Shown piece after piece: positions 1 through 64,000 of a stretch of DNA of 64,000 nucleotides. The position numbers and the translations under genes are program-made. The DNA is from Gammaproteobacteria bacterium (lineage in GTDB: Bacteria > Pseudomonadota > Gammaproteobacteria > CAJXQU01): assembly GCA_965238175.1 (NCBI GenBank), contig CBDEGZ010000003.1:32001-96000 (forward strand), read 5' to 3'. The notes under the pieces are model-generated. The model saw only the letters and a program-made list of their open reading frames with translations. It searched no databases and was not told the origin of the DNA. Within the stretch, counting starts at the first letter, position 1. Each line of letters starts with the position of its first letter.

Positions 1-1086
1 TTTATTTTCTTTATTTAAAGCTGCACTTAGTTCGCCATTGACCCAGTTTGCGGTGAGTTTTGTTTCGCCGTTTGCAGATTTGATCGCGGTTTCAAAATAA
101 TCGGCCAGTTCACGATCAGAAGTAAGCAATCCGGCATCGTAGGCAGATAATTCGAGTTCTTCCTCGAAGCGTTTTTTACGTGCGTCTGGCAACTCAGGTA
201 ATGTTGCGCGAACTTCATCAAGTAATTTTTGAGTGATTTGTACGGGTAACAAATCAGGATCCGGGAAGTAGCGATAATCATTGGCTTCTTCCTTGCTGCG
301 CATGGAACGGGTTTCATCTTTATCGGCATCGTAGAGGCGCGTTTCTTGCGTGATGCGACCGCCAGATTCGAGTACATCAATTTGACGATCGACTTCGTAA
401 TTGATCGCTTTTTCAATGTTGCGAAATGAGTTGATGTTCTTTAATTCTGTCCGTGTACCGAGTTCTTGCTGACCTTTGGGACGGATCGAAACATTCGCAT
501 CACAACGGAATGATCCTTCTGCCATGTTGCCATCACAAATACCGATGTAACGCACAATAGAATGGATCTTTTTCATGTAGGCAACGGCCTGTTGAGGTGA
601 ACGCATATCGGGTTCTGAGACGATTTCCAACAGCGGTGTTCCAGCACGATTGAGATCAATTCCTGTCATGCCTTGATAATCTTCATGTAGCGATTTTCCG
701 GCATCTTCTTCGAGATGCGCGCGGGTAATTCCAACACGAATCGGTTTGCCCTCTTCAACTTCAATGCCGGTATAACCAAGCCCGACGATCGGTTTCTCAA
801 ACTGACTAATTTGATAGCCTTTGGGCAGATCTGGATAGAAATAATTTTTACGCGCAAAAATGGAAAACTCATCAATTTGTGCATCTATAGCTAAACCAAA
901 TTTTACCGCCATGCGAACGACTTCTTTATTGAGTACAGGCAAAACACCGGGTAACCCTAGATCTACCACACATGCTTGTGTGTTTGGTTCTGCACCATAG
1001 GCAATCGAGGCGCCCGAAAAAATTTTACTATTGGTTGCCAGTTGCGCGTGAATTTCGAGTCCAAGTACGGTTTCCCATTCCATCAT
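1..1086 (-). CDS. gatB: Asp-tRNA(Asn)/Glu-tRNA(Gln) amidotransferase subunit B (3' part runs off the window)
   Basis: Not in the ORF track. Manual minus-strand translation from 1086 gives [16 protein letters not shown]..., with [18 protein letters not shown] and [26 protein letters not shown]; follows gatA. Confidence 0.96.
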
Positions 1087-1095
1087 AAATTCTCC

Positions 1096-2556
1096 TTACT
1101 GAAAGCCGTCAGGTGTTTGGTCATGCCAATCAGTTGTTTGTTGAAACTGATGAGCAATATTTAATAATTTGGCTTCCTGGAAATAATTTCCGATCAACTG
1201 TAGACCGACTGGCAATCCATTAACTTGTCCAGCAGGGATCGACATACCGGGTAGACCTGCCAGGTTGAGAGAGGTTGTGTAGATGTCGGCAAGATACATA
1301 CTGGTCGGATCACCATCTTCCGACAATTCACCTATTTTAAATGCGGTGGAAGGAGAGGTCGGCCCCATGATCACATCCACATCTTCAAAAGCGGCTTTGA
1401 AGTCTTCGCTGATCAAGCGTCTAATCTGTTGCGCTTTAAGATAATAAGCATCGTAATAACCTGCTGATAATGCATACGCACCGATCATAATCCGGCGCTT
1501 AACTTCTTCGCCGAAAGCTTCACCACGAGAACGAGAATAAAGGTCATTCAGATCTTTAGGATCTTCACAACGATAACCGAAACGAACACCATCCATACGT
1601 GAAAGATTTGATGAACATTCCGCAGGTGCGATTACATAATATGCGGGGATGCTCAAACTGGTATTCGGTAAGCTAATCTCTTTTACAGTTGCACCAAGCT
1701 TTTCATATTCTTTGATGGCAGCATCTATTATGCTGGCAATATTCGCATCCAAACCATCACTGAAATATTCTTTCGGTAAGCCGATCTTCAAACCTTCAAG
1801 GCGATCCTTTAAGGAGCGAGTGTAATCTTCACCCTCCTTGTCATAAGAAGTTGAGTCTTTTTCATCAAAACCAGTCATGACATTTAGCATGATTGCCGCA
1901 TCTTCCGCTGTGCGCGTCATTGGGCCACCTTGATCAAGACTCGATGCAAACGCAATCATGCCAAAGCGAGAAACTGCGCCGTAGGTGGGTTTGATACCCG
2001 TTATTCCACACAAAGATGCTGGCTGCCTGATTGAACCACCCGTATCAGTACCGGTTGCGACTGGTGTTAGACGAGCTGCAACAGCAGCGGCTGATCCCCC
2101 CGAGGAACCACCAGGAACTCTGTCAGTATCCCAGGGATTTTTTACGGTTCCGTAATAGCTGGATTCATTCGTCGAGCCCATGGCAAATTCATCCAGGTTA
2201 GTTTTACCCAGCATGACCATCCCAGCAGTATTAATTTTGCTCACAACCGTCGCATCATAGGGCGCGATAAATTTGTCGAGCATTTTTGATCCGCAAGAGG
2301 TTCTGATGCCATTGGTGCAGAAAATATCTTTTTGTGCCAGTGGTATACCTGTTAATGGACCCGCATTTCCAGCAGCAATTATTTGATCCGCTGCTTGAGC
2401 TTGAGAAAGAGCAAGATCTTCTGTCACAGTGATAAAGCTGTTGAGTGATGGATCGTGTTGTTTGATACGATCCAGAAAATGACGAGTCAGTTCTTCGCTG
2501 GAGAAATCTTTATTTTTCAGCGCAGTACTCATCTCTGAGAGAGTTTTGTTATGCAT
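1096..2556 (-). CDS. gatA: Glu-tRNA(Gln) amidotransferase subunit A
   Basis: Amidase signature [36 protein letters not shown]; gatCAB order. Confidence 0.98.
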
Positions 2557-2597
2557 AGTATTTTGATCAGGTGTTTTAATGATTACTCAATTTAGGA

Positions 2598-2885
2598 TCA
2601 TTCGATGACTTTCGGAACAAGATAAAGACCATCTTGAACATTGGGTGCAATGGATTGAAAGTGATCGCGCTGATTAAATTCCGTCACTTCATCCTCACGC
2701 ATTCTGGCGATCAAATCTAATGGGTGGGCGATCGGTTTAATGTTTGTTGTATCAACCGCATTCATTTGATCGACAAATTCGAGAATGCTGGAAAGTTGCG
2801 TCGCAGTTTCATCAATATGTTTAGGGTTGATTTCCAATCGAGCTAAGCGGGCAATTGCTTCAACATCTTCCTTTTTAAGAGACAT
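2598..2885 (-). CDS. gatC: Amidotransferase subunit C
   Basis: 95 aa, IARLARL...YLVPKVIE; first gene of gatCAB. Confidence 0.96.
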
Positions 2886-2959
2886 TTTGTAACCTTAAGT
2901 AGTCAAAAGGAGGCAATTTAACATATTAGGAGCTGTTGAGGTATTTTGCAGCAAGACGC

Positions 2960-3105
2960 CTTAGTAGTACCCTTGAAATTGGCTTGCCAGTGCCCACGGA
3001 CTGCGTTGTGTCTGTGAAAAATAGAACCACTATTTTCAGCAAAACACGCCTTGTCATGAGCATTGTCAAGCTAACTGAATACAACAATATTGACTGGGTA
3101 GAGTA
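2960..3105. repeat. ERIC-like palindromic MITE, partial copy (inner hairpin module plus one terminal repeat)
   Basis: Long imperfect hairpin ttggcttgccagtg...gcgttgtgt...aatag-aacca-ctatt...acacgccttg...cattgtcaagctaa. The end ctgaatacaacaatattgactgggtagagta matches the terminal repeat of the 48162-48404 element. Confidence 0.75.
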
Positions 3106-3150
3106 CTGTTACGCTTGCTGAAAGATGCGACCACTGATAAAGTTCGATGA

Positions 3151-4233
<1,083 letters not shown>

Positions 4234-4241
4234 ATCATGGC

Positions 4242-4281
4242 TGTCTATGTTGTTCGCGTACTAGTAGCGATGACATAGACA
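4242..4281 (+). other. Intergenic stem-loop between mreB and mreC
   Basis: tgtctatgttgttcgc...gcgatgacatagaca imperfect inverted repeat, no U-tract. Confidence 0.45.
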
Positions 4282-4314
4282 AGAAAGACAATAAGGATTC
4301 CGAGTAAGTTAAAG

Positions 4315-5178
4315 ATGAAACCACTCTTTTCAAAACATCTGTTTTTGGGGGCACGATTATTCCTTTGTGTTTTGCTATCGATTGTCTTAATGACAATCGA
4401 TCGTAAGGTTGATTATCTTGAAAGTGTCCGCAGTCACCTTTCATCTATTATTTACCCAGTTCAATATTTGGTCAATCTACCCTTGAAATTTGGAGATTGG
4501 ATGTCTGTATCGTTTGATACTCGTGAGAACTTATTGAAAGAGAATGAAAAGTTAAAAGCTCAGAATCTTTTACTAAAAACACATACACATAAATATCAGT
4601 CGTTAGTCTTGGAAAATCAACGGTTACGAGGTTTGATAGAAGCACCTATTCGCCAGGGTGAGCGAGTACTTGTTGCAGATGTTATGGGAGTAGAGATGGA
4701 TAGTACTACTCGTAAATTTGTTTTGAATAAAGGGTCAAAACAAGGCGTTTTTCTTGGACAACCTATTATTGATTCTCAGGGAATTATGGGGCAAATAGTC
4801 CATGTGGGACAAGCTTCTAGTACAGGGATGATGGTTACTGATGAAGAGCATGCCGTGCCGGTCGAGGTTATTCGTAGTGGTATTCGTGCGATTGCTACCG
4901 GCGAAAGTGTTAATGCTGGAATAAGGTTGGATTATGTGCCTCCCGAATCAGATGTTAAAGAAGGTGATTTGTTAGTTTCTACAGGTATTGGTGGTCATTT
5001 TCCCAAGGGCTACCCAGTAGGGACAGTCAAAAAAGTTACTCTACATCCCGGAGACAGTTTTATGAAGGTTAAAGTTACACCGGTTGCGAATTTGACGAAA
5101 ACCAGAGAGGTGTTACTCATTTGGCCTGGAATTTCAGAGGCTGAACAAACTGAAACTGGCAAGGTAGCTAGGAAGTAA
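4315..5178 (+). CDS. mreC: Rod shape-determining protein MreC
   Basis: N-terminal TM, coiled coil ENQRLRGL, STGIGGHFPKGYPVG; operon position. Confidence 0.96.
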   Translation: MKPLFSKHLFLGARLFLCVLLSIVLMTIDRKVDYLESVRSHLSSIIYPVQYLVNLPLKFGDWMSVSFDTRENLLKENEKLKAQNLLLKTHTHKYQSLVLENQRLRGLIEAPIRQGERVLVADVMGVEMDSTTRKFVLNKGSKQGVFLGQPIIDSQGIMGQIVHVGQASSTGMMVTDEEHAVPVEVIRSGIRAIATGESVNAGIRLDYVPPESDVKEGDLLVSTGIGGHFPKGYPVGTVKKVTLHPGDSFMKVKVTPVANLTKTREVLLIWPGISEAEQTETGKVARK

Positions 5179-5189
5179 TAAGAATTCCC

Positions 5190-5672
5190 ATGACCAACCA
5201 TAATAGCTATTTGATCATATTGTGGACAATATTTGTTGCGTTTTTACTCGCAGCAATGCCACTTCCAGAGTGGATTTCTCACGGGAGACCAGCATGGGTG
5301 GCAATGGTGGTCATTTATTGGTGTATGGCGCTGCCTCAACGAGTAAGTATTGGAACTGCCTGGATTTCGGGACTATTAATGGATGTTCTGCAAGGCTCAT
5401 TATTAGGCCAACATGCGATCGGACTGTCGATTATTGCCTATGTCACGGTCAAGCTACACTTACAAATAAGACAACATCCCTTATATCAACAAGCATTATT
5501 CATAGGCCTTCTGATTTCTGTCTATCTCTGCCTTGTTGTATGGGTAAATGGCATTATTGGTAGACCACCACAATCTTGGTCGTTTTTGATGCCAGTGTTA
5601 ACCAGTATGCTCCTTTGGCCATGGTTATTTGTTATTTTGCGCGATATTCGACGCAGTACTCAGGTCTCATAA
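5190..5672 (+). CDS. mreD: Rod shape-determining protein MreD
   Basis: Hydrophobic 160 aa, RPAW...IYW, GLLMDVLQGSLLGQHA. Confidence 0.95.
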   Translation: MTNHNSYLIILWTIFVAFLLAAMPLPEWISHGRPAWVAMVVIYWCMALPQRVSIGTAWISGLLMDVLQGSLLGQHAIGLSIIAYVTVKLHLQIRQHPLYQQALFIGLLISVYLCLVVWVNGIIGRPPQSWSFLMPVLTSMLLWPWLFVILRDIRRSTQVS

Positions 5673-5691
5673 GATACTACTCCTATAAAAC

Positions 5692-7539
5692 ATGTCCCGA
5701 CTGATACTGAAAAATATCGGCCGTGAAAATCAGATATTTTCCCACCGCGTAATTATCTCATTGATTTTTATGGGATTATTATTTGGTTTTCTAGCTTATC
5801 GTATCGCTGATTTACAAGTAGTACAGCATGATCACTTTACTACCAGATCGAAAGATAATCGTGTGAAAATTCTACCAATAACACCGCCTAGAGGGCTGAT
5901 TTTTAGTCGGGATGGAGTGCTATTAGCGGAAAATATTCCAACATTTAGTTTAGAAGTGATCCCTGAAAAAGCCGGTGATATTGATGAGTTAATTGTTAAT
6001 CTGAATAGCATTATTGGTCTTAGCGGGGAGGAGATCCAACGTTTTAAAAAAGAAATAAAGCGGAAACGGCAATTTGAAAACATTCCGATCAAATATAAAC
6101 TGAGTGAAGATGAAATAGCCCGTTTTTCAGTCAATCAATATCGCTTCCCTGGGGTTGAAGTGACAACACGATTAGTTCGCCATTACCCATATGGTGATGA
6201 TTTTGTGCACATGCTTGGTTACGTGGGTCGCATCAACGAAAAAGAAGAGAAACGATTAGACAAAGCAAATTACAGTGCAACAACTCATATTGGTAAAACT
6301 GGAATTGAAAAATCCTATGAACCACAGCTGCATGGTTTGGTAGGTTACCAACAGGTAGAAATAAATGCTCAGGGTCGAGTTGTACAAATACTTGATCGAC
6401 AACCTCCTTTGCCAGGTCAAGATCTTTATTTGACGATTGATACGCGCCTACAGTCCATAGCTGCTGATGCACTAGGCCAACGACGCGGAGCTGTCGTTGC
6501 GATTGATCCTAATACAGGAGCTGTGTTGGCGATGGTAAGCTATCCCAGTTACAATCCAAACTGGTTTGTTAATGGGATTAGTACGGATCGTTATCAAAAA
6601 TTAAGTCAGTCTTCAAACAGGCCTTTATTTAATCGCGCCTTACAGGGGCAATACCCTCCGGGATCAACAATCAAGCCTTTCATAGCAATGGCTGCGCGTT
6701 ATTATGGTGTCCGAGATGAGCATGATCATACACATTGCCCTGGCTGGTTTAGCTTACCAGGTAGCACTCATCGATATCGTTGCTGGAATAAAACGGGACA
6801 CGGGGGAGTTAATTTACAAAGATCTATTATTGAATCCTGTGATGTATTTTATTACGAGCTTGCACAGACCTTGGGTATCGATAAAATACACAACTACCTT
6901 CAAGGCTTTGGTCTCGGTAAAGTTTCGGGTGTTGATCTATCTAGTGAAGCACAAGGTTTGTTGCCATCAAGTGAGTGGAAATTGAGAACCAAAGATTCCG
7001 CCTGGTACCCTGGTGAAACCTTGATTACAGGAATTGGTCAAGGTTATATGTTAACGACTCCTTTTCAGTTAGCTTCTGCTACTGCAACCCTGAGTATGGA
7101 TGGTCATCGAGTTGTTCCGCGGCTCGTTGGACAAATGGAAGATCCGGCAACAGGGAAATCCGGTGATCTATTATCAGAACTGCCGACAAAAGTTGTAAAA
7201 GCTGAAGAAGGTGATTGGCGCATAATTAAACAAGCTATGAGAGAGGTTGTTTTGGGCAAAAGAGGCACTGCTCGAAAAGTTGGAGCAGGTGCTTATTATG
7301 AGTTTGCGGGGAAAACGGGAACATCGCAGGTTTTTGGACTGAAACAGATTGCCGAAGAAAATGCTGATAAGGATGAGATCCCAGAGCGTCTGAGAGATCA
7401 TGCTTTGTTTATTGCTTTTGCTCCGATAAAAGATCCGGTTATTGCCGTTGCAGTTGTTGTCGAAAATGGTGGAAGTGGTGGTCGAACCGCGGGGCCCGTT
7501 GCAAGGAAATTACTCGATTATTACATGGATAATAATTAA
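5692..7539 (+). CDS. mrdA: Penicillin-binding protein 2
   Basis: PPGSTIK (SxxK), SCD, KTGT motifs; after mreD. Confidence 0.96.
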   Translation: MSRLILKNIGRENQIFSHRVIISLIFMGLLFGFLAYRIADLQVVQHDHFTTRSKDNRVKILPITPPRGLIFSRDGVLLAENIPTFSLEVIPEKAGDIDELIVNLNSIIGLSGEEIQRFKKEIKRKRQFENIPIKYKLSEDEIARFSVNQYRFPGVEVTTRLVRHYPYGDDFVHMLGYVGRINEKEEKRLDKANYSATTHIGKTGIEKSYEPQLHGLVGYQQVEINAQGRVVQILDRQPPLPGQDLYLTIDTRLQSIAADALGQRRGAVVAIDPNTGAVLAMVSYPSYNPNWFVNGISTDRYQKLSQSSNRPLFNRALQGQYPPGSTIKPFIAMAARYYGVRDEHDHTHCPGWFSLPGSTHRYRCWNKTGHGGVNLQRSIIESCDVFYYELAQTLGIDKIHNYLQGFGLGKVSGVDLSSEAQGLLPSSEWKLRTKDSAWYPGETLITGIGQGYMLTTPFQLASATATLSMDGHRVVPRLVGQMEDPATGKSGDLLSELPTKVVKAEEGDWRIIKQAMREVVLGKRGTARKVGAGAYYEFAGKTGTSQVFGLKQIAEENADKDEIPERLRDHALFIAFAPIKDPVIAVAVVVENGGSGGRTAGPVARKLLDYYMDNN

Positions 7540-7545
7540 TTCATT

Positions 7546-8640
7546 ATGGTATTACTAAAAAATACTCTGCCAGAAATTCATATTGATGTCCCGTTACTGA
7601 TTGAGTTATTACTTCTTTGTGGTGTTGGATTACTGATCCTCTATAGTGCGGCAGATCAAAAAATGGATATCGTGATACGCCAGTCAGTTCGTCTTGGAAT
7701 AGGCCTGACAGGTATGCTCATCCTTGCACAAATTCCAATGCGCACCCTTATGTGGTGGGCTCCCTGGATCTTTGGTTTAGGATTGTTAATGCTGATCGCA
7801 GTAATGTTCGTCGGGCATATTGGTAAAGGTGCGCAACGTTGGTTAGATCTGAAATTCTTAACGTTTCAACCATCGGAAATTATGAAAATTGCTGTGCCTC
7901 TAATGGTTGCCTGGTACTTAAATGACAAACAGACACCATCTAAGTTAAATAATATATTTATTGGTTTGGTGATCATCATTGTGCCGACTATCTTGATCGC
8001 AAGACAACCCGATTTGGGCACAGCTATCCTGATCGCAGCTTCAGGAGGGTTTGTATTATTCTTATCTGGATTACGCTGGCGACTCATTACGCTTGCTGCA
8101 GTTTTAGGAATGATCGCAGCACCATTGCTTTGGTATGGGATGAAAGATTACCAGAAGCAACGTGTACTGACATTTTTTGATCCTGGTTCTGATCCGCTAG
8201 GTGCAGGTTATCATATAATTCAATCTAAAATCGCCGTCGGTTCAGGAGGACTTTTCGGCAAAGGTTGGCTAAACGGTACACAATCACAGCTGGGGTTTTT
8301 ACCTGAGCGGACCACAGACTTTATTTTTGCAGTTTTTTGCGAGGAGTTCGGTTTTTTAGGCGTTGTCGCGTTGATAGGTCTTTACTGTCTTATAATCTTA
8401 CGTTGCTTATATATGGCCAAACAAGCGCAAGGCACATTTTCGCGTCTGGTTGCAGGTAGCCTTGCGCTTACTTTTTTTACCTATGTATTTGTCAATATGG
8501 GAATGGTGACCGGTCAATTACCTGTTGTCGGTGTACCATTACCCTTGATCAGTTACGGCGGAACATCAATCGTTACCTTGTTGCTAGGTTTTGGTTTGAT
8601 CATGTCTGCATATAGCCACCGAGAACTTATGTCGAGATAA
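7546..8640 (+). CDS. rodA: Rod shape-determining SEDS protein RodA
   Basis: GAQRW, FQPSEIMK, QPDLGT, TDFIF, LPLISYGGTS. Confidence 0.96.
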   Translation: MVLLKNTLPEIHIDVPLLIELLLLCGVGLLILYSAADQKMDIVIRQSVRLGIGLTGMLILAQIPMRTLMWWAPWIFGLGLLMLIAVMFVGHIGKGAQRWLDLKFLTFQPSEIMKIAVPLMVAWYLNDKQTPSKLNNIFIGLVIIIVPTILIARQPDLGTAILIAASGGFVLFLSGLRWRLITLAAVLGMIAAPLLWYGMKDYQKQRVLTFFDPGSDPLGAGYHIIQSKIAVGSGGLFGKGWLNGTQSQLGFLPERTTDFIFAVFCEEFGFLGVVALIGLYCLIILRCLYMAKQAQGTFSRLVAGSLALTFFTYVFVNMGMVTGQLPVVGVPLPLISYGGTSIVTLLLGFGLIMSAYSHRELMSR

Positions 8641-8643
8641 TTT

Positions 8644-9753
8644 ATGTCATACCCAAACCACTTGAAAATGGAACCACTATCCTCGGCATGCACTGCCTTA
8701 TTGCACAACGACTTGGACATGCTGAAATTTGTTTTTCCAAGTGGTCTGGCTATAGGTGTGTTACATAAATTTTTGATTGCTATTTTATTCTTTTTGATTT
8801 CTTCAACAGCTTATGGGGCTGAATTAAATCAAGCAGAACAGAAAAAATTTATTCAGGAAATGGTCAATGAGCACAGTTTCGATAAGCAAGCTCTTGAGCG
8901 TATATTTACAAAAGTGGAGTTACTTGATTATGTTTTAGAAGTAATACAGAAGCCCGCTGAAAAATCAAAAGAGTGGCATGAATATCGAAAAATCTTCTTA
9001 ACACAAGAACGTATCGACAAAGGTGTTTTGTTTTGGCAAGAAAACCGTGATTTGTTAATGGAAGTAGAAAAAGAATATGGCGTTCCTCGCGAAATGATTG
9101 TCGCGATTATTGGAGTGGAAACCTACTATGGAAAATTTAAAGGTAAATATCGTGTCATCGATTCTTTAGCGACACTGGCATTTAATTACCCTAAGCGAGC
9201 GAAATTTTTTCGAAATGAATTAAAGCAGTTTTTGCTTTTCACGCGCAGGTTAAAAATGGATCCATTTTCCCGCATGGGATCTTACGCTGGCGCTATGGGA
9301 ATGCCGCAATTTATGCCGAGTAGCTTTCAGGCTTATGCAATAGATTTTGATCGCGATGATCAAATCAATATTTGGGATAACAAAGCGGATATCTTCGGCA
9401 GTGTAGCGAATTATTTTAAGCGTCATGGCTGGAAAACCGGCGAGCCTGTCGCGGTGCCGACCTGGGTTAAAAATAATGCTAGGCTAGAAAAATTTATTGA
9501 AAAAGGACTTAAACCAACCATTCCATTTGATGAGCTGACAAAGTCTGGCATTCAGACAAAAAGAAATATCGATGGGAATCCTACAAGTAGCCTGCTTGAA
9601 TACAAACAGAAAAATGGTAAGGATTATTGGGTGATCTTCCAGAATTTTTATACGATTACGCGCTATAACCATAGTCCACTCTATGGCATGGCCGTTTATC
9701 AACTCTCTGAGGAGATCAAAGAAGCATACATCCAGTTGGTGCTGATCAAATAA
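8644..9753 (+). CDS. mltB: Lytic murein transglycosylase B (true start probably downstream, e.g. GTG 8758)
   Basis: AIIGVETYYG, GSYAGAMGMPQFMPSS, ITRYNHS. Confidence 0.92.
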   Translation: MSYPNHLKMEPLSSACTALLHNDLDMLKFVFPSGLAIGVLHKFLIAILFFLISSTAYGAELNQAEQKKFIQEMVNEHSFDKQALERIFTKVELLDYVLEVIQKPAEKSKEWHEYRKIFLTQERIDKGVLFWQENRDLLMEVEKEYGVPREMIVAIIGVETYYGKFKGKYRVIDSLATLAFNYPKRAKFFRNELKQFLLFTRRLKMDPFSRMGSYAGAMGMPQFMPSSFQAYAIDFDRDDQINIWDNKADIFGSVANYFKRHGWKTGEPVAVPTWVKNNARLEKFIEKGLKPTIPFDELTKSGIQTKRNIDGNPTSSLLEYKQKNGKDYWVIFQNFYTITRYNHSPLYGMAVYQLSEEIKEAYIQLVLIK

Positions 9754-10664
9754 TGGAACGTCTTTTTGTAAAGTTTTTGATCTGCTTTTTTATAGGCCTT
9801 TCATTAAATGGTTGCGGATCGACTAAGAAGGTTTTTTACCCAACCAGCAAACCCGATCCGGCGATAGATTTATCAAAGATCCCCGATGCAGTTCCTCGAC
9901 ATGAACCAAAAAGTCGTTACGGTAACCCAAAATCGTATGTGGTTTTTGGTCAACGTTATTACACAATGAGCTCAGCTAAAGGTTTCTCTGAAACTGGTGT
10001 TGCTTCTTGGTATGGCCCTAATTTTCATGGCAAAAGAACCTCAAGCCAGGAAGTGTATGACATGAACCAAATGACGGCAGCACATAAAACCATTCCTATT
10101 CCAAGTTATGTCGAAGTGACAAATTTACGTAATGGAAGAAGAATTGTAGTCCGCGTAAATGATCGAGGGCCATTTCATGATAATCGCATTATCGATCTGT
10201 CTTACGTTGCAGCGGCTAAGTTAGATATTGTGAAAGCTGGTACAGGTATGGTTGAAATTCGAGTGATCGATCCCGCTAATCCACATGCTCATCGTCAAAA
10301 ATCAAAACAACCTTCTAACCAAACCTCTGTTCAAATTCATCGTCGGCTTCCTCCCTTGGAACAAACTCAACCACAAGCACCTCCGTCACGCACTAGCGTG
10401 ACTCAGATTCCAGCAGAAAAACAATTATTTATACAACTGGGCGCATTTTCTGAATTAACTAATGCACAGAATTTCAGAAACCGTATTCAAAACAGCCTCA
10501 GCAAAACTTCAAGTACTATTGTCTCAATTGCGACGCTTCCTGTTCAAGGTAAACCATTATACAAGGTCAGAATTGGGCCATTAGCAGATATTGAAACTAG
10601 CGATCGTGTGGTTAAAGATCTCAATGCAGCTGGCCTCTATGATCATCATGTCCTTTTCCAGTAA
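9753..10664 (+). CDS. rlpA: Septal ring lytic transglycosylase lipoprotein RlpA
   Basis: Lipobox LNGC, GVASWYG, TAAHKT, VNDRGPF, C-terminal SPOR (IQLGAFS). Confidence 0.95.
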   Translation: MERLFVKFLICFFIGLSLNGCGSTKKVFYPTSKPDPAIDLSKIPDAVPRHEPKSRYGNPKSYVVFGQRYYTMSSAKGFSETGVASWYGPNFHGKRTSSQEVYDMNQMTAAHKTIPIPSYVEVTNLRNGRRIVVRVNDRGPFHDNRIIDLSYVAAAKLDIVKAGTGMVEIRVIDPANPHAHRQKSKQPSNQTSVQIHRRLPPLEQTQPQAPPSRTSVTQIPAEKQLFIQLGAFSELTNAQNFRNRIQNSLSKTSSTIVSIATLPVQGKPLYKVRIGPLADIETSDRVVKDLNAAGLYDHHVLFQ

Positions 10665-10674
10665 AATCACGCCC

Positions 10675-11811
10675 ATGAATATAAAATCTGTTTTACCTTT
10701 CTTGTTGTTATGTATCACCACTACTGTACAGGCCGTGATTCTACCCGTACCTGCTGCACCCGATGTTAATGCAAAAGCCTATTTATTGGTCGATGTTTTA
10801 ACAGACAAAGTGTTGGCAGATAGAAATGCTACTGATCGAATTGAACCCGCCAGCCTGACAAAAATAATGACCGTCTATGTCGCTGCACATGAATTACGCG
10901 ATGGCAACATTAGCTTGTCGGATGAAGTACTCGTCAGTAAAAAAGCCTGGCAAATGCAAGGCTCGAAAATGTTCATCGAGGTGGGTGATAAGGTCACCGT
11001 CGAAGAATTATTAATGGGGATTGTGGTGCAGTCTGGTAACGATGCCAGTGTTGCACTCGCTGAGCATATATCAGGTACGGAAGAAGTGTTTGCAGTTTTA
11101 ATGAACCTGCGAGCTCAGGAACTGGGCATGAAAGGAACCAATTTTATCAATGCGACTGGCTGGCCAGACGAGGCACATTATACAACAGCTGAAGATCTGT
11201 ATAAATTAACCAAAGCGATAATCACCGAGTTTCCAGAAGATTATGCACGATATAAAATTAAAGAATATACCTACGGCGGCATAACACAACCAAACCGAAA
11301 CAATCTGCTATGGCGCGATAAGACGGTTGATGGTGTTAAAACTGGTCATACAGAATCAGCTGGGTATTGCCTTGTTTCTTCAGGAGTTCAAAAAGGAACT
11401 AGACTGATTTCTATTGTGCTCGGTTCAGCAACAAAAGATTCCAGAATTGATGCCAGTCAAACACTACTAAATTATGGCTTTCGTTTTTTTGAATCGCATA
11501 CCTTAAAAGAAGCGAACAAATCCTTAACGGAGGTTAAGGTTTGGCTAGGAGCCACTGACATACTCAAACTGGGCATCAAGGAAGATCTGAATGTAATGAT
11601 CCCCAGACGGCAATACGAACATCTGCAAGCTAAAATGGATATTGATGCCCAAATCATGGCGCCTGTCGCGGCTGGCGAAGCGTATGGAACGTTGACAGTA
11701 ACTTTGGAAGATAAAGAAATTGCCAGTATTCCACTCATTGCATTGGAATCGATCGAGAAAGCAGGTTTGGTTAAACAACTAATGGACAAAGCCAAGCTTT
11801 TATTAGAATAA
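10675..11811 (+). CDS. dacA: D-alanyl-D-alanine carboxypeptidase (PBP5/6 family)
   Basis: PASLTK, SGNDA, KTGHT; ATG 10675 chosen because it begins the signal peptide. Confidence 0.9.
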   Translation: MNIKSVLPFLLLCITTTVQAVILPVPAAPDVNAKAYLLVDVLTDKVLADRNATDRIEPASLTKIMTVYVAAHELRDGNISLSDEVLVSKKAWQMQGSKMFIEVGDKVTVEELLMGIVVQSGNDASVALAEHISGTEEVFAVLMNLRAQELGMKGTNFINATGWPDEAHYTTAEDLYKLTKAIITEFPEDYARYKIKEYTYGGITQPNRNNLLWRDKTVDGVKTGHTESAGYCLVSSGVQKGTRLISIVLGSATKDSRIDASQTLLNYGFRFFESHTLKEANKSLTEVKVWLGATDILKLGIKEDLNVMIPRRQYEHLQAKMDIDAQIMAPVAAGEAYGTLTVTLEDKEIASIPLIALESIEKAGLVKQLMDKAKLLLE

Positions 11812-11828
11812 AAAGCGACTGAGAAAAA

Positions 11829-12689
11829 ATGTCAGATTCAATTTGTTACTTAAACGGTGAATTTCAACCGCTTGCGAAAGCGGTGGTTCCTGTACTTGAT
11901 CGCGGATTTATCTTTGGTGATGGTATCTACGAAATGATCCCGGTATTTAGTGGGCATGCATTTCGTTTGATTGAGCATCTACAACGCTTGGCAAATAGTC
12001 TCAAGGCGATTTACATTAGCAATCCCAACACAATTAATGAGTGGACAAATTTGATCGATACAATGATCAAAAAGAATGGTGCAGGTCATCAGGCGATTTA
12101 TTTGCAAATAACCCGCGGCGTTGCCGTTCGTGATCATGCTTTTCCAGAAAAATCTGAACCAACCGTTTTTATCATGAGTAATCCTTTACCTGAGTCGCAA
12201 AAAGCACATCCGGTTTCAGCGATTGTCTTGCAGGATCCTCGTTGGAATAGTTGTGACATTAAAGCGATCTCTTTGTTACCCAATGTTTTACTACGACAAC
12301 AAGCAAGAGAAATGGGTGCATATGAGGCAATTTTGATCCGAGATGGACAACTAACCGAAGGCGCTGCAAGTAATGTTTTTGTTATCAAAGACGGGGTGAT
12401 AAAAACACCTCCAAAGGGACCAAGACTATTACCCGGGATCACACGTGATCTGGTGGTTGAGTTGTTACAAAAAGAATCTCGCCCATGTGAGGAAACACAA
12501 ATTACTGAAGTCGAACTTCGTAACGCCGATGAGCTCTGGGTAAGTAGCTCGACAAAAGAAATTTTGCCTGTCACGCAACTGGATGGAAAACCTGTCGGGA
12601 CAGGTGAGCCTGGTTTGATCTGGCAGAGTACAGTCGATTTATATCAATCTTTCAAAGATAGCTTCACTGGAACGGACGCGGCCGCATAA
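11829..12689 (+). CDS. dat: D-amino-acid aminotransferase (PLP class IV)
   Basis: [24 protein letters not shown]; usual position after dacA. Confidence 0.85.
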
Positions 12690-12693
12690 CGAT

Positions 12694-13047
12694 ATGGAAA
12701 TCTATAAAGAATTTAGTATCGAAGCTGCACATCGTTTACCTAATCTGGCGGATAATCATAAGTGTTCTCGTTTACATGGACACTCATTTTTGATCAGAAT
12801 TTGTGTCGAAGGTGAAGTTGATCCTGACACAGGTTGGATTATCGATTTTGCCGAAATTAAAAAGGCCTATAAGCCAGTTTTTGATCAACTTGATCATCAC
12901 TATCTAAATGAGATTGAAGGCTTAGAAAATCCAACCAGCGAAAATCTGGCGAAATGGATCTGGGATCGTTTAAAACCAGAATTAACCTTGTTATCAAAAG
13001 TGATCATAAAAGAAACTTGTACCTCCGGCTGTGTTTATACCGGCTGA
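12694..13047 (+). CDS. queD: 6-carboxytetrahydropterin synthase
   Basis: [35 protein letters not shown]. Confidence 0.95.
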
Positions 13048-13077
13048 ACACAACTATACAAAGATTAGGAAACAAAA

Positions 13078-13476
13078 ATGACTAGACAAATCATCAGTAC
13101 TGACAAAGCACCACAAGCAATTGGAACCTATTCACAAGCGGTCAAAGTGGGAACAACGGTTTATCTGTCTGGGCAAATACCCTTAGTGCCCGAAACAATG
13201 GAATTGGTTGAGGGCGATATGCGCGCTCAAATTGTACGCGTGTTTGACAACCTTACTGCCGTGGCCGAAGCGGCGGGTGGCTCATTGGCTGATATTTCAA
13301 AATTGAATATCTTTTTAACCGACTTAAGTCACTTCCCATTAGTTAATGAGGTGATGGCGGAATACTTTGTTCAGCCCTATCCCGCACGAGCTGCAGTAGG
13401 CGTTGCACAATTGCCGAAGGCTTCGCAGGTGGAAATGGATGCCATAATGGAGTTATTAAATATCCAAGATACCTAA
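13078..13476 (+). CDS. ridA: RidA/YjgF family enamine deaminase
   Basis: [27 protein letters not shown]. Confidence 0.9.
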
Positions 13477-13619
13477 GAATGCCGGTCTATAACACATTTG
13501 TTTTCATCCAGTGCATCGTTTTTCCTCCTTACAGGGAGTGGTCATGCGCGTCGTCGTGCCTTGTCCTGAATGAAAACAAACCCACTTTAAATCCTGCATT
13601 CTTAGGTATCTTGGGTATA
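13459..13619. repeat. ERIC-like MITE with terminal inverted repeats, overlapping the ridA stop codon
   Basis: atatccaagatacctaagaatgc ... gcattcttaggtatcttgggtat, plus inner pair tttgttttcatccag/ctgaatgaaaacaaa. Confidence 0.85.
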
Positions 13620-13644
13620 AGACGGGACAACGTTTGATCACGTT

Positions 13645-15753
13645 ATGACCGAGCAACGGTCAAAAACCCCCATAACCACTTTAAAAGGTGTTGGCCTTCG
13701 TGTCGCTGAACGCCTGGAAAAGATTGGGATAAAAGAAATCCAGGATCTCCTTTTTCATCTTCCATTACGCTACCAGGATCGTACGCGAATTATACCGATT
13801 GGTTCGGCGTTACATGGAAGCCAAATAGCCGTTCAAGGCGAAATAGAATTATCTCAAGTCAAGTTTGGTCGACGGCGTTCTCTACTATGTCGGATAAGTG
13901 ATGGAACTGGAGCACTAACCTTACGTTTTTTTCATTTCTCCGCAGCACAACAAAAAAATCTCTCTAAAGGATTGCGTATTATTTGTTTTGGTGAAATTCG
14001 TAGTGGTCCAACAACATTAGAAATGGTGCATCCAGAATATCGAGTGGTTGGAGAAGATGAAAAAATCCTACAGATGGAAGATTCGTTGACACCGGTTTAC
14101 CCAACGACGGAAGGTTTGCATCAGATCAGTTTACGGAAGCTAACCGATCAAGTTCTCTCATTGTTAGCGGCTGATCAAAATAATTTTCTCGAAGATTATT
14201 TTTTGAAGTTGGAGAAAATAAAACCAAAACAAAAAATTCTCAACGATTGGGGGCTTTCAGAGGCAATTCAGTTTGTGCATCGGCCACCACCAGAAGCAGA
14301 AGTTAATCAGCTTATTACCGGGCAACATTCTGCTCAAAAAAGATTGGTGTTTGAAGAATTACTTGCGCATCAGTTAAGTAAGAAATTAAGTCGTAAAGAA
14401 TTTAAAGATCAAAAGGCCCCTTCCTTACAAGCTAATGGAATATTAGCGAAGGAATTACTCACCTCATTACCCTTTGAACCAACGTCAGCACAACAACGTG
14501 TGACGAAAGAAATTCAGAATGACTTGATCAAAAGTCAACCAATGTCACGACTGGTTCAGGGTGATGTTGGTTCAGGAAAAACATTGGTTGCAGCGATGGC
14601 AGCATTGCAGGCGATAGAAGCTGGATTTCAAGTTGCGATTATGGCACCGACTGAATTATTAGCTGAGCAACATTTAAAAATATTTCAACAATGGTTGAAG
14701 CCTTTGAATATTCCAATTATCTGGATTTCTGGCAAGCTTAAAGCCGCAGAAAAAAGACAAGCTTTGTTAGACATTTCAGAGACTGATAAATGTGTTGTGA
14801 TCGGTACGCACGCGTTGTTTCAACAAAGTGTTGAATTCAAAAAATTAGGGTTGAGTATTGTTGATGAACAACATCGTTTTGGCGTGCATCAACGTTTAGC
14901 ACTCCGAGAAAAAGGCAAGGTGGATGGCAATACCACACATCAATTAATCATGACGGCTACGCCGATCCCGCGTACGCTGGCTATGACTGCCTATGCCGAT
15001 CTTGATGTATCTGTTATAGATGAATTACCCGCAGGTCGGCAACCGGTGACAACATCGGTTATTCCGGAACTTCGACGTGAAGAAATCATTGAACGAATTT
15101 CGGATATTTGTCATCAAGGTCGGCAGGTATATTGGGTCTGTACTTTAATAGAAGAATCAGAAACTTTGCAATGCCAGACCGCAACCGAAACCGCAAGTTT
15201 GTTAGCGGAAAGTTTGGATGGTTTAAAAGTGGGATTGATCCATGGTCGTTTAGATAAAGATCAAAAAAATACTGTTATGCAAACATTTCACTCTGGTGAA
15301 ATTGATCTGCTTGTTGCAACAACGGTGATTGAGGTTGGGGTTGATGTACCAAATGCAAGCTTAATGATCATCGAAAATGCCGAGCGATTAGGGCTTGCAC
15401 AATTGCATCAGTTGCGCGGTCGAGTCGGACGTGGTTCGCGTAAAAGTGATTGCGTATTGATGTATCATTCTCCTCTTTCTGATCATGGCAAAGCGCGACT
15501 GGCGATTATGCGAGAAACCAATGATGGTTTTAAAATATCACAAAAAGATCTCGAGTTGCGCGGGCCAGGTGAGTTTCTCGGAACACGGCAAGCGGGTTCA
15601 ATGCGTTTTAAAATAGCCGATTTAATGCGTGATCAGGATCTGGTTCCCGAGGTTGAAAAAACAGCCGTGCAAATAATGAAAACAAATACGGAAATCATAG
15701 AACCTTTGATCCAACGTTGGATGATCCATGGTATTGACTACGCGGATGTTTAA
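13645..15753 (+). CDS. recG: ATP-dependent DNA helicase RecG
   Basis: QGDVGSGKT, DEQHRFGV, MTATPIPRT, QLRGRVGRG, DLELRGPGE. Confidence 0.98.
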   Translation: MTEQRSKTPITTLKGVGLRVAERLEKIGIKEIQDLLFHLPLRYQDRTRIIPIGSALHGSQIAVQGEIELSQVKFGRRRSLLCRISDGTGALTLRFFHFSAAQQKNLSKGLRIICFGEIRSGPTTLEMVHPEYRVVGEDEKILQMEDSLTPVYPTTEGLHQISLRKLTDQVLSLLAADQNNFLEDYFLKLEKIKPKQKILNDWGLSEAIQFVHRPPPEAEVNQLITGQHSAQKRLVFEELLAHQLSKKLSRKEFKDQKAPSLQANGILAKELLTSLPFEPTSAQQRVTKEIQNDLIKSQPMSRLVQGDVGSGKTLVAAMAALQAIEAGFQVAIMAPTELLAEQHLKIFQQWLKPLNIPIIWISGKLKAAEKRQALLDISETDKCVVIGTHALFQQSVEFKKLGLSIVDEQHRFGVHQRLALREKGKVDGNTTHQLIMTATPIPRTLAMTAYADLDVSVIDELPAGRQPVTTSVIPELRREEIIERISDICHQGRQVYWVCTLIEESETLQCQTATETASLLAESLDGLKVGLIHGRLDKDQKNTVMQTFHSGEIDLLVATTVIEVGVDVPNASLMIIENAERLGLAQLHQLRGRVGRGSRKSDCVLMYHSPLSDHGKARLAIMRETNDGFKISQKDLELRGPGEFLGTRQAGSMRFKIADLMRDQDLVPEVEKTAVQIMKTNTEIIEPLIQRWMIHGIDYADV

Positions 15754-15756
15754 AGA

Positions 15757-16638
15757 ATGACTAAAGCATGTCTAAGCTTAAAGGAAAGGTTAGTCCAATA
15801 TGCGCTGCTGATGAGGTTGGATAAGCCTGTTGGTATTTATCTTTTGTTGTGGCCAACTTTATGGGCAATCTGGATTGCTTCCGAAGGTAAGCCAGATCCA
15901 TTAGTTTTATTTGTATTTGTTGCTGGCGTAGTTTTGATGCGATCAGCTGGATGTGTCATCAATGATTTTTTTGATCGAAAAATTGATGTTCATGTCAAAA
16001 GGACCGCAGCTCGACCGATTGCAGCAGGTCGAGTGTCGGGCAAAGAAGCAATCATTTTATTTATGCTGCTGTGTGTAATCGCATTCAGCCTGGTATTATT
16101 AACGAATAGCCTGACAATCAAACTTTCTTTTGTAGCTGTTTTGCTCGCGGTGTCCTATCCTTTAATGAAACGTTTTACCAATCTTCCACAATTTTATCTT
16201 GGTCTTGCCTTTGGTTGGGCAATACCGATGTCCTTTGCCGCGATTCAGAATACGGTTCCAAAAGTTGCATGGATTTTGTTGCTGGCGACGATGATTTGGG
16301 CGGTGATCTACGACACGATGTATGCGATGGTGGATTATGAAGATGATCTAAAAATTGGCGTCAAATCAACAGCAATATTATTTGGTGAACATGATCGAAT
16401 GATTATTGGGATCCTGCAATTTTTGATGTTGGCCCTGCTTTTTTGGGCAGGAACGATGATCAGCTTGGACTGGCCCTTACATTTGTCGTTATTGATCGCA
16501 GCGGTGCTGATGTTAAAACACCGAGTGATGATCCGTGATAGAGATAACGATAAATGTTTTCAGGCGTTTAAACAAAACCACTGGATAGGAGTTGTTATTT
16601 TGTTAGGGATTATTTTTAGTTATATAAATAAACAGTAG
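15757..16638 (+). CDS. ubiA: 4-hydroxybenzoate polyprenyltransferase
   Basis: MRLDKPVG, GCVINDFFDR, YDTMYAMVD..DD.KIGVKSTA. Confidence 0.96.
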   Translation: MTKACLSLKERLVQYALLMRLDKPVGIYLLLWPTLWAIWIASEGKPDPLVLFVFVAGVVLMRSAGCVINDFFDRKIDVHVKRTAARPIAAGRVSGKEAIILFMLLCVIAFSLVLLTNSLTIKLSFVAVLLAVSYPLMKRFTNLPQFYLGLAFGWAIPMSFAAIQNTVPKVAWILLLATMIWAVIYDTMYAMVDYEDDLKIGVKSTAILFGEHDRMIIGILQFLMLALLFWAGTMISLDWPLHLSLLIAAVLMLKHRVMIRDRDNDKCFQAFKQNHWIGVVILLGIIFSYINKQ

Positions 16639-16645
16639 GACATCT

Positions 16646-17032
16646 ATGTGGCTCGTAATTGCTTTAAATCTTCTATACGGTCCTTACAATGCCACGGTGC
16701 AATCAGTGATTGATGCAGAAACGTTAAGGTTGGAAGTTGCTGTTTGGCCAGGTGAAGAAAAATTGATCGATATAGGTGTGTTGGGTGTCGATGCCCCTTC
16801 AATTGATGGAGCATGTGATGTGGAGAAGCTGCTAGCAAAAGAAGCGGCTGAATTGACGCGAGTTTTTATCGGTAAACAAGTGCGACTGACAGATGTTCGA
16901 CGTTCGACGAAAAATAATAAAGTGTATGCAAAAATCAGAAATATTCGCGGCAAATTATTGCGAGACGCTTTGATCCAAAGTGGCTATGGGGTACCTTACG
17001 ATAAAGATAAAAAAGCAAGTTGGTGTCCTTGA
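16646..17032 (+). CDS. Thermonuclease (SNase)-family protein with degenerate active site
   Basis: VIDAET / GVDAPS / C..EK..A..A / SWC resemble SNase VIDGDT...GIDAPE; AGGA RBS. Confidence 0.7.
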   Translation: MWLVIALNLLYGPYNATVQSVIDAETLRLEVAVWPGEEKLIDIGVLGVDAPSIDGACDVEKLLAKEAAELTRVFIGKQVRLTDVRRSTKNNKVYAKIRNIRGKLLRDALIQSGYGVPYDKDKKASWCP

Positions 17033-17142
17033 CTTTTACCAAAATTAAAGGGAACAGTTAACTTTAAAACCTGAGAACGGTTTAGGCATTAGTGCCCGTT
17101 GCTTAAACCAATCTGAGGGAATTAATATCTGATGCCTAGCTT

Positions 17143-17158
17143 TGTGATCTAAATCGCA
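17143..17158 (+). promoter_or_regulatory. Putative CRP-family binding site
   Basis: TGTGA-tctaaa-TCGCA, one mismatch to TGTGA-N6-TCACA, about 90 bp upstream of the HD gene. Confidence 0.5.
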
Positions 17159-17245
17159 TTTCTGAAGTATTGTTTTGGTTTATAGTGGCCTACATTATGC
17201 AACTACAGTCATCAAAAGAATTTTAGATGAAGTTCATACAGCAGA

Positions 17246-18040
17246 ATGCTTGATATAACCAAAATATTGTCGGATAAATTTGTCGAGTGTCTCGTTGATG
17301 GATACCGATCTGAGTTTAATGATGAACATCCTGAATACCAAGATCTGATCAAAAATACTGTCGAACGGATTGTTGTTATCATTTCAAGTAGTAATACTCT
17401 CTATCATAATGTGGAGCATACCATTCAAGTGACACTTGTAGGACAAGCTATTCTGCAAGGAAAACGAACTGTCGATGATAGCGTGACACCAGAAATTTGG
17501 TTGAATTTCATAATTGCATTGTTATGCCATGACATAGGTTATGTATCTGGAATATGTTCATCTGATTGCCAAGAAAATGTACCCAACCTAGCAAGTAATG
17601 CGAAACTAATGTCAGTACATATTGATCGTGGTAAACAATTTGTGGCTGAGGTCTTCTCTGAACAGTCTGAAATTGAACTAGAATTTATTCAACAATGTAT
17701 AGAACGTACTCGTTTTCCCGTTATGGATACAGAAGAAGCTCAACAGACAGATGATTTTCCTGGACTTGTTCGTGGTGCTGATTTGGTTGGGCAGGTGAGT
17801 GACCCTCGTTATATTAATAAATTACCCGCTGTATTTTTTGAATTTGAAGAATCTGGGTTTAACCAAATTACAGGATATAAACAACCGGGTGATCTTTTAA
17901 AAAATTATGCTGATTTCTATAGGAGTTCTATCGAACCTTATGTCAAAGAATCGATAGAATATTTGAGAAGAACCCAAGTCGGGCGGGATATTCTAAGCTA
18001 TCATGATCAGAATATTGCCTTCGCTATTAAATCCACTTGA
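17246..18040 (+). CDS. HD-domain metal-dependent phosphohydrolase (Npun_R2479-like)
   Basis: YHNVEHT, LCHDIGY, HIDRG, RTRFP, ADLVGQ.SDPRY. Confidence 0.8.
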   Translation: MLDITKILSDKFVECLVDGYRSEFNDEHPEYQDLIKNTVERIVVIISSSNTLYHNVEHTIQVTLVGQAILQGKRTVDDSVTPEIWLNFIIALLCHDIGYVSGICSSDCQENVPNLASNAKLMSVHIDRGKQFVAEVFSEQSEIELEFIQQCIERTRFPVMDTEEAQQTDDFPGLVRGADLVGQVSDPRYINKLPAVFFEFEESGFNQITGYKQPGDLLKNYADFYRSSIEPYVKESIEYLRRTQVGRDILSYHDQNIAFAIKST

Positions 18041-18126
18041 TCAAGATATCATCGCAATTACATACAAGTTTATGTAGTATCGCGCCTTTTCTATATTTTT
18101 GAGACTAATTATTTCGAATCGGAGCT

Positions 18127-18423
18127 ATGATACTTACTAAAAAGCAGAGCAAATATTTACGTTCATTAGCACATAGCTTGAACCCAGTTGTGCGTATTGG
18201 TCAGAATGGTCTGACAGAGAATGTGCTCGAAGAAGTAAAAAATGCGCTGGAATATCATGAGTTGATCAAACTAAAGATAAATGTTGGTGAACGACAGGAG
18301 CGTGACAACGTTTTGCTGAAAATTTGTGAAGAGACAAAATCTAAATGTATTCAAAAAATCGGTAATACTGCGACCCTATTCCGTAGGAATCCTCAAAAAC
18401 CAGTTATTTCTTTGGCAAAATGA
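18127..18423 (+). CDS. yhbY: Ribosome assembly RNA-binding protein YhbY
   Basis: LRSLAHSLNPVVRIGQNGL, HELIK.K, QKIG. Confidence 0.95.
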   Translation: MILTKKQSKYLRSLAHSLNPVVRIGQNGLTENVLEEVKNALEYHELIKLKINVGERQERDNVLLKICEETKSKCIQKIGNTATLFRRNPQKPVISLAK

Positions 18424-18519
18424 TTGTAATTTCTAAAGAAAAAGCCAACAACGACACTTAATACATCAACATCAAAGGAATACACAAATAAATAGTTTTC
18501 GAAATGTTGAGTAAGATAA

Positions 18520-19064
18520 ATGGGTACGGATCAAAGGGTTCATCAGATATTAACTAGTCTCCCCTGAAATATAGATAAACTGATGATTTTAAAGGAATAG
18601 GTTATAAACTCTATTAAAATAAACGTCCAAAAAAACAGTGAAATCATGAAAAACTGGCCGATCTGAGAAGTAACTATAACGAGTCAAGCGAAGATACCTA
18701 ATACCAATCACATTCGATGAAACCATTGCCCTAGCGAGAAAACAGTTTAGACGATGCGCGAGGATAAAGCTGGTCATCGGCTACTTAAAAAGCGGCCATC
18801 GCTTAACTGTTAATACCGGCAGCTGCATTCAATTTCAAAAAGTGGATGCGGGACGTTATTTTTTCCATTTATAAAATCATTACGGCAAGTGCTTTTTGTA
18901 AACCAGAACCTGCAACAAGTACAATGTTTGAAATGAATATTTCAGGATCGACTATCTATGATTTGATCGAGCGATATCATCAACGTTCTCTCGCTTTCTT
19001 TATCATGAGTGTTTTAACAACTGGCATTACTATTGGTATTGGGACTCTATCCATTCGACTGTAA
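18520..19064 (+). pseudogene. Small single-TM protein gene interrupted by the IS5 derivative
   Basis: Removing the element and one TA restores a 48-codon ORF MGTDQRVHQILTIYDLIERYHQRSLAFFIMSVLTTGITIGIGTLSIRL. Confidence 0.5.
18557..18952 (+). mobile_element. Internally deleted IS5-family element with decayed transposase C-terminus
   Basis: Ends (ta)gtctcccctgaaatat and atatttcaggatcgac(ta) match 15/18 including the flanking TA. Internal frames RKQFRRCARIKLVIGYLKSGHRL and AAAFNFKKWMR resemble IS5 Tnp RRxxIEPxIGHLKxDHR...AAAFN. Confidence 0.8.
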
Positions 19065-19180
19065 GGTTACTTTTCTGTGAAATAGTCATGTGATAAATTA
19101 ATGCGTTAGCGTATCTGACATGCTAAATTGATCGACCTAGACTGTTCAAACAATACAAAACTTGTAAAGATAAAACTACT

Positions 19181-21226
19181 ATGAAAAACCCTTTGTTAGA
19201 AAAAACCGAGCTGCCCGCGTTCAGTAAAATCAAGCCTGAACATATTGAACCTGCGATAGATGAAATACTTGCGGAAAATAAACGTCGCGTAAAAGAGATC
19301 TTATCCGATCAAAGCCCATCCAGCTGGGAAACCACCATTGAGCCGCTGGAAGATCTGGATGAGAGCCTTAGCCGAGCCTGGTCACCAGTCAAGCACATGA
19401 ATGCAACGGCTAATAATGATGATCTACGTGCTGCTTATAATGCATGCTTACCGAAATTATCGGCCTATTCGACTGAGCTAAGTCAAAACGAGGATTATTA
19501 TCAGGCTTGCAAATCGATCGCTGAGAGTGAGAGTTTCACATCTCTGGAACAAGCACAACAAAAAGTAATAGAAAATGCATTACGTGATTTTCGCTTATCA
19601 GGAATTGAATTAGATCAAAAAGATCAAGATCGTTTTAAAGAACTTCGATTACAACTTTCAAAATACGCAACCAAATTTGAAGAAAATCTGCTCGATTCAA
19701 CCAACGCCTGGAAGAAACACATCACCGATGAAACTCTGCTTTCCGGTTTACCTGAATCAACTAAAGGATTAGCAAAACAAATTGCCGAACATGAAGGACT
19801 GAATGGCTGGGCTCTGAATCTACAATTCCCTTCTTATATGCCTGTCATGACGTATGCAGATAATGCTGAACTGCGTTATGAAATGTATCAGGCCTTTGTG
19901 ACTCGTGCGTCTGATCAAAATGCAAATGATGAAGATGGCAGGTGGGATAACAGTGAGAACATGGAAAAATTGCTTGCCTTGCGCCAGGAAATGGCGACTT
20001 TGTTAGGCTTTAAGCATTATTCGGAATATTCTCTGGCCACTAAAATGGCAGACAATCCTGAGGAAGTATTGAATTTCCTCAATGATCTAGCTAAACGTTC
20101 AAAACCTTTTGCCGAAAAAGACCTGCAAGAACTGCAAGACTTTGCTAACGATGAGTTTGATGTAGATGATCTTCAGGCTTGGGATATGTCTTATTATGCC
20201 GAGAAATTGCGCCAACATCGTTACAATCTTTCTCAAGAAATGCTGCGTCCTTACTTCCCAGCAGCCAAAGTGATCAGTGGACTTTTTCAGGTTGTCGAAC
20301 GACTTTATGGTCTGAAAATCAGCGAGAGAAAAGACGTTGATGTTTGGCATGATGACGTGCAGTTTTTCGAAATTTCCGATCAAAATAATAAACTACGTGG
20401 CAGTTTTTATCTTGATCTCTATGCTCGCCCTCAAAAACGCGGTGGCGCCTGGATGGATGAATGTCAGATCAAAAAAAGAACAAGTAATGGCATACAAAAT
20501 CCGATCGCCTATTTGACCTGTAACTTCACACCGCCCATAGGTGATCAACCTTCGTTATTAACACATTCAGAAGTGACAACCCTCTTTCACGAATTTGGAC
20601 ACGGTTTACACCACATGCTGACAAAAATAGATGTTGCAGGTGTTTCTGGGATCAATGGTGTCGCCTGGGATGCAGTGGAATTACCCAGTCAGTTTATGGA
20701 AAACTGGTGTTGGGAACGTGAAGCGTTAAATCTGTTTAGTGGTCACTTTGAAACCGGCGAAGCGATTAATGATGAACTATTTGAAAAAATGCAGGCGGCG
20801 AAAAACTTCCAGTCTGGATTACAAATGCTGCGCCAACTCGAGTTTTCTTTATTCGACTTCCGTTTACATATGCTCGAAGAAACCTTCAGTCGAGATAAGA
20901 TCCAACAGTTATTAGATCAAATTCGAAGCGAAATTTCGGTCGTGCCTACACCTGAGTTTAATCGATTCCAACATAGCTTTTCACATATCTTCGCTGGCGG
21001 ATATTCGGCAGGATATTACAGTTATAAATGGGCCGAAGTATTATCGGCTGATGCTTTTTCAATGTTTGAAGAACATGGGATTTTTGACAGGGCTACAGGT
21101 GATCGCTTTTTACATGCTATCCTTGAGATGGGTGGTTCGCGAGATGCGATGGAACTGTTTGTTGATTTTCGCGGTCGTAAACCAGACATTGGGCCCCTGT
21201 TAAGACATTCTGGAATTATTGCCTAG
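19181..21226 (+). CDS. prlC: Oligopeptidase A (M3 metallopeptidase)
   Basis: MKNPLL start, KRGGAWM, FHEFGHGLH, VELPSQFMEN, GGYSAGYYSYKWAEVL. Confidence 0.96.
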   Translation: MKNPLLEKTELPAFSKIKPEHIEPAIDEILAENKRRVKEILSDQSPSSWETTIEPLEDLDESLSRAWSPVKHMNATANNDDLRAAYNACLPKLSAYSTELSQNEDYYQACKSIAESESFTSLEQAQQKVIENALRDFRLSGIELDQKDQDRFKELRLQLSKYATKFEENLLDSTNAWKKHITDETLLSGLPESTKGLAKQIAEHEGLNGWALNLQFPSYMPVMTYADNAELRYEMYQAFVTRASDQNANDEDGRWDNSENMEKLLALRQEMATLLGFKHYSEYSLATKMADNPEEVLNFLNDLAKRSKPFAEKDLQELQDFANDEFDVDDLQAWDMSYYAEKLRQHRYNLSQEMLRPYFPAAKVISGLFQVVERLYGLKISERKDVDVWHDDVQFFEISDQNNKLRGSFYLDLYARPQKRGGAWMDECQIKKRTSNGIQNPIAYLTCNFTPPIGDQPSLLTHSEVTTLFHEFGHGLHHMLTKIDVAGVSGINGVAWDAVELPSQFMENWCWEREALNLFSGHFETGEAINDELFEKMQAAKNFQSGLQMLRQLEFSLFDFRLHMLEETFSRDKIQQLLDQIRSEISVVPTPEFNRFQHSFSHIFAGGYSAGYYSYKWAEVLSADAFSMFEEHGIFDRATGDRFLHAILEMGGSRDAMELFVDFRGRKPDIGPLLRHSGIIA

Positions 21227-21294
21227 GAACTAAAATAGTTGAGCTTCTAAGGATTATCAGTTTGTCTTACATTACTAAGTAACATAATAATAAT

Positions 21295-22071
21295 ATGAAA
21301 CTGAATATCACATTACTCTTAATTGCGGGCAGTTTATTAACCTCACCTTTTACAACGGCAAAGTCAGCTTACATTGTCGATCAACTTCTGGTTGGGTTAC
21401 ACCAAGAAAAAGATACCGGTAGTCCGATTATAAAAGTGCTTTCTACCGCAACAGAGGTTGAGCTTATTTTACGCGAAGGTGATTACGCACAAATCCGTGA
21501 AAAAGAAGAAGGTAAAATAGGTTGGGTAGACGCTTCGTATCTGATGTACGACCGGCCAGCCAAACTGCTTCTCGCTGAACTACAAGAAAAAGTGAAAAAC
21601 TTCGAATCACAAGATAGCACTCAAGCATTATTCGCTATGCAAGCGCAACACGAACAAAACTCAAAAGAACTGACCCAACAAATAGACGATCTAACACAAA
21701 GTCTTTCCTCCGAAAAACTCAAAGCAGGTGAATTGGAAGCAGCCATTTCACAACACGAAAAAAAGATCGCCCAAATGGAAGCCAGCATCTCGAATGATGA
21801 AGAACAAAATAATGATTCCAAAGTAACCGAACTAGAAAAACAAGTCAGCGAGCTACAAGCACAACTTGAAAATTCTCATAGCAAAGTTACTGATCAAATG
21901 GGTAATGTACTCACATCAACAGGTTTACCGTCAATGTCAGAAATATTAAATCTGCTCAAAAATAGATTCATACAAATTTCTTTTGCTGTTCTGGCTCTTA
22001 TCGCCTTCTTTGTTGGTCGTCGTTGGGAAGACCATAAAATCAGAAAACGACATGGAGGATTTAGAATATAG
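21295..22071 (+). CDS. SH3-domain, coiled-coil, C-terminal TM protein (YgiM/TIGR04211-like)
   Basis: Signal peptide, SH3-like GKIGWV, long coiled coil, TM then RKRHGGFRI tail. Confidence 0.75.
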   Translation: MKLNITLLLIAGSLLTSPFTTAKSAYIVDQLLVGLHQEKDTGSPIIKVLSTATEVELILREGDYAQIREKEEGKIGWVDASYLMYDRPAKLLLAELQEKVKNFESQDSTQALFAMQAQHEQNSKELTQQIDDLTQSLSSEKLKAGELEAAISQHEKKIAQMEASISNDEEQNNDSKVTELEKQVSELQAQLENSHSKVTDQMGNVLTSTGLPSMSEILNLLKNRFIQISFAVLALIAFFVGRRWEDHKIRKRHGGFRI

Positions 22072-22240
22072 TGAGGCCATAGCAATAATGACCCAAAGCA
22101 GCGTATTTTACTAATCGAATGAGGTAGGTTATAGGTTAAATCACTCGCGATACTTCTCGGTTTGCGCGGAAATGTCGGGAGACAATGATTTCGGTTAAAA
22201 TCGATGATTCTGCTGGAGTCTCTAGTAAATAAAATAACCC

Positions 22241-22470
22241 CAGATCATATATGGACTCCACCACCCTATAGTCGTAGATTGGTACCTACAAAAACCAAAG
22301 GAGTCCAACCATGAATAATCGACCAATCATTTCGCTCGACTTAGCAAAAAAGTGACCCCAAGTTGTAAAGTTAATAAAACAAGGCAAGCTGTTAACTAAT
22401 TAAGGCCATGTCACCTATAAAGGTCAAAGAATTACTCGCCAAAAGTTCCCCTTATATCGTTGGAAAATGT
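22241..22470 (+). mobile_element. IS110-family (IS1111-type) left end and decayed transposase 5' fragment
   Basis: cagatcatatATGGACTCC at 22241-22259, inverted ggagtcca/RBS at 22300, ATG 22311 MNNRPIISLDLAKK*PQV...QGKLL, then frameshifted KAMSPIKVKELLAKSSPYIVG (IS110 IGIDLAK...PCxVxME pattern). Confidence 0.75.
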
Positions 22471-22575
22471 ACTAAAATTTTCATAATGTAAACAATTTTA
22501 AATACATGGAATAAATTTTAGAAATTCATTCCCACCTGGTTTATCTCTGATAGCGAGTAAGGTAATGTTTATTAC

Positions 22576-23622
22576 ATGACTACTCAAAACACAGATCCCA
22601 CATCAAACAATTCTTTTTTTAAGATCATTTTTTTCAATATTTGTATTCTCTCTTTTTTGGTTCTTATTCTTTTGGGGATCTTCGAAGCATATTTAAGAAT
22701 CACTATTCCAGAATTATCTAGCGAATCAATTTTCACTTATACGCTGGACACTAAACGATATAAATTAATGAAGAAAGATGCCAGCATTATTGCATGGGGT
22801 GAAGAGCTACGCACGAATGAATTAGGGTTTAGAGATAATCAGACAGCTGTTCCTGATAAACGATCAGACGAATTCCGAGTGGTTGTTTTGGGGGATTCGT
22901 TTACGGTTTCTGCTGGGGTCAATTTTGACTCTATCTATACGACATTGTTAGAAAAAAATCTGCAAAAACAATTTAAGAATATCGAAGTGATGAATCTTGC
23001 GGTAGCTGGTTATAACATTGTTCAATATGAAATGGTACTGAATGAGGTTGCCCTGGATCTAAGACCTGATCTAATATTAGTCTCGGTTTTTCCAAGCAAT
23101 GATTTTAGTATGACAATCTACGATAATAATTTTCTCATTGCTAGAGGAGAAGATGTTAAACAAGAAGAGATATTCTGGTTTAGAAAATCCTATGTTTACC
23201 GGGCCTTTTTGTGGCGAGTTAAGAGCAAACTTAAAAGTCTTTTTGTTAGACCTGTTAAAAATGAATCCCAAATTGCTGAAGCGAGGAAAGAAAGTGAGCG
23301 TGGTTGGATGGAGAACTTAGCTGCATTAAATCGGATCCTAAAAACTGCACAAGAAAAGAATATTCCCACCGTGGTTACTTTGTTGCCTGATAGCTGGAGT
23401 TATGAGGCACAACATAAATCAATTGATCGAATTAAAACATATTTATCAAAGAGAAATGTTGAGCCTGTTGTCTTACTATATCCTTTTATCGAAAGCGGAA
23501 TTAAAGAACCAGAGCTTCGGGTAAACCTGCTCGACAGTCATCCGAACAAACAATATAACATTCTGGTTTCCGAAACTTTGACACCATATCTAGGCAAGAT
23601 CATTTCTGAGAACATCAATTAA
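22576..23622 (+). CDS. Membrane-anchored SGNH/GDSL-family hydrolase/acyltransferase
   Basis: N-terminal TM; blocks LGDSFT, NLAVAGY, SND, DSHPN. Confidence 0.88.
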   Translation: MTTQNTDPTSNNSFFKIIFFNICILSFLVLILLGIFEAYLRITIPELSSESIFTYTLDTKRYKLMKKDASIIAWGEELRTNELGFRDNQTAVPDKRSDEFRVVVLGDSFTVSAGVNFDSIYTTLLEKNLQKQFKNIEVMNLAVAGYNIVQYEMVLNEVALDLRPDLILVSVFPSNDFSMTIYDNNFLIARGEDVKQEEIFWFRKSYVYRAFLWRVKSKLKSLFVRPVKNESQIAEARKESERGWMENLAALNRILKTAQEKNIPTVVTLLPDSWSYEAQHKSIDRIKTYLSKRNVEPVVLLYPFIESGIKEPELRVNLLDSHPNKQYNILVSETLTPYLGKIISENIN

Positions 23623-23751
23623 AATGTACAATCAAAAAAAAACTATTTTTTGGCCAAAGTTAAATTGCGTTAACCTTTGTTGCACACCAAATTATTACAA
23701 AAATTTCTGTGATAAACTCGTCTTACATTGGAAGTGAACAAGAGGATCTGC

Positions 23752-25596
23752 ATGGAAGTATATATTCTTGGTTTATCGGCTTATTATCATGATAGCGCAG
23801 CAGCGTTAATCAAAGATGGTAAAATTGTCGCAGCAGCACAAGAGGAACGTTTTACCCGTAAAAAACATGATCCAAGCTTTCCAGATAATGCAATCAAATA
23901 TTGTTTAGAAGAGGCAAGTATTCAACTGTCAGATGTTGATCATGTCATATTTTATGACAAGCCTCTGATCAAATTTGAGCGACTGATCGAAACTTATTTA
24001 AGTTACGCACCAAAAGGGCTACGATCATTTATCACTGCAATGCCTGTTTGGTTGAAAGAAAAACTTTATCTTAAAACGGTTCTTAAAAAAGAGTTATCCA
24101 AAACGGGCAATATCCCTCAAAAAGAATTACCTAATTTATTATTTAATGAGCACCATAAATCACATGCGGCGTCTGCATTTTATCCGAGTCCTTTCGAGAA
24201 TGCAGCGGTTATGTGTCTTGATGGTGTTGGTGAATGGGCAACGTCTTCTGTTTGGTTAGGTGATGGAAGAGAATTGACTCCACAATGGGAGATCGATTTT
24301 CCACATTCACTCGGTTTACTCTACTCAGCATTTACTTACTACACTGGTTTTCGGGTCAATTCTGGTGAGTACAAACTCATGGGACTGGCTCCTTATGGAG
24401 AGCCAAAATACGTCGATTTGATCCTCGATAATTTGATCGATGTTAAAGAAGACGGTAGCTATCGCCTGAACATGGAATATTTTGATTATGCCATTGGCTT
24501 GACCATGACGAATCAAAAATTTAGTGACTTATTCGGCGTACCCGTCAGAGCTCCAGAAAGTCCACTTAGTCAACATGAAATGGATATTGCGCGATCAATT
24601 CAGGTCGTGACTGAAGACATCGTTTTAAAACTCGCAAGATCGGTGCATAAAGAATTAGGCGTTGATAACTTATGTCTTGCCGGTGGCGTCGCTTTGAACT
24701 GCGTATCTAATGGACGACTATTGCGAGAAGGACCTTTTAAAGAAATCTGGATCCAACCTGCAGCAGGCGATGCGGGTGGTGCAATCGGTGCGGCACTTTC
24801 AGTTTGGTATGAATATTTAGGGAATGAACGCACCGTTGATGAAAATGATTCTATGCAGGGTTCTTATTTAGGACCCCGCTATAGCAATAATGAAATCAAA
24901 GAATCGCTGAATGCATTGGGTGCTAATTATCGTTATCTGGATAGCGATGAATTAATGCCTGAATTAGCGGAAATTCTGGATAATGGAAATGTTATTGGTT
25001 GGATGCAGGGCAGAATGGAGTTTGGCCCACGAGCATTAGGCGGTCGCTCAATTATTGGAGATCCAAGAAATACTCAAATGCAATCAACGATGAATCTTAA
25101 GATCAAATATCGTGAGTCTTTTCGTCCGTTTGCACCTTCGATACTAGCGGATCGTGTTTCAGACTATTTTGAGCATGAGGCGACAAGTCCTTATATGTTG
25201 ATGGTTGCGCCGGTTGCTAAAAATCTACGGGTCAAAATGACAGAAGAAGAGGAGAAATTATTTGGCGTCGAAAAACTGAAAATACCACGCTCAGAACTCC
25301 CGGCAATTACCCATGTAGATTATTCTGCACGGATCCAAACTGTACATGAGCATACAAATCCTGGTTATCATCAACTGTTAACCGCGTTTGATCAGCGCAC
25401 GGGCTGCCCTGTTTTGGTCAATACATCTTTCAATGTGCGCGGTGAACCGATCGTTAATACCCCAGAAGATGCTTATCGTTGTTTTATGCGTACTGAAATG
25501 GACTGCCTGGTAATTGAAAACTACATCTTACTAAAAAAAGATCAGCCTGAAATGGAAAAAGATGACTCCTGGAAAGAAGAATTCGAGCTGGATTGA
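23752..25596 (+). CDS. O-carbamoyltransferase (NodU/CmcH/SxtI family)
   Basis: YYHDSAAAL, QEERFTRKKH, EHHKSHAAS, GEYKLMGLAPYG, AGGVALNC, GRMEFGPRALG.RS, RESFRPFAP, NTSFNVRGEPIV; AGAGGA RBS before ATG 23752. Confidence 0.95.
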   Translation: MEVYILGLSAYYHDSAAALIKDGKIVAAAQEERFTRKKHDPSFPDNAIKYCLEEASIQLSDVDHVIFYDKPLIKFERLIETYLSYAPKGLRSFITAMPVWLKEKLYLKTVLKKELSKTGNIPQKELPNLLFNEHHKSHAASAFYPSPFENAAVMCLDGVGEWATSSVWLGDGRELTPQWEIDFPHSLGLLYSAFTYYTGFRVNSGEYKLMGLAPYGEPKYVDLILDNLIDVKEDGSYRLNMEYFDYAIGLTMTNQKFSDLFGVPVRAPESPLSQHEMDIARSIQVVTEDIVLKLARSVHKELGVDNLCLAGGVALNCVSNGRLLREGPFKEIWIQPAAGDAGGAIGAALSVWYEYLGNERTVDENDSMQGSYLGPRYSNNEIKESLNALGANYRYLDSDELMPELAEILDNGNVIGWMQGRMEFGPRALGGRSIIGDPRNTQMQSTMNLKIKYRESFRPFAPSILADRVSDYFEHEATSPYMLMVAPVAKNLRVKMTEEEEKLFGVEKLKIPRSELPAITHVDYSARIQTVHEHTNPGYHQLLTAFDQRTGCPVLVNTSFNVRGEPIVNTPEDAYRCFMRTEMDCLVIENYILLKKDQPEMEKDDSWKEEFELD

Positions 25597-25609
25597 GGAG
25601 TAAAAAAAT

Positions 25610-26017
25610 ATGACACATGTAATACCAGAATTAGATAGTAAAGGATTACGCCAATTTGGTTTGATGGCAGCAGGATTTTTTGCCGGTATATTTGGTTTGA
25701 TTTTGCCTTGGCTTGCAGATGCAAATATTCCAACCTGGCCATGGGTACTGGCAGCTATTTTTGTGGCCTGGGCTTTACTCGCTCCAGCGACAATAGAGCC
25801 GCTATATAAAGTTTGGATGAAAGTCGCTATGTTTATAGGCGGCATTATCAATAAGATTGTGCTTTCGATCGCCTTCTTTGGCGTATTACTTCCAATTGGA
25901 TTGATATTACGTTTGACAGGCAACAAACCAATAAAAAATGAACTAGATGAAAATATTAAAAGTTATCGTGTACTGAGTGTTTTGGACAAACGCGAAAAAA
26001 TGGAGAAACCTTTCTAA
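25610..26017 (+). CDS. SxtJ-family membrane protein
   Basis: LRQFGL, P...L.PLYKVWM...GG..NKIVL...PIG, ends MEKPF; follows the carbamoyltransferase; GAGGAG RBS. Confidence 0.85.
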   Translation: MTHVIPELDSKGLRQFGLMAAGFFAGIFGLILPWLADANIPTWPWVLAAIFVAWALLAPATIEPLYKVWMKVAMFIGGIINKIVLSIAFFGVLLPIGLILRLTGNKPIKNELDENIKSYRVLSVLDKREKMEKPF

Positions 26018-26169
26018 TGATAGATCTAATACAAGACTTATGGGCGTTTATGAAGGAACGAAAAAAATTCTGGATGGCTCCATTAATAATGGTTTTATTA
26101 CTGCTAGGTGCATTGATTGTTTTTGTTCAAGGCTCAGCGGTCGCGCCTTTCATATACACCTTATTTTAG
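26017..26169 (+). CDS. DUF5989/SxtK-family 50-aa membrane micropeptide (below ORF-track cutoff)
   Basis: ATG overlaps the upstream stop (TAATG); MIDLIQDLWAFMKERKKFWMAPLIMVLLLLGALIVFVQGSAVAPFIYTLF*. Confidence 0.9.
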   Translation: MIDLIQDLWAFMKERKKFWMAPLIMVLLLLGALIVFVQGSAVAPFIYTLF

Positions 26170-26274
26170 AAAGTAGTGACGAGTGGATAGCATCCGACAA
26201 GGGGGCTATCCATTTTTGATAGTTTGTTTTCATAGATCAGAACTTATCTTTTTCTTAATATGGAGATAAGTGTC

Positions 26275-26529
26275 GATATCCAAACCACTAGCAAATGCAG
26301 ATTTCAGCATGCCCAAGCTGTTATGTAGCAAGGCAGCATACGCCGAGAATGGTGTTCATTTTCAAGTATGCTAACACGGTGGTGTGACACTTGGCCTCGG
26401 CTTGTGAGTAAAGCTATCGGTCGCTGCGTTGTGTCTTTTGAAAAGGAACCACCCTTTCCTGCAGGACACGCCTTACCAGCAAGACCGATAGCTTCACTGA
26501 AAACTGCATTTGTTAGTAGTTTGGGTATA
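26275..26529. repeat. ERIC-like MITE with two internal hairpin modules, upstream of deaD
   Basis: Terminal repeats of about 33 bp gatatccaaaccactagcaaatgcagatttcag / ctgaaaactgcatttgttagtagtttgggtata; inner caaggc...gagaatgg..cattttc and gcgttgtgtc..aaagg-aacca-ccctttc..gacacgcctt modules. Confidence 0.85.
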
Positions 26530-26632
26530 AATTGTTTCATGGTACTATCCTCCGAATTAGATCCCGATTCTCAATAGTTCAGCGTAATTCTTAAACATTT
26601 CACGCGTTCCATTTATTTCAGGTACAAACAAC

Positions 26633-28426
26633 ATGACCAGCGACACGGTTACTGCGTTTAATCAATTAGCGCTAGATAAATCTCTTTTAAAAGCATTGGA
26701 TGATGTGGGATATGAAACACCTTCGCCGATCCAGGCAGAAACAATTCCCCTCATATTAGACGGTAAAGATATTATTGGGCAGGCTCAAACAGGCACCGGT
26801 AAAACTGCTGCTTTCGCCTTACCCTTTTTATCAAATCTTGATCTAAAACAAAAAGATCCACAGGTGCTTGTTTTAGCACCTACGCGAGAGCTGGCTATTC
26901 AAGTTTCTGAAGCCTTTCAAAAATATGCACGCCATTTGAAAGGTTTTCATGTTCTTCCTGTCTACGGCGGTCAGGAATATGGGGGCCAGATCCGTAGTTT
27001 AAAACGGGGTGTTCATGTGGTGGTTGGAACACCTGGACGCATTATGGATCACATGCGCAAAGGCACTTTAAAACTGGATAACCTAAAAGCTCTGGTTTTG
27101 GATGAAGCCGATGAAATGCTGCGAATGGGTTTTATCGATGATGTCGAATGGGTACTTGAACAGACACCATCAACCAGGCAGATAGCGTTATTTTCGGCAA
27201 CAATGCCTCAACAGATCCGACGTATTGCCACAAAATATTTAAATAACCCAGAACAAATCACCATTAAGGTTAAGACGACAACAGCAGAAACTATTCGACA
27301 GCGTTATTGTATCGTCAATGGAATGAATAATAAGTTAGAAGCGCTGACGCGAATTCTGGAAGCAGAAACGTTTGAAGCGATGCTCATTTTTGTACGAACC
27401 AAAACCGCCACGGTTGAATTGGCTGAAAAACTGGAAGCACGAGGCTATGCAGCTGCGGCACTCAATGGTGATATAGCGCAAAATCTACGCGAACGAACCG
27501 TCAATCGTTTGAAAAAAGGGCAGTTGGATCTATTAGTTGCAACTGATGTTGCTGCTCGTGGCCTTGATGTTGAAAGGATCAGCCATGTGATAAATTTTGA
27601 TATTCCACATGACACCGAATCCTACGTGCATCGTATCGGAAGAACTGGGCGTGCTGGTCGCGAAGGTGATGCTATTTTATTTGCTGCACCGCGTGAAAAA
27701 CGCATGTTAGGTGCCATCGAAAAGGCGACACGAAAAAAGATCGAACAAATGGAGCTTCCGTCTACTGATGCGATCAATCAAAGGAGAGTTGTTCAGTTTA
27801 AGCAACGTATTTCCGATACATTAGAGTCAGAAAATTTGAAATTTTTCTCTAATTTGATCGGAGAATATCAACAGGAAAGCAATGCATCCGGCGAAGATAT
27901 TGCCGCAGCACTTGCTCATCTTTTACAAGGTGATACACCATTCCTTTTGAAGAATCTTCCTCCACAGAAAAAATCTCAGAAACAAGAAGGTAACAATCGA
28001 ACTAAAGACAGAGGCGATCAAAAACCACGTAAAGATCGTGATCGATCTAAATCACCAAGGAAAGATGATTCTCCGCTTGAAGAAGGTATGCAGCGCTACC
28101 GCTTAGAAGTTGGAAACAATCATGATGTTCGTCCGGCAAATATTGTTGGCGCGATTGCAAATGAAGCAGGGATTGATAGCCAATATATAGGTAGGATCAG
28201 TATTCGTGATGATTACAGTGTGGTTGATTTGCCCGAAGGTATGCCCAAAGAAATTTTTAATGATCTGAAAAAAGCTTGGGTATCTGGTCAGCGACTGAAC
28301 ATTTCAATTTTTTCTGAAGAAAGAAATTCGAGTAACCCAAGAAGAAAACCTTCCGGTAATTCGAGCAAAAAACCAAGAAACAAAACGAAAACTAAAGCAA
28401 AACCTGAAAAGAAGAAGTCTTTATAA
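26633..28426 (+). CDS. deaD: DEAD-box RNA helicase DeaD/CsdA
   Basis: AQTGTGKT, PTRELA, LDEADEM, SAT, HRIGRTGRAG, C-terminal RBD (IVGAIANEAG). Confidence 0.95.
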   Translation: MTSDTVTAFNQLALDKSLLKALDDVGYETPSPIQAETIPLILDGKDIIGQAQTGTGKTAAFALPFLSNLDLKQKDPQVLVLAPTRELAIQVSEAFQKYARHLKGFHVLPVYGGQEYGGQIRSLKRGVHVVVGTPGRIMDHMRKGTLKLDNLKALVLDEADEMLRMGFIDDVEWVLEQTPSTRQIALFSATMPQQIRRIATKYLNNPEQITIKVKTTTAETIRQRYCIVNGMNNKLEALTRILEAETFEAMLIFVRTKTATVELAEKLEARGYAAAALNGDIAQNLRERTVNRLKKGQLDLLVATDVAARGLDVERISHVINFDIPHDTESYVHRIGRTGRAGREGDAILFAAPREKRMLGAIEKATRKKIEQMELPSTDAINQRRVVQFKQRISDTLESENLKFFSNLIGEYQQESNASGEDIAAALAHLLQGDTPFLLKNLPPQKKSQKQEGNNRTKDRGDQKPRKDRDRSKSPRKDDSPLEEGMQRYRLEVGNNHDVRPANIVGAIANEAGIDSQYIGRISIRDDYSVVDLPEGMPKEIFNDLKKAWVSGQRLNISIFSEERNSSNPRRKPSGNSSKKPRNKTKTKAKPEKKKSL

Positions 28427-28457
28427 AAAGGCCGATTAATTTTCTATTTTACTGGCA

Positions 28458-29060
28458 TTATTTTCTGATGCTGGACTTTAACGCGAGGCGAATAATTTCT
28501 TCGCTGCTGAGTCCATCGATTTCAAGTTCTGCAACCGTACGACTCGCTTCTTGTGGTTTAAAACCCAGAGAAATCAGAGCGCTGATTGCATCATTTTCTG
28601 CTGAAGCAGAAGTTATTTTTTGACCTGTTGAAGCCGCATTTGCAAGTTTTATTTCCCAGTCATCGAGTCGATCTCGCATTTCCACAATAAGGCGATCAGC
28701 AGTTTTCTTACCGATGCCTGGAAGTTTGATTAACCGAGCAGAATCTTTTTTGTGGATACACACGGCAAACTCTTGGGCCTCGATTCCGGAAAGTATTCCT
28801 AACGCTACTTTTGCACCGACACCATTTACTTTAATCAAGGTTCGGAACAGACGCCGTTCGTCTTCCGTGAAAAATCCAAATAATAATTGTGCGTCTTCTC
28901 TAACGACAAGGTGAGTGAATAATTGAACTTCTTGATTAATTTCTGGCAGCTTATAAAACGTCGTCATCGGTGTTTCTACTTCGTAACCCACGCCACCCAC
29001 ATCGATCAATAAATGTGGTGGTTGTTTCTCAAGTAGCAAACCTTTAAGTCGACCAATCAT
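28458..29060 (-). CDS. ruvA: Holliday junction branch migration protein RuvA
   Basis: MIGRLKG from ATG 29060 (overlaps ruvC stop), [26 protein letters not shown]. Confidence 0.97.
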
Positions 29061-29572
29061 GCGGAATTTCTCATTAATAATGCAGATTGTCGAGAATGAG
29101 CATGACAAACGGCGACTGCCAGTGCATCAGCTTGATCTTCCTGAGGTGCTTTGGCAAGCAACAACAACATTTTGATCATATGTTGGACTTGTGATTTGTC
29201 TGCATGTCCACGTCCAACGATTGATTGTTTAATCCGGTTTGGACTATATTCAAAAACTTCGAGATCACCCTGCATTGCAGCAACCATCGCCGCTCCTCGT
29301 GCTTGACCTAATTTGAGAGCAGAATCCGCGTTTTTATTCATAAAGACCTTTTCGATAGCCAACTCTTGTGGCTGATATTTTTCCATCAGCACAGAAACTT
29401 CAATAAAGATCTCTTTTAATCTTGTCGAGAATTCGCTATCTTTAGAGGTTCTTATACACCCGCTGTGAACGTGCGTATTTTTTTGACCTTGTACATCAAT
29501 GATCCCGAATCCAGTAATACGAGACCCTGGATCAATTCCTAAAATTCTTACAGGTAATGTGTCTGGCTTCAA
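29057..29572 (-). CDS. ruvC: Holliday junction resolvase RuvC
   Basis: [34 protein letters not shown]. Confidence 0.97.
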
Positions 29573-29593
29573 CCCAATTCAACCCAATTCAAA

Positions 29594-30340
29594 TTAACCA
29601 AGGGACTCCAAGATTTCGTCACTGATTTCCGCATTTGAATAAACTTCTTGAACATCGTCCAGATCTTCAAGCATGTCAGTTAATTTCATCATTGTCTCTG
29701 CCTGGCCTTGATCCAAATCAACAGTCGTTGCGGCCCGCATCGTAACTTCAGCCATATCAGAAGTCAGGCTGGCAGTATCAAGTGCATCTTTTACTACACC
29801 AAATTCTTCAGGGCTTGTGATGACTTCAATAGAACCATCTTCTTCATTAACGACATCGTCGGCACCACCGTCCAGCGCGGCTTCCATAACGGCATCTTCG
29901 TCGGCACCTGGCGCAAAACTAATCACACCAATTTTACTGAAGAGGTAGGCAACCGAACCATCTGTACCCATGTTCCCACCAAACTTTGTGAAAGCATGAC
30001 GTACTTCGGCTACTGTTCGGTTTTTATTATCGGTCATGCAGTCGACCATTACTGCAACTCCACCCGGACCGTAACCCTCATAACGAACCTCCTCCATATT
30101 GTCGTTATCTTCATTGCCCGCACCTCTTTTAACCGCACGTTCGATCGTATCTTTGGTCATGTTTTGAGAAAGAGCAGCATCAATTGCCGCGCGTAGTCGT
30201 GGATTGCTACCGGGATCTTCACCACCCATCTTTGCTGCTACAGTGATCTCGCGGATTAGTTTAGTAAAAATTTTACCGCGTTTGGCATCTTGACGCCCTT
30301 TTCGATGTTTGATGTTTGCCCATTTACTATGACCTGCCAT
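29594..30340 (-). CDS. yebC: YebC/PmpR family protein
   Basis: [28 protein letters not shown]. Confidence 0.96.
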
Positions 30341-30789
30341 TTGATCCTCTTCATGCTGTGGTTAAACACGCCGGAAATTGTAACACTGCTCGTGAATGGA
30401 AGAAATTAGCACATGTTATGTCGTAACTAATTGTTTTATTTTCAGTTAAGGTTGACTTTGAATCAGTCCTTATAGCAACTTAAGTTATAAAGATTAAATT
30501 TATTACTTGGAATAGTAATAAATAAAAACCTTGTTTTGTTGGTCTTTGCATTATCATTAGCAGGCACGGCCTTTTCCTAACTGGGTCACCACGGATTTTG
30601 TCCGTACAGGACTATCCGGAACTCATTGCAACATTATTCATTATCTTTATTAACAACAAGTGTAGAGGTCTCCCAATAAAAATAAGCATGAATATTAATG
30701 GCTTCAGCAGATCCAAGAGCTTATTTAAGATTATTTTTTGTAAATTAAAAATGATTCTTGTAAGAGTTTTTTCAAATCAATTCTTCCAT

Positions 30790-31674
30790 TTAATTTGATG
30801 CACGTATCGTCACAATAGAGATTTCTGGTGGCACACGAAAACGTATTGGCAAAATACTTGTTCCTAATCCTGGTGTAACAAATAAATGTCGCGCATTCTC
30901 TATAATATGTCCAATGGCATATCGATCATCATAACGAGAAGGAACAACTAGCCTCCCCAACAGTGGAAGATTCACCTGCCCTCCGTGAGTATGGCCTGCA
31001 ATCGTAAGATCTACTCTATCAGGTATTTCTGGGAATAGATCTGGGTTATGAGTAAATGCAATTATGGATGAACCTTTTGGAACATCAGTTAACGCTTTAT
31101 CAATGTCATGTTCACCCTCCCAAAAATCACTGATCCCTGCCAACCAAAATGTATCCGCATTATTTTGAATAAGAATTGAGCGATCTTCTAAAACAGGAAT
31201 TCCATTATCGATGAACGCTTGAAAAACTTGATCATAATCAAACCACCAATCATGGTTACCCAACACGGCATAAACACCCAAACGTGCTTTAAGTTTTGAA
31301 AGGTATTTGGCACTTTTTTCTGGTGGAATAAAGGTTCCCCCAATCACACCATGAATAACAAAATCTCCAGCAAGTAAGATCAGATCGGGAGATGCAGCAT
31401 TTGTTTCCTGAACAATTCTCTCCAACATTTTAAAGCCATGGTGTGGAGAGCCTGTATGTAAATCTGCCAGTACAGCAATACGTAATGGTTCTTTTTTATA
31501 CCATTTTTGAGTGACTATCTCATATTCTTCTACTTGTAATGAAGAAGGCTCCCACCAGAAAGCCCAAGCTGATAAAAAAACCGCAACGATCAAAAATCCT
31601 GAAATGATTATTTTGAGATTTTTCAATTTAAAAACACTAAAGTTATAATTTCCCCTACATACTATAATAATCAA
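30790..31674 (-). CDS. Membrane-anchored calcineurin-like metallophosphoesterase (start may be downstream)
   Basis: DLH, GDF, GNHD, HNPD, GHTHGGQ. Confidence 0.9.
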   Translation of the reverse strand: MIIIVCRGNYNFSVFKLKNLKIIISGFLIVAVFLSAWAFWWEPSSLQVEEYEIVTQKWYKKEPLRIAVLADLHTGSPHHGFKMLERIVQETNAASPDLILLAGDFVIHGVIGGTFIPPEKSAKYLSKLKARLGVYAVLGNHDWWFDYDQVFQAFIDNGIPVLEDRSILIQNNADTFWLAGISDFWEGEHDIDKALTDVPKGSSIIAFTHNPDLFPEIPDRVDLTIAGHTHGGQVNLPLLGRLVVPSRYDDRYAIGHIIENARHLFVTPGLGTSILPIRFRVPPEISIVTIRASN

Positions 31675-31869
31675 ATAATCATTTCTAAAATGTCATATTA
31701 TGAAAATATTCTAGAGAACGGAAAAGCTATACTGCGCGAATTGTCTAAAAATAGTTAGATTCTGTGTAAATTCAACTCAATGAAAAAGATCGTGACATGT
31801 CGTTTAACAGTCATTGTGGATCATTATTGATTTCTTTTTTTGAACTACTTCGATTAAAAAGTTGCTGCC

Positions 31870-32180
31870 CTACATCTGCCATACTTTCTTTACTGAGACG
31901 AATAACTTGTGCAAGTTGTGTCTGTTCAAAAAGGAATCAAGGAAGAATCAACACTCTGTTAAAATCAAGCTATTCTCTGCACTCCTGTCATTATTGTGAC
32001 TAATCACCTGCACCTCCTTGTAACACCAACGAGTAAAGAGGAGTTGGCAAAATTTATACAATCGTTAGCCAATCGATATGTTCGATATTTTAATACAAAG
32101 CATCAGCGAACAAATACTATCTGGAAAGGACATTTTAAATAATGAATCCGATTAAGACGAATATCATGAAAAACCTTAAT
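31870..32180 (+). pseudogene. REP-associated tyrosine transposase (RAYT/TnpA-REP, Y1 HUH) remnant
   Basis: Frame from 31987 reads VIIVTNHLHLLVTPTSKEELAKFIQSLANRYVRYFNTKHQRTNTIWKGHFK*, then NPIK; resembles RAYT MTNHVHLL.TP...RYVRYFN..Y.RTGTLWEGRF...NPVR. Confidence 0.8.
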
Positions 32181-32304
32181 CTGTTTAATAGGCTACCCGA
32201 CTTCATGGTTGGATAATTGTTTTAAGACGTTTGCTATGATTAGCAAAATAGTGTCAATGTACCGATAAGAAAAAATCCATTTTTTCTTAATCTTAATTTA
32301 GCTG

Positions 32305-33162
32305 CTAGATACTTACTTCCATCGCCTTTCGCAATTTTTGCATGGCTACCATTTCTAACTGACGTATTCTTTCTGCAGAAACGCCGTATTGATCGGCCAG
32401 ATCATGCAAAGTGACTTTACTATCAGCCAGCCAACGTTTAGAAACAATATCTTTAGTGCGATCATCTAACGTATTCATCGCTTTATGTAATAAATTCATT
32501 TGCTGGTTTTCATGCTGATCATTTTCAACAAGATTATCTGGCTGATATTGTTTATCAGCTTCAAGATATTGTCCCGGTGAAAAAGTATGATCGTCATCGT
32601 CGGAATCAAAGCCAGGGTCAAAAGAGGCATCATGCGCACTCATGCGTTTTTCCATTTCTAAAACGGTTTGCGGTTTTACTCCGAGATCTTTTGCAACTTC
32701 ATTGACTTCTTTCTGATTTAACCAACCTAGTCGCTTTTTAGAACTACGTAGGTTAAAGAATAATTTACGTTGCTCTTTTGTTGTGGCAACCTTGACGATG
32801 CGCCAGTTTTTGATAATAAACTCATGCATTTCCGCACGAACCCAATGCACCGCATAAGTTACCAACCGAACACCAACCAGAGGGTTAAAACGTTTAACCG
32901 CTTTCATCAGACCAATATTACCTTCCTGAATCAGGTCATTTTGCGCTAAACCATAACCGGTATAGCCGCGCGCGACTTTAACCACAAAACGAAGATGTGA
33001 CATGACCAACTGACGAGCAGCATCTAAATCGCCATTTTTCTGAAAGCGTTCAGCAAGATCATTCTCTTCTTCAGCGCTAAGCATCGGAATACGATTGACT
33101 GATTGTATATAGCCGTCCAACGAACCTGTTGGCAGCGCAAGTTGTAATTCAGTGTTAAGCAT
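32305..33162 (-). CDS. rpoH: RNA polymerase sigma-32 factor
   Basis: [17 protein letters not shown], RpoH box QRKLFFNLR; downstream of ftsYEX. Confidence 0.98.
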
Positions 33163-33193
33163 ATTGGAATTCCTCCTTCTATATGTGCCTATT

Positions 33194-33220
33194 TTAGCAC
33201 TCCTGAAGATAGAGTGCTAA
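33194..33220. promoter_or_regulatory. CIRCE element (HrcA operator) upstream of rpoH
   Basis: Exact TTAGCACTC-ctgaagata-GAGTGCTAA. Confidence 0.93.
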
Positions 33221-33237
33221 TAAATATAAAAAGTTCC
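33209..33237 (-). promoter_or_regulatory. Putative sigmaE/AlgU promoter of rpoH
   Basis: Minus strand GGAACTT-17 nt-TCTAT; the -10 lies inside the CIRCE. Confidence 0.6.
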
Positions 33238-33265
33238 AAATATTTCGGCAATCTAGTAACGAACT

Positions 33266-33337
33266 TTAACTAAAATCGCTATTTACGAGGTCTTTTTGAT
33301 TGAGATAAACCACGACTCAGGAGCTGAATACGCCCAA
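33266..33337 (-). pseudogene. Diverged duplicate of the last 24 codons of ftsX
   Basis: Reads LGVFSS*VVVYLNQKDLVNSDFS* versus ftsX LGVLSSWIVVYLYQKDLENSDYS*; 56/72 nt identical by hand count. Confidence 0.85.
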
Positions 33338-33404
33338 TAGGGTGAGTAAGATAATATTCTAAGAAGGTAGTCATTTTGATGGAGTTAATTTGATCAGTTA
33401 AAAA

Positions 33405-33439
33405 CAAAAAACGCCATGAAAAATCAATGGCGTTTTTTG
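33405..33439. terminator. Intrinsic terminator downstream of the YeaQ-family gene
   Basis: caaaaaacgccat-gaaaaatca-atggcgttttttg. Confidence 0.8.
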
Positions 33440-33460
33440 ACGTTTGAGCTAAGAGAAATG

Positions 33461-33712
33461 TTAGGCTTTTTTAATCATTCCTACAACAAATAGGAGTAAA
33501 GCCGCACCAACAGTTGCTGTGACTATTGAACCAACTAATCCGCCAGCAGAAATGCCGAGCATTCCAAATACAAAGCCCCCAACTATTGCGCCAATAATAC
33601 CGACAATGATATTGCCAATAAGGCCAAACCCCCCACCCTTCATCAAGGTTCCCGCTAACCAGCCTGCTACAGCACCAATAAGCAAAAATATAATTAATCC
33701 GTTTATGTCCAT
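33461..33712 (-). CDS. GlsB/YeaQ/YmgE family stress-response membrane protein
   Basis: IGAVAGWLAG..M.GGGFGLIGNIIVGIIGA.VGG...ATVGA. Confidence 0.92.
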   Translation of the reverse strand: MDINGLIIFLLIGAVAGWLAGTLMKGGGFGLIGNIIVGIIGAIVGGFVFGMLGISAGGLVGSIVTATVGAALLLFVVGMIKKA

Positions 33713-33851
33713 ACACCACCCCTTCTTCTGTTGTTAAAAAATCTTTTTTTATTTGTGAAATATTGTAACACTAGAAAGCTTAACACTAAATTAATGTATA
33801 CAAACAAAGGTGGAATCTTTCACTTAAGCTATTCTTCCATATAATATCAAA

Positions 33852-34820
33852 TTAACTATAATCGCTATTTTCAAGGTCTTTCTGATAAAGATAAACAACA
33901 ATCCAGGAACTAAGAACACCTAATATTGCACCACCAAATATGGTGAACAGGCAGTATTTAAAGAAAGAAGTTGTGTTTGATTGGACGTTAAGTTGGTAAG
34001 AACTTACGAGTTGGTGAATAGGTTCGGCGAGAATGAAATAACTAATATTTAATAAGATACAAGCAAGAATCCCACCGAGCAAACCATATACCAAACCGCT
34101 ATAAAGAAAGGGTCTCCTGATGAATGAGTTTGTGGCGCCGAATAAACGGGTGATCTGAATTTCTTGTACTCGGTGTTGAATGCCGACGCGGATTGTATTG
34201 CCGATGATAAGTAATACACTGATGATTAGTAACACTGAAAGTACGAATATAAATTTATTTAAAAGCTGAACAATCGCATGTAGCCGTCGTGACCAATGGT
34301 TATCAAATTGAGTTAGATCAATTTCTTTATAAGCTTTGAATTTTTCGACCAGTGCTTGGAGTTCTTCGGGAGATTCTTCGTTTGCAGCTTGTATATTCAA
34401 AACAGCAGGTAGCGGGTTGTCTCCAAGAAACTCAATCAATTTAGCCTGCCCGGAAATTTGTCGAAACTCTTCCAATGCTTGCTCGCTGGAGATGTAATTG
34501 ATAATACCTACTTTATGAGTTGTTGCGATTTTGATCTTCAGCTGATCAATTTCATCTTCACTTAGATCATTTTTTAGATACACAGAAATCGTATTGGTGG
34601 AATTGATATTTCCGGTGAGTTGATCGAGATTATTAAGCAATAAAGATAATCCTGCCGGTAAAGCCAGTGCGATCGCAATAACGGCTATCGTGAGAATACT
34701 CGAAACAGGTGATCGAAATAATTGATTGAGACTTTCTTTAAGGCAACGCAAATGAGTTTGCGACCAGCTTTCTAGTTTTTGTTTAATCGTGATCGATGTT
34801 TTTTTATTCTTATCGTTCAC
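33852..34820 (-). CDS. ftsX: Cell division permease FtsX
   Basis: IAIALALP, NPLP, IGNTIR, GATNSFIRRPFLY.G; after ftsE. Confidence 0.95.
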   Translation of the reverse strand: MNDKNKKTSITIKQKLESWSQTHLRCLKESLNQLFRSPVSSILTIAVIAIALALPAGLSLLLNNLDQLTGNINSTNTISVYLKNDLSEDEIDQLKIKIATTHKVGIINYISSEQALEEFRQISGQAKLIEFLGDNPLPAVLNIQAANEESPEELQALVEKFKAYKEIDLTQFDNHWSRRLHAIVQLLNKFIFVLSVLLIISVLLIIGNTIRVGIQHRVQEIQITRLFGATNSFIRRPFLYSGLVYGLLGGILACILLNISYFILAEPIHQLVSSYQLNVQSNTTSFFKYCLFTIFGGAILGVLSSWIVVYLYQKDLENSDYS

Positions 34821-35527
34821 GTCATTTTATCCTTTTCTTGCGTGTTATCTGATCCGCTATTCAGATCTGAATCGAGAATAACCTGTTGGCCATCACGTAA
34901 AGCAATCAAACGGTGTCCAAGCCGCATCGCCATTTGAATTTCATGTGTCGCAATGACAACAGTGACACCGATACTATTAAATTCTTCAAATAAGCGCATT
35001 ATTTCGATCGAAAGTGCAGGATCGAGGTTTCCGGTTGGCTCGTCGGCAAGCAATATAGGTGGTCGGTTGACAACCGCACGCGCAATACCTACACGTTGTT
35101 GTTCACCGCTTGAGAGCATCTGGGGTAGTTTTTTTTCTTTTGACAGTAAACCAACTTTGTCTAACGCGGCATGAACACGATGCGGAATTTCTTTGTAGTC
35201 AAACCCGGAGATAACAAGTGGTAGTGCAACGTTATCAAAGGCACTGCGATCATTTAACAGGCGATGATCCTGAAAAATAAAGCCGATTTGACGACGAAGA
35301 AAATAGCGATGCTTTTCGGCTATTTTTTGGATATTAATATTGTCGATCAATATTTCACCACGCGTGTGGCTTTCCATCAGCGCGATTAGGCGCAGTAACG
35401 TGCTTTTTCCAGCACCAGAATGTCCAGTAACGAAGACCATCTGTTCGGGGGGAATATATAGATCCAGCGATTTAAGTGCTTCGCCTTGTCCTGGATAGAG
35501 TTTTGTGACGTTGGAGAATCTGATCAT
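34817..35527 (-). CDS. ftsE: Cell division ATP-binding protein FtsE
   Basis: GHSGAGKST, IFQDHRLL, LADEPTGNLD. Confidence 0.96.
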   Translation of the reverse strand: MIRFSNVTKLYPGQGEALKSLDLYIPPEQMVFVTGHSGAGKSTLLRLIALMESHTRGEILIDNINIQKIAEKHRYFLRRQIGFIFQDHRLLNDRSAFDNVALPLVISGFDYKEIPHRVHAALDKVGLLSKEKKLPQMLSSGEQQRVGIARAVVNRPPILLADEPTGNLDPALSIEIMRLFEEFNSIGVTVVIATHEIQMAMRLGHRLIALRDGQQVILDSDLNSGSDNTQEKDKMT

Positions 35528-35545
35528 TATTTAATAAGCGTGAGT

Positions 35546-36562
35546 TTATGCTTCATCCATATCCAAAAGCGCATCGACAAAATCTTTCGCATCAAATACG
35601 CGCAGATCCTCTTTTTGCTCGCCGACGCCGATATATCGGATCGGAAAGTTAAATTTCTCAGCCAGCGCAAAGATCACACCGCCTTTTGCCGTCCCATCTA
35701 ATTTTGTCAATGTCAGTCCGGTTAAACCTGCAACCTCATCAAACTTTTCAGCTTGATTTAGCGCATTTTGTCCGGTGGTAGAGTCGATAACCAACATCAC
35801 TTCATGCGGTGCAGTTTCATCGACTTTGCTGATGACGCGACGAATTTTGCGTAGCTCTTCCATCAAATGACTTTGGGTTTGTAAACGACCGGCGGTGTCT
35901 GCGATCAAAACATTAATATTTTTTGCTTTGCAGGAGGAAACGGCATCAAAAATCACCGAAGCAGGATCTGCTGAGCCAGATTGGGCAATTACAGTAACAT
36001 TATTTCGTTCACCCCAGGTTTGTAATTGTTCTACTGCAGCAGCTCGAAAAGTATCTCCAGCAGCAAGTGCGACTGAAAGCCCCTGCTCCTGGAATCTTTT
36101 TGTAAGTTTTCCAATGGTGGTGGTTTTACCTGCGCCATTGACACCGACCATCAGTAAAACAAAAGGGTCATCAAGATCGCGTGGAATTTCAAGAGGTCGG
36201 CAAGCGGGTTCTAATAATTCTAACATTTGATCACGCAACGCCATTTTTAAAGACTGACCATCTTCAAGCTTGTGTTTTTTTAAGCGTTCACGCAATCCTT
36301 GGATAATGGTTTCAGTCGCTTCAACACCCACATCTGAGATTAATAGTTGATCCTCCAACTCTTCTAATGATTGGGCATCAATCTTTTCTCCACGGCGAAA
36401 CAGATCAGAAATCCCACCGGTCATATTCTCCCGGGTACGACTCAGCCCATTTTTTAAACCCTGAAAAAAGCCTTTTTTATCCGGTTGTTTATCTTTACTG
36501 GAGTTTTCTTCTTTTTGCTCAGAAGCTTGTTCGTTTGTCTTTTTGCGTCCAAATGTAAACAT
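35546..36562 (-). CDS. ftsY: SRP receptor FtsY
   Basis: GVNGAGKTTT, DTFRAAA, DTAGR, TKLDGTAKGG. Confidence 0.98.
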   Translation of the reverse strand: MFTFGRKKTNEQASEQKEENSSKDKQPDKKGFFQGLKNGLSRTRENMTGGISDLFRRGEKIDAQSLEELEDQLLISDVGVEATETIIQGLRERLKKHKLEDGQSLKMALRDQMLELLEPACRPLEIPRDLDDPFVLLMVGVNGAGKTTTIGKLTKRFQEQGLSVALAAGDTFRAAAVEQLQTWGERNNVTVIAQSGSADPASVIFDAVSSCKAKNINVLIADTAGRLQTQSHLMEELRKIRRVISKVDETAPHEVMLVIDSTTGQNALNQAEKFDEVAGLTGLTLTKLDGTAKGGVIFALAEKFNFPIRYIGVGEQKEDLRVFDAKDFVDALLDMDEA

Positions 36563-36639
36563 AATGGGTAAGTGGAGGAACTAATTTAGAGAATGCGATA
36601 TCCTACCACTCGAATAGACGAACGAGGAGAGGAAAAACG

Positions 36640-38058
36640 GTGTTTTACAAACCCCAAAGATTATTAGTCGCGGCTTTGCTTACAATGCAGGTTGTTTTTC
36701 CAACAACAATAAGCGCTGTAACCGAGAGTAAGAGCACATCTGCAAACACACACGAGTTTAGGTTGGAAAACGGTTTGAAGTTGATCATTCAAGAAGATCA
36801 TCGCTCGCCGGTTGTTGTAACTCAGGTCTGGTATAAAGTCGGTGCAAGTTATGAGCATGAGGGAATTACCGGGCTTTCTCACATGCTTGAACATATGATG
36901 TTCAAAGGCACGGAAGATCTTGCGCCGGGAGAGTTTTCCCGAATTATTGCCGAGAATGGTGGGCGAGAAAATGCCTTCACTGGACGAGATTACACTGCCT
37001 ATTATCAGCAATTGGAAAAGTCTCGCTTACCTATCAGTTTCAAATTAGAAGCAGATCGAATGAGAAATTTGATCATTTCTGATGAAGAGTTCTTAAAAGA
37101 GCGAAAGGTCGTTTCTGAAGAGCGTCGTATGAGAACCGATGATAAACCACAGGCCTTGGGTTATGAAAAATTGATGGCCGCAGCCCATCAAACCAGCCCT
37201 TATCGAAATCCGGTTATCGGTTGGATGGCTGACATTGAAAATTATGAACCACAGGATATGCGTGATTGGTATCAAATGTGGTATGCACCCAATAATGCGA
37301 CGGTTGTAGTGGTCGGTGATGTTAATCCAACTGAGGTTTACGAATTAGCAAAAAAACATTTCGGACCATTAAAACCTGAAACACTGGCGGTACTTAAAGC
37401 GCGCCCAGAGATCCCACAAACAGGTGAAAAGCGATTAGTCGTTTATGACAATACCCAAGTTCCATACATGATCATGGGTTATAAAGTGCCTTCTTTAGTA
37501 GAAGCTTTTTCTGATTCGGAAATTTCTGAAAAAGAGATCTATGCGCTGGAGGTTTTATCCGGTGTGCTGGATGGCGGTAACAGTGCACGTTTGACTAAAA
37601 ATTTGGTTCGAGGACAAGAAGTTGCTTCAAGTGCAGGTGCGGGTTATTCCATGTTGTCACGATTGCAAACCTTGTTTTTGTTTGATGGAACGCCTGCTCA
37701 AGGACAATCCCTGGAAAATCTGGAAAAAGCTATCAGAGATGAGATCGCAAAAGTAAAAAATGAGCCACTCGATGAAAAGGAAATGGCCAGGGTAAAAACA
37801 CAAGTTATTACCAGTGATGTTTATGAAAAAGACTCGGTTTACTATCAGGCGATGATCATAGGCACGTTGGAGACAGTAGGTCTGGATTGGAAACTGCGTG
37901 ATGAATATGTCGAGAAAGTACAAGCCGTTACCGCTGAAGAAGTTCAGGCCGCAGCAAGAAAATATTTGATTGATGATCATCTTACGGTAGAGCATTTATA
38001 TCCCCTACCCGCCACTTCAGCAGCATCTGATCAAATCACTACCGCAGCAAATCACTAA
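36640..38058 (+). CDS. M16 (pitrilysin-family) zinc peptidase, catalytic subunit
   Basis: Signal peptide, HMLEHMMFKG, NAFT; divergent from ftsY. Confidence 0.93.
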   Translation: MFYKPQRLLVAALLTMQVVFPTTISAVTESKSTSANTHEFRLENGLKLIIQEDHRSPVVVTQVWYKVGASYEHEGITGLSHMLEHMMFKGTEDLAPGEFSRIIAENGGRENAFTGRDYTAYYQQLEKSRLPISFKLEADRMRNLIISDEEFLKERKVVSEERRMRTDDKPQALGYEKLMAAAHQTSPYRNPVIGWMADIENYEPQDMRDWYQMWYAPNNATVVVVGDVNPTEVYELAKKHFGPLKPETLAVLKARPEIPQTGEKRLVVYDNTQVPYMIMGYKVPSLVEAFSDSEISEKEIYALEVLSGVLDGGNSARLTKNLVRGQEVASSAGAGYSMLSRLQTLFLFDGTPAQGQSLENLEKAIRDEIAKVKNEPLDEKEMARVKTQVITSDVYEKDSVYYQAMIIGTLETVGLDWKLRDEYVEKVQAVTAEEVQAAARKYLIDDHLTVEHLYPLPATSAASDQITTAANH

Positions 38059-38061
38059 AGG

Positions 38062-39408
38062 TTGTTAACTATGAGACTAATAAGTTTTGTTCTTTTATTT
38101 CTGTCCGGCGTTGCTCACGCGGGTCCAGCAATCCAAACCTGGGAAACAAATAACGGTGCAAGAGTCTATTTTGTTGCCGCACCAGAATTACCGATGGTTG
38201 ATCTTCGAGTTGTCTTCGATGCTGGTAGTGCACGCGAAAATGATAAATGGGGTTTGTCAGCACTGACAAATGGCGTTATGACAGAAGGTGCTGACGGTCT
38301 AAGTGCGGAACAGATCAGCGAATACTTTGAAGATGTAGGGGCACAACTGGGTAGTGGATCACTTCGAGATATGGCCTATGTTTCTGTAAGAACAATTACA
38401 AACCCTGCGAATTTTGATCCGGCACTAGAAGGTTTGGCCAAAGTGATCACCAAACCAGATTTTCCAAAAACCGCTTTTGAACGTCAACAGAAACGAACAC
38501 TGATTGGAATAGAACAGAAAAAACAATCACCTTCAGCAATTGCAGGTGATGCTTTCTATCATGCAGTTTATGGTGATCATCCTTATGCTCATCCTAGTAG
38601 TGGTACTGAGGAAACGGTTTCCAGTTTTACACGTGAAGATCTCATTAGTTTTTATACAAAATGGTATACCGCGAGAAATTCAGTGATTGCTATTGTTGGC
38701 GATCTAAGTCTGGATCAAGCAAAAGCGGCGGCAGAGAAAGTCGTTGGTAATTTACCCGTTGGTAAGAAAGCGCCGTGTTTAGAACCCGTTGCTGATCTAA
38801 CTGAAGCAAAAATAGTACGCATTCATCACCCGTCTTCACAAACGACGATTTATGTTGGACAACCAGGCATGAAACGCGGTGCTCCCGATTATTTCCCACT
38901 TTATGTTGGTAACCATTCTTTAGGCGGCAGCGGACTTGTTTCACGTCTAAGTGATGAGGTGCGAGAAAAGCGTGGACTTTCTTATAGTGTCTATAGTTAT
39001 TTTTCGCCAATGGGTCAAAAAGGACCATTCATATCTGGCATGCAAACGCGAAATGAGCAAGTCGACGAAGGCTTAACCGTATTAAAAGAGACGATTAAAA
39101 GTTACGTGGTGGATGGACAAACTGAAGCGGAATTTTCTGCCTCTGTAAAAAACATCACGGGTGGTTTTCCATTGCGTATCGACAACAACGGAAAAATTGT
39201 TGAATATCTTTCCATGATCGGATTTTATGATCTGCCTCTTGATTATCTCGACACATTTATCAGCAAAATAGATTCGCTCACAGTAGATCAAACCCGAGAC
39301 GCTTTGAGACGTAATCTTGATCCTGAAAAGATGGTGACAATCATTGTCGGTGGAAGTGTCGAAAAATCAGCCGAAGGATCGCCTGGAAAGTCGGCTGAAG
39401 GTTCATAA
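38062..39408 (+). CDS. M16 family peptidase, non-catalytic partner subunit
   Basis: FDAGS, no HxxEH, LGGSGLVSRL..EVREKRGLSYSV. Confidence 0.9.
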   Translation: MLTMRLISFVLLFLSGVAHAGPAIQTWETNNGARVYFVAAPELPMVDLRVVFDAGSARENDKWGLSALTNGVMTEGADGLSAEQISEYFEDVGAQLGSGSLRDMAYVSVRTITNPANFDPALEGLAKVITKPDFPKTAFERQQKRTLIGIEQKKQSPSAIAGDAFYHAVYGDHPYAHPSSGTEETVSSFTREDLISFYTKWYTARNSVIAIVGDLSLDQAKAAAEKVVGNLPVGKKAPCLEPVADLTEAKIVRIHHPSSQTTIYVGQPGMKRGAPDYFPLYVGNHSLGGSGLVSRLSDEVREKRGLSYSVYSYFSPMGQKGPFISGMQTRNEQVDEGLTVLKETIKSYVVDGQTEAEFSASVKNITGGFPLRIDNNGKIVEYLSMIGFYDLPLDYLDTFISKIDSLTVDQTRDALRRNLDPEKMVTIIVGGSVEKSAEGSPGKSAEGS

Positions 39409-39412
39409 AACT

Positions 39413-40006
39413 TTGGCGAAAAGCCAACGTTCCTCGACTTCAGGCTCAGGGACGGTACGGATCATTGCTGGTGAGTTCCGTAGTCGGAAATTACCCGTTG
39501 TAGAAGTAGCAGGTTTGCGACCAACAACAGATCGCATCCGCGAAACGCTGTTTAATTGGTTGCAACACTCGACTGTAAGTGCTCACTGTCTTGACATGTA
39601 CGCAGGAACAGGTGCTCTTGGATTTGAAGCTGCATCACGTGGCGCAGCAAAAGTAGTGATGATTGAGCAAGATCGTAATGCTTTTTCAGGTTTGCATCAG
39701 TCTGTTGAGCTACTTAAAACCGAAAAAGTAGAACTTATAAACACCAATGCTTTAACTTGGTTAGAAGGTGGAATAGAAACTGCCGAACTAGAATTCGATA
39801 TTATTTTTGTTGATCCGCCTTTTGATCAAAATTTGGCTTTAAAATCTCTGGAAAAACTAATGTGTTCTTCGTGTATAAAATCCGGCACATTGATCTATTT
39901 GGAAGAAAACGCACAAGCCGATCAGATCACGCTTCCTGAAACGCTAGAAATCATAAAACAGGCAAAGGCGGGGCAAGTTAAATACTCTCTCCTAAAGCTA
40001 CTCTAA
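39413..40006 (+). CDS. rsmD: 16S rRNA m2G966 methyltransferase
   Basis: VRIIAG, LRPTTDRIRETLFNWL, DPPF; TTG 39413 chosen to avoid overlap. Confidence 0.93.
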   Translation: MAKSQRSSTSGSGTVRIIAGEFRSRKLPVVEVAGLRPTTDRIRETLFNWLQHSTVSAHCLDMYAGTGALGFEAASRGAAKVVMIEQDRNAFSGLHQSVELLKTEKVELINTNALTWLEGGIETAELEFDIIFVDPPFDQNLALKSLEKLMCSSCIKSGTLIYLEENAQADQITLPETLEIIKQAKAGQVKYSLLKLL

Positions 40007-40026
40007 AAATAAGCTAGAATTAAGTC

Positions 40027-40512
40027 ATGAGCAAAAAAGCAATTTACCCGGGAACCTTTGATCCAATTACCTACGGACACCTAGATATTATCAAACGAGC
40101 ATCAGAGATGTTTGATGAAATATTGGTTGCTGTTGCAGACACAGAGAGTACCTCTAAAAAGACTTTGTTCTCGACAGAAGAAAGAATTGTACTGATCAAA
40201 GAATCGCTACGCGATTTTTCCAATGTGAAAGTTATTTCATTTAATCGCTTAGTGACTAATTGTGCACGTGAAAATGAGGCTATGATCATTCTTCGAGGTC
40301 TGCGTAGTGTGTCAGATTTTGAATATGAATTTCAGATGGCGGGACTAAACCGCAAACTTTTCCCACAAGTCAATACAATATTTATTACACCTGATGAACA
40401 ATATTCTTGTATATCGTCTAGCTTAGTTCGAGAAATTGCAAAACTTGAGGGCGATGTGAGCGAGTTTGTACCCTCCAATGTGTTAATTGCTCTGAATAAT
40501 CGGTTTGGATAA
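40027..40512 (+). CDS. coaD: Phosphopantetheine adenylyltransferase
   Basis: YPGTFDPITYGH, RGLR..SDFEYE, ISSSLVREIA. Confidence 0.97.
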   Translation: MSKKAIYPGTFDPITYGHLDIIKRASEMFDEILVAVADTESTSKKTLFSTEERIVLIKESLRDFSNVKVISFNRLVTNCARENEAMIILRGLRSVSDFEYEFQMAGLNRKLFPQVNTIFITPDEQYSCISSSLVREIAKLEGDVSEFVPSNVLIALNNRFG

Positions 40513-40525
40513 ACATTGTGAATAG

Positions 40526-40813
<288 letters not shown>

Positions 40814-40829
40814 GCCAAACGGAGCTGAA

Positions 40830-42512
40830 ATGAGACATTTCATTATTTTATTGTTATTTTTAAATTCATCGCTTACGGTTTTTGCATACGAGAAACATCC
40901 TGCCGTAATAGCATCGGCTAAACCTCTTGCTACCGAAGCGGGTCTGGAAACTTTACGGCAAGGTGGTAATGCATTTGATGCTGCAATTACCGTCTCAGCA
41001 GTACTCGCAGTGGTTGAACCTCAATCCTCCGGCATTGGCGGCGGAGGCTTTTGGTTATTGCATCAAGAGAAAGATGACAAACAAATCATGATCGATGGAC
41101 GTGAAATGGCACCAGGAAAATCACATCGAGATATGTATCTTGATCAAGCTGGGGAAGTTGTTTCAAATCTTTCATTGAATGGTGCTTTAGCCGCAGGTAT
41201 TCCAGGAGAGATTGCTGCGCTGGTTCATATTTCAGAAAAGTATGGAAAATTACCTTTATCAAAAACACTTGCACCCGCAATCAAAGCCGCAGAAGAAGGT
41301 TTTTTAGTCACAGAGCGCATACAAAGGATGATCAAGTTTCGACTTGAGGTGCTTAGGTCCTTTCCAGAATCAACGAAGATTTTTTTAGAAAATAATGAAG
41401 TCCCATCGTTAGGATATAAGATCATCCAAAGAGATCTGGCCACAACCTTACGTGCAGTAGCAAAACAAGGGTCAGCAGGTTTTTATCAGGGTGACGTAGC
41501 TAAAAAATTGATCGAGGGTGTTCAAGCAGCAGATGGAATTTGGTCGCAGGAAGATCTTAAAAACTATCAAGTTATTGAACGTAAACCTATTACTGGAACC
41601 TATCATGGTATAAAAATCACCTCGGCTGCACCACCTTCTTCAGGTGGAATAGTTATGACACAAGCGCTTAATATTCTTGAACAAACCCCATTATCGTCTT
41701 TGTCTGGGATCACAAAAAAACATGTCGTAATCGAGGCGATGCGAAGAGCCTATCAGGATCGTGCAATCTACCTTGGCGATCCGGATTTTGTCGATATTCC
41801 AAAACATATTACAACTAAATCCTATGCCGGTATTAAAGCGGGATCGATAAAAGTTGATCAGGCAACGCCGAGTGAAATATTTAAGAGAGAAGTACCTGAA
41901 GGAGAGGACACCACCCATTTTTCGGTTCTTGATTCTGAAGGAAACCGAGTGTCTGCAACCTTAAGCATTAATTATCCATTCGGCTCAGGTTTTGTCGTAC
42001 CGGGAACTGGAGTATTACTGAATGATGAAATGGATGATTTTTCGATTCGTCCAGATACACCCAATGCCTATGGTTTGATTGGTGGTAAGGCAAATAAAAT
42101 AGCACCAGGTAAACGACCATTGTCGAGTATGTCGCCAACATTTTTGGAAACAGAAGATAAAGTCGCTATCGTCGGAACCCCTGGTGGTAGTCGAATTATC
42201 AGTATGGTGTTGTTAGCGGTTCTCGACTTTTCCGAAGGAAACTCGCCAGAGTCGTGGGTCTCATTACCTCGATATCACCATCAGTATATGCCAGATAGCA
42301 TCCTTTTTGAGCCTGGTACATTTTCTGATCACGAAAAAAGAGAACTTATCGCTATGGGACACCAACTTAAACCAAAGACACGATCTTATGGCAATATGCA
42401 GGCAATCTTATTTGATCGAAAAACGGGTGAAATAAAAGCCGCTAGTGATCCTCGAGGAGAAGGAAGTGCCCAGTTCACACAAACCGAGGCAATAAAAAGT
42501 GAACAAAGATGA
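40830..42512 (+). CDS. ggt: Gamma-glutamyltransferase
   Basis: GGNAFDAA, SGIGGGGF, TTHFSV, LNDEMDDF, KRPLSSMSP, GTPGGSRI; ATG 40830 after GGAG. Confidence 0.96.
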   Translation: MRHFIILLLFLNSSLTVFAYEKHPAVIASAKPLATEAGLETLRQGGNAFDAAITVSAVLAVVEPQSSGIGGGGFWLLHQEKDDKQIMIDGREMAPGKSHRDMYLDQAGEVVSNLSLNGALAAGIPGEIAALVHISEKYGKLPLSKTLAPAIKAAEEGFLVTERIQRMIKFRLEVLRSFPESTKIFLENNEVPSLGYKIIQRDLATTLRAVAKQGSAGFYQGDVAKKLIEGVQAADGIWSQEDLKNYQVIERKPITGTYHGIKITSAAPPSSGGIVMTQALNILEQTPLSSLSGITKKHVVIEAMRRAYQDRAIYLGDPDFVDIPKHITTKSYAGIKAGSIKVDQATPSEIFKREVPEGEDTTHFSVLDSEGNRVSATLSINYPFGSGFVVPGTGVLLNDEMDDFSIRPDTPNAYGLIGGKANKIAPGKRPLSSMSPTFLETEDKVAIVGTPGGSRIISMVLLAVLDFSEGNSPESWVSLPRYHHQYMPDSILFEPGTFSDHEKRELIAMGHQLKPKTRSYGNMQAILFDRKTGEIKAASDPRGEGSAQFTQTEAIKSEQR

Positions 42513-42556
42513 GTGAAGCTGGTCGAAATTACAAACAACGATAAAGAGGATTTCAC

Positions 42557-43315
42557 ATGAAAACAATTATTTTAATGCTCGCGGTTTGGTTTTCCCTTAT
42601 TGCTTACGTTCAAGCAGAGCCACAAACATTCACCAGCACAGATAAACGTGTCAATTTAGTTGAACTTTATACATCCGAAGGTTGCAGCAGTTGTCCCCCA
42701 GCAGAAAAGTGGATGGGCAAGCTAAAAAATGATGATCGTTTATGGAAAGAATTTATACCGGTCGCTTTTCACGTGGATTATTGGAATTATATAGGTTGGC
42801 CAGACAGATTCGCATCTCCTCAATATAGCCAGCGCCAACGTAGTTATGCGGCAGGCAATAATTTAAGTACGGTTTACACACCGGGCGTAATGTTGAATGG
42901 CAAAGAGTGGCGATCATTAAGAAATAAACAAGCACTTGATCAGAATAAATCAAATGTTGTTGGCACATTAGAAGTAGGAGTAGATACAGAACAGGTTATG
43001 GCCAATTTTGCTATCGCCGATCATGTTATAGCTGAAAATGATAAACCAGCTTTTTTGAATGTCGCGATTTTAGGATTTGATCTCATCACAAAGGTCAAAG
43101 CAGGCGAAAATCATGGGAAAAAATTGGAGCATGATTTTGTTGTTCTCGGCTATAAAAGAGTTTCAATGAAGAATTCAGAAAACGGCTATGAATTAACAAC
43201 AAAACTACCAATGTTGGTGGAAGCCGCTGCTAAAACAGGCTTGGCAGTTTGGGTTGATTATGGAAAAGATTTAATGCCCGTTCAGGCAACAGGTGGTTGG
43301 TTAGCGAGTAGATAA
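42557..43315 (+). CDS. DUF1223 secreted thioredoxin-like protein
   Basis: Signal peptide, VELYTSEGCSSCPPA, HVDYWNYIGW.D, VYTP. Confidence 0.9.
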   Translation: MKTIILMLAVWFSLIAYVQAEPQTFTSTDKRVNLVELYTSEGCSSCPPAEKWMGKLKNDDRLWKEFIPVAFHVDYWNYIGWPDRFASPQYSQRQRSYAAGNNLSTVYTPGVMLNGKEWRSLRNKQALDQNKSNVVGTLEVGVDTEQVMANFAIADHVIAENDKPAFLNVAILGFDLITKVKAGENHGKKLEHDFVVLGYKRVSMKNSENGYELTTKLPMLVEAAAKTGLAVWVDYGKDLMPVQATGGWLASR

Positions 43316-43329
43316 AGGTTTATTTTTGA

Positions 43330-44199
43330 TCAAATATTGTTGTTATTGGTTTGTTCTGGTTCTTTTAAAACTGCATGTGTAACTAGTAAAGAAAGTATGC
43401 AGTAAGTAGCAAAAAAATAAAGTCCAAGATCAGATTCTGCGCGGGTAAAGTCTTGTGTATCCAACGCAAAAATTGAGATCAAAATAGCAACAACAAAGAC
43501 ATCCGCCATCGACCACTTTCCTAATAGATGAATTAGATCGTGTGCACGTTTATGTAATGTTGGTGCGACATTAAAAAGATTCATCGAAACCACCCCCATT
43601 TTTAATAAGGGTACGAAAATACTTAATATAGTAATCAAACCTGCAATAATTAAATTGCCATGTGAGAAAAGGCTTTGTACGGTTGAAAAGATACTCTTCG
43701 CTTCATACTTAAATACCACCTCGCCCAACAAGGGTAATTCCTTATATGCTGTCATTTGCATCATGGGTGCGGCAAGTCCAATGAATAAGCTCAAGATCGA
43801 AATGAATAATACATGTCGCCAAAAACGATCTTGATCGTCTTCTTTTTTTGATAGAAAGAAATGTAAAAGTAACCATGCAGCGGCAACCATAAAGAAAATA
43901 ATAGTAAAAATATTCGCCTGCTTTTTTAGTTCATTTGCACTGCCTACAAGCAACTTATGTTTAGTGACTCTATCTGTTGCACCTTCATAAAGTGAAAAGC
44001 TGAGTTTTTGTAAAAGCTCAGCAAACGCTAAATCGGTACTGCCTTCAACCGTCATTGCATCTGCGATTTGTGTATTCAGACTGACACTTTTTAAGCTGCT
44101 TTGCGCAATAAAGAACGCTAACGTTGTAAGCGTGAAATAGATGAAAATACCCAGAAAAAATAACGTGTTTTTGTTTTTAAGTATGCTCATGTTGATCAA
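43330..44199 (-). CDS. Paraquat-inducible protein A (PqiA)-domain membrane protein
   Basis: SIFVPLLK, LGKWSMADVFVVAI, GLYFFATYC. Confidence 0.8.
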   Translation of the reverse strand: MINMSILKNKNTLFFLGIFIYFTLTTLAFFIAQSSLKSVSLNTQIADAMTVEGSTDLAFAELLQKLSFSLYEGATDRVTKHKLLVGSANELKKQANIFTIIFFMVAAAWLLLHFFLSKKEDDQDRFWRHVLFISILSLFIGLAAPMMQMTAYKELPLLGEVVFKYEAKSIFSTVQSLFSHGNLIIAGLITILSIFVPLLKMGVVSMNLFNVAPTLHKRAHDLIHLLGKWSMADVFVVAILISIFALDTQDFTRAESDLGLYFFATYCILSLLVTHAVLKEPEQTNNNNI

Positions 44200-44738
44200 A
44201 AACTATCTTTAAGAAATTTTTCAGTGATCAGAATAATTGGTTTACGATTTGCGAAGACACGATAGGTTCTTGAGACTAAGTTTGAGTCAGGATTATGATC
44301 AAAGTATTCGCTTAACTCACGGGCGCTTTCTTGTGTGCATGAAAGAATTTCTCTAAAAGTTTCAGTCTTCGTTTCGATCATTAATCTCCCTAATGGTTTA
44401 TCGGTTTTGATCAAACCTTTTTGTAATTCCTGATCGAGTTTTTCAGGCACCAATATTGATTCAGCATAAATATAATTTGTTTTTGAATCTTCTCCTTGCA
44501 AAAGTATTTTTCTGATCAGAACTTCGGTACCCGATTGAATTTCAAGATAAGGGATTTCAAGATCGCAAACTGTCTGTTCCTGAAATAACTTGATCAGATT
44601 TATTTTTTCCCAAAACTGCGCTTCGAGAATTTCAGTCACCGTACCATCTGTAGTGAGTAAGATACGTTGAAAGGGTGAAAGATTTTTTAGATCGAGATCA
44701 CTACCTGACAATGATTGTTCGAGATCAATTCTTAGCAT
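44196..44738 (-). CDS. Chorismate pyruvate-lyase family protein (DUF98/Rv2949c-like)
   Basis: QRILLTTDGTVTEILE, R.ILL.G, YAES, PLGR, ETFRE, SRTY, ITEKF. Confidence 0.8.
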   Translation of the reverse strand: MLRIDLEQSLSGSDLDLKNLSPFQRILLTTDGTVTEILEAQFWEKINLIKLFQEQTVCDLEIPYLEIQSGTEVLIRKILLQGEDSKTNYIYAESILVPEKLDQELQKGLIKTDKPLGRLMIETKTETFREILSCTQESARELSEYFDHNPDSNLVSRTYRVFANRKPIILITEKFLKDSF

Positions 44739-44767
44739 CGTTAATAAAAAACAAGAGAGTTAAATAT

Positions 44768-44974
44768 TCAATAATGAGGTGGTCTTTCATCGGCTATTTT
44801 TCCAGAAGACACATTTTCTGAAATTTCTTTGGTTTGTTCGATCAAATAACGACAAGTATTTTCCAATTGTTCAATTCGCTTTTGTTGATCAAAAATAGTT
44901 TTATTCAATTCTTGGATTAAATCTTCTTGGTAAGCAAGTTTTGTTTCAATTTCAAGGATCCGCTCTTCAGTCAT
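44768..44974 (-). CDS. slyX: SlyX family protein
   Basis: LEIETKLAYQEDLIQELN, ends ERPPHY. Confidence 0.92.
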   Translation of the reverse strand: MTEERILEIETKLAYQEDLIQELNKTIFDQQKRIEQLENTCRYLIEQTKEISENVSSGKIADERPPHY

Positions 44975-45082
44975 CGGTGTATTATATAACAAATACACAT
45001 GTTTCTAGTTATATGCTCATCAGTTTAAACTGGGGTTTATAATTGCATGAATTAAACCTTCTCGGAATATTTAATCACTTAT

Positions 45083-46060
45083 ATGGCGAAACGAAAACTT
45101 AATATGCAACAAACTCGTCGGTTAAGTGAAAAAAGAACCGTAAAACAGGAACAAAAAATTATTGATTCAGTAAACAAAACAGGTCGGGTGATTACAAACT
45201 TCGGCAAGAAAGTTTTAATCGAAACAGAGGATGGCAGCAAAATAAAATGCTCTATCCGGCAGAATTTGGGGAAGTTGGTTGCGGGTGATTCAGTTGTTTG
45301 GGAAGACGGTTTAGAACTGTCAACCGGCATTATTAGCCAATTACAAGAACGAAAAAATTTATTAAGTCGTCCCGGTTTTCGAGGCGAGATACGAATGATT
45401 GCGGCGAATATTAGTTTGATCGGTATTGTGGTGCCTATCGTACCGGGTATTCATCCCGATATGATCGATCGTTATTTGGTCGCTGCATCCCAACTTGGTA
45501 TTCCTTCATTTATCCTTCTTAATAAAATTGATTTGATCGAGGAACAAGAACACTGGCAAGCGATTAATGAAATCTTGCAACCCTATCTCGATCTAAATAT
45601 TCCTATCATACAAACATCGAATTTGAAAAAAAATGGTTTTGATCAATTACGAACTCAACTGTCTGATCATACTAGTGTTTTTGTCGGTACATCGGGCGCT
45701 GGAAAATCATCACTGATCAATTCGTTAATCCCTGATCTTGATATTCGTATTGGAGAGCTTTCTGAAGCAACAGGGCTTGGGAGTCATACCACCAGCAATA
45801 GTATCCTTTATCATCTACCTTCTGGTGGTGATTTGATCGATTCGCCTGGAATTAGACAGTTTACACCTGAGCCTTGCAGCCTGTCAGAGCTTGAGCAGCA
45901 TTATGCTGATTTCGAAGCTTTTCTCGGTAAATGTAAATTCAATAATTGTACCCATACACACGAACCAAGTTGCGAGATTATTCAAGCCATTGATGACGGA
46001 CAAATTTCTGCGCAAAGGCTACACAGTTTTCATCGCTTGCTAGAAGAATTTGAAGCTTAA
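45083..46060 (+). CDS. rsgA: Small ribosomal subunit biogenesis GTPase RsgA
   Basis: NKID, GTSGAGKSS, HTT, DSPGIR, CKFNNCTHTHEPSC. Confidence 0.96.
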   Translation: MAKRKLNMQQTRRLSEKRTVKQEQKIIDSVNKTGRVITNFGKKVLIETEDGSKIKCSIRQNLGKLVAGDSVVWEDGLELSTGIISQLQERKNLLSRPGFRGEIRMIAANISLIGIVVPIVPGIHPDMIDRYLVAASQLGIPSFILLNKIDLIEEQEHWQAINEILQPYLDLNIPIIQTSNLKKNGFDQLRTQLSDHTSVFVGTSGAGKSSLINSLIPDLDIRIGELSEATGLGSHTTSNSILYHLPSGGDLIDSPGIRQFTPEPCSLSELEQHYADFEAFLGKCKFNNCTHTHEPSCEIIQAIDDGQISAQRLHSFHRLLEEFEA

Positions 46061-46068
46061 AAGATCGC

Positions 46069-46827
46069 TTAAGACTTTTTGACGATAACACTAACCTGAT
46101 TAGTAAATAACTCGCGAAGATAAGGTATCTTGGTCAAAAAATTCAGGTTTTTTACGCCTGTGTAATGCGCGTGTTCGATATGCAGATCACACTCTTTGGC
46201 CAACGTTTCAAATTTCTTCAGGCTCATTTGGTTTAGTCCGCGTTTAACGTCTTTGTAATATTCTGCACCATCATCTCGATACAAACGTCTCACAGACATA
46301 ATAGTTTTTTCAGAGAAAAATAGATTGATCCATGGGACTTTGCAAAAATATTTCATATGGCTACCATAAGGTGCGTACCAGGGAGGGCCAAAGGTAATCA
46401 ATAGTCGGCCATCTTGTTTCAAGGTTGAGCGCATTAACTTAAGAATAAAGACAGGATCAGAAAAATGCTCCATCGAATTATGCGACATAACGATGTCATA
46501 TTGATCATGATGAGAGGCATCAATTGTATCGATCAACTCTAACTGCTCAGAACTTAAACCGTACTCTTGCTTACGCTTCTCGGCTTCTGCCAGGCATTCA
46601 GGCTCATTGTCGACACCTGTGACTTTGCAGTCGAGATGTTTAATTAGTTCTACCGCTTGGTAACATACACCACAGCCAAAATCGAGCACTTTTTTACCAT
46701 GTACTAGTTGATCGAACCCTTGATATTCAGCCCGTAGAAGAACTAAGGGGGCAATATCAGTCAGATCTTTTTTTACCGGGGGATTTTGATCGGAACTCTT
46801 GTTTTGCTGCGGCAGTGAAATTGCCAT
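46069..46827 (-). CDS. Class I SAM-dependent methyltransferase (start could be up to 46887)
   Basis: VLDFGCG, GVD, EHFSDP, FGPPWYAPYGSH. Confidence 0.8.
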   Translation of the reverse strand: MAISLPQQNKSSDQNPPVKKDLTDIAPLVLLRAEYQGFDQLVHGKKVLDFGCGVCYQAVELIKHLDCKVTGVDNEPECLAEAEKRKQEYGLSSEQLELIDTIDASHHDQYDIVMSHNSMEHFSDPVFILKLMRSTLKQDGRLLITFGPPWYAPYGSHMKYFCKVPWINLFFSEKTIMSVRRLYRDDGAEYYKDVKRGLNQMSLKKFETLAKECDLHIEHAHYTGVKNLNFLTKIPYLRELFTNQVSVIVKKS

Positions 46828-47076
46828 TAAAAACCGTTCTGCTAAAGTCGGTTGCGGGATAAACATTACCTTTTTATGGTTCAACATTATATCTTTTCCT
46901 TAGTTGTAGAGGCTTGGATCACTTCCTTAGGCTAATTTCAAATTCCACGTATTATTTTTCGGCATTAATTGAAAATTCTGAAGTCCTTAAATGTGGAAAA
47001 TATAACAAAGGATGAAAGAACATCATTATTAATTTCATTTTCACCCTCAATACAGGCTAAAATTGATCCTATAACT

Positions 47077-48117
47077 ATGAATAACCCTGACCCCCTTATT
47101 TCCCCCGACTCTTTAAGTGAAGATTTACTGGCGGACAATACGCTTCGTCCTCGAACACTACAGGATTATATTGGTCAGCCAGACGTCTGTGAGCAGATGG
47201 AAATTTTTATCCAGGCTGCCAAGAAACGATCAGAAACATTAGATCATGTTTTGATTTTTGGACCGCCAGGCCTTGGCAAAACGACACTGGCGAATATCGT
47301 TGCAAATGAGATGGGAGTATGTCTTAGACAAACATCCGGCCCGGTGCTTGAAAGACCGGGTGATTTAGCCGCCTTGTTGACGAATCTTGAACCCGGCGAT
47401 GTGTTATTTATTGACGAGATCCATCGCTTAAGCCCTGTGGTTGAAGAAGTGCTTTACCCTGCGATGGAAGATTTCCAATTAGACATTATGATCGGTGAAG
47501 GCCCTGCAGCAAGGGCGATCAAACTGGATCTGCCGCAATTTACGTTGGTAGGAGCAACAACACGTGCCGGCTTATTGACATCTCCTTTGCGAGATCGATT
47601 TGGGATTGTACAAAGATTAGAATTCTATCAGCCTACAGAATTGAGCCAAATAGTTACTCGATCTGCAAGGATTTTAGGTGTGGGGATTGATGATCAAGGT
47701 TCGAAAGAAGTCGCGAAACGATCACGAGGGACACCAAGAATCGCGAATCGATTATTGCGAAGGATCCGTGATTATGCCGAAGTCAAAGCGGATGGTCATA
47801 TCGACAATAACATTGCGAAACTCGCTTTGGATATGCTCAATGTCGATGCCCATGGTTTTGATATGATGGATCGAAAGTTGTTATTAGCCATTATTAAGAA
47901 ATTTGATGGTGGCCCGGTTGGCGTAGAAAGTGTTGCTGCCGCCATTGGAGAAGAACGCGGAACAATAGAAGATGTCATTGAGCCATTTTTGATCCAAAAA
48001 GGCTTCATGATGCGAACGCCACGTGGCCGTGTTGCGACGAAAACCGCTTGGCATCATTTTGGGCTAACTCCACCAACACAGAATATTACGGAAAAAGATC
48101 TGTTTGATGATAAGTAG
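47077..48117 (+). CDS. ruvB: Holliday junction branch migration helicase RuvB
   Basis: [43 protein letters not shown]. Confidence 0.98.
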
Positions 48118-48161
48118 ATCACACAAAAGTTGTGAATTATCATAACTAATGCATGTCTAGA

Positions 48162-48404
48162 TACTCTATCCGGTTGATATTATTGTATTCAGCAGCACCA
48201 TGACGCTTCGCGACAAGGCACCGTGTACACAGAGAATAGTTGTTCTATTCTCAAGTGCTACCTTCGGGTTAGCTTGCCAGTGTCCGTGGACTACGTTATA
48301 CCTCTTGGTAATAGACCACTATATTGCTATTACCTGCAAAGGTACGTCTTGCCATGAACACTGACAGGCCTAACTTAATGTAATAATATCAACTAGATAG
48401 AGTA
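48162..48404. repeat. ERIC-like MITE between ruvB and tolQ
   Basis: Terminal repeats of about 31 bp tactctatccggttgatattattgtattcag / cttaatgtaataatatcaactagatagagta; inner modules shared with the 2960-3105 and 26275-26529 copies. Confidence 0.85.
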
Positions 48405-48463
48405 CTTTTTAAAGTTTTTTATGGAAATTATAATTAAACTAAACATAATCCTCGAGGCCACAC

Positions 48464-49138
48464 ATGGAAGCTGATCTGTCTATTGCCAGTTTAATTATTG
48501 GTGCCAGTCTATTGGTTAAGTTTGTCATGCTAGTGTTGTTGTTGGCATCAATAGCATCATGGACTGTCATTTTTATGAAAAGAAGGCTGATAGCCAGAGC
48601 GAAAAAAGAAGCTAAAGATTTTGAAGATCGGTTCTGGTCAGTAGATGACCTAACTACGCTTTATAATAAAGTTTCAGATCAACATATGGAGCCAGAAGGA
48701 ATGGCTAAAATTTTTGAGGCGGGTTTCAAAGAATTTGCGCGCTTAAAGAAGCGTGGCGGAATTGATCCCGGATCCGTTTTAGAAGGATCTCAACGGGCGA
48801 TGCGTATTGCATTAACCCGAGAAGTTGACTCATTGGAACACCGACTGCCTTTTCTAGCTACGGTTGGATCTGTCAGTCCTTACATAGGGCTATTTGGAAC
48901 CGTCTGGGGAATTATGAATTCTTTCCAGGCCCTTGGTAATGTTCATCAAGCAACATTAGCCATGGTTGCACCGGGAATTTCAGAAGCTCTTATCGCTACG
49001 GCGATGGGGTTGTTTGCAGCGATACCCGCCGTCATTGGTTATAACCGCTATTCGACAGATATTGATCGACTATATGGTCAATACGACATGTTCCTGGAAG
49101 AATTCTCTTCTATCCTTCATCGTCAAGCGCATAGTTAG
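48464..49138 (+). CDS. tolQ: Tol-Pal system protein TolQ
   Basis: LATVGSVSPYIGLFGTVWGIM, VAPGISEALIATA. Confidence 0.97.
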   Translation: MEADLSIASLIIGASLLVKFVMLVLLLASIASWTVIFMKRRLIARAKKEAKDFEDRFWSVDDLTTLYNKVSDQHMEPEGMAKIFEAGFKEFARLKKRGGIDPGSVLEGSQRAMRIALTREVDSLEHRLPFLATVGSVSPYIGLFGTVWGIMNSFQALGNVHQATLAMVAPGISEALIATAMGLFAAIPAVIGYNRYSTDIDRLYGQYDMFLEEFSSILHRQAHS

Positions 49139-49154
49139 GACACAAGGTTAAGAC

Positions 49155-49574
49155 ATGCAACGCAGAACTCGAAAAAAACTTATGGCTGACATCAATGTTG
49201 TCCCCTATATAGATGTCATGCTGGTTTTATTGATCATCTTTATGATCACCGCACCACTAGTCACACAAGGAGTAAAGGTCGATTTACCTAAAGCCTCGTC
49301 TGAACCTGTCCCTCCCAACGATGCAACACCTTTGATGGTGACGGTTGATAGCCAAGGTAGCTATTATGTCGAACATGGTGAGAATTCGAAAAGCCCGGTT
49401 GATCACGACATTTTGATCACAAAAGTACAAGGCGTGATGAAATACAAACCGGAAACACCGGTTTTAGTTGGTGGAGATGGTTCCGTGCCCTACGCCAGCG
49501 TGATACAACTCATGAGCTTATTACAAAGTGCAGGTGTACCCAGTGTGGGTTTGTTAACCGAGCCTGTTGAGTAG
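49155..49574 (+). CDS. tolR: Tol-Pal system protein TolR
   Basis: INVVPYIDVMLVLLIIFM. Confidence 0.97.
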   Translation: MQRRTRKKLMADINVVPYIDVMLVLLIIFMITAPLVTQGVKVDLPKASSEPVPPNDATPLMVTVDSQGSYYVEHGENSKSPVDHDILITKVQGVMKYKPETPVLVGGDGSVPYASVIQLMSLLQSAGVPSVGLLTEPVE

Positions 49575-49586
49575 ATATTCGAGTAA

Positions 49587-50486
49587 ATGAAACTACGATT
49601 TAACGGGACACAAGGTTTTATTCTTGCGCTGCTTATCCATATCGTAGTGATCGGATTATTATTTTTCAGCATAGGTTCTGAGAACGCTATCAAACCTCAG
49701 ACATCTGATGCTGAACCAAAAATCATTGATGCTGTCGTTATAGATCACAACAAGATAAAAGCAGAAAAACAAAAACTCGAAGATGCAGAAAAAAAGAAAC
49801 TGGCTGAACAGGAAAGACGTAAACAAGAAGCCCGTGATGTGGAGAAAAAACGTAAGGAAGAAGAACGACGGCTAGAAGATCTAAAAAAACAGCAAAAAGA
49901 ACTTGAACAAAAACGCATCGCTGAAGAACAGAAACTAAAACAAGCAGAACAAGATCGAAAACAACAGGAAATACAAAAAAAAGCAGAACAAGAAAAGCTA
50001 AAAAAGGAAGCTGAGAAGAAACGTTTAGAACAAGAAGCAATTAAAAAAGAAGAAGAACAAAAGCGTAAAGAGGAAGCGGCGCGTCTCAAAGCTGAAAAGG
50101 AAGCTGAAGCTCAGGCTAAAAAAGAAGCGGAAGAAAAACGTAAAGCAGAGGAAGCACAAAAACAACGAGATGCTGAAATAGCTGCGGAAGAAGCTGCAAG
50201 AGCTAAAGAAATTGCCGGCGGTTTTTTTGGCAAAATTGCCACACAAGTTGGGCGAAATTTTAATATCAGTGGGTTCCAACCCGGTTTGACGTGTGTATTG
50301 GAAATTAAAATGGTACCAGGTGGTGATGTTGTGAGCGTAAGAGTTGTGGGGTCAAGTGGTGATGAACGTTTTGATCGTCAGGCAGAAATCGCTGCGCAAA
50401 AAGCTTCACCCTTACCAGTACCAGATGATATAAAGATATTTAATCAGTATTTTAGAACCATCAAATTTAGATTTAATCCAGGGTAG
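49587..50486 (+). CDS. tolA: Tol-Pal system protein TolA
   Basis: TM with His, long E/K/A/Q helix, C-terminal TonB-like domain (SSGD..FD..A..A..KASPLPVP). Confidence 0.93.
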   Translation: MKLRFNGTQGFILALLIHIVVIGLLFFSIGSENAIKPQTSDAEPKIIDAVVIDHNKIKAEKQKLEDAEKKKLAEQERRKQEARDVEKKRKEEERRLEDLKKQQKELEQKRIAEEQKLKQAEQDRKQQEIQKKAEQEKLKKEAEKKRLEQEAIKKEEEQKRKEEAARLKAEKEAEAQAKKEAEEKRKAEEAQKQRDAEIAAEEAARAKEIAGGFFGKIATQVGRNFNISGFQPGLTCVLEIKMVPGGDVVSVRVVGSSGDERFDRQAEIAAQKASPLPVPDDIKIFNQYFRTIKFRFNPG

Positions 50487-50490
50487 CTGA

Positions 50491-51801
50491 ATGAAAAGAC
50501 GTTTTTCTATTTATTTCACATTATTAATTAGTTTATTTCTGATCAGGCCAGTAATAGCCGAAGATGTGATGACCATTGAAATATCAAAAAGCATAATAGA
50601 GCCAACTCCAATTGCAATTGTGCCCTTTAATGATTCGGGTGATCCTGAAGGATTACCATTAGAAATAAGTCAGATCATTGCCGATGACTTAGAGAGCAGT
50701 GGTTATTTTAAGGCAATGCCTGCCAAAGATATGCCCGCTAAACCAGATGATTTTTCAAGCATTATGTTTGATGATTGGAAAAGAATGGGAATGGATAATC
50801 TTGTGGTTGGTAAGGCCAGTAAAACAGCCTCAGGTAGTTATGCAATCGAATTTAGATTGGCTGATGTTTATAAAGGCTCGCAGCTAACGGGTTTACGTGT
50901 AATGGCAAGGCCAAATAATTTGCGCTTCGCTGCACATCGAATTGCTGATGTGATCTATGAAAAATTAATCGGCGAACGAGGGGCTTTTGCAACACGAGTC
51001 ACTTACATTACAGTTAAAAAAAACGGCAAGAAAAAACGTTGGTATTTAGAAATGTCCGATTCAGATGGGCATAATCCGATTACATTATTAGAATCATCAC
51101 AGCCGATCATGTCACCTGTCTGGTCACCAAATGGGCGACACCTAGCTTACGTTTCATTTGAAGAAGGTAATTCCTCTATCTTTGTACAGAATATTGCGAC
51201 CGGCAAGCGTCAAGTTGTATCCTCTGGTCGAGGCATTAATAGCTCGCCCGCCTGGTCGCCAGATAATTCAAAACTGGCAATGACGCTTTCAAAAGATGGG
51301 AATCCTGAAATATATATTAAAGATCTAAAAACTAAAAAGTTATCCCAAATTACAAAAAATCGTGCAATTGATACTGAAGCCAGCTTTTCACCGGATGGTC
51401 GCAACTTGGTTTTCACCTCTGATCGTGGTGGCAGTCCGCAAATTTACAAAGTGCCCGTTTCGGGAGGCTCGGCTCAGCGTTTAACCTTTAATATGGGAAA
51501 ATATAATGCGGGTGCTAGTTATTCTCCGGATGGGAAAATGTTGACGCTCGTGCATCAAGAAAATGGTGCTTATCAAATTGCAGTACTAGATTTAGATTAT
51601 CAACAAATGAATGTGCTCACAAATGCACGTCTTGATGAGTCGCCAAGTTTTGCACCGAATGGCAAAATGATAATTTATTCGACGACGCGAGGTCATCGAT
51701 CTGAACTGGCAGCGATTTCTGTTGATGGAAAAATCGAAAAACGATTGCTAGTAAAAGGCAGCGAAGTTAGAGAGCCTGATTGGGGGCCCTTTGTACGATA
51801 A
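50491..51801 (+). CDS. tolB: Tol-Pal beta-propeller protein TolB
   Basis: PIAIVPF, repeated P.WSPDG, FTSDRGGSPQIY. Confidence 0.97.
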   Translation: MKRRFSIYFTLLISLFLIRPVIAEDVMTIEISKSIIEPTPIAIVPFNDSGDPEGLPLEISQIIADDLESSGYFKAMPAKDMPAKPDDFSSIMFDDWKRMGMDNLVVGKASKTASGSYAIEFRLADVYKGSQLTGLRVMARPNNLRFAAHRIADVIYEKLIGERGAFATRVTYITVKKNGKKKRWYLEMSDSDGHNPITLLESSQPIMSPVWSPNGRHLAYVSFEEGNSSIFVQNIATGKRQVVSSGRGINSSPAWSPDNSKLAMTLSKDGNPEIYIKDLKTKKLSQITKNRAIDTEASFSPDGRNLVFTSDRGGSPQIYKVPVSGGSAQRLTFNMGKYNAGASYSPDGKMLTLVHQENGAYQIAVLDLDYQQMNVLTNARLDESPSFAPNGKMIIYSTTRGHRSELAAISVDGKIEKRLLVKGSEVREPDWGPFVR

Positions 51802-51847
51802 GTGGTAAGATAAAAACATCCTGACAAAATTAATAAAAGAGGACGCT

Positions 51848-52390
51848 ATGAAAATTAAAATTAAATTACTTGCTCTGCTTGCTCCAGCATTTTTACTAAC
51901 AGCTTGCGGTGGTTCCGAAAGCGTAACCAAATCTGATGAAACTGTTGTTACAGTTGAAGATCGAAATATTGGTGAAAACAAAGGTGAGGATGGGACGGAA
52001 TCACATGGTGCAATGGATTCTGCCGGTTTTCATGCCACCGATCTGAATAATCCCGATAGCCCTCTTTCCATTCGTGTGATCTACTTTGAATATGACAGTG
52101 CGACTGTCCTTGCAGATTATCGTCCTGCTGTAGAAGCACATGCATCTTATCTGGCCGATCACCCTGATACTTATATCACATTAGAAGGACATGCGGATGA
52201 ACGGGGGTCAAGAGAATACAACCTTGCTCTGGGCGAAAATCGAGCAGAATCACTGAAACAACAAATGGTTTTAATGGGTGCATCACCCGATCAAATTGTG
52301 ACTGTGAGTTATGGTGAAGAACGTCCCGCTGAAGAAGGCCATGACGATGAAGCATATAGCTTAAACAGACGTGCGGAATTGGTTTATTAA
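51848..52390 (+). CDS. pal: Peptidoglycan-associated lipoprotein Pal
   Basis: Lipobox LTAC, EGHADERGSREYNLALG, NRRAEL. Confidence 0.97.
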   Translation: MKIKIKLLALLAPAFLLTACGGSESVTKSDETVVTVEDRNIGENKGEDGTESHGAMDSAGFHATDLNNPDSPLSIRVIYFEYDSATVLADYRPAVEAHASYLADHPDTYITLEGHADERGSREYNLALGENRAESLKQQMVLMGASPDQIVTVSYGEERPAEEGHDDEAYSLNRRAELVY

Positions 52391-52461
52391 TGAGGTTTAC
52401 TGATTCGGTTTATTGATAGAGTTCATGAATAAAATTTTGATTTGAAATAATTGATCCGCTT

Positions 52462-53406
52462 ATGAATAAAAATTATTTTACTCTTTTGTTACTGCTATTT
52501 TTGTTCGGTACGAATTCGTTTGCCGGTGAGAGTGGAGCCAATCTGCAGTCACGTATTAGCAAGCTTGAACGTGCAGTTGATAATCGAGGATTGCTGAATA
52601 TTCTCAACGAATTAAAAAGTTTACAGAAAGAAGTCCGCGAACTACGTGGTGAAGCTGAGCAGCAAGCCTACACAATTGAACAGATGAAAAAACGCCAACA
52701 AAATCTTTATAATGATTTGGATCAGCGTTTGCAGGCAAGGTCTCAGCCTGGTTCTGGGCAAGAGCTTAGTGATCAAATAACCGATCCGTTAGAAAGTAAA
52801 CCTGTGCCCGTTGAAGTTGAAATAGTTGAAAGAAAGAACACGTCTGCTCCACCTGCCGTGGAAGTTTCTGTCAGAGAAAAACCAAAGATGCGTTCTGGTG
52901 AAAATTCTGCCATACAACCGGTTGAAACCTATGTGGCAAATTCGGCAAATCGAACTCGTCCAGACCAGACATCCAGTCAAAATATTGTAACGACAGATTA
53001 TCCGCAACAAACTGTTGAAATTACTAATGAATCAAATGCAGAAGAACGTTACTCCGAAGCTTTTTCATTGCTAAAAAAAGGTCAGCATAAACAAGCACGT
53101 GATCAATTCCGCAGTTTTTTGAAACAGTATCCCGACAGCCAGTATGCGGATAATGCCCAGTATTGGCTTGGTGAGGCTTACTATGCAAAGCGCGATTTCG
53201 AGTCAGCGATAAAAGAATATAAATTATTAATGAGTCACTACCCAGAAAGTGGAAAATTATCGCATGCTCAGCTGAAAATAGGCTATTGCTATGATGAGCT
53301 TGGACAAACAAATTATGCCCGCGGTGAGCTCGAAGATTTGATCTCACGTTATCCTGGTACTTCTGCGGCACATCTTGCTGAAGAACGATTATCTCGGATT
53401 CGTTAA
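52462..53406 (+). CDS. cpoB: Cell division coordinator CpoB (YbgF)
   Basis: Signal peptide, coiled coil, TPR YPDS.YADNAQYWLGE; after pal. Confidence 0.93.
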   Translation: MNKNYFTLLLLLFLFGTNSFAGESGANLQSRISKLERAVDNRGLLNILNELKSLQKEVRELRGEAEQQAYTIEQMKKRQQNLYNDLDQRLQARSQPGSGQELSDQITDPLESKPVPVEVEIVERKNTSAPPAVEVSVREKPKMRSGENSAIQPVETYVANSANRTRPDQTSSQNIVTTDYPQQTVEITNESNAEERYSEAFSLLKKGQHKQARDQFRSFLKQYPDSQYADNAQYWLGEAYYAKRDFESAIKEYKLLMSHYPESGKLSHAQLKIGYCYDELGQTNYARGELEDLISRYPGTSAAHLAEERLSRIR

Positions 53407-53442
53407 ACTAGCGTTATTAAATTTACTTTTGGATAGCGCAGC

Positions 53443-54093
53443 TTGGCTGATCAGCACACACTTCGTATAACAGAAATTTTTCTGTCCCTACAGGGGGAAT
53501 CTTCACGCGTAGGAATTCCAACCATTTTTGTACGCCTCACGGGTTGTCCTTTACGTTGTCAATATTGCGATACCACCTATGCGTTTAGTGGCGGTACGGT
53601 TATGTCGATTGAAAATATTATTGATCAAATAAAAAGTTATGACACACCCTTTGTTACAGTCACTGGAGGCGAGCCGTTGGCTCAGAAAACATGTTTAGTT
53701 TTAATGGAAAAATTATGTGACCAAGGTTTTTCAGTTTCATTAGAAACCAGTGGTGCAATAGATATTTCAAAGGTAGATCAAAGGGTCAATAAAGTGATGG
53801 ATTTGAAAACGCCCGGTTCTCTTGAAGAAGAAAAGAATGATTATCAGAACTTAGAATTTATAAGTGATCAAGATGAAATAAAGTTTGTGATTTGTAATCG
53901 CAATGATTATAACTGGTGCCGAAATATTCTAGAAAAATATAAATTGACCGATCGCTGTCAGATACTTTTTTCTCCAGTGACTGATGAGCTTAATCCTTCT
54001 GATTTAGCAGATTGGATTATTGAAGATAGATTGCCTGTCCGATTCCAAATTCAATTACATAAATTGTTATGGAAAGACGAACCTGGGCATTGA
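53443..54093 (+). CDS. queE: 7-carboxy-7-deazaguanine synthase (radical SAM)
   Basis: [32 protein letters not shown]. Confidence 0.96.
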
Positions 54094-54094
54094 T

Positions 54095-54781
54095 ATGACA
54101 ATAATGAAAAAGCGCGCAGTTGTTTTATTATCTGGCGGATTGGACTCTTGCACGACACTTGCGATTGCGAAATCACAAGGTTTTGAATGTTATGCACTTA
54201 GTTTTGATTATGGACAACGTCATCGTGCAGAATTAGATGCTGCAAAAAAGATAGCACAATCGCTAGGGGTTTTTGATCATAAAACGTTAACCTTAAATTT
54301 AGATCAAATTGGTGGATCGGCATTAACGGACAATACTATAGACGTTCCCATAGATTCTACAGATGAAATTCCAACGACCTACGTTCCCGCACGAAATACG
54401 ATATTTCTTTCACTGGCTTTAGGTTGGGCAGAAGTTTTAGGGGCTGATGACATCTTTATTGGGGTAAACGCAGTTGACTATTCCGGTTATCCAGACTGTC
54501 GGTCAGAATTTATTCAAGCATTTGAGAAAGTCGCAAGACTAGCAACAAAAGCTGGAATTGAAGGTCACCCATTCCTAATAAACACCCCACTTATCGATCT
54601 GACTAAAGTTGAAATAATTAAAGCAGGGATAAAGTTAGGTGTCGATTACAGCATGACAGTTTCGTGTTATCAGGCTGATGATCAAGGCAAGGCTTGCGGG
54701 ATTTGCGATTCCTGCCAGTTTCGCTCTAAAGGTTTTAGAACAGCGGGTGTTAAGGATCCAACCTTATACCTACCGGTTTAG
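54095..54781 (+). CDS. queC: 7-cyano-7-deazaguanine synthase
   Basis: SGGLDS, YGQRH, TYVPARN, YPDCR, CY...CGICDSC. Confidence 0.97.
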
Positions 54782-56660
54782 CATTATCTGTTAGCAACTT
54801 TTGATTTGCAGACGCGATAATTAGAGGATCTGTTAACTGAATGTAGCCATTATAAAGTTCACGGATCCTTCTAACATATACAACTGTTTGACCACAACGA
54901 CAAAAACCAAAACGTGTTTCATTACGATTTTTAGGGTCAGCCATTTTTTGCATGGCTATTTCGACATTCCCAAACCAGCGATCAGGATCAAGATTTAATT
55001 CCTTTGCAAATTTCCGAGCATCTTGAATTCGTTCATATCCAGCATTATAAGATGCGAGAACAAACCAATTTTTTTCGATCTGCGGTAGTTCGTTGTCATA
55101 TCTCTCTCGCAATATTTGCATATATTTCAGGCCTGATTTAATACTGCTTTCCGGATCTTTTATATTAATGACACCAAGCTCTTCTGCAGTTCTTGGCATT
55201 ATCTGCATTAAACCAGTCGCCCCAGCGTAAGAACGAACACCAGGCTTGAACTTGCTTTCTTGATACATTTGGGCAACAACTAAACGCCAATCAAACTGGT
55301 ATTTTTTAGAATACTTTTTGACCAGGTGATCATAGGGTGAAATATAAAAATCTTTTGAGTATATTTCTTGTTTTTTAATTTTGTTTTCATCGAAGTTACG
55401 CTGATAGATGATATTAAAAAATTTGCTTTGAAATTCTTTTCTAAGAAATGAATTTGTGGCCCTATTTAACTCTGTGTTTTGCTGATTTACAGCCCATCTG
55501 TGTAACGGTTTGTCATTGTCGGTTGCGATAACCTTTAAATGTGGGTGAAACTCTTGTGCATAAATATAATCTCTGGCTGAGATCATCGCAACATCAAATT
55601 CATCATCAAGAAACTGTTGTAAAAACGCAGACATAGAAAGTGATTTTTCAGCATCAATCGTTGAAAAAATAAGACCTTTATCTCTTAGATGATCAACCCC
55701 TTTTTGTTGATGATCTGCGTCACGTAACATGATCTTTTTTCCATTTATGTCATGTAAACTCCTTAAGTTTAAAGAGGATTTTTTAGTAACAATAAAATTG
55801 TCTGTTGGGTAATATGGAAATGATACAGTGATACTTGATAGCCTTCGTTCAGTCGAATCAATAGCGGCTATATCTGCTTTGCCTTCATTTAACAATCTGT
55901 ACATTTCTGCTTCATCTTTGGCAATGATCAAATCTAACCACAATTTTTGAGATTTTGAGAATTTTTGTAATAATTCATATTCAAAACCAGTTAGCCTTCC
56001 ATTCTTGAGTGAATAATTTTTAAAGTCAGGCCGTGTAACAACACGAAGGCGTTTTCGTTTTTTAAGATCAGAAAGATCCTCGTGATAAATTTCTTGTAGA
56101 CTTTGGGAAAGTAAGGAACGATTGAAATGATGGTTTAGCGCATCTCTTAATCGTATGTTTTTTGATCGAGTTGTCCATATAACTGGGATATTTTCTTGTT
56201 CAGTATTGATTAATAAAGTTTTAATTACACCCCTTTCATCATCAATACTGCCGAGTAAGATATCTGCCAATCCACCCTTTAGTAGTTGTTGTCCTCGTGA
56301 TAACTTTTTTGTGGAAATATAAATAATTTCCAGATCATTTTCTATAGCAAATTCACTTAATAAATTGGATTCGAACTCATCAATTTTGCTTTCGTCGAAT
56401 AACACGCGAAGGTAACCATATTGTTTGATCGAATCTAAGTCACCTTTCCGTGGCATAAGTGGAAGAAAAGGGTTTACAAAATTAGCTTCACTTAGGTTGA
56501 TAGGTTGAATAGATTGAATAGGTTGAATAGGTTGAATAGGTTGAATAGGTTGAATAGATTGATTAGGCTGAATAGATTGATTAACTATGACAAGAAACGA
56601 CAATATTACACTTGGTAAAAATAAGTGTATAAAAGTTGATAAACGGAATATGCATCTCAA
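54750..56660 (-). CDS. MltF-like lytic transglycosylase with tandem substrate-binding domains
   Basis: GDLDSIK...LRV and [26 protein letters not shown] repeats; SLT motifs QMYQES.F, GLMQIMP, LASYNAG. Confidence 0.85.
56502..56582 (-). repeat. In-frame 9-bp tandem repeat (9 units, xQP/xQS) in the MltF-like gene
   Basis: Plus-strand unit aggttgaat / agattgaat encoding [27 protein letters not shown]. Confidence 0.9.
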
Positions 56661-56782
56661 TTTAAACTTTCCCCTGTTGGATTATGTATGTCACTTTGAA
56701 GTCTCTATCGCATTTTCTATAGTTATATAGCGACATAAGAGTTAATGAACTTTAGGAGAGTAAGCAATTGAATTTCTCAAAC

Positions 56783-56809
56783 TAAAGAAATTCTCAGAAT
56801 GGCCGAAAA
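56783..56809 (+). promoter_or_regulatory. Putative sigma28 (FliA) promoter of the HDOD gene
   Basis: TAAA-15 nt-GCCGAAAA versus consensus TAAA-N15-GCCGATAA. Confidence 0.6.
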
Positions 56810-56857
56810 TTAAGATTATTAAGGATTAATTAACGTTATTAGGGACAGGTGTTATAG

Positions 56858-57760
56858 ATGCAGACTGCAACAACGGGATCACACGACCAGGCAGAGATAA
56901 TTTCACTCGAAAAACTACTTAAAGATGTAAGCGGATTAGTATCACCACCAGAAATTTGTTTCAAAGTATTCGAGTTGATAGATTCAAAACATGGAACTGC
57001 CGAGGCGCTTGGAGATGTAATATTGCAGGATCCTAATCTTACTGCAAAATTACTCAGAATCGTCAATAGTGCTTTTTATAATTTTCCTTCAAAAATTGAT
57101 ACCGTATCTCGAGCTATTGCTATCGTAGGGAGTGCTGAGCTCTATAGTTTAGTCATAGCTGTTAAGGCGGTACGTTGTTTTTCAAAAATCCCAGCCGATT
57201 TAGTAAATATCGATAGTTTCTGGCAGCATAGTTTATATACGGCATTAATTGCAAAAGACCTTGCGAAGAAGTGTAAGATCCTTCACCCAGAGCGTTTATT
57301 TATTGCTGGTTTATTGCATGATGTTGGTAGTTTGATCATTTTCAATGCGATGCCGGAAGACTCGCGAAATTTTCTCACTCGTGTAGGTGGTGATCAAGTT
57401 GCTCTAGCAGCAGCAGAAACCGAAATTTATGGTTATTCTCATGCCGATGCTGGTAGTGAATTAATGAAAATCTGGAACTTGTCTTCAGTACTGCAAGAGG
57501 CAACCAAGCTACACTATAGTCCCGATATGGCAGAAGCAGCGAGTTTTGAAACATGTGTTTTACATCTTGCAGACTCACTTGCGAACCAGACGGGAATGGG
57601 TACGTTCGCAGAAGAAGCGCCAGAGGAAGTTTTGATTGATGATTGTGTGTGGGATACTTTGAATTTGGATAAGGATTCACTCAATATTGATGAAATCTTA
57701 GGTGAAGCTGGACTTAAATTCGCTGAAATGTCGAGTATGCTTTTAGCGAAAACTTCATAA
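56858..57760 (+). CDS. Stand-alone HDOD domain protein
   Basis: QDPNLTAKLLRIVNSAFY, FWQHS, AGLLHDVG, W.L...L. Confidence 0.92.
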   Translation: MQTATTGSHDQAEIISLEKLLKDVSGLVSPPEICFKVFELIDSKHGTAEALGDVILQDPNLTAKLLRIVNSAFYNFPSKIDTVSRAIAIVGSAELYSLVIAVKAVRCFSKIPADLVNIDSFWQHSLYTALIAKDLAKKCKILHPERLFIAGLLHDVGSLIIFNAMPEDSRNFLTRVGGDQVALAAAETEIYGYSHADAGSELMKIWNLSSVLQEATKLHYSPDMAEAASFETCVLHLADSLANQTGMGTFAEEAPEEVLIDDCVWDTLNLDKDSLNIDEILGEAGLKFAEMSSMLLAKTS

Positions 57761-57776
57761 AAATATGATCAAATGC

Positions 57777-58280
57777 TCAGTTCGGGTTTTTGTAGTGAAC
57801 TTCTAATACGATATAGCTTACCTCCCCGCGCTCTGTACGGATGGTAACTTCATCGTCAATAGTCCTTTTTAATAGCGCCTTTGCTAAAGGTGAATCCAGG
57901 CTTATTGATGATTTTGCAGGATCAAATTCATCCGGCCCAACAATTCGATAAGTGACTACTTCTTCATTTTCCGTTTCAAGCACAATCCAGGCACCGAAAA
58001 AAATGTAATCATCGTTGACTTCGCGAGGCGGGACAATTTTGAGATCGGGTAGTCTTTTTTGTAAGTAATGGATACGCCGATCTATATCGCGCAACTCTTT
58101 TTTTCGATAGATATATTCAGCATTCTCAGAACGATCACCCTCTGCTGCCGCGGCGGACAATGCTTTAACCACATTGCGGCGCCGAATCCAGATTGCTTTT
58201 AGTTCTTCTTCTAATTCAATAAACCCCTCAGGCGTGATATAGGGAGAAGATTTTTCTTGAGGTGATCGCCAACGGCCCAT
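57777..58280 (-). CDS. greB: Transcription elongation factor GreB
   Basis: YITPEG, AAAEGDRSENAEYIYRKK.LR.IDRR, RIVGPDE, ISLDSPLA. Confidence 0.96.
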   Translation of the reverse strand: MGRWRSPQEKSSPYITPEGFIELEEELKAIWIRRRNVVKALSAAAAEGDRSENAEYIYRKKELRDIDRRIHYLQKRLPDLKIVPPREVNDDYIFFGAWIVLETENEEVVTYRIVGPDEFDPAKSSISLDSPLAKALLKRTIDDEVTIRTERGEVSYIVLEVHYKNPN

Positions 58281-58343
58281 TTAATTTTCCAGCAAAGAGT
58301 TATTGCGTACATTATACAATTCTAATTCAATAGATAACCGTTT

Positions 58344-58371
58344 CTTGAATGCGTGTGAACTATCCCCATAT
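58344..58371 (+). promoter_or_regulatory. Putative sigma32 promoter of rhomboid-tmcA
   Basis: CTTGAA-14 nt-CCCCATAT, consensus match, 30 bp upstream of ATG. Confidence 0.8.
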
Positions 58372-58400
58372 AAGACCAGATAGTCATTACAGAAAAAAAT

Positions 58401-59048
58401 ATGCAGCCCAACCCCCTGTTCAGTTTGAAATTTTCAGCATTGTTCCCGCTATTATTTATTGGGTTTCTATGGTTGTTTAAATCACTAGAAATATTGACGG
58501 GATTAAGCCTGACTGAATTTGGAATTTTTCCGGGAAGATTTTCGGGGATAATTGGAATTCCCTTAGCACCGCTGATCCACGGATCATTTGCACATTTGTT
58601 CGCAAATACACTCCCGCTTTTTGTCTTGGGAACGATTATGATTCATGTCTACCCTCGTTCAGCGATCCACGCTATACCCATTATTTACTTTCTGTCAGGT
58701 ATTGGTGTTTGGCTGTTTGGCCGACAGGCATACCATATCGGTGCAAGTGGGTTACTCTATGGGATGATGACATTTGTTTTTGTGATTGGCATCATACGAC
58801 GAGACAGACTACCTGTGGCCTTGTCGATGATCACGTTTTTTCTGTATGGAGGAATGGTTTGGGGCATATTTCCAGGCGATCCCTCGATTTCTTTCGAAGC
58901 ACATTTTTTCGGTGCACTGACGGGCATTGTTCTAGCGATTATAATGAAAGACCGAGATCCGAAAATACCTGAGAAACGATATGAGTGGCAAGATGAACCC
59001 AATGATATGGAAGATCCAATAATTGGCGACGAATGGCGACAGCCCTAA
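58401..59048 (+). CDS. Rhomboid family intramembrane serine protease
   Basis: HGSFAHLFAN, GASG, EAHFFG; multiple TMs. Confidence 0.92.
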   Translation: MQPNPLFSLKFSALFPLLFIGFLWLFKSLEILTGLSLTEFGIFPGRFSGIIGIPLAPLIHGSFAHLFANTLPLFVLGTIMIHVYPRSAIHAIPIIYFLSGIGVWLFGRQAYHIGASGLLYGMMTFVFVIGIIRRDRLPVALSMITFFLYGGMVWGIFPGDPSISFEAHFFGALTGIVLAIIMKDRDPKIPEKRYEWQDEPNDMEDPIIGDEWRQP

Positions 59049-61245
59049 AGATAATACTTTAACGGATATAAATCCCCCGTCTAACTTGATTAATTCGATC
59101 AAAGATCTTACTTTAAAATTAGATACCAACCGGCACCGATGTTGTTTCGTTATCGCTGGCGAAAAACGTTGGGGTCGTAATGTGGTTGATCAAATTCTTG
59201 ATCAATTTCCAACTAAGAATATCCATTGGGTTTCAAAACAAGCACCTAAAGATGTAGTTGTTATTGATCCGATGAAAATCCAAACTATTCTTGGTGAAGA
59301 AACAGATATTGTCGTATTTGATGCACTTAGTGGATTTAATCCTGATACCTTTGGTGCTGTTTCAGGTTTGATCCGTGGTGGTGGTTTATTATTACTTCTA
59401 ACACCTCTACTGGCTAAATGGAAAGATTTTTTAGATCCCGAATATCAACGGATCACTGTTTATCCAATTAAGCCATCAGAAATGACAGGAAGATTTTTGA
59501 GCAAAATATCGAATGCCATTCAAAATCATCCAGGTACCATTATTTTTGAACAGAATCAGCCTATGCCAGAGATCTCTTTCAACAGTGAACCAGCAAAAGA
59601 AATCGAAGTTAGGCAAAAAGTAGATCATAAAACAAATGATCCAATCTTTCGTACTGAAGATCAAAAACGTGCAGTAGATGCAATCATAAAAGTTGCGAAA
59701 GGTCATCGAAATAGGCCACTGGTGATTACTTCAGATCGAGGTCGTGGCAAGTCTGCGGCTTTGGGAATTGCCGCTGCAAAATTGATCAAAAACAATTTTG
59801 AAAAAATTATTGTTACCGCACCGCGTTTAGATGCAACAAAACTTATTTTTGATCATGCTGGAAAATTATTGTCCGACAAAGAATATTTTCGAGGGCAGAT
59901 CAAAGTCGGTCATTCGCTTTTAAAATTTTATGCGCCGGATGAACTGATCCGTAGCGATCAAAAAGCAACTCTTCTATTAGTTGATGAAGCCGCTGCAATT
60001 CCAGCACCGATGCTAGCCAAGTTACTTAGTCGTTTTTCACGGGTTGTTTTTGCAACGACGATTCATGGTTACGAAGGAACAGGCCGTGGTTTTGCCGTTC
60101 GTTTTAAAAAAACCTTAGACGAACAAACGCCAAGTTGGAAAGCACTGGAAATGAAAGCGGCCATTCGTTGGGCAGAAAATGATCCATTAGAAGATCTGGT
60201 TTTTAAATCTTTATTACTTGACGCCGCACCAGCAAATGAAGGTGTTGTCGAAAATTTTAGTATCACGGATTGTTCAGTTCAGTTACTTAATCGAGAAACG
60301 TTGTTAGAGGATGAAGATCTTTTATGCCAAACATTCGGCTTATTGATTAATGCCCACTATCAAACACGTCCGTCAGATTTACGTTATTTACTTGATGGAC
60401 CTAATTTGTCCGTTTTTGTGATGCAAAAGGATAGACAGGTTATTGCTACTGCATTGATTGCTAGAGAAGGTGGATTTGATCAAAAAATAGCAGCAGAAAT
60501 CACACAAGGTAAACGTCGTCCACATGGTCATTTGATTCCAGAAACACTCGCTTCACATATGGGTTTAAAGCAGGCTCCCGTTCTTGTTGGTGGGCGTATT
60601 GTCCGTATAGCGGTGCATCCGGCATTGCAACACAAGGGGTTTGGGACGATGTTGTTAGAGGAGATTAAAAATCATGCTTCTAATGTTGATCTTGATTATC
60701 TTGCAGCCTCTTTTGGAGCAACCACTGAACTGTTAGCTTTTTGGAAAAAATCTGAATATGTCCATATTCGGATCGGTGTTAAGCGTAATGCTAGCAGTGG
60801 TGAACATTCGGTTGTTGTATTTAAACCGATGAGTGAAGCAGGAGAAGAAGTTTTCGCACAAGCAAGGCAACGATTTTTTAAACAATTTCCACATCAGCTT
60901 TCCGATTCATTATCGGAGTTGGAAAGTGATCTAGCCGCATTTCTTATACAACAAAATCAAAAAGTAAAACCAACATTAGATGAAATGGATCTGGAAGATA
61001 TAAAAGCTTTTATAAGAGGCGAAAGAATTTATGAGGAATGTTCAGCAGCAATTTGGAACTTTGTTATTGTAAATTTATCGACAAAGTTAACTAATGAAAA
61101 AAACATTGAATTGCCAACGGCTGATCAAAAAGAGTTTTTGATCAAAAAAGTTTTACAAAAGAAACCATGGAACCAAGTTAGTAACTTTGGGAAAAAGTCG
61201 GCTTTAAAAAGTCTCAGGGAGTCATTACAAATATTCGATGCATAA
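59023..61245 (+). CDS. tmcA: tRNA(Met) cytidine acetyltransferase (start uncertain)
   Basis: DRGRGKSAALG, VDEAAAIP, TTIHGYEGTGRGF, AHYQTRPSDL, RIAVHP. Confidence 0.95.
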   Translation: MATNGDSPKDNTLTDINPPSNLINSIKDLTLKLDTNRHRCCFVIAGEKRWGRNVVDQILDQFPTKNIHWVSKQAPKDVVVIDPMKIQTILGEETDIVVFDALSGFNPDTFGAVSGLIRGGGLLLLLTPLLAKWKDFLDPEYQRITVYPIKPSEMTGRFLSKISNAIQNHPGTIIFEQNQPMPEISFNSEPAKEIEVRQKVDHKTNDPIFRTEDQKRAVDAIIKVAKGHRNRPLVITSDRGRGKSAALGIAAAKLIKNNFEKIIVTAPRLDATKLIFDHAGKLLSDKEYFRGQIKVGHSLLKFYAPDELIRSDQKATLLLVDEAAAIPAPMLAKLLSRFSRVVFATTIHGYEGTGRGFAVRFKKTLDEQTPSWKALEMKAAIRWAENDPLEDLVFKSLLLDAAPANEGVVENFSITDCSVQLLNRETLLEDEDLLCQTFGLLINAHYQTRPSDLRYLLDGPNLSVFVMQKDRQVIATALIAREGGFDQKIAAEITQGKRRPHGHLIPETLASHMGLKQAPVLVGGRIVRIAVHPALQHKGFGTMLLEEIKNHASNVDLDYLAASFGATTELLAFWKKSEYVHIRIGVKRNASSGEHSVVVFKPMSEAGEEVFAQARQRFFKQFPHQLSDSLSELESDLAAFLIQQNQKVKPTLDEMDLEDIKAFIRGERIYEECSAAIWNFVIVNLSTKLTNEKNIELPTADQKEFLIKKVLQKKPWNQVSNFGKKSALKSLRESLQIFDA

Positions 61246-61268
61246 AAAAACCCCGACTAGCGGGGTTC
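61244..61268 (-). terminator. Intrinsic terminator between convergent tmcA and porin genes
   Basis: aaaaaaaccccg-actag-cggggtt; U-tract on the minus strand. Confidence 0.8.
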
Positions 61269-61323
61269 CTTCCTTGACCCTGATGTTTAGGGTTTAAGTT
61301 TTTATATACAGCTTTACCACGAT

Positions 61324-62706
61324 CTACCAGTAAACCATTGCACGTAATGAAAGAGCTGATGGTTCTTTTCCATCTGCAGAATTACCTGCTCTATCAAAGT
61401 CAACAAGTTTATTCCAGGTTGCCATGAAACGGACGTTTTTGACCGGAGTCCAATTCAGGCCAATAGACAATACATCACCATCCCCACCTTCTGTTGTCCC
61501 ATCATTCAAATCCAAGTTTTCAAAACGAGCAATGGCTTGCCATGCGCCTATACCACCGCCTTTCATAAATGGGCTTTTAGGTGAAACGCCACTGAATTGA
61601 CCTTTTTTGTATTTCATGGACTCACCAGTGAAGAACCAACCTGCTTCGACAGACCAGGCACTTAGTGTGTCAGCTTGACCTGATGTATCACTATCAACAT
61701 CCCAATTTACGTATTCAGCCATTGTATAAAATGGACCGAAAACACCAATTGCTTCTAAATTGAAAGCGTTGACATTATCAACATTTGATAATGACGCACT
61801 AAAAATCCTATCACTGTCTAAGTGAGTGATAGCACGTTGCCGAACTCGAAGACTGTCATCTCGGTTATCAATATACATATATGATCCGCCGATATGTAAC
61901 AAATGGTTTTTATCTTGCAAAAACGGTGTGCCCGCTACACGAATAGAATAAGTTCGCGCACCATCTCCATCTACATGGGTTTCACCACCATCTATTTCAT
62001 CCTGGAAAGCGCCCGCATTTACCAGATAGCGATCACCATCTACACGGAAAGCTATTCCTACTTGTCGTGAAGGAGACAATACACCATCGGCAAATAATGG
62101 ACGACGTATAAACGACATATACTTCGATGAGCTAATAGAAGTCACGCCGAAAGGAACGTGATGTTGTCCAACTTTCAAATTATACTTATCACCATTACCA
62201 AACTTGCTGTTGTATGAAATCCAGCCATCTCTCAGATCAGCATCAGAACCGGCAAAATCATATTCAAGCTTTGCTTTCCAGTTTTTAAAGAATTGTGCCT
62301 GGAATCCTATACGTGCACGACGTAATTCAGAACCTTCACCAATTGCATCTACGCCGTCTTGATCAGAAGCGATTGAGTCCCAGAAAATTCGTCCAATTGG
62401 CTGAATAGAATGTTGCCCATCCTGAGATTCAATTTTGAATTTTCCTTTCATAGTTATTTTTGGAAGATTCTTAGCTGCTTCTTCGACTTTTGCCACTGCC
62501 TTGCTTGCAGCCGCATCAGCATGCTCTTGATCCGCTTTTGCACCATTAAGTAAGATCTGATATTGATCGTCAGTAATTTGTCCATTCTCATGCATGATCT
62601 TGAGCAGATTTTTTATAGTATCATTGCCGGCATGGACTGGTGCTGTAACCGTTACTGCCAAACCCAGTATCGCTCCTGAGAACAAATTGGTTATTTTATG
62701 TTTCAC
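61324..62706 (-). CDS. OprO/OprP-family phosphate-selective porin
   Basis: Signal peptide, ELRRARIG, EYDFA, SSSKY..FI.R, GWFFTGES..Y, GLNW; C-terminal W; divergent from phoBR with Pho boxes. Confidence 0.88.
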   Translation of the reverse strand: MKHKITNLFSGAILGLAVTVTAPVHAGNDTIKNLLKIMHENGQITDDQYQILLNGAKADQEHADAAASKAVAKVEEAAKNLPKITMKGKFKIESQDGQHSIQPIGRIFWDSIASDQDGVDAIGEGSELRRARIGFQAQFFKNWKAKLEYDFAGSDADLRDGWISYNSKFGNGDKYNLKVGQHHVPFGVTSISSSKYMSFIRRPLFADGVLSPSRQVGIAFRVDGDRYLVNAGAFQDEIDGGETHVDGDGARTYSIRVAGTPFLQDKNHLLHIGGSYMYIDNRDDSLRVRQRAITHLDSDRIFSASLSNVDNVNAFNLEAIGVFGPFYTMAEYVNWDVDSDTSGQADTLSAWSVEAGWFFTGESMKYKKGQFSGVSPKSPFMKGGGIGAWQAIARFENLDLNDGTTEGGDGDVLSIGLNWTPVKNVRFMATWNKLVDFDRAGNSADGKEPSALSLRAMVYW

Positions 62707-62817
62707 GTTATATCCCCTGATTAGGTTATTGTTTAATGGTAAAAAATGGTAGAAAAATCAAAATGAGTTGCACTCGCGTATTGAATGCAAAAGATATGCC
62801 TCTTGTATTTCACATGC

Positions 62818-62846
62818 GTGAAGAAAATGTGACAGTTATATGACAA
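62818..62846 (-). promoter_or_regulatory. Pho box array facing the porin gene
   Basis: Minus strand TTGTCAT-ataa-CTGTCAC-attt-TCTTCAC, 11-bp period. Confidence 0.85.
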
Positions 62847-62894
62847 AAAAATTCGACGGTGGTAAAAATGTTATGAGTTGTTTCAAATCAAAAC

Positions 62895-62923
62895 TTTTCA
62901 TCAATTTGTAACATGATTGACAT
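62895..62923 (+). promoter_or_regulatory. Pho box array facing phoB
   Basis: TTTTCAT-caat-TTGTAAC-atga-TTGACAT, 11-bp period. Confidence 0.65.
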
Positions 62924-62957
62924 CTAATTAAAGTTCATTTAGAAATTGGTGTAAAAA

Positions 62958-63644
62958 ATGAACTCAAAAATTCTCATAGTTGATGATGAACCGGCAATTC
63001 GGCAAATGCTGATTTTTGCCTTGTCTACTGAAGGGTATGACTATTCAGAAGCTGGGACAGCAGATGAAGCTCAGAAGTTAATTCAAGACTCGCAACCAGA
63101 CCTGGTTCTACTTGATTGGATGCTACCTGGTTTAAGTGGTGTCGACTTGGCACGACGAATGAAACGTCATCCTGAGTCAAAAGATATGCCTATCATTATG
63201 CTTACTGCAAAAGGCGAAGAAGTCGATAAAATCAAAGCATTAGATACAGGTGCGGATGATTACATCACAAAACCATTTTCTACTCAGGAATTACTTGCTC
63301 GTATTAGAGCTGTGCTACGCCGTAGTGATAGAAACGGATCTGTGGATATCCTTGAAGTGGATGCATTAAAGGTAGACCTTGAAACACATAGAGTCACAAT
63401 AAATGATAAAATATTGGAACTTAGCCCTACTGAATTTCGTTTGCTTCATTTTTTCATATCACATCCTGAACGGGTTTACACTCGAACCCAAATACTCGAT
63501 AACGTTTGGGGCCTAAATACCTATATAGAAGAACGAACGGTGGATGTTCATATTCGGCGTTTACGCAAATTGTTAGCAGAACATGATTTTGATGGTTATA
63601 TTCAAACTGTACGTAGTATTGGCTATCGTTTTTCAGAGAAATAA
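62958..63644 (+). CDS. phoB: Phosphate regulon response regulator PhoB
   Basis: LLDWMLPG, GADDYITKPFS, PTEFRLL.FF..HPERV, ERTVDVHIRRLRK. Confidence 0.96.
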   Translation: MNSKILIVDDEPAIRQMLIFALSTEGYDYSEAGTADEAQKLIQDSQPDLVLLDWMLPGLSGVDLARRMKRHPESKDMPIIMLTAKGEEVDKIKALDTGADDYITKPFSTQELLARIRAVLRRSDRNGSVDILEVDALKVDLETHRVTINDKILELSPTEFRLLHFFISHPERVYTRTQILDNVWGLNTYIEERTVDVHIRRLRKLLAEHDFDGYIQTVRSIGYRFSEK

Positions 63645-63666
63645 TGTGCTGCAGTAGAAAATAATA

Positions 63667-64000
63667 ATGAATAAAGATTATTTCCGATTTTTTTATATCT
63701 TGTTGGTAGTTTTTGTTATCGGATTGGTTTTTAATCATATTTTTTTATGCCTTTTTATAGCGACATTGAGCTGTCTAATCTGGCAGCAACAGAAACTATC
63801 TCAACTTTTAAACTGGATCCAGAATCGGAATATAAGTGAACCACCAGATGTACCTGGTTATTTTGAAGATATTTGTATCGAAATAGATCGACTCCAGCTG
63901 AGGCATAAAAAACGTAAGAAGAAACTCGCAAGCTACCTGCAACAATTCCATCAGGCAACTTCTGCTTTGCCCGATGCAACAGTGGTTTTAGATGAGGAAG
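63667..64000 (+). CDS. phoR: Phosphate regulon sensor kinase PhoR (5' part; runs off the window)
   Basis: Manual translation MNKDYFRFFYILLVV...NWI...PP..PG.FE...LQQFHQATSALPDATVVLD; follows phoB. Confidence 0.9.
   Translation, partial: MNKDYFRFFYILLVVFVIGLVFNHIFLCLFIATLSCLIWQQQKLSQLLNWIQNRNISEPPDVPGYFEDICIEIDRLQLRHKKRKKKLASYLQQFHQATSALPDATVVLDEE

Follow-up and report, generated by a model that had tools for sequence, protein, structure and literature searches.

A block of four genes, taken from the ORF list, occupies positions 22576-26169 on the + strand of the analysed stretch of DNA (64,000 nucleotides; hereafter, the window). The block opens with the ORF of an SGNH/GDSL-fold enzyme (22576-23622, 348 aa). 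It is followed by the gene of a NodU/CmcH/TobZ/SxtI-type O-carbamoyltransferase assigned by Pfam (CT; 23755-25596, 613 aa), the gene of an SxtJ-family small membrane protein (PF19588; 25610-26017, 135 aa), and the gene of a DUF5989/SxtK micropeptide (PF19451, hereafter K; 26017-26169, 50 aa). All of these co-oriented ORFs had been pointed out in an earlier, sequence-only reading and were recovered here, and so was the tight coupling of the last three genes: CT and SxtJ are separated by 13 nt containing GGAG, and the SxtJ stop codon overlaps with the K start codon in TAATG. The spacing between the SGNH gene and the CT gene is about 105-132 nt; the CT ORF opens at a TTG (23728), and the ATG at 23755 is the probable start codon. 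A promoter-like site 5′ of the SGNH gene (22460-22487, + strand) and a terminator-like hairpin 3′ of the K gene (26340-26355, + strand) are tentative features of a consensus scan, and the promoter consensus is a weak basis, giving fewer sites in the real than in the shuffled sequence. The neighbours are housekeeping genes, coding for an M3 oligopeptidase, an SH3 protein, DeaD, RuvA, RuvC, and YebC. No saxitoxin core genes (sxtA, sxtG, and others) were found near the operon, as had been claimed. Besides the module, no further biosynthetic genes were found within the window, and for this reason the best guess at the acceptor is a polymer of the envelope.

The CT was described earlier as a signal-less NodU/CmcH enzyme, and this description holds. 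The protein matches both Carbam_trans_N (E 2e-126) and Carbam_trans_C (E 5e-75), lacks a signal sequence, and has the GPRALGGRS motif. Among solved structures, it matches NovN (E 3e-93) and then GdmN and TobZ (to 1e-79) over nearly the full length. It is an enzyme of the TobZ/NovN type with a Kae1-like N-domain and a YrdC-like C-domain. Enzymes of the TobZ-type family use carbamoyl phosphate and ATP to activate the carbamoyl group, which they then transfer from a carbamoyl adenylate bound to the enzyme. The acceptors of O-carbamoyltransferases are hydroxyl groups.

The SGNH protein has an N-terminal membrane anchor at around residues 17-36 and conserved juxtamembrane E-x-x-L-R and N-x-x-G-F-R-D motifs. 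Its catalytic set consists of Ser108 (in GDS), Gly145, Asn175, and Asp320-x-His322, and S108, G145, N175, D320, and H322 are invariant in an alignment of 40 homologues. Thus, the anchored protein with intact GDS/G/N/DxH blocks was correctly recognized. The Lipase_GDSL_2 score of the protein (29.2 bits) is below the Pfam cut-off (32.9); most of its homologues carry a precomputed PF13472 label. Despite the score, an SGNH fold with blocks I, II, III, and V was confirmed at the level of the predicted structure, since the AF2 model (pLDDT 92.9) has many fold matches to GDSL esterases (Z 15-22). The charges around the SGNH anchors (K+R 2.1 on the N-terminal flank versus K+R 1.2 and D+E 1.9 after the helix) favour an N-in, C-out orientation.

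The SxtJ protein scores 44.7 bits against PF19588 (cut-off 24.4). It contains between two and four membrane segments, and its basic C-terminal tail includes the conserved residues R101, G104, and Y119. Two alignments (46 and 70 sequences) show F16 and P95 to be invariant and R14, G17, P59, L62, W69, F89, and Y119 to be nearly so; no conserved His, Ser, or Asp residue was found. The comparison of SxtJ with an MBOAT profile gave no similarity (E 0.26). A natural in-frame SxtJ-DUF5989 fusion was modelled by AF2 with a pLDDT of 95-98 across the SxtJ part; the fold search with this SxtJ-K model yielded nothing more specific than generic helical hairpins (Z no higher than 6.4), and the SxtJ topology is ambiguous by both charge bias and the fusion model. 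In the one cluster checked among those resembling the gvg cluster described below (Ralstonia), a 68-aa one-helix remnant of SxtJ lies 3′ of the CT gene; it is homologous to the C-terminal third of the protein (hhalign probability 94%, E 1e-7). The lack of a catalytic-type conserved residue, the lack of MBOAT profile similarity, and this remnant all speak against the earlier proposal that SxtJ stands in place of an MBOAT. By its sequence features, SxtJ looks like a membrane tether rather than an MBOAT substitute.

K matches PF19451 over residues 3-50 with 93 bits (cut-off 27). Its basic amphipathic N-terminus (KERKK) is followed by a single membrane helix and an uncharged tail of 13 residues. 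The tail ends in the hexapeptide F-I-Y-T-L-F (26149-26166, + strand; Tyr47 is encoded by TAC at 26155-26157), which is preceded by A-P and immediately followed by the stop codon. K has 7943 homologues and is 60-80% identical across phyla, A-P-F-I-Y-x-x-F-COOH being the most conserved part. Conservation of the Tyr motif across DUF5989 was a premise of the sequence-only reading, and the Tyr proved essentially invariant. F-x-Y-x-x-F is the exact C-terminus of K in all 80 loci sampled, with AP before it in 79. The motif is also the C-terminus of 120/120 close homologues and of 117 of the 150 cluster representatives; the Tyr is absent in only three of the 150, whose tails look frameshifted. Among the 17,108 ORFs of at least 40 aa in the whole genome, three end in F.Y..F and only two in PF.Y..F, namely K and the single MBOAT of the genome. 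The K motif is thus beyond chance. The N-terminal flank of K has a mean K+R of 4.6 and the tail 0, which, with the SGNH charges, would place the K tail and the SGNH domain together outside the cytoplasm, as had been supposed; both topologies are derived from charge bias only.

The K tail matches the Tyr motif of envelope acylation systems, as proposed earlier: the published acyl-shuttle hexapeptide of DltX and PatA reads FXYXXF, as in FIYANF of PatA (PMC12148441). In related genomes, all eight MBOATs examined end in F-[IL]-Y-x-x-F after a helix and a short linker. The only MBOAT of this genome, which is one of the eight, ends in NPFIYFRF, has its own AlgJ-like partner, and lies 3 Mb from the operon. 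The claim that the module is free of MBOAT is supported, as no MBOAT was found within 10 kb in 78/80 K loci and none was detected in six of the 10 K-bearing relatives. K and the MBOAT tails align in register by hhalign with an E of 0.033 and a probability of 1.5%, and the residues after the Tyr are T-L in K versus F-Q/N/R in the MBOATs. A Pfam scan of K (E up to 0.1) returned only DUF5989 and left DltX (presumably PF12459) unmatched. Thus, homology of K to MBOAT tails or DltX is not demonstrable by sequence comparison. In the literature searched, a link between the DUF5989/SxtK tail and the acyl-shuttle motif was not found.

Is the four-gene set a unit in other genomes? Complete modules consisting of CT, SxtJ, and K were present in 64 of the 80 loci with a K homologue, in the orders CT-J-K (39), J-K-CT (17), and CT-K-J (8). 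They are spread over Proteobacteria, Cyanobacteria, Nitrospirota, Bacteroidota, Acidobacteriota, and others, and at least 550 module loci were confirmed in species-representative genomes. In this genome and 40 relatives, SxtJ occurs in nine genomes, all nine having K. A high-scoring CT clade, to which the CT of this operon belongs, occurs in eight, adjoining SxtJ/K in every case, and a second CT clade is not beside SxtJ/K. In 31/64 modules, a gene of the SGNH family is situated no more than 300 bp away; the other 33 have none at that distance, and in 22/64 no SGNH gene was found anywhere in the locus. The co-occurrence predicted for the four families is therefore strict for CT, SxtJ, and K and only partial for the SGNH gene. 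The SGNH HMM finds only five ORFs in the 3.35 Mb genome, and among 117 immediate neighbours the Pfam tally gave GDSL_2 (24), GDSL (10), and ALGX (6), with nothing else above 5. An N-terminal membrane anchor is present in 30 of the 31 module-adjacent SGNH proteins, some of which also carry fused TPR repeats. In four of the 10 K-bearing relatives, the search for proteins related to this SGNH subfamily (E up to 1e-5) found none. Within the genus, an orthologous SGNH gene (E ~1e-156) lies directly upstream of the CT gene in three module-bearing genomes and is missing from four genomes without the module, and one congener (G006) has the whole block in a different genomic context. The co-occurrence, the three gene orders, the G006 context, and the joint presence and absence in the genus support the view that the four genes are one unit. 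The module is best explained as self-contained, horizontally mobile, and of the SxtI-J-K-L type, in a widespread non-toxin form.

In Nitrospira loci, SxtJ and K are found among glycosyltransferase, aminotransferase, and deacetylase genes. These are the only loci that suggest an envelope glycan as the acceptor.

The reading that I prefer, with a probability of roughly 0.35, is that the operon encodes a carbamoyl shuttle running from CT to the K tyrosine, then to Ser108 of the SGNH enzyme, and finally to an acceptor outside the cytoplasmic membrane. The cytoplasmic TobZ-like CT would draw on carbamoyl phosphate and ATP to make the activated carbamoyl group, and SxtJ may hold the CT at the inner membrane via its conserved, putatively cytoplasmic tail. 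K would be the carrier arm: carbamoylation of the invariant Tyr in A-P-F-I-Y-T-L-F-COOH would yield an aryl carbamate. This role is proposed because of the motif identity with the acyl-tyrosine shuttle of DltX/PatA. From K, the carbamoyl group would move on to Ser108 of the anchored SGNH enzyme, and this enzyme would place it on the final acceptor, beyond the cytoplasmic membrane; the topology and the co-occurrence point to these last steps. The idea of a tyrosine carrier is plausible and unproven. Transfer by TobZ-type enzymes starting from the enzyme-bound adenylate speaks against it, as the Tyr is predicted to lie across the membrane, on the side opposite the CT, and no route for the carbamoyl group through the membrane is evident. 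The same gene set serving soluble small molecules in sxt and gvg is also against it, as are the missing catalytic-type residues of SxtJ, the lack of demonstrable homology between K and MBOAT tails or DltX, the modules without an SGNH gene close by, and the hydrolase activity reported for CgnD, the closest fold match (see below).

In a rival reading, the CT would carbamoylate its final substrate, a metabolite or a lipid-linked sugar, directly at the cytoplasmic face. SxtJ and DUF5989 would then only anchor, stabilise, or activate the enzyme, the K tail would be structural or gating, and the SGNH enzyme would remove or edit carbamoyl or acyl groups. To my knowledge, the characterised relatives TobZ, NovN, and GdmN all act directly on hydroxyl acceptors. 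The conserved SxtJ residues cluster at the basic, presumably cytoplasmic, tail, the one-helix remnant follows the CT gene in the gvg-like cluster, and 33/64 modules do without an SGNH gene inside 300 bp. SxtL has also been proposed as a decarbamoylase (PMC2679770). I regard direct transfer as slightly less probable than the shuttle; it gives no reason for the invariant A-P-F-I-Y-x-x-F-COOH beyond the membrane helix and leaves the enrichment of membrane-anchored SGNH genes beside the module unexplained; moreover, gvgA is reported as essential, not dispensable, for FVG (10.1101/080572).

The membrane-crossing problem would be solved if the CT carbamoylated a lipid-linked intermediate inside, SxtJ (perhaps with DUF5989) flipped or presented it, and the SGNH enzyme completed the transfer in the periplasm. 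Such a route would be akin to periplasmic glycan modifications with undecaprenyl-phosphate-linked donors and small flippases; SxtJ is small, multi-helix, and without a catalytic signature, and the gene neighbourhood in Nitrospira would fit. This route seems improbable, as the tally of 117 neighbours shows no conserved lipid-carrier enzyme beside the module, the SxtJ-K model resembles nothing beyond generic hairpins, and the tyrosine motif would be unused. It is scarcely probable, and slightly less so, that K, instead of being a carrier, is itself the end substrate and, once modified at its Tyr, has a separate function such as that of a membrane regulator. The extreme conservation of K, its strict linkage with the CT, and the action of O-carbamoyltransferases on hydroxyl groups would suit such a role, whereas the SGNH partner would be left without one, the tail is predicted to be non-cytoplasmic, and homologous modules occur in small-molecule pathways.

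The carbamoyl shuttle might extend beyond membrane peptides. In P. fluorescens WH6, gvgF (coding for an SxtI-like CT), gvgA (esterase/lipase), gvgB, and gvgG are each reported to be required for FVG, gvgG being a small transmembrane ORF and gvgB a Lys-rich small ORF (10.1101/080572). According to PMC8064604, many gvg-like clusters share a core made up of gvgA, B, C, and F. In two gvg-like clusters, it was found that a Lys-rich micropeptide ending in S-I-Y-P-L-R directly follows the SGNH gene; such small ORFs were equated with GvgB/GvgG by position and by the published description. It is conceivable, though doubtful, that DUF5989/SxtK and the soluble Lys-rich GvgB-type peptides are the tyrosine carrier arms of a widespread MBOAT-free carbamoyl shuttle, which the SxtJ-tethered CT would load and the SGNH enzyme would unload, the membrane form exporting carbamoyl groups to the periplasm. 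If this is true, SxtJ/SxtK, unexplained since 2008, and gvgB/gvgG gain an explanation, and acyl-tyrosine shuttling acquires a new transferred group and a new kind of donor chemistry, across thousands of genomes. The operon gives a testable role to the SxtJ/SxtK small proteins.

The synteny of sxtIJKL has already been published, and the operon shares its four families (CT, SxtJ, DUF5989, and SGNH), as recognized before; the sxtI-J-K-L order is seen in many cyanobacterial loci, with an SGNH protein of 420 aa. In contrast, the operon here has housekeeping flanks in place of saxitoxin core genes, and its SGNH gene is placed upstream and codes for a member of another subfamily (348 aa). An SxtI-like CT, an SGNH enzyme, and small ORFs also occur together in the gvg system, where each is required according to genetic data (10.1101/080572), while in the two gvg-like clusters the SGNH protein lacks a membrane anchor, the Tyr peptide is soluble and Lys-rich, and DUF5989 is absent. 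The best fold match of the SGNH model is CgnD (8a2n_A; Z 22.4 over 246 residues, the next match being 16.6), and the alignment includes the N-terminal extension; the SGNH profile gave no sequence-level match to CgnD. The crocagin cluster also encodes a carbamoyltransferase, CgnI, although CgnD is soluble and reported as a slow leader-peptide hydrolase (PMC10070186). Like DltB-DltX-DltD and PatA-PatB, the operon combines a terminal F-x-Y-x-x-F, set behind a membrane helix and a short linker, with a membrane-anchored SGNH partner whose nucleophile is a Ser. It differs from them in having neither an MBOAT nor a catalytic-His protein and in that K has no significant match to the DltX Pfam family or MBOAT tails. 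Its donor enzyme is a soluble, ATP-dependent carbamoyltransferase, and the group carried would be carbamoyl rather than acyl.

Four co-oriented genes lie at 22576-26169 on the forward strand of the window. The first (22576-23622) encodes a membrane-anchored protein of 348 aa, here called SGNH. Its Pfam GDSL score of 29.2 bits is under the cut-off of 32.9, and its AF2 model (pLDDT 92.9) has the SGNH fold; S108, G145, N175, D320, and H322 are invariant in an alignment of 40 homologues. The second gene, with a probable start at 23755 and its end at 25596, encodes a full-length O-carbamoyltransferase (CT) of the TobZ/NovN/GdmN type. After a gap of 13 nt follow the gene of an SxtJ-family membrane protein (25610-26017, 44.7 bits) and that of a 50-aa DUF5989/SxtK micropeptide, K (26017-26169, 93 bits); the stop codon of the former overlaps with the start codon of the latter in TAATG. 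The genes flanking the operon are housekeeping genes. Since the ORFs, Pfam families, AF2 model, spacing, and flanks all agree, the four-gene arrangement noticed in the sequence-only reading is confirmed in every particular. The GC content falls to 0.359 over the SGNH gene (22001-24000) vs about 0.40-0.42 around it, which fits horizontal acquisition of the block. A 37-aa ORF at 23624-23737, in the gap between the SGNH and CT genes, is probably not a gene; no support for it was found. The same genome has a second CT paralogue (G000:C3:524772-525821; about 168 bits to Carbam_trans_N).

Is this arrangement found elsewhere? K homologues form 7943 clusters at 90% identity and 3311 at 50%. A scan of species-representative genomes gave at least 598 pattern matches, of which at least 550 were confirmed. 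Among the best 80 of these, whose source titles name many phyla, the CT, SxtJ, and K genes lie together on one strand in 64 loci, in the order CT-SxtJ-K (39), SxtJ-K-CT (17), or CT-K-SxtJ (8). Of the other 16 loci, most are truncated at a contig end or have K, with or without SxtJ, but no CT close by. In one locus (L053), K stands without a nearby CT or SxtJ; in Trichodesmium erythraeum IMS101 (L055, 9575-20149), five SGNH paralogues come after SxtJ-K, and there is no CT within 10 kb. Of the source genome and 40 relatives, 10 have K above the cut-off and nine have SxtJ, never without K. Eight of the 41 genomes have a CT of a high-scoring clade (>370 bits), every copy beside SxtJ/K; a second clade (about 160-175 bits), with one copy in the source genome, is never beside SxtJ/K in the 41 genomes. 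In one relative (G006), the block as a whole is found at a distance from the two genes that flank it in the window. The co-occurrence of CT, SxtJ, and K, which the sequence-only reading had proposed to measure, was thus found, and the CT-SxtJ-K module is real and coherent.

The loci include those of Prochlorococcus, Pelagibacteraceae, Trichodesmium, Nitrospira, and Sinorhizobium meliloti 1021. In the last (L101 on pSymB, 4625-8827), a divergent 442-aa SGNH protein with a weak AlgX hit is followed by SxtJ, a DUF5989 peptide ending in FIYTLF, and CT; this region has no annotation in the plasmid record. Two loci on viral contigs have close CT relatives, and in one of them K lies just upstream; beyond this, the two loci gave no further information. 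A plasmid CT of Burkholderia glumae was rejected as a relevant relative because it sits in a PKS cluster.

The association of the SGNH gene was assessed with an HMM grown from the SGNH protein of the window, which matches only five of the 17,108 ORFs of the 3.35-Mb genome. An SGNH relative lies within 300 bp of 31 of the 64 complete modules (25 on the same strand and six divergent), within 3 kb of 36, and anywhere in the locus for 42. Under a stricter overlap rule, which drops genes overlapping the end of K, the adjacency count is 25 of 64. A Pfam tally of the 117 immediate neighbours, independent of the HMM, gave Lipase_GDSL_2 (24), Lipase_GDSL (10), and ALGX (6), and no other family above five. 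An N-terminal hydrophobic anchor was found in 30 of the 31 adjoining SGNH proteins, the exception being cut by a contig end. In the genus, all three module-bearing genomes have an SGNH orthologue (E about 1e-156) immediately before CT, and no orthologue was found in any of the four genomes that lack the module. The SGNH gene is thus part of the module in this window and in many other loci. On the other side, 33 of the 64 modules have no SGNH gene within 300 bp by the HMM, and four of the 10 K-bearing relatives have no relative of the window SGNH subfamily (E up to 1e-5).

Several module-associated SGNH proteins are fused to TPR repeats. In L025, L043, L077, and L027, the SGNH gene is beside or near the module, and some of the proteins (630-750 aa) consist of an N-terminal anchor, the SGNH domain, and C-terminal TPR repeats. 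Two short motifs recur across CT-associated SGNH proteins: E-x-x-L-R, where the anchor helix ends, and N-x-x-G-[FLW]-R about 20 residues before GDS (residues 80-87 in the window protein), the latter also in a soluble Ralstonia SGNH. In Lyngbya sp. CCAP 1446/10 (L031, 4107-5630), a 508-aa DUF1574 protein with a weak DltD-family hit is encoded 2 kb upstream of a CT-SxtJ-K-SGNH block.

The most constant feature of K is its C-terminal tail. F-x-Y-x-x-F ends K in all of the best 80 of at least 550 loci, as FIYTLF in 65 of them, and A-P precedes the motif in 79; the motif also ends all 120 closest K homologues. Among 150 cluster representatives, 117 end in the motif, 24 have the motif followed by apparent read-through extensions, and nine have altered tails, the Tyr being missing in only three of the nine. 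The sequence-only reading had staked its proposal on conservation of this Tyr across DUF5989, and the Tyr proved to be conserved. In the source genome, only three ORFs of at least 40 aa end in F.Y..F, and only two in PF.Y..F, namely K and the single MBOAT membrane acyltransferase. The latter is a canonical MBOAT of 483 aa (G000:C3:3057860-3060484) ending in NPFIYFRF, and an AlgJ/AlgX-like gene with a DTHWN motif follows it; both a tyrosine tail and a partner of its own are therefore present for the only MBOAT of the genome. The eight MBOAT ORFs found in the 41 related genomes all have a helix, a linker of 6-9 residues, and then a terminal F-[IL]-Y-F-x-F. The K tail has the same design of helix, short linker, and terminal motif. 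According to passages of a published account (PMC12148441), an acyl-Tyr intermediate forms on DltX and PatA and the group is then transferred to a Ser of DltD or PatB, and a peptide with FIYANF is an example of the shuttle motif. In an hhalign comparison, the K and MBOAT tails align in register, with an E-value of 0.033 and a probability of 1.5%. A Pfam scan gave no match of K to the DltX family, the K profile matched only DsbB helices among solved structures (E >0.1), and an ESM Atlas look-up gave no usable hit. The likeness of K to MBOAT tails and DltX is at the motif level only.

The charge bias of K predicts a basic N-terminus inside and an uncharged tail outside (K+R 4.6 vs 0), and that of SGNH predicts its N-terminus inside. 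Therefore, the K tail and the SGNH domain are predicted to be on the same non-cytoplasmic side. The topology of SxtJ is ambiguous, since both ends are basic and AF2 draws three long helices. Its conserved positions in the alignments are F16, P95, W69, R14, G17, P59, L62, F89, and Y119, with no conserved His, Ser, or Asp, and it has no profile similarity to MBOAT. The earlier suggestion that SxtJ takes the place of the MBOAT is thus unlikely on sequence grounds, and SxtJ can rather be read as a putative membrane tether of CT. A three-chain prediction of SxtJ and DUF5989 with SGNH as the partner scored 0.01 vs a mark of 0.32, a result that points neither way. Long DUF5989 proteins were considered as fusion evidence and rejected, as most arise from frameshifts or from out-of-frame reading of the gene upstream. 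The only apparent in-frame SxtJ-K fusion is a single record (P0427); fusions were therefore not counted as evidence. This record suggests that the C-terminus of SxtJ and the N-terminus of K can be joined. Its AF2 model has a pLDDT of 83.8, a pTM of 0.51, and a tail pLDDT of 53-61, and a fold search with it gave generic helical hairpins only (Z <=6.4).

The most economical reading of these data is a carrier-arm relay, in which the carbamoyl group would pass from CT to Tyr47 of K, from there to Ser108 of SGNH, and then to an acceptor. Serine hydrolases can take carbamoyl groups from aryl carbamates. The geometry of the step from CT to Tyr47 is a difficulty, because the enzyme is cytoplasmic whereas the Tyr is predicted to lie outside. 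Speculatively, the uncharged 13-residue tail of K might re-enter the membrane along SxtJ, K might be loaded before post-translational insertion, or a lipid intermediate might carry the carbamoyl group. The main rival is that a membrane-tethered CT acts directly and SGNH is a hydrolase. Direct action fits the enzymology of the family, but it leaves unexplained both the invariant tail of K and the enrichment of SGNH beside the module. As for the acceptor in the proposed relay, most modules lie among unrelated genes in the neighbour tally. In two Nitrospira loci (L041 and L089, about 3000-16500), SxtJ-K lies within a polysaccharide cluster (DegT aminotransferase, GT2, GT4, polysaccharide deacetylase, and ATP-grasp), which also includes a distinct SGNH-MBOAT pair, 4-8 kb farther downstream.

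Since the first description of the saxitoxin cluster, SxtJ and SxtK have figured as "unknown" partners of its carbamoyltransferase, and no explanation exists either for the small ORFs that are essential in the FVG (gvg) cluster. Both the synteny and the conjecture that CTs of this kind are helped by small TM proteins have been published; in the literature searched, no paper was found that names DUF5989, links SxtK or carbamoyltransferases with DltX or an acyl shuttle, or describes a natural carbamoyl-tyrosine intermediate. With the acyl-shuttle hexapeptide of K and its usual anchored SGNH companion, the question is reduced to one Tyr, one Ser, and a shift of +43 Da. If the shuttle is real, MBOAT or AT3 proteins are not a requirement for acyl-tyrosine relays, and O-carbamoylation can be added to the extracytoplasmic modifications already known. 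Otherwise, what emerges from the data is still a conserved CT-SxtJ-K membrane complex in need of explanation.

Other CT clusters offer a comparison. The best structural match of the predicted SGNH model is CgnD (Z 22.4 vs 16.6 for the next), whose cluster, by the published passages, likewise encodes a CT (PMC10070186). In the published description of Pseudomonas fluorescens WH6, deletion of gvgF (an SxtI-like CT), gvgA (esterase/lipase), gvgB (a 27-aa Lys-rich ORF), or gvgG each abolishes FVG production, and each deletion was complemented (10.1101/080572). The gvgG ORF, also required for FVG, has 47 aa with a TM segment at residues 5-24 and lies directly after the CT gene (10.1101/080572). Passages of another paper give gvgA, gvgB, gvgC, and gvgF as the core of many gvg-like clusters (PMC8064604). 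I found that gvg-like loci of the Ralstonia solanacearum megaplasmid (L103, 4883-11980) and Acinetobacter baumannii (L104, 3165-8998) encode a heme-oxygenase-like protein, a CT, and a soluble SGNH protein; in the latter, the SGNH gene directly overlaps the CT gene. A 68-aa ORF after the Ralstonia CT is homologous to SxtJ residues 80-125, the last helix and tail (probability 94%, E 1e-7), while no such remnant was found in the Acinetobacter locus. This ORF would fit the published description of gvgG. Just after the soluble SGNH gene, both loci have a Lys-rich ORF of 26-39 aa, which ends in KKKKKSQSSIYPLR in Ralstonia and in KRKKKKKGGSIYPLR in Acinetobacter, with SIYPLR at the end in both genera. 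The CT-SGNH pair thus has a Tyr-bearing micropeptide beside it in these clusters as well, although one that, unlike K, has no membrane helix.
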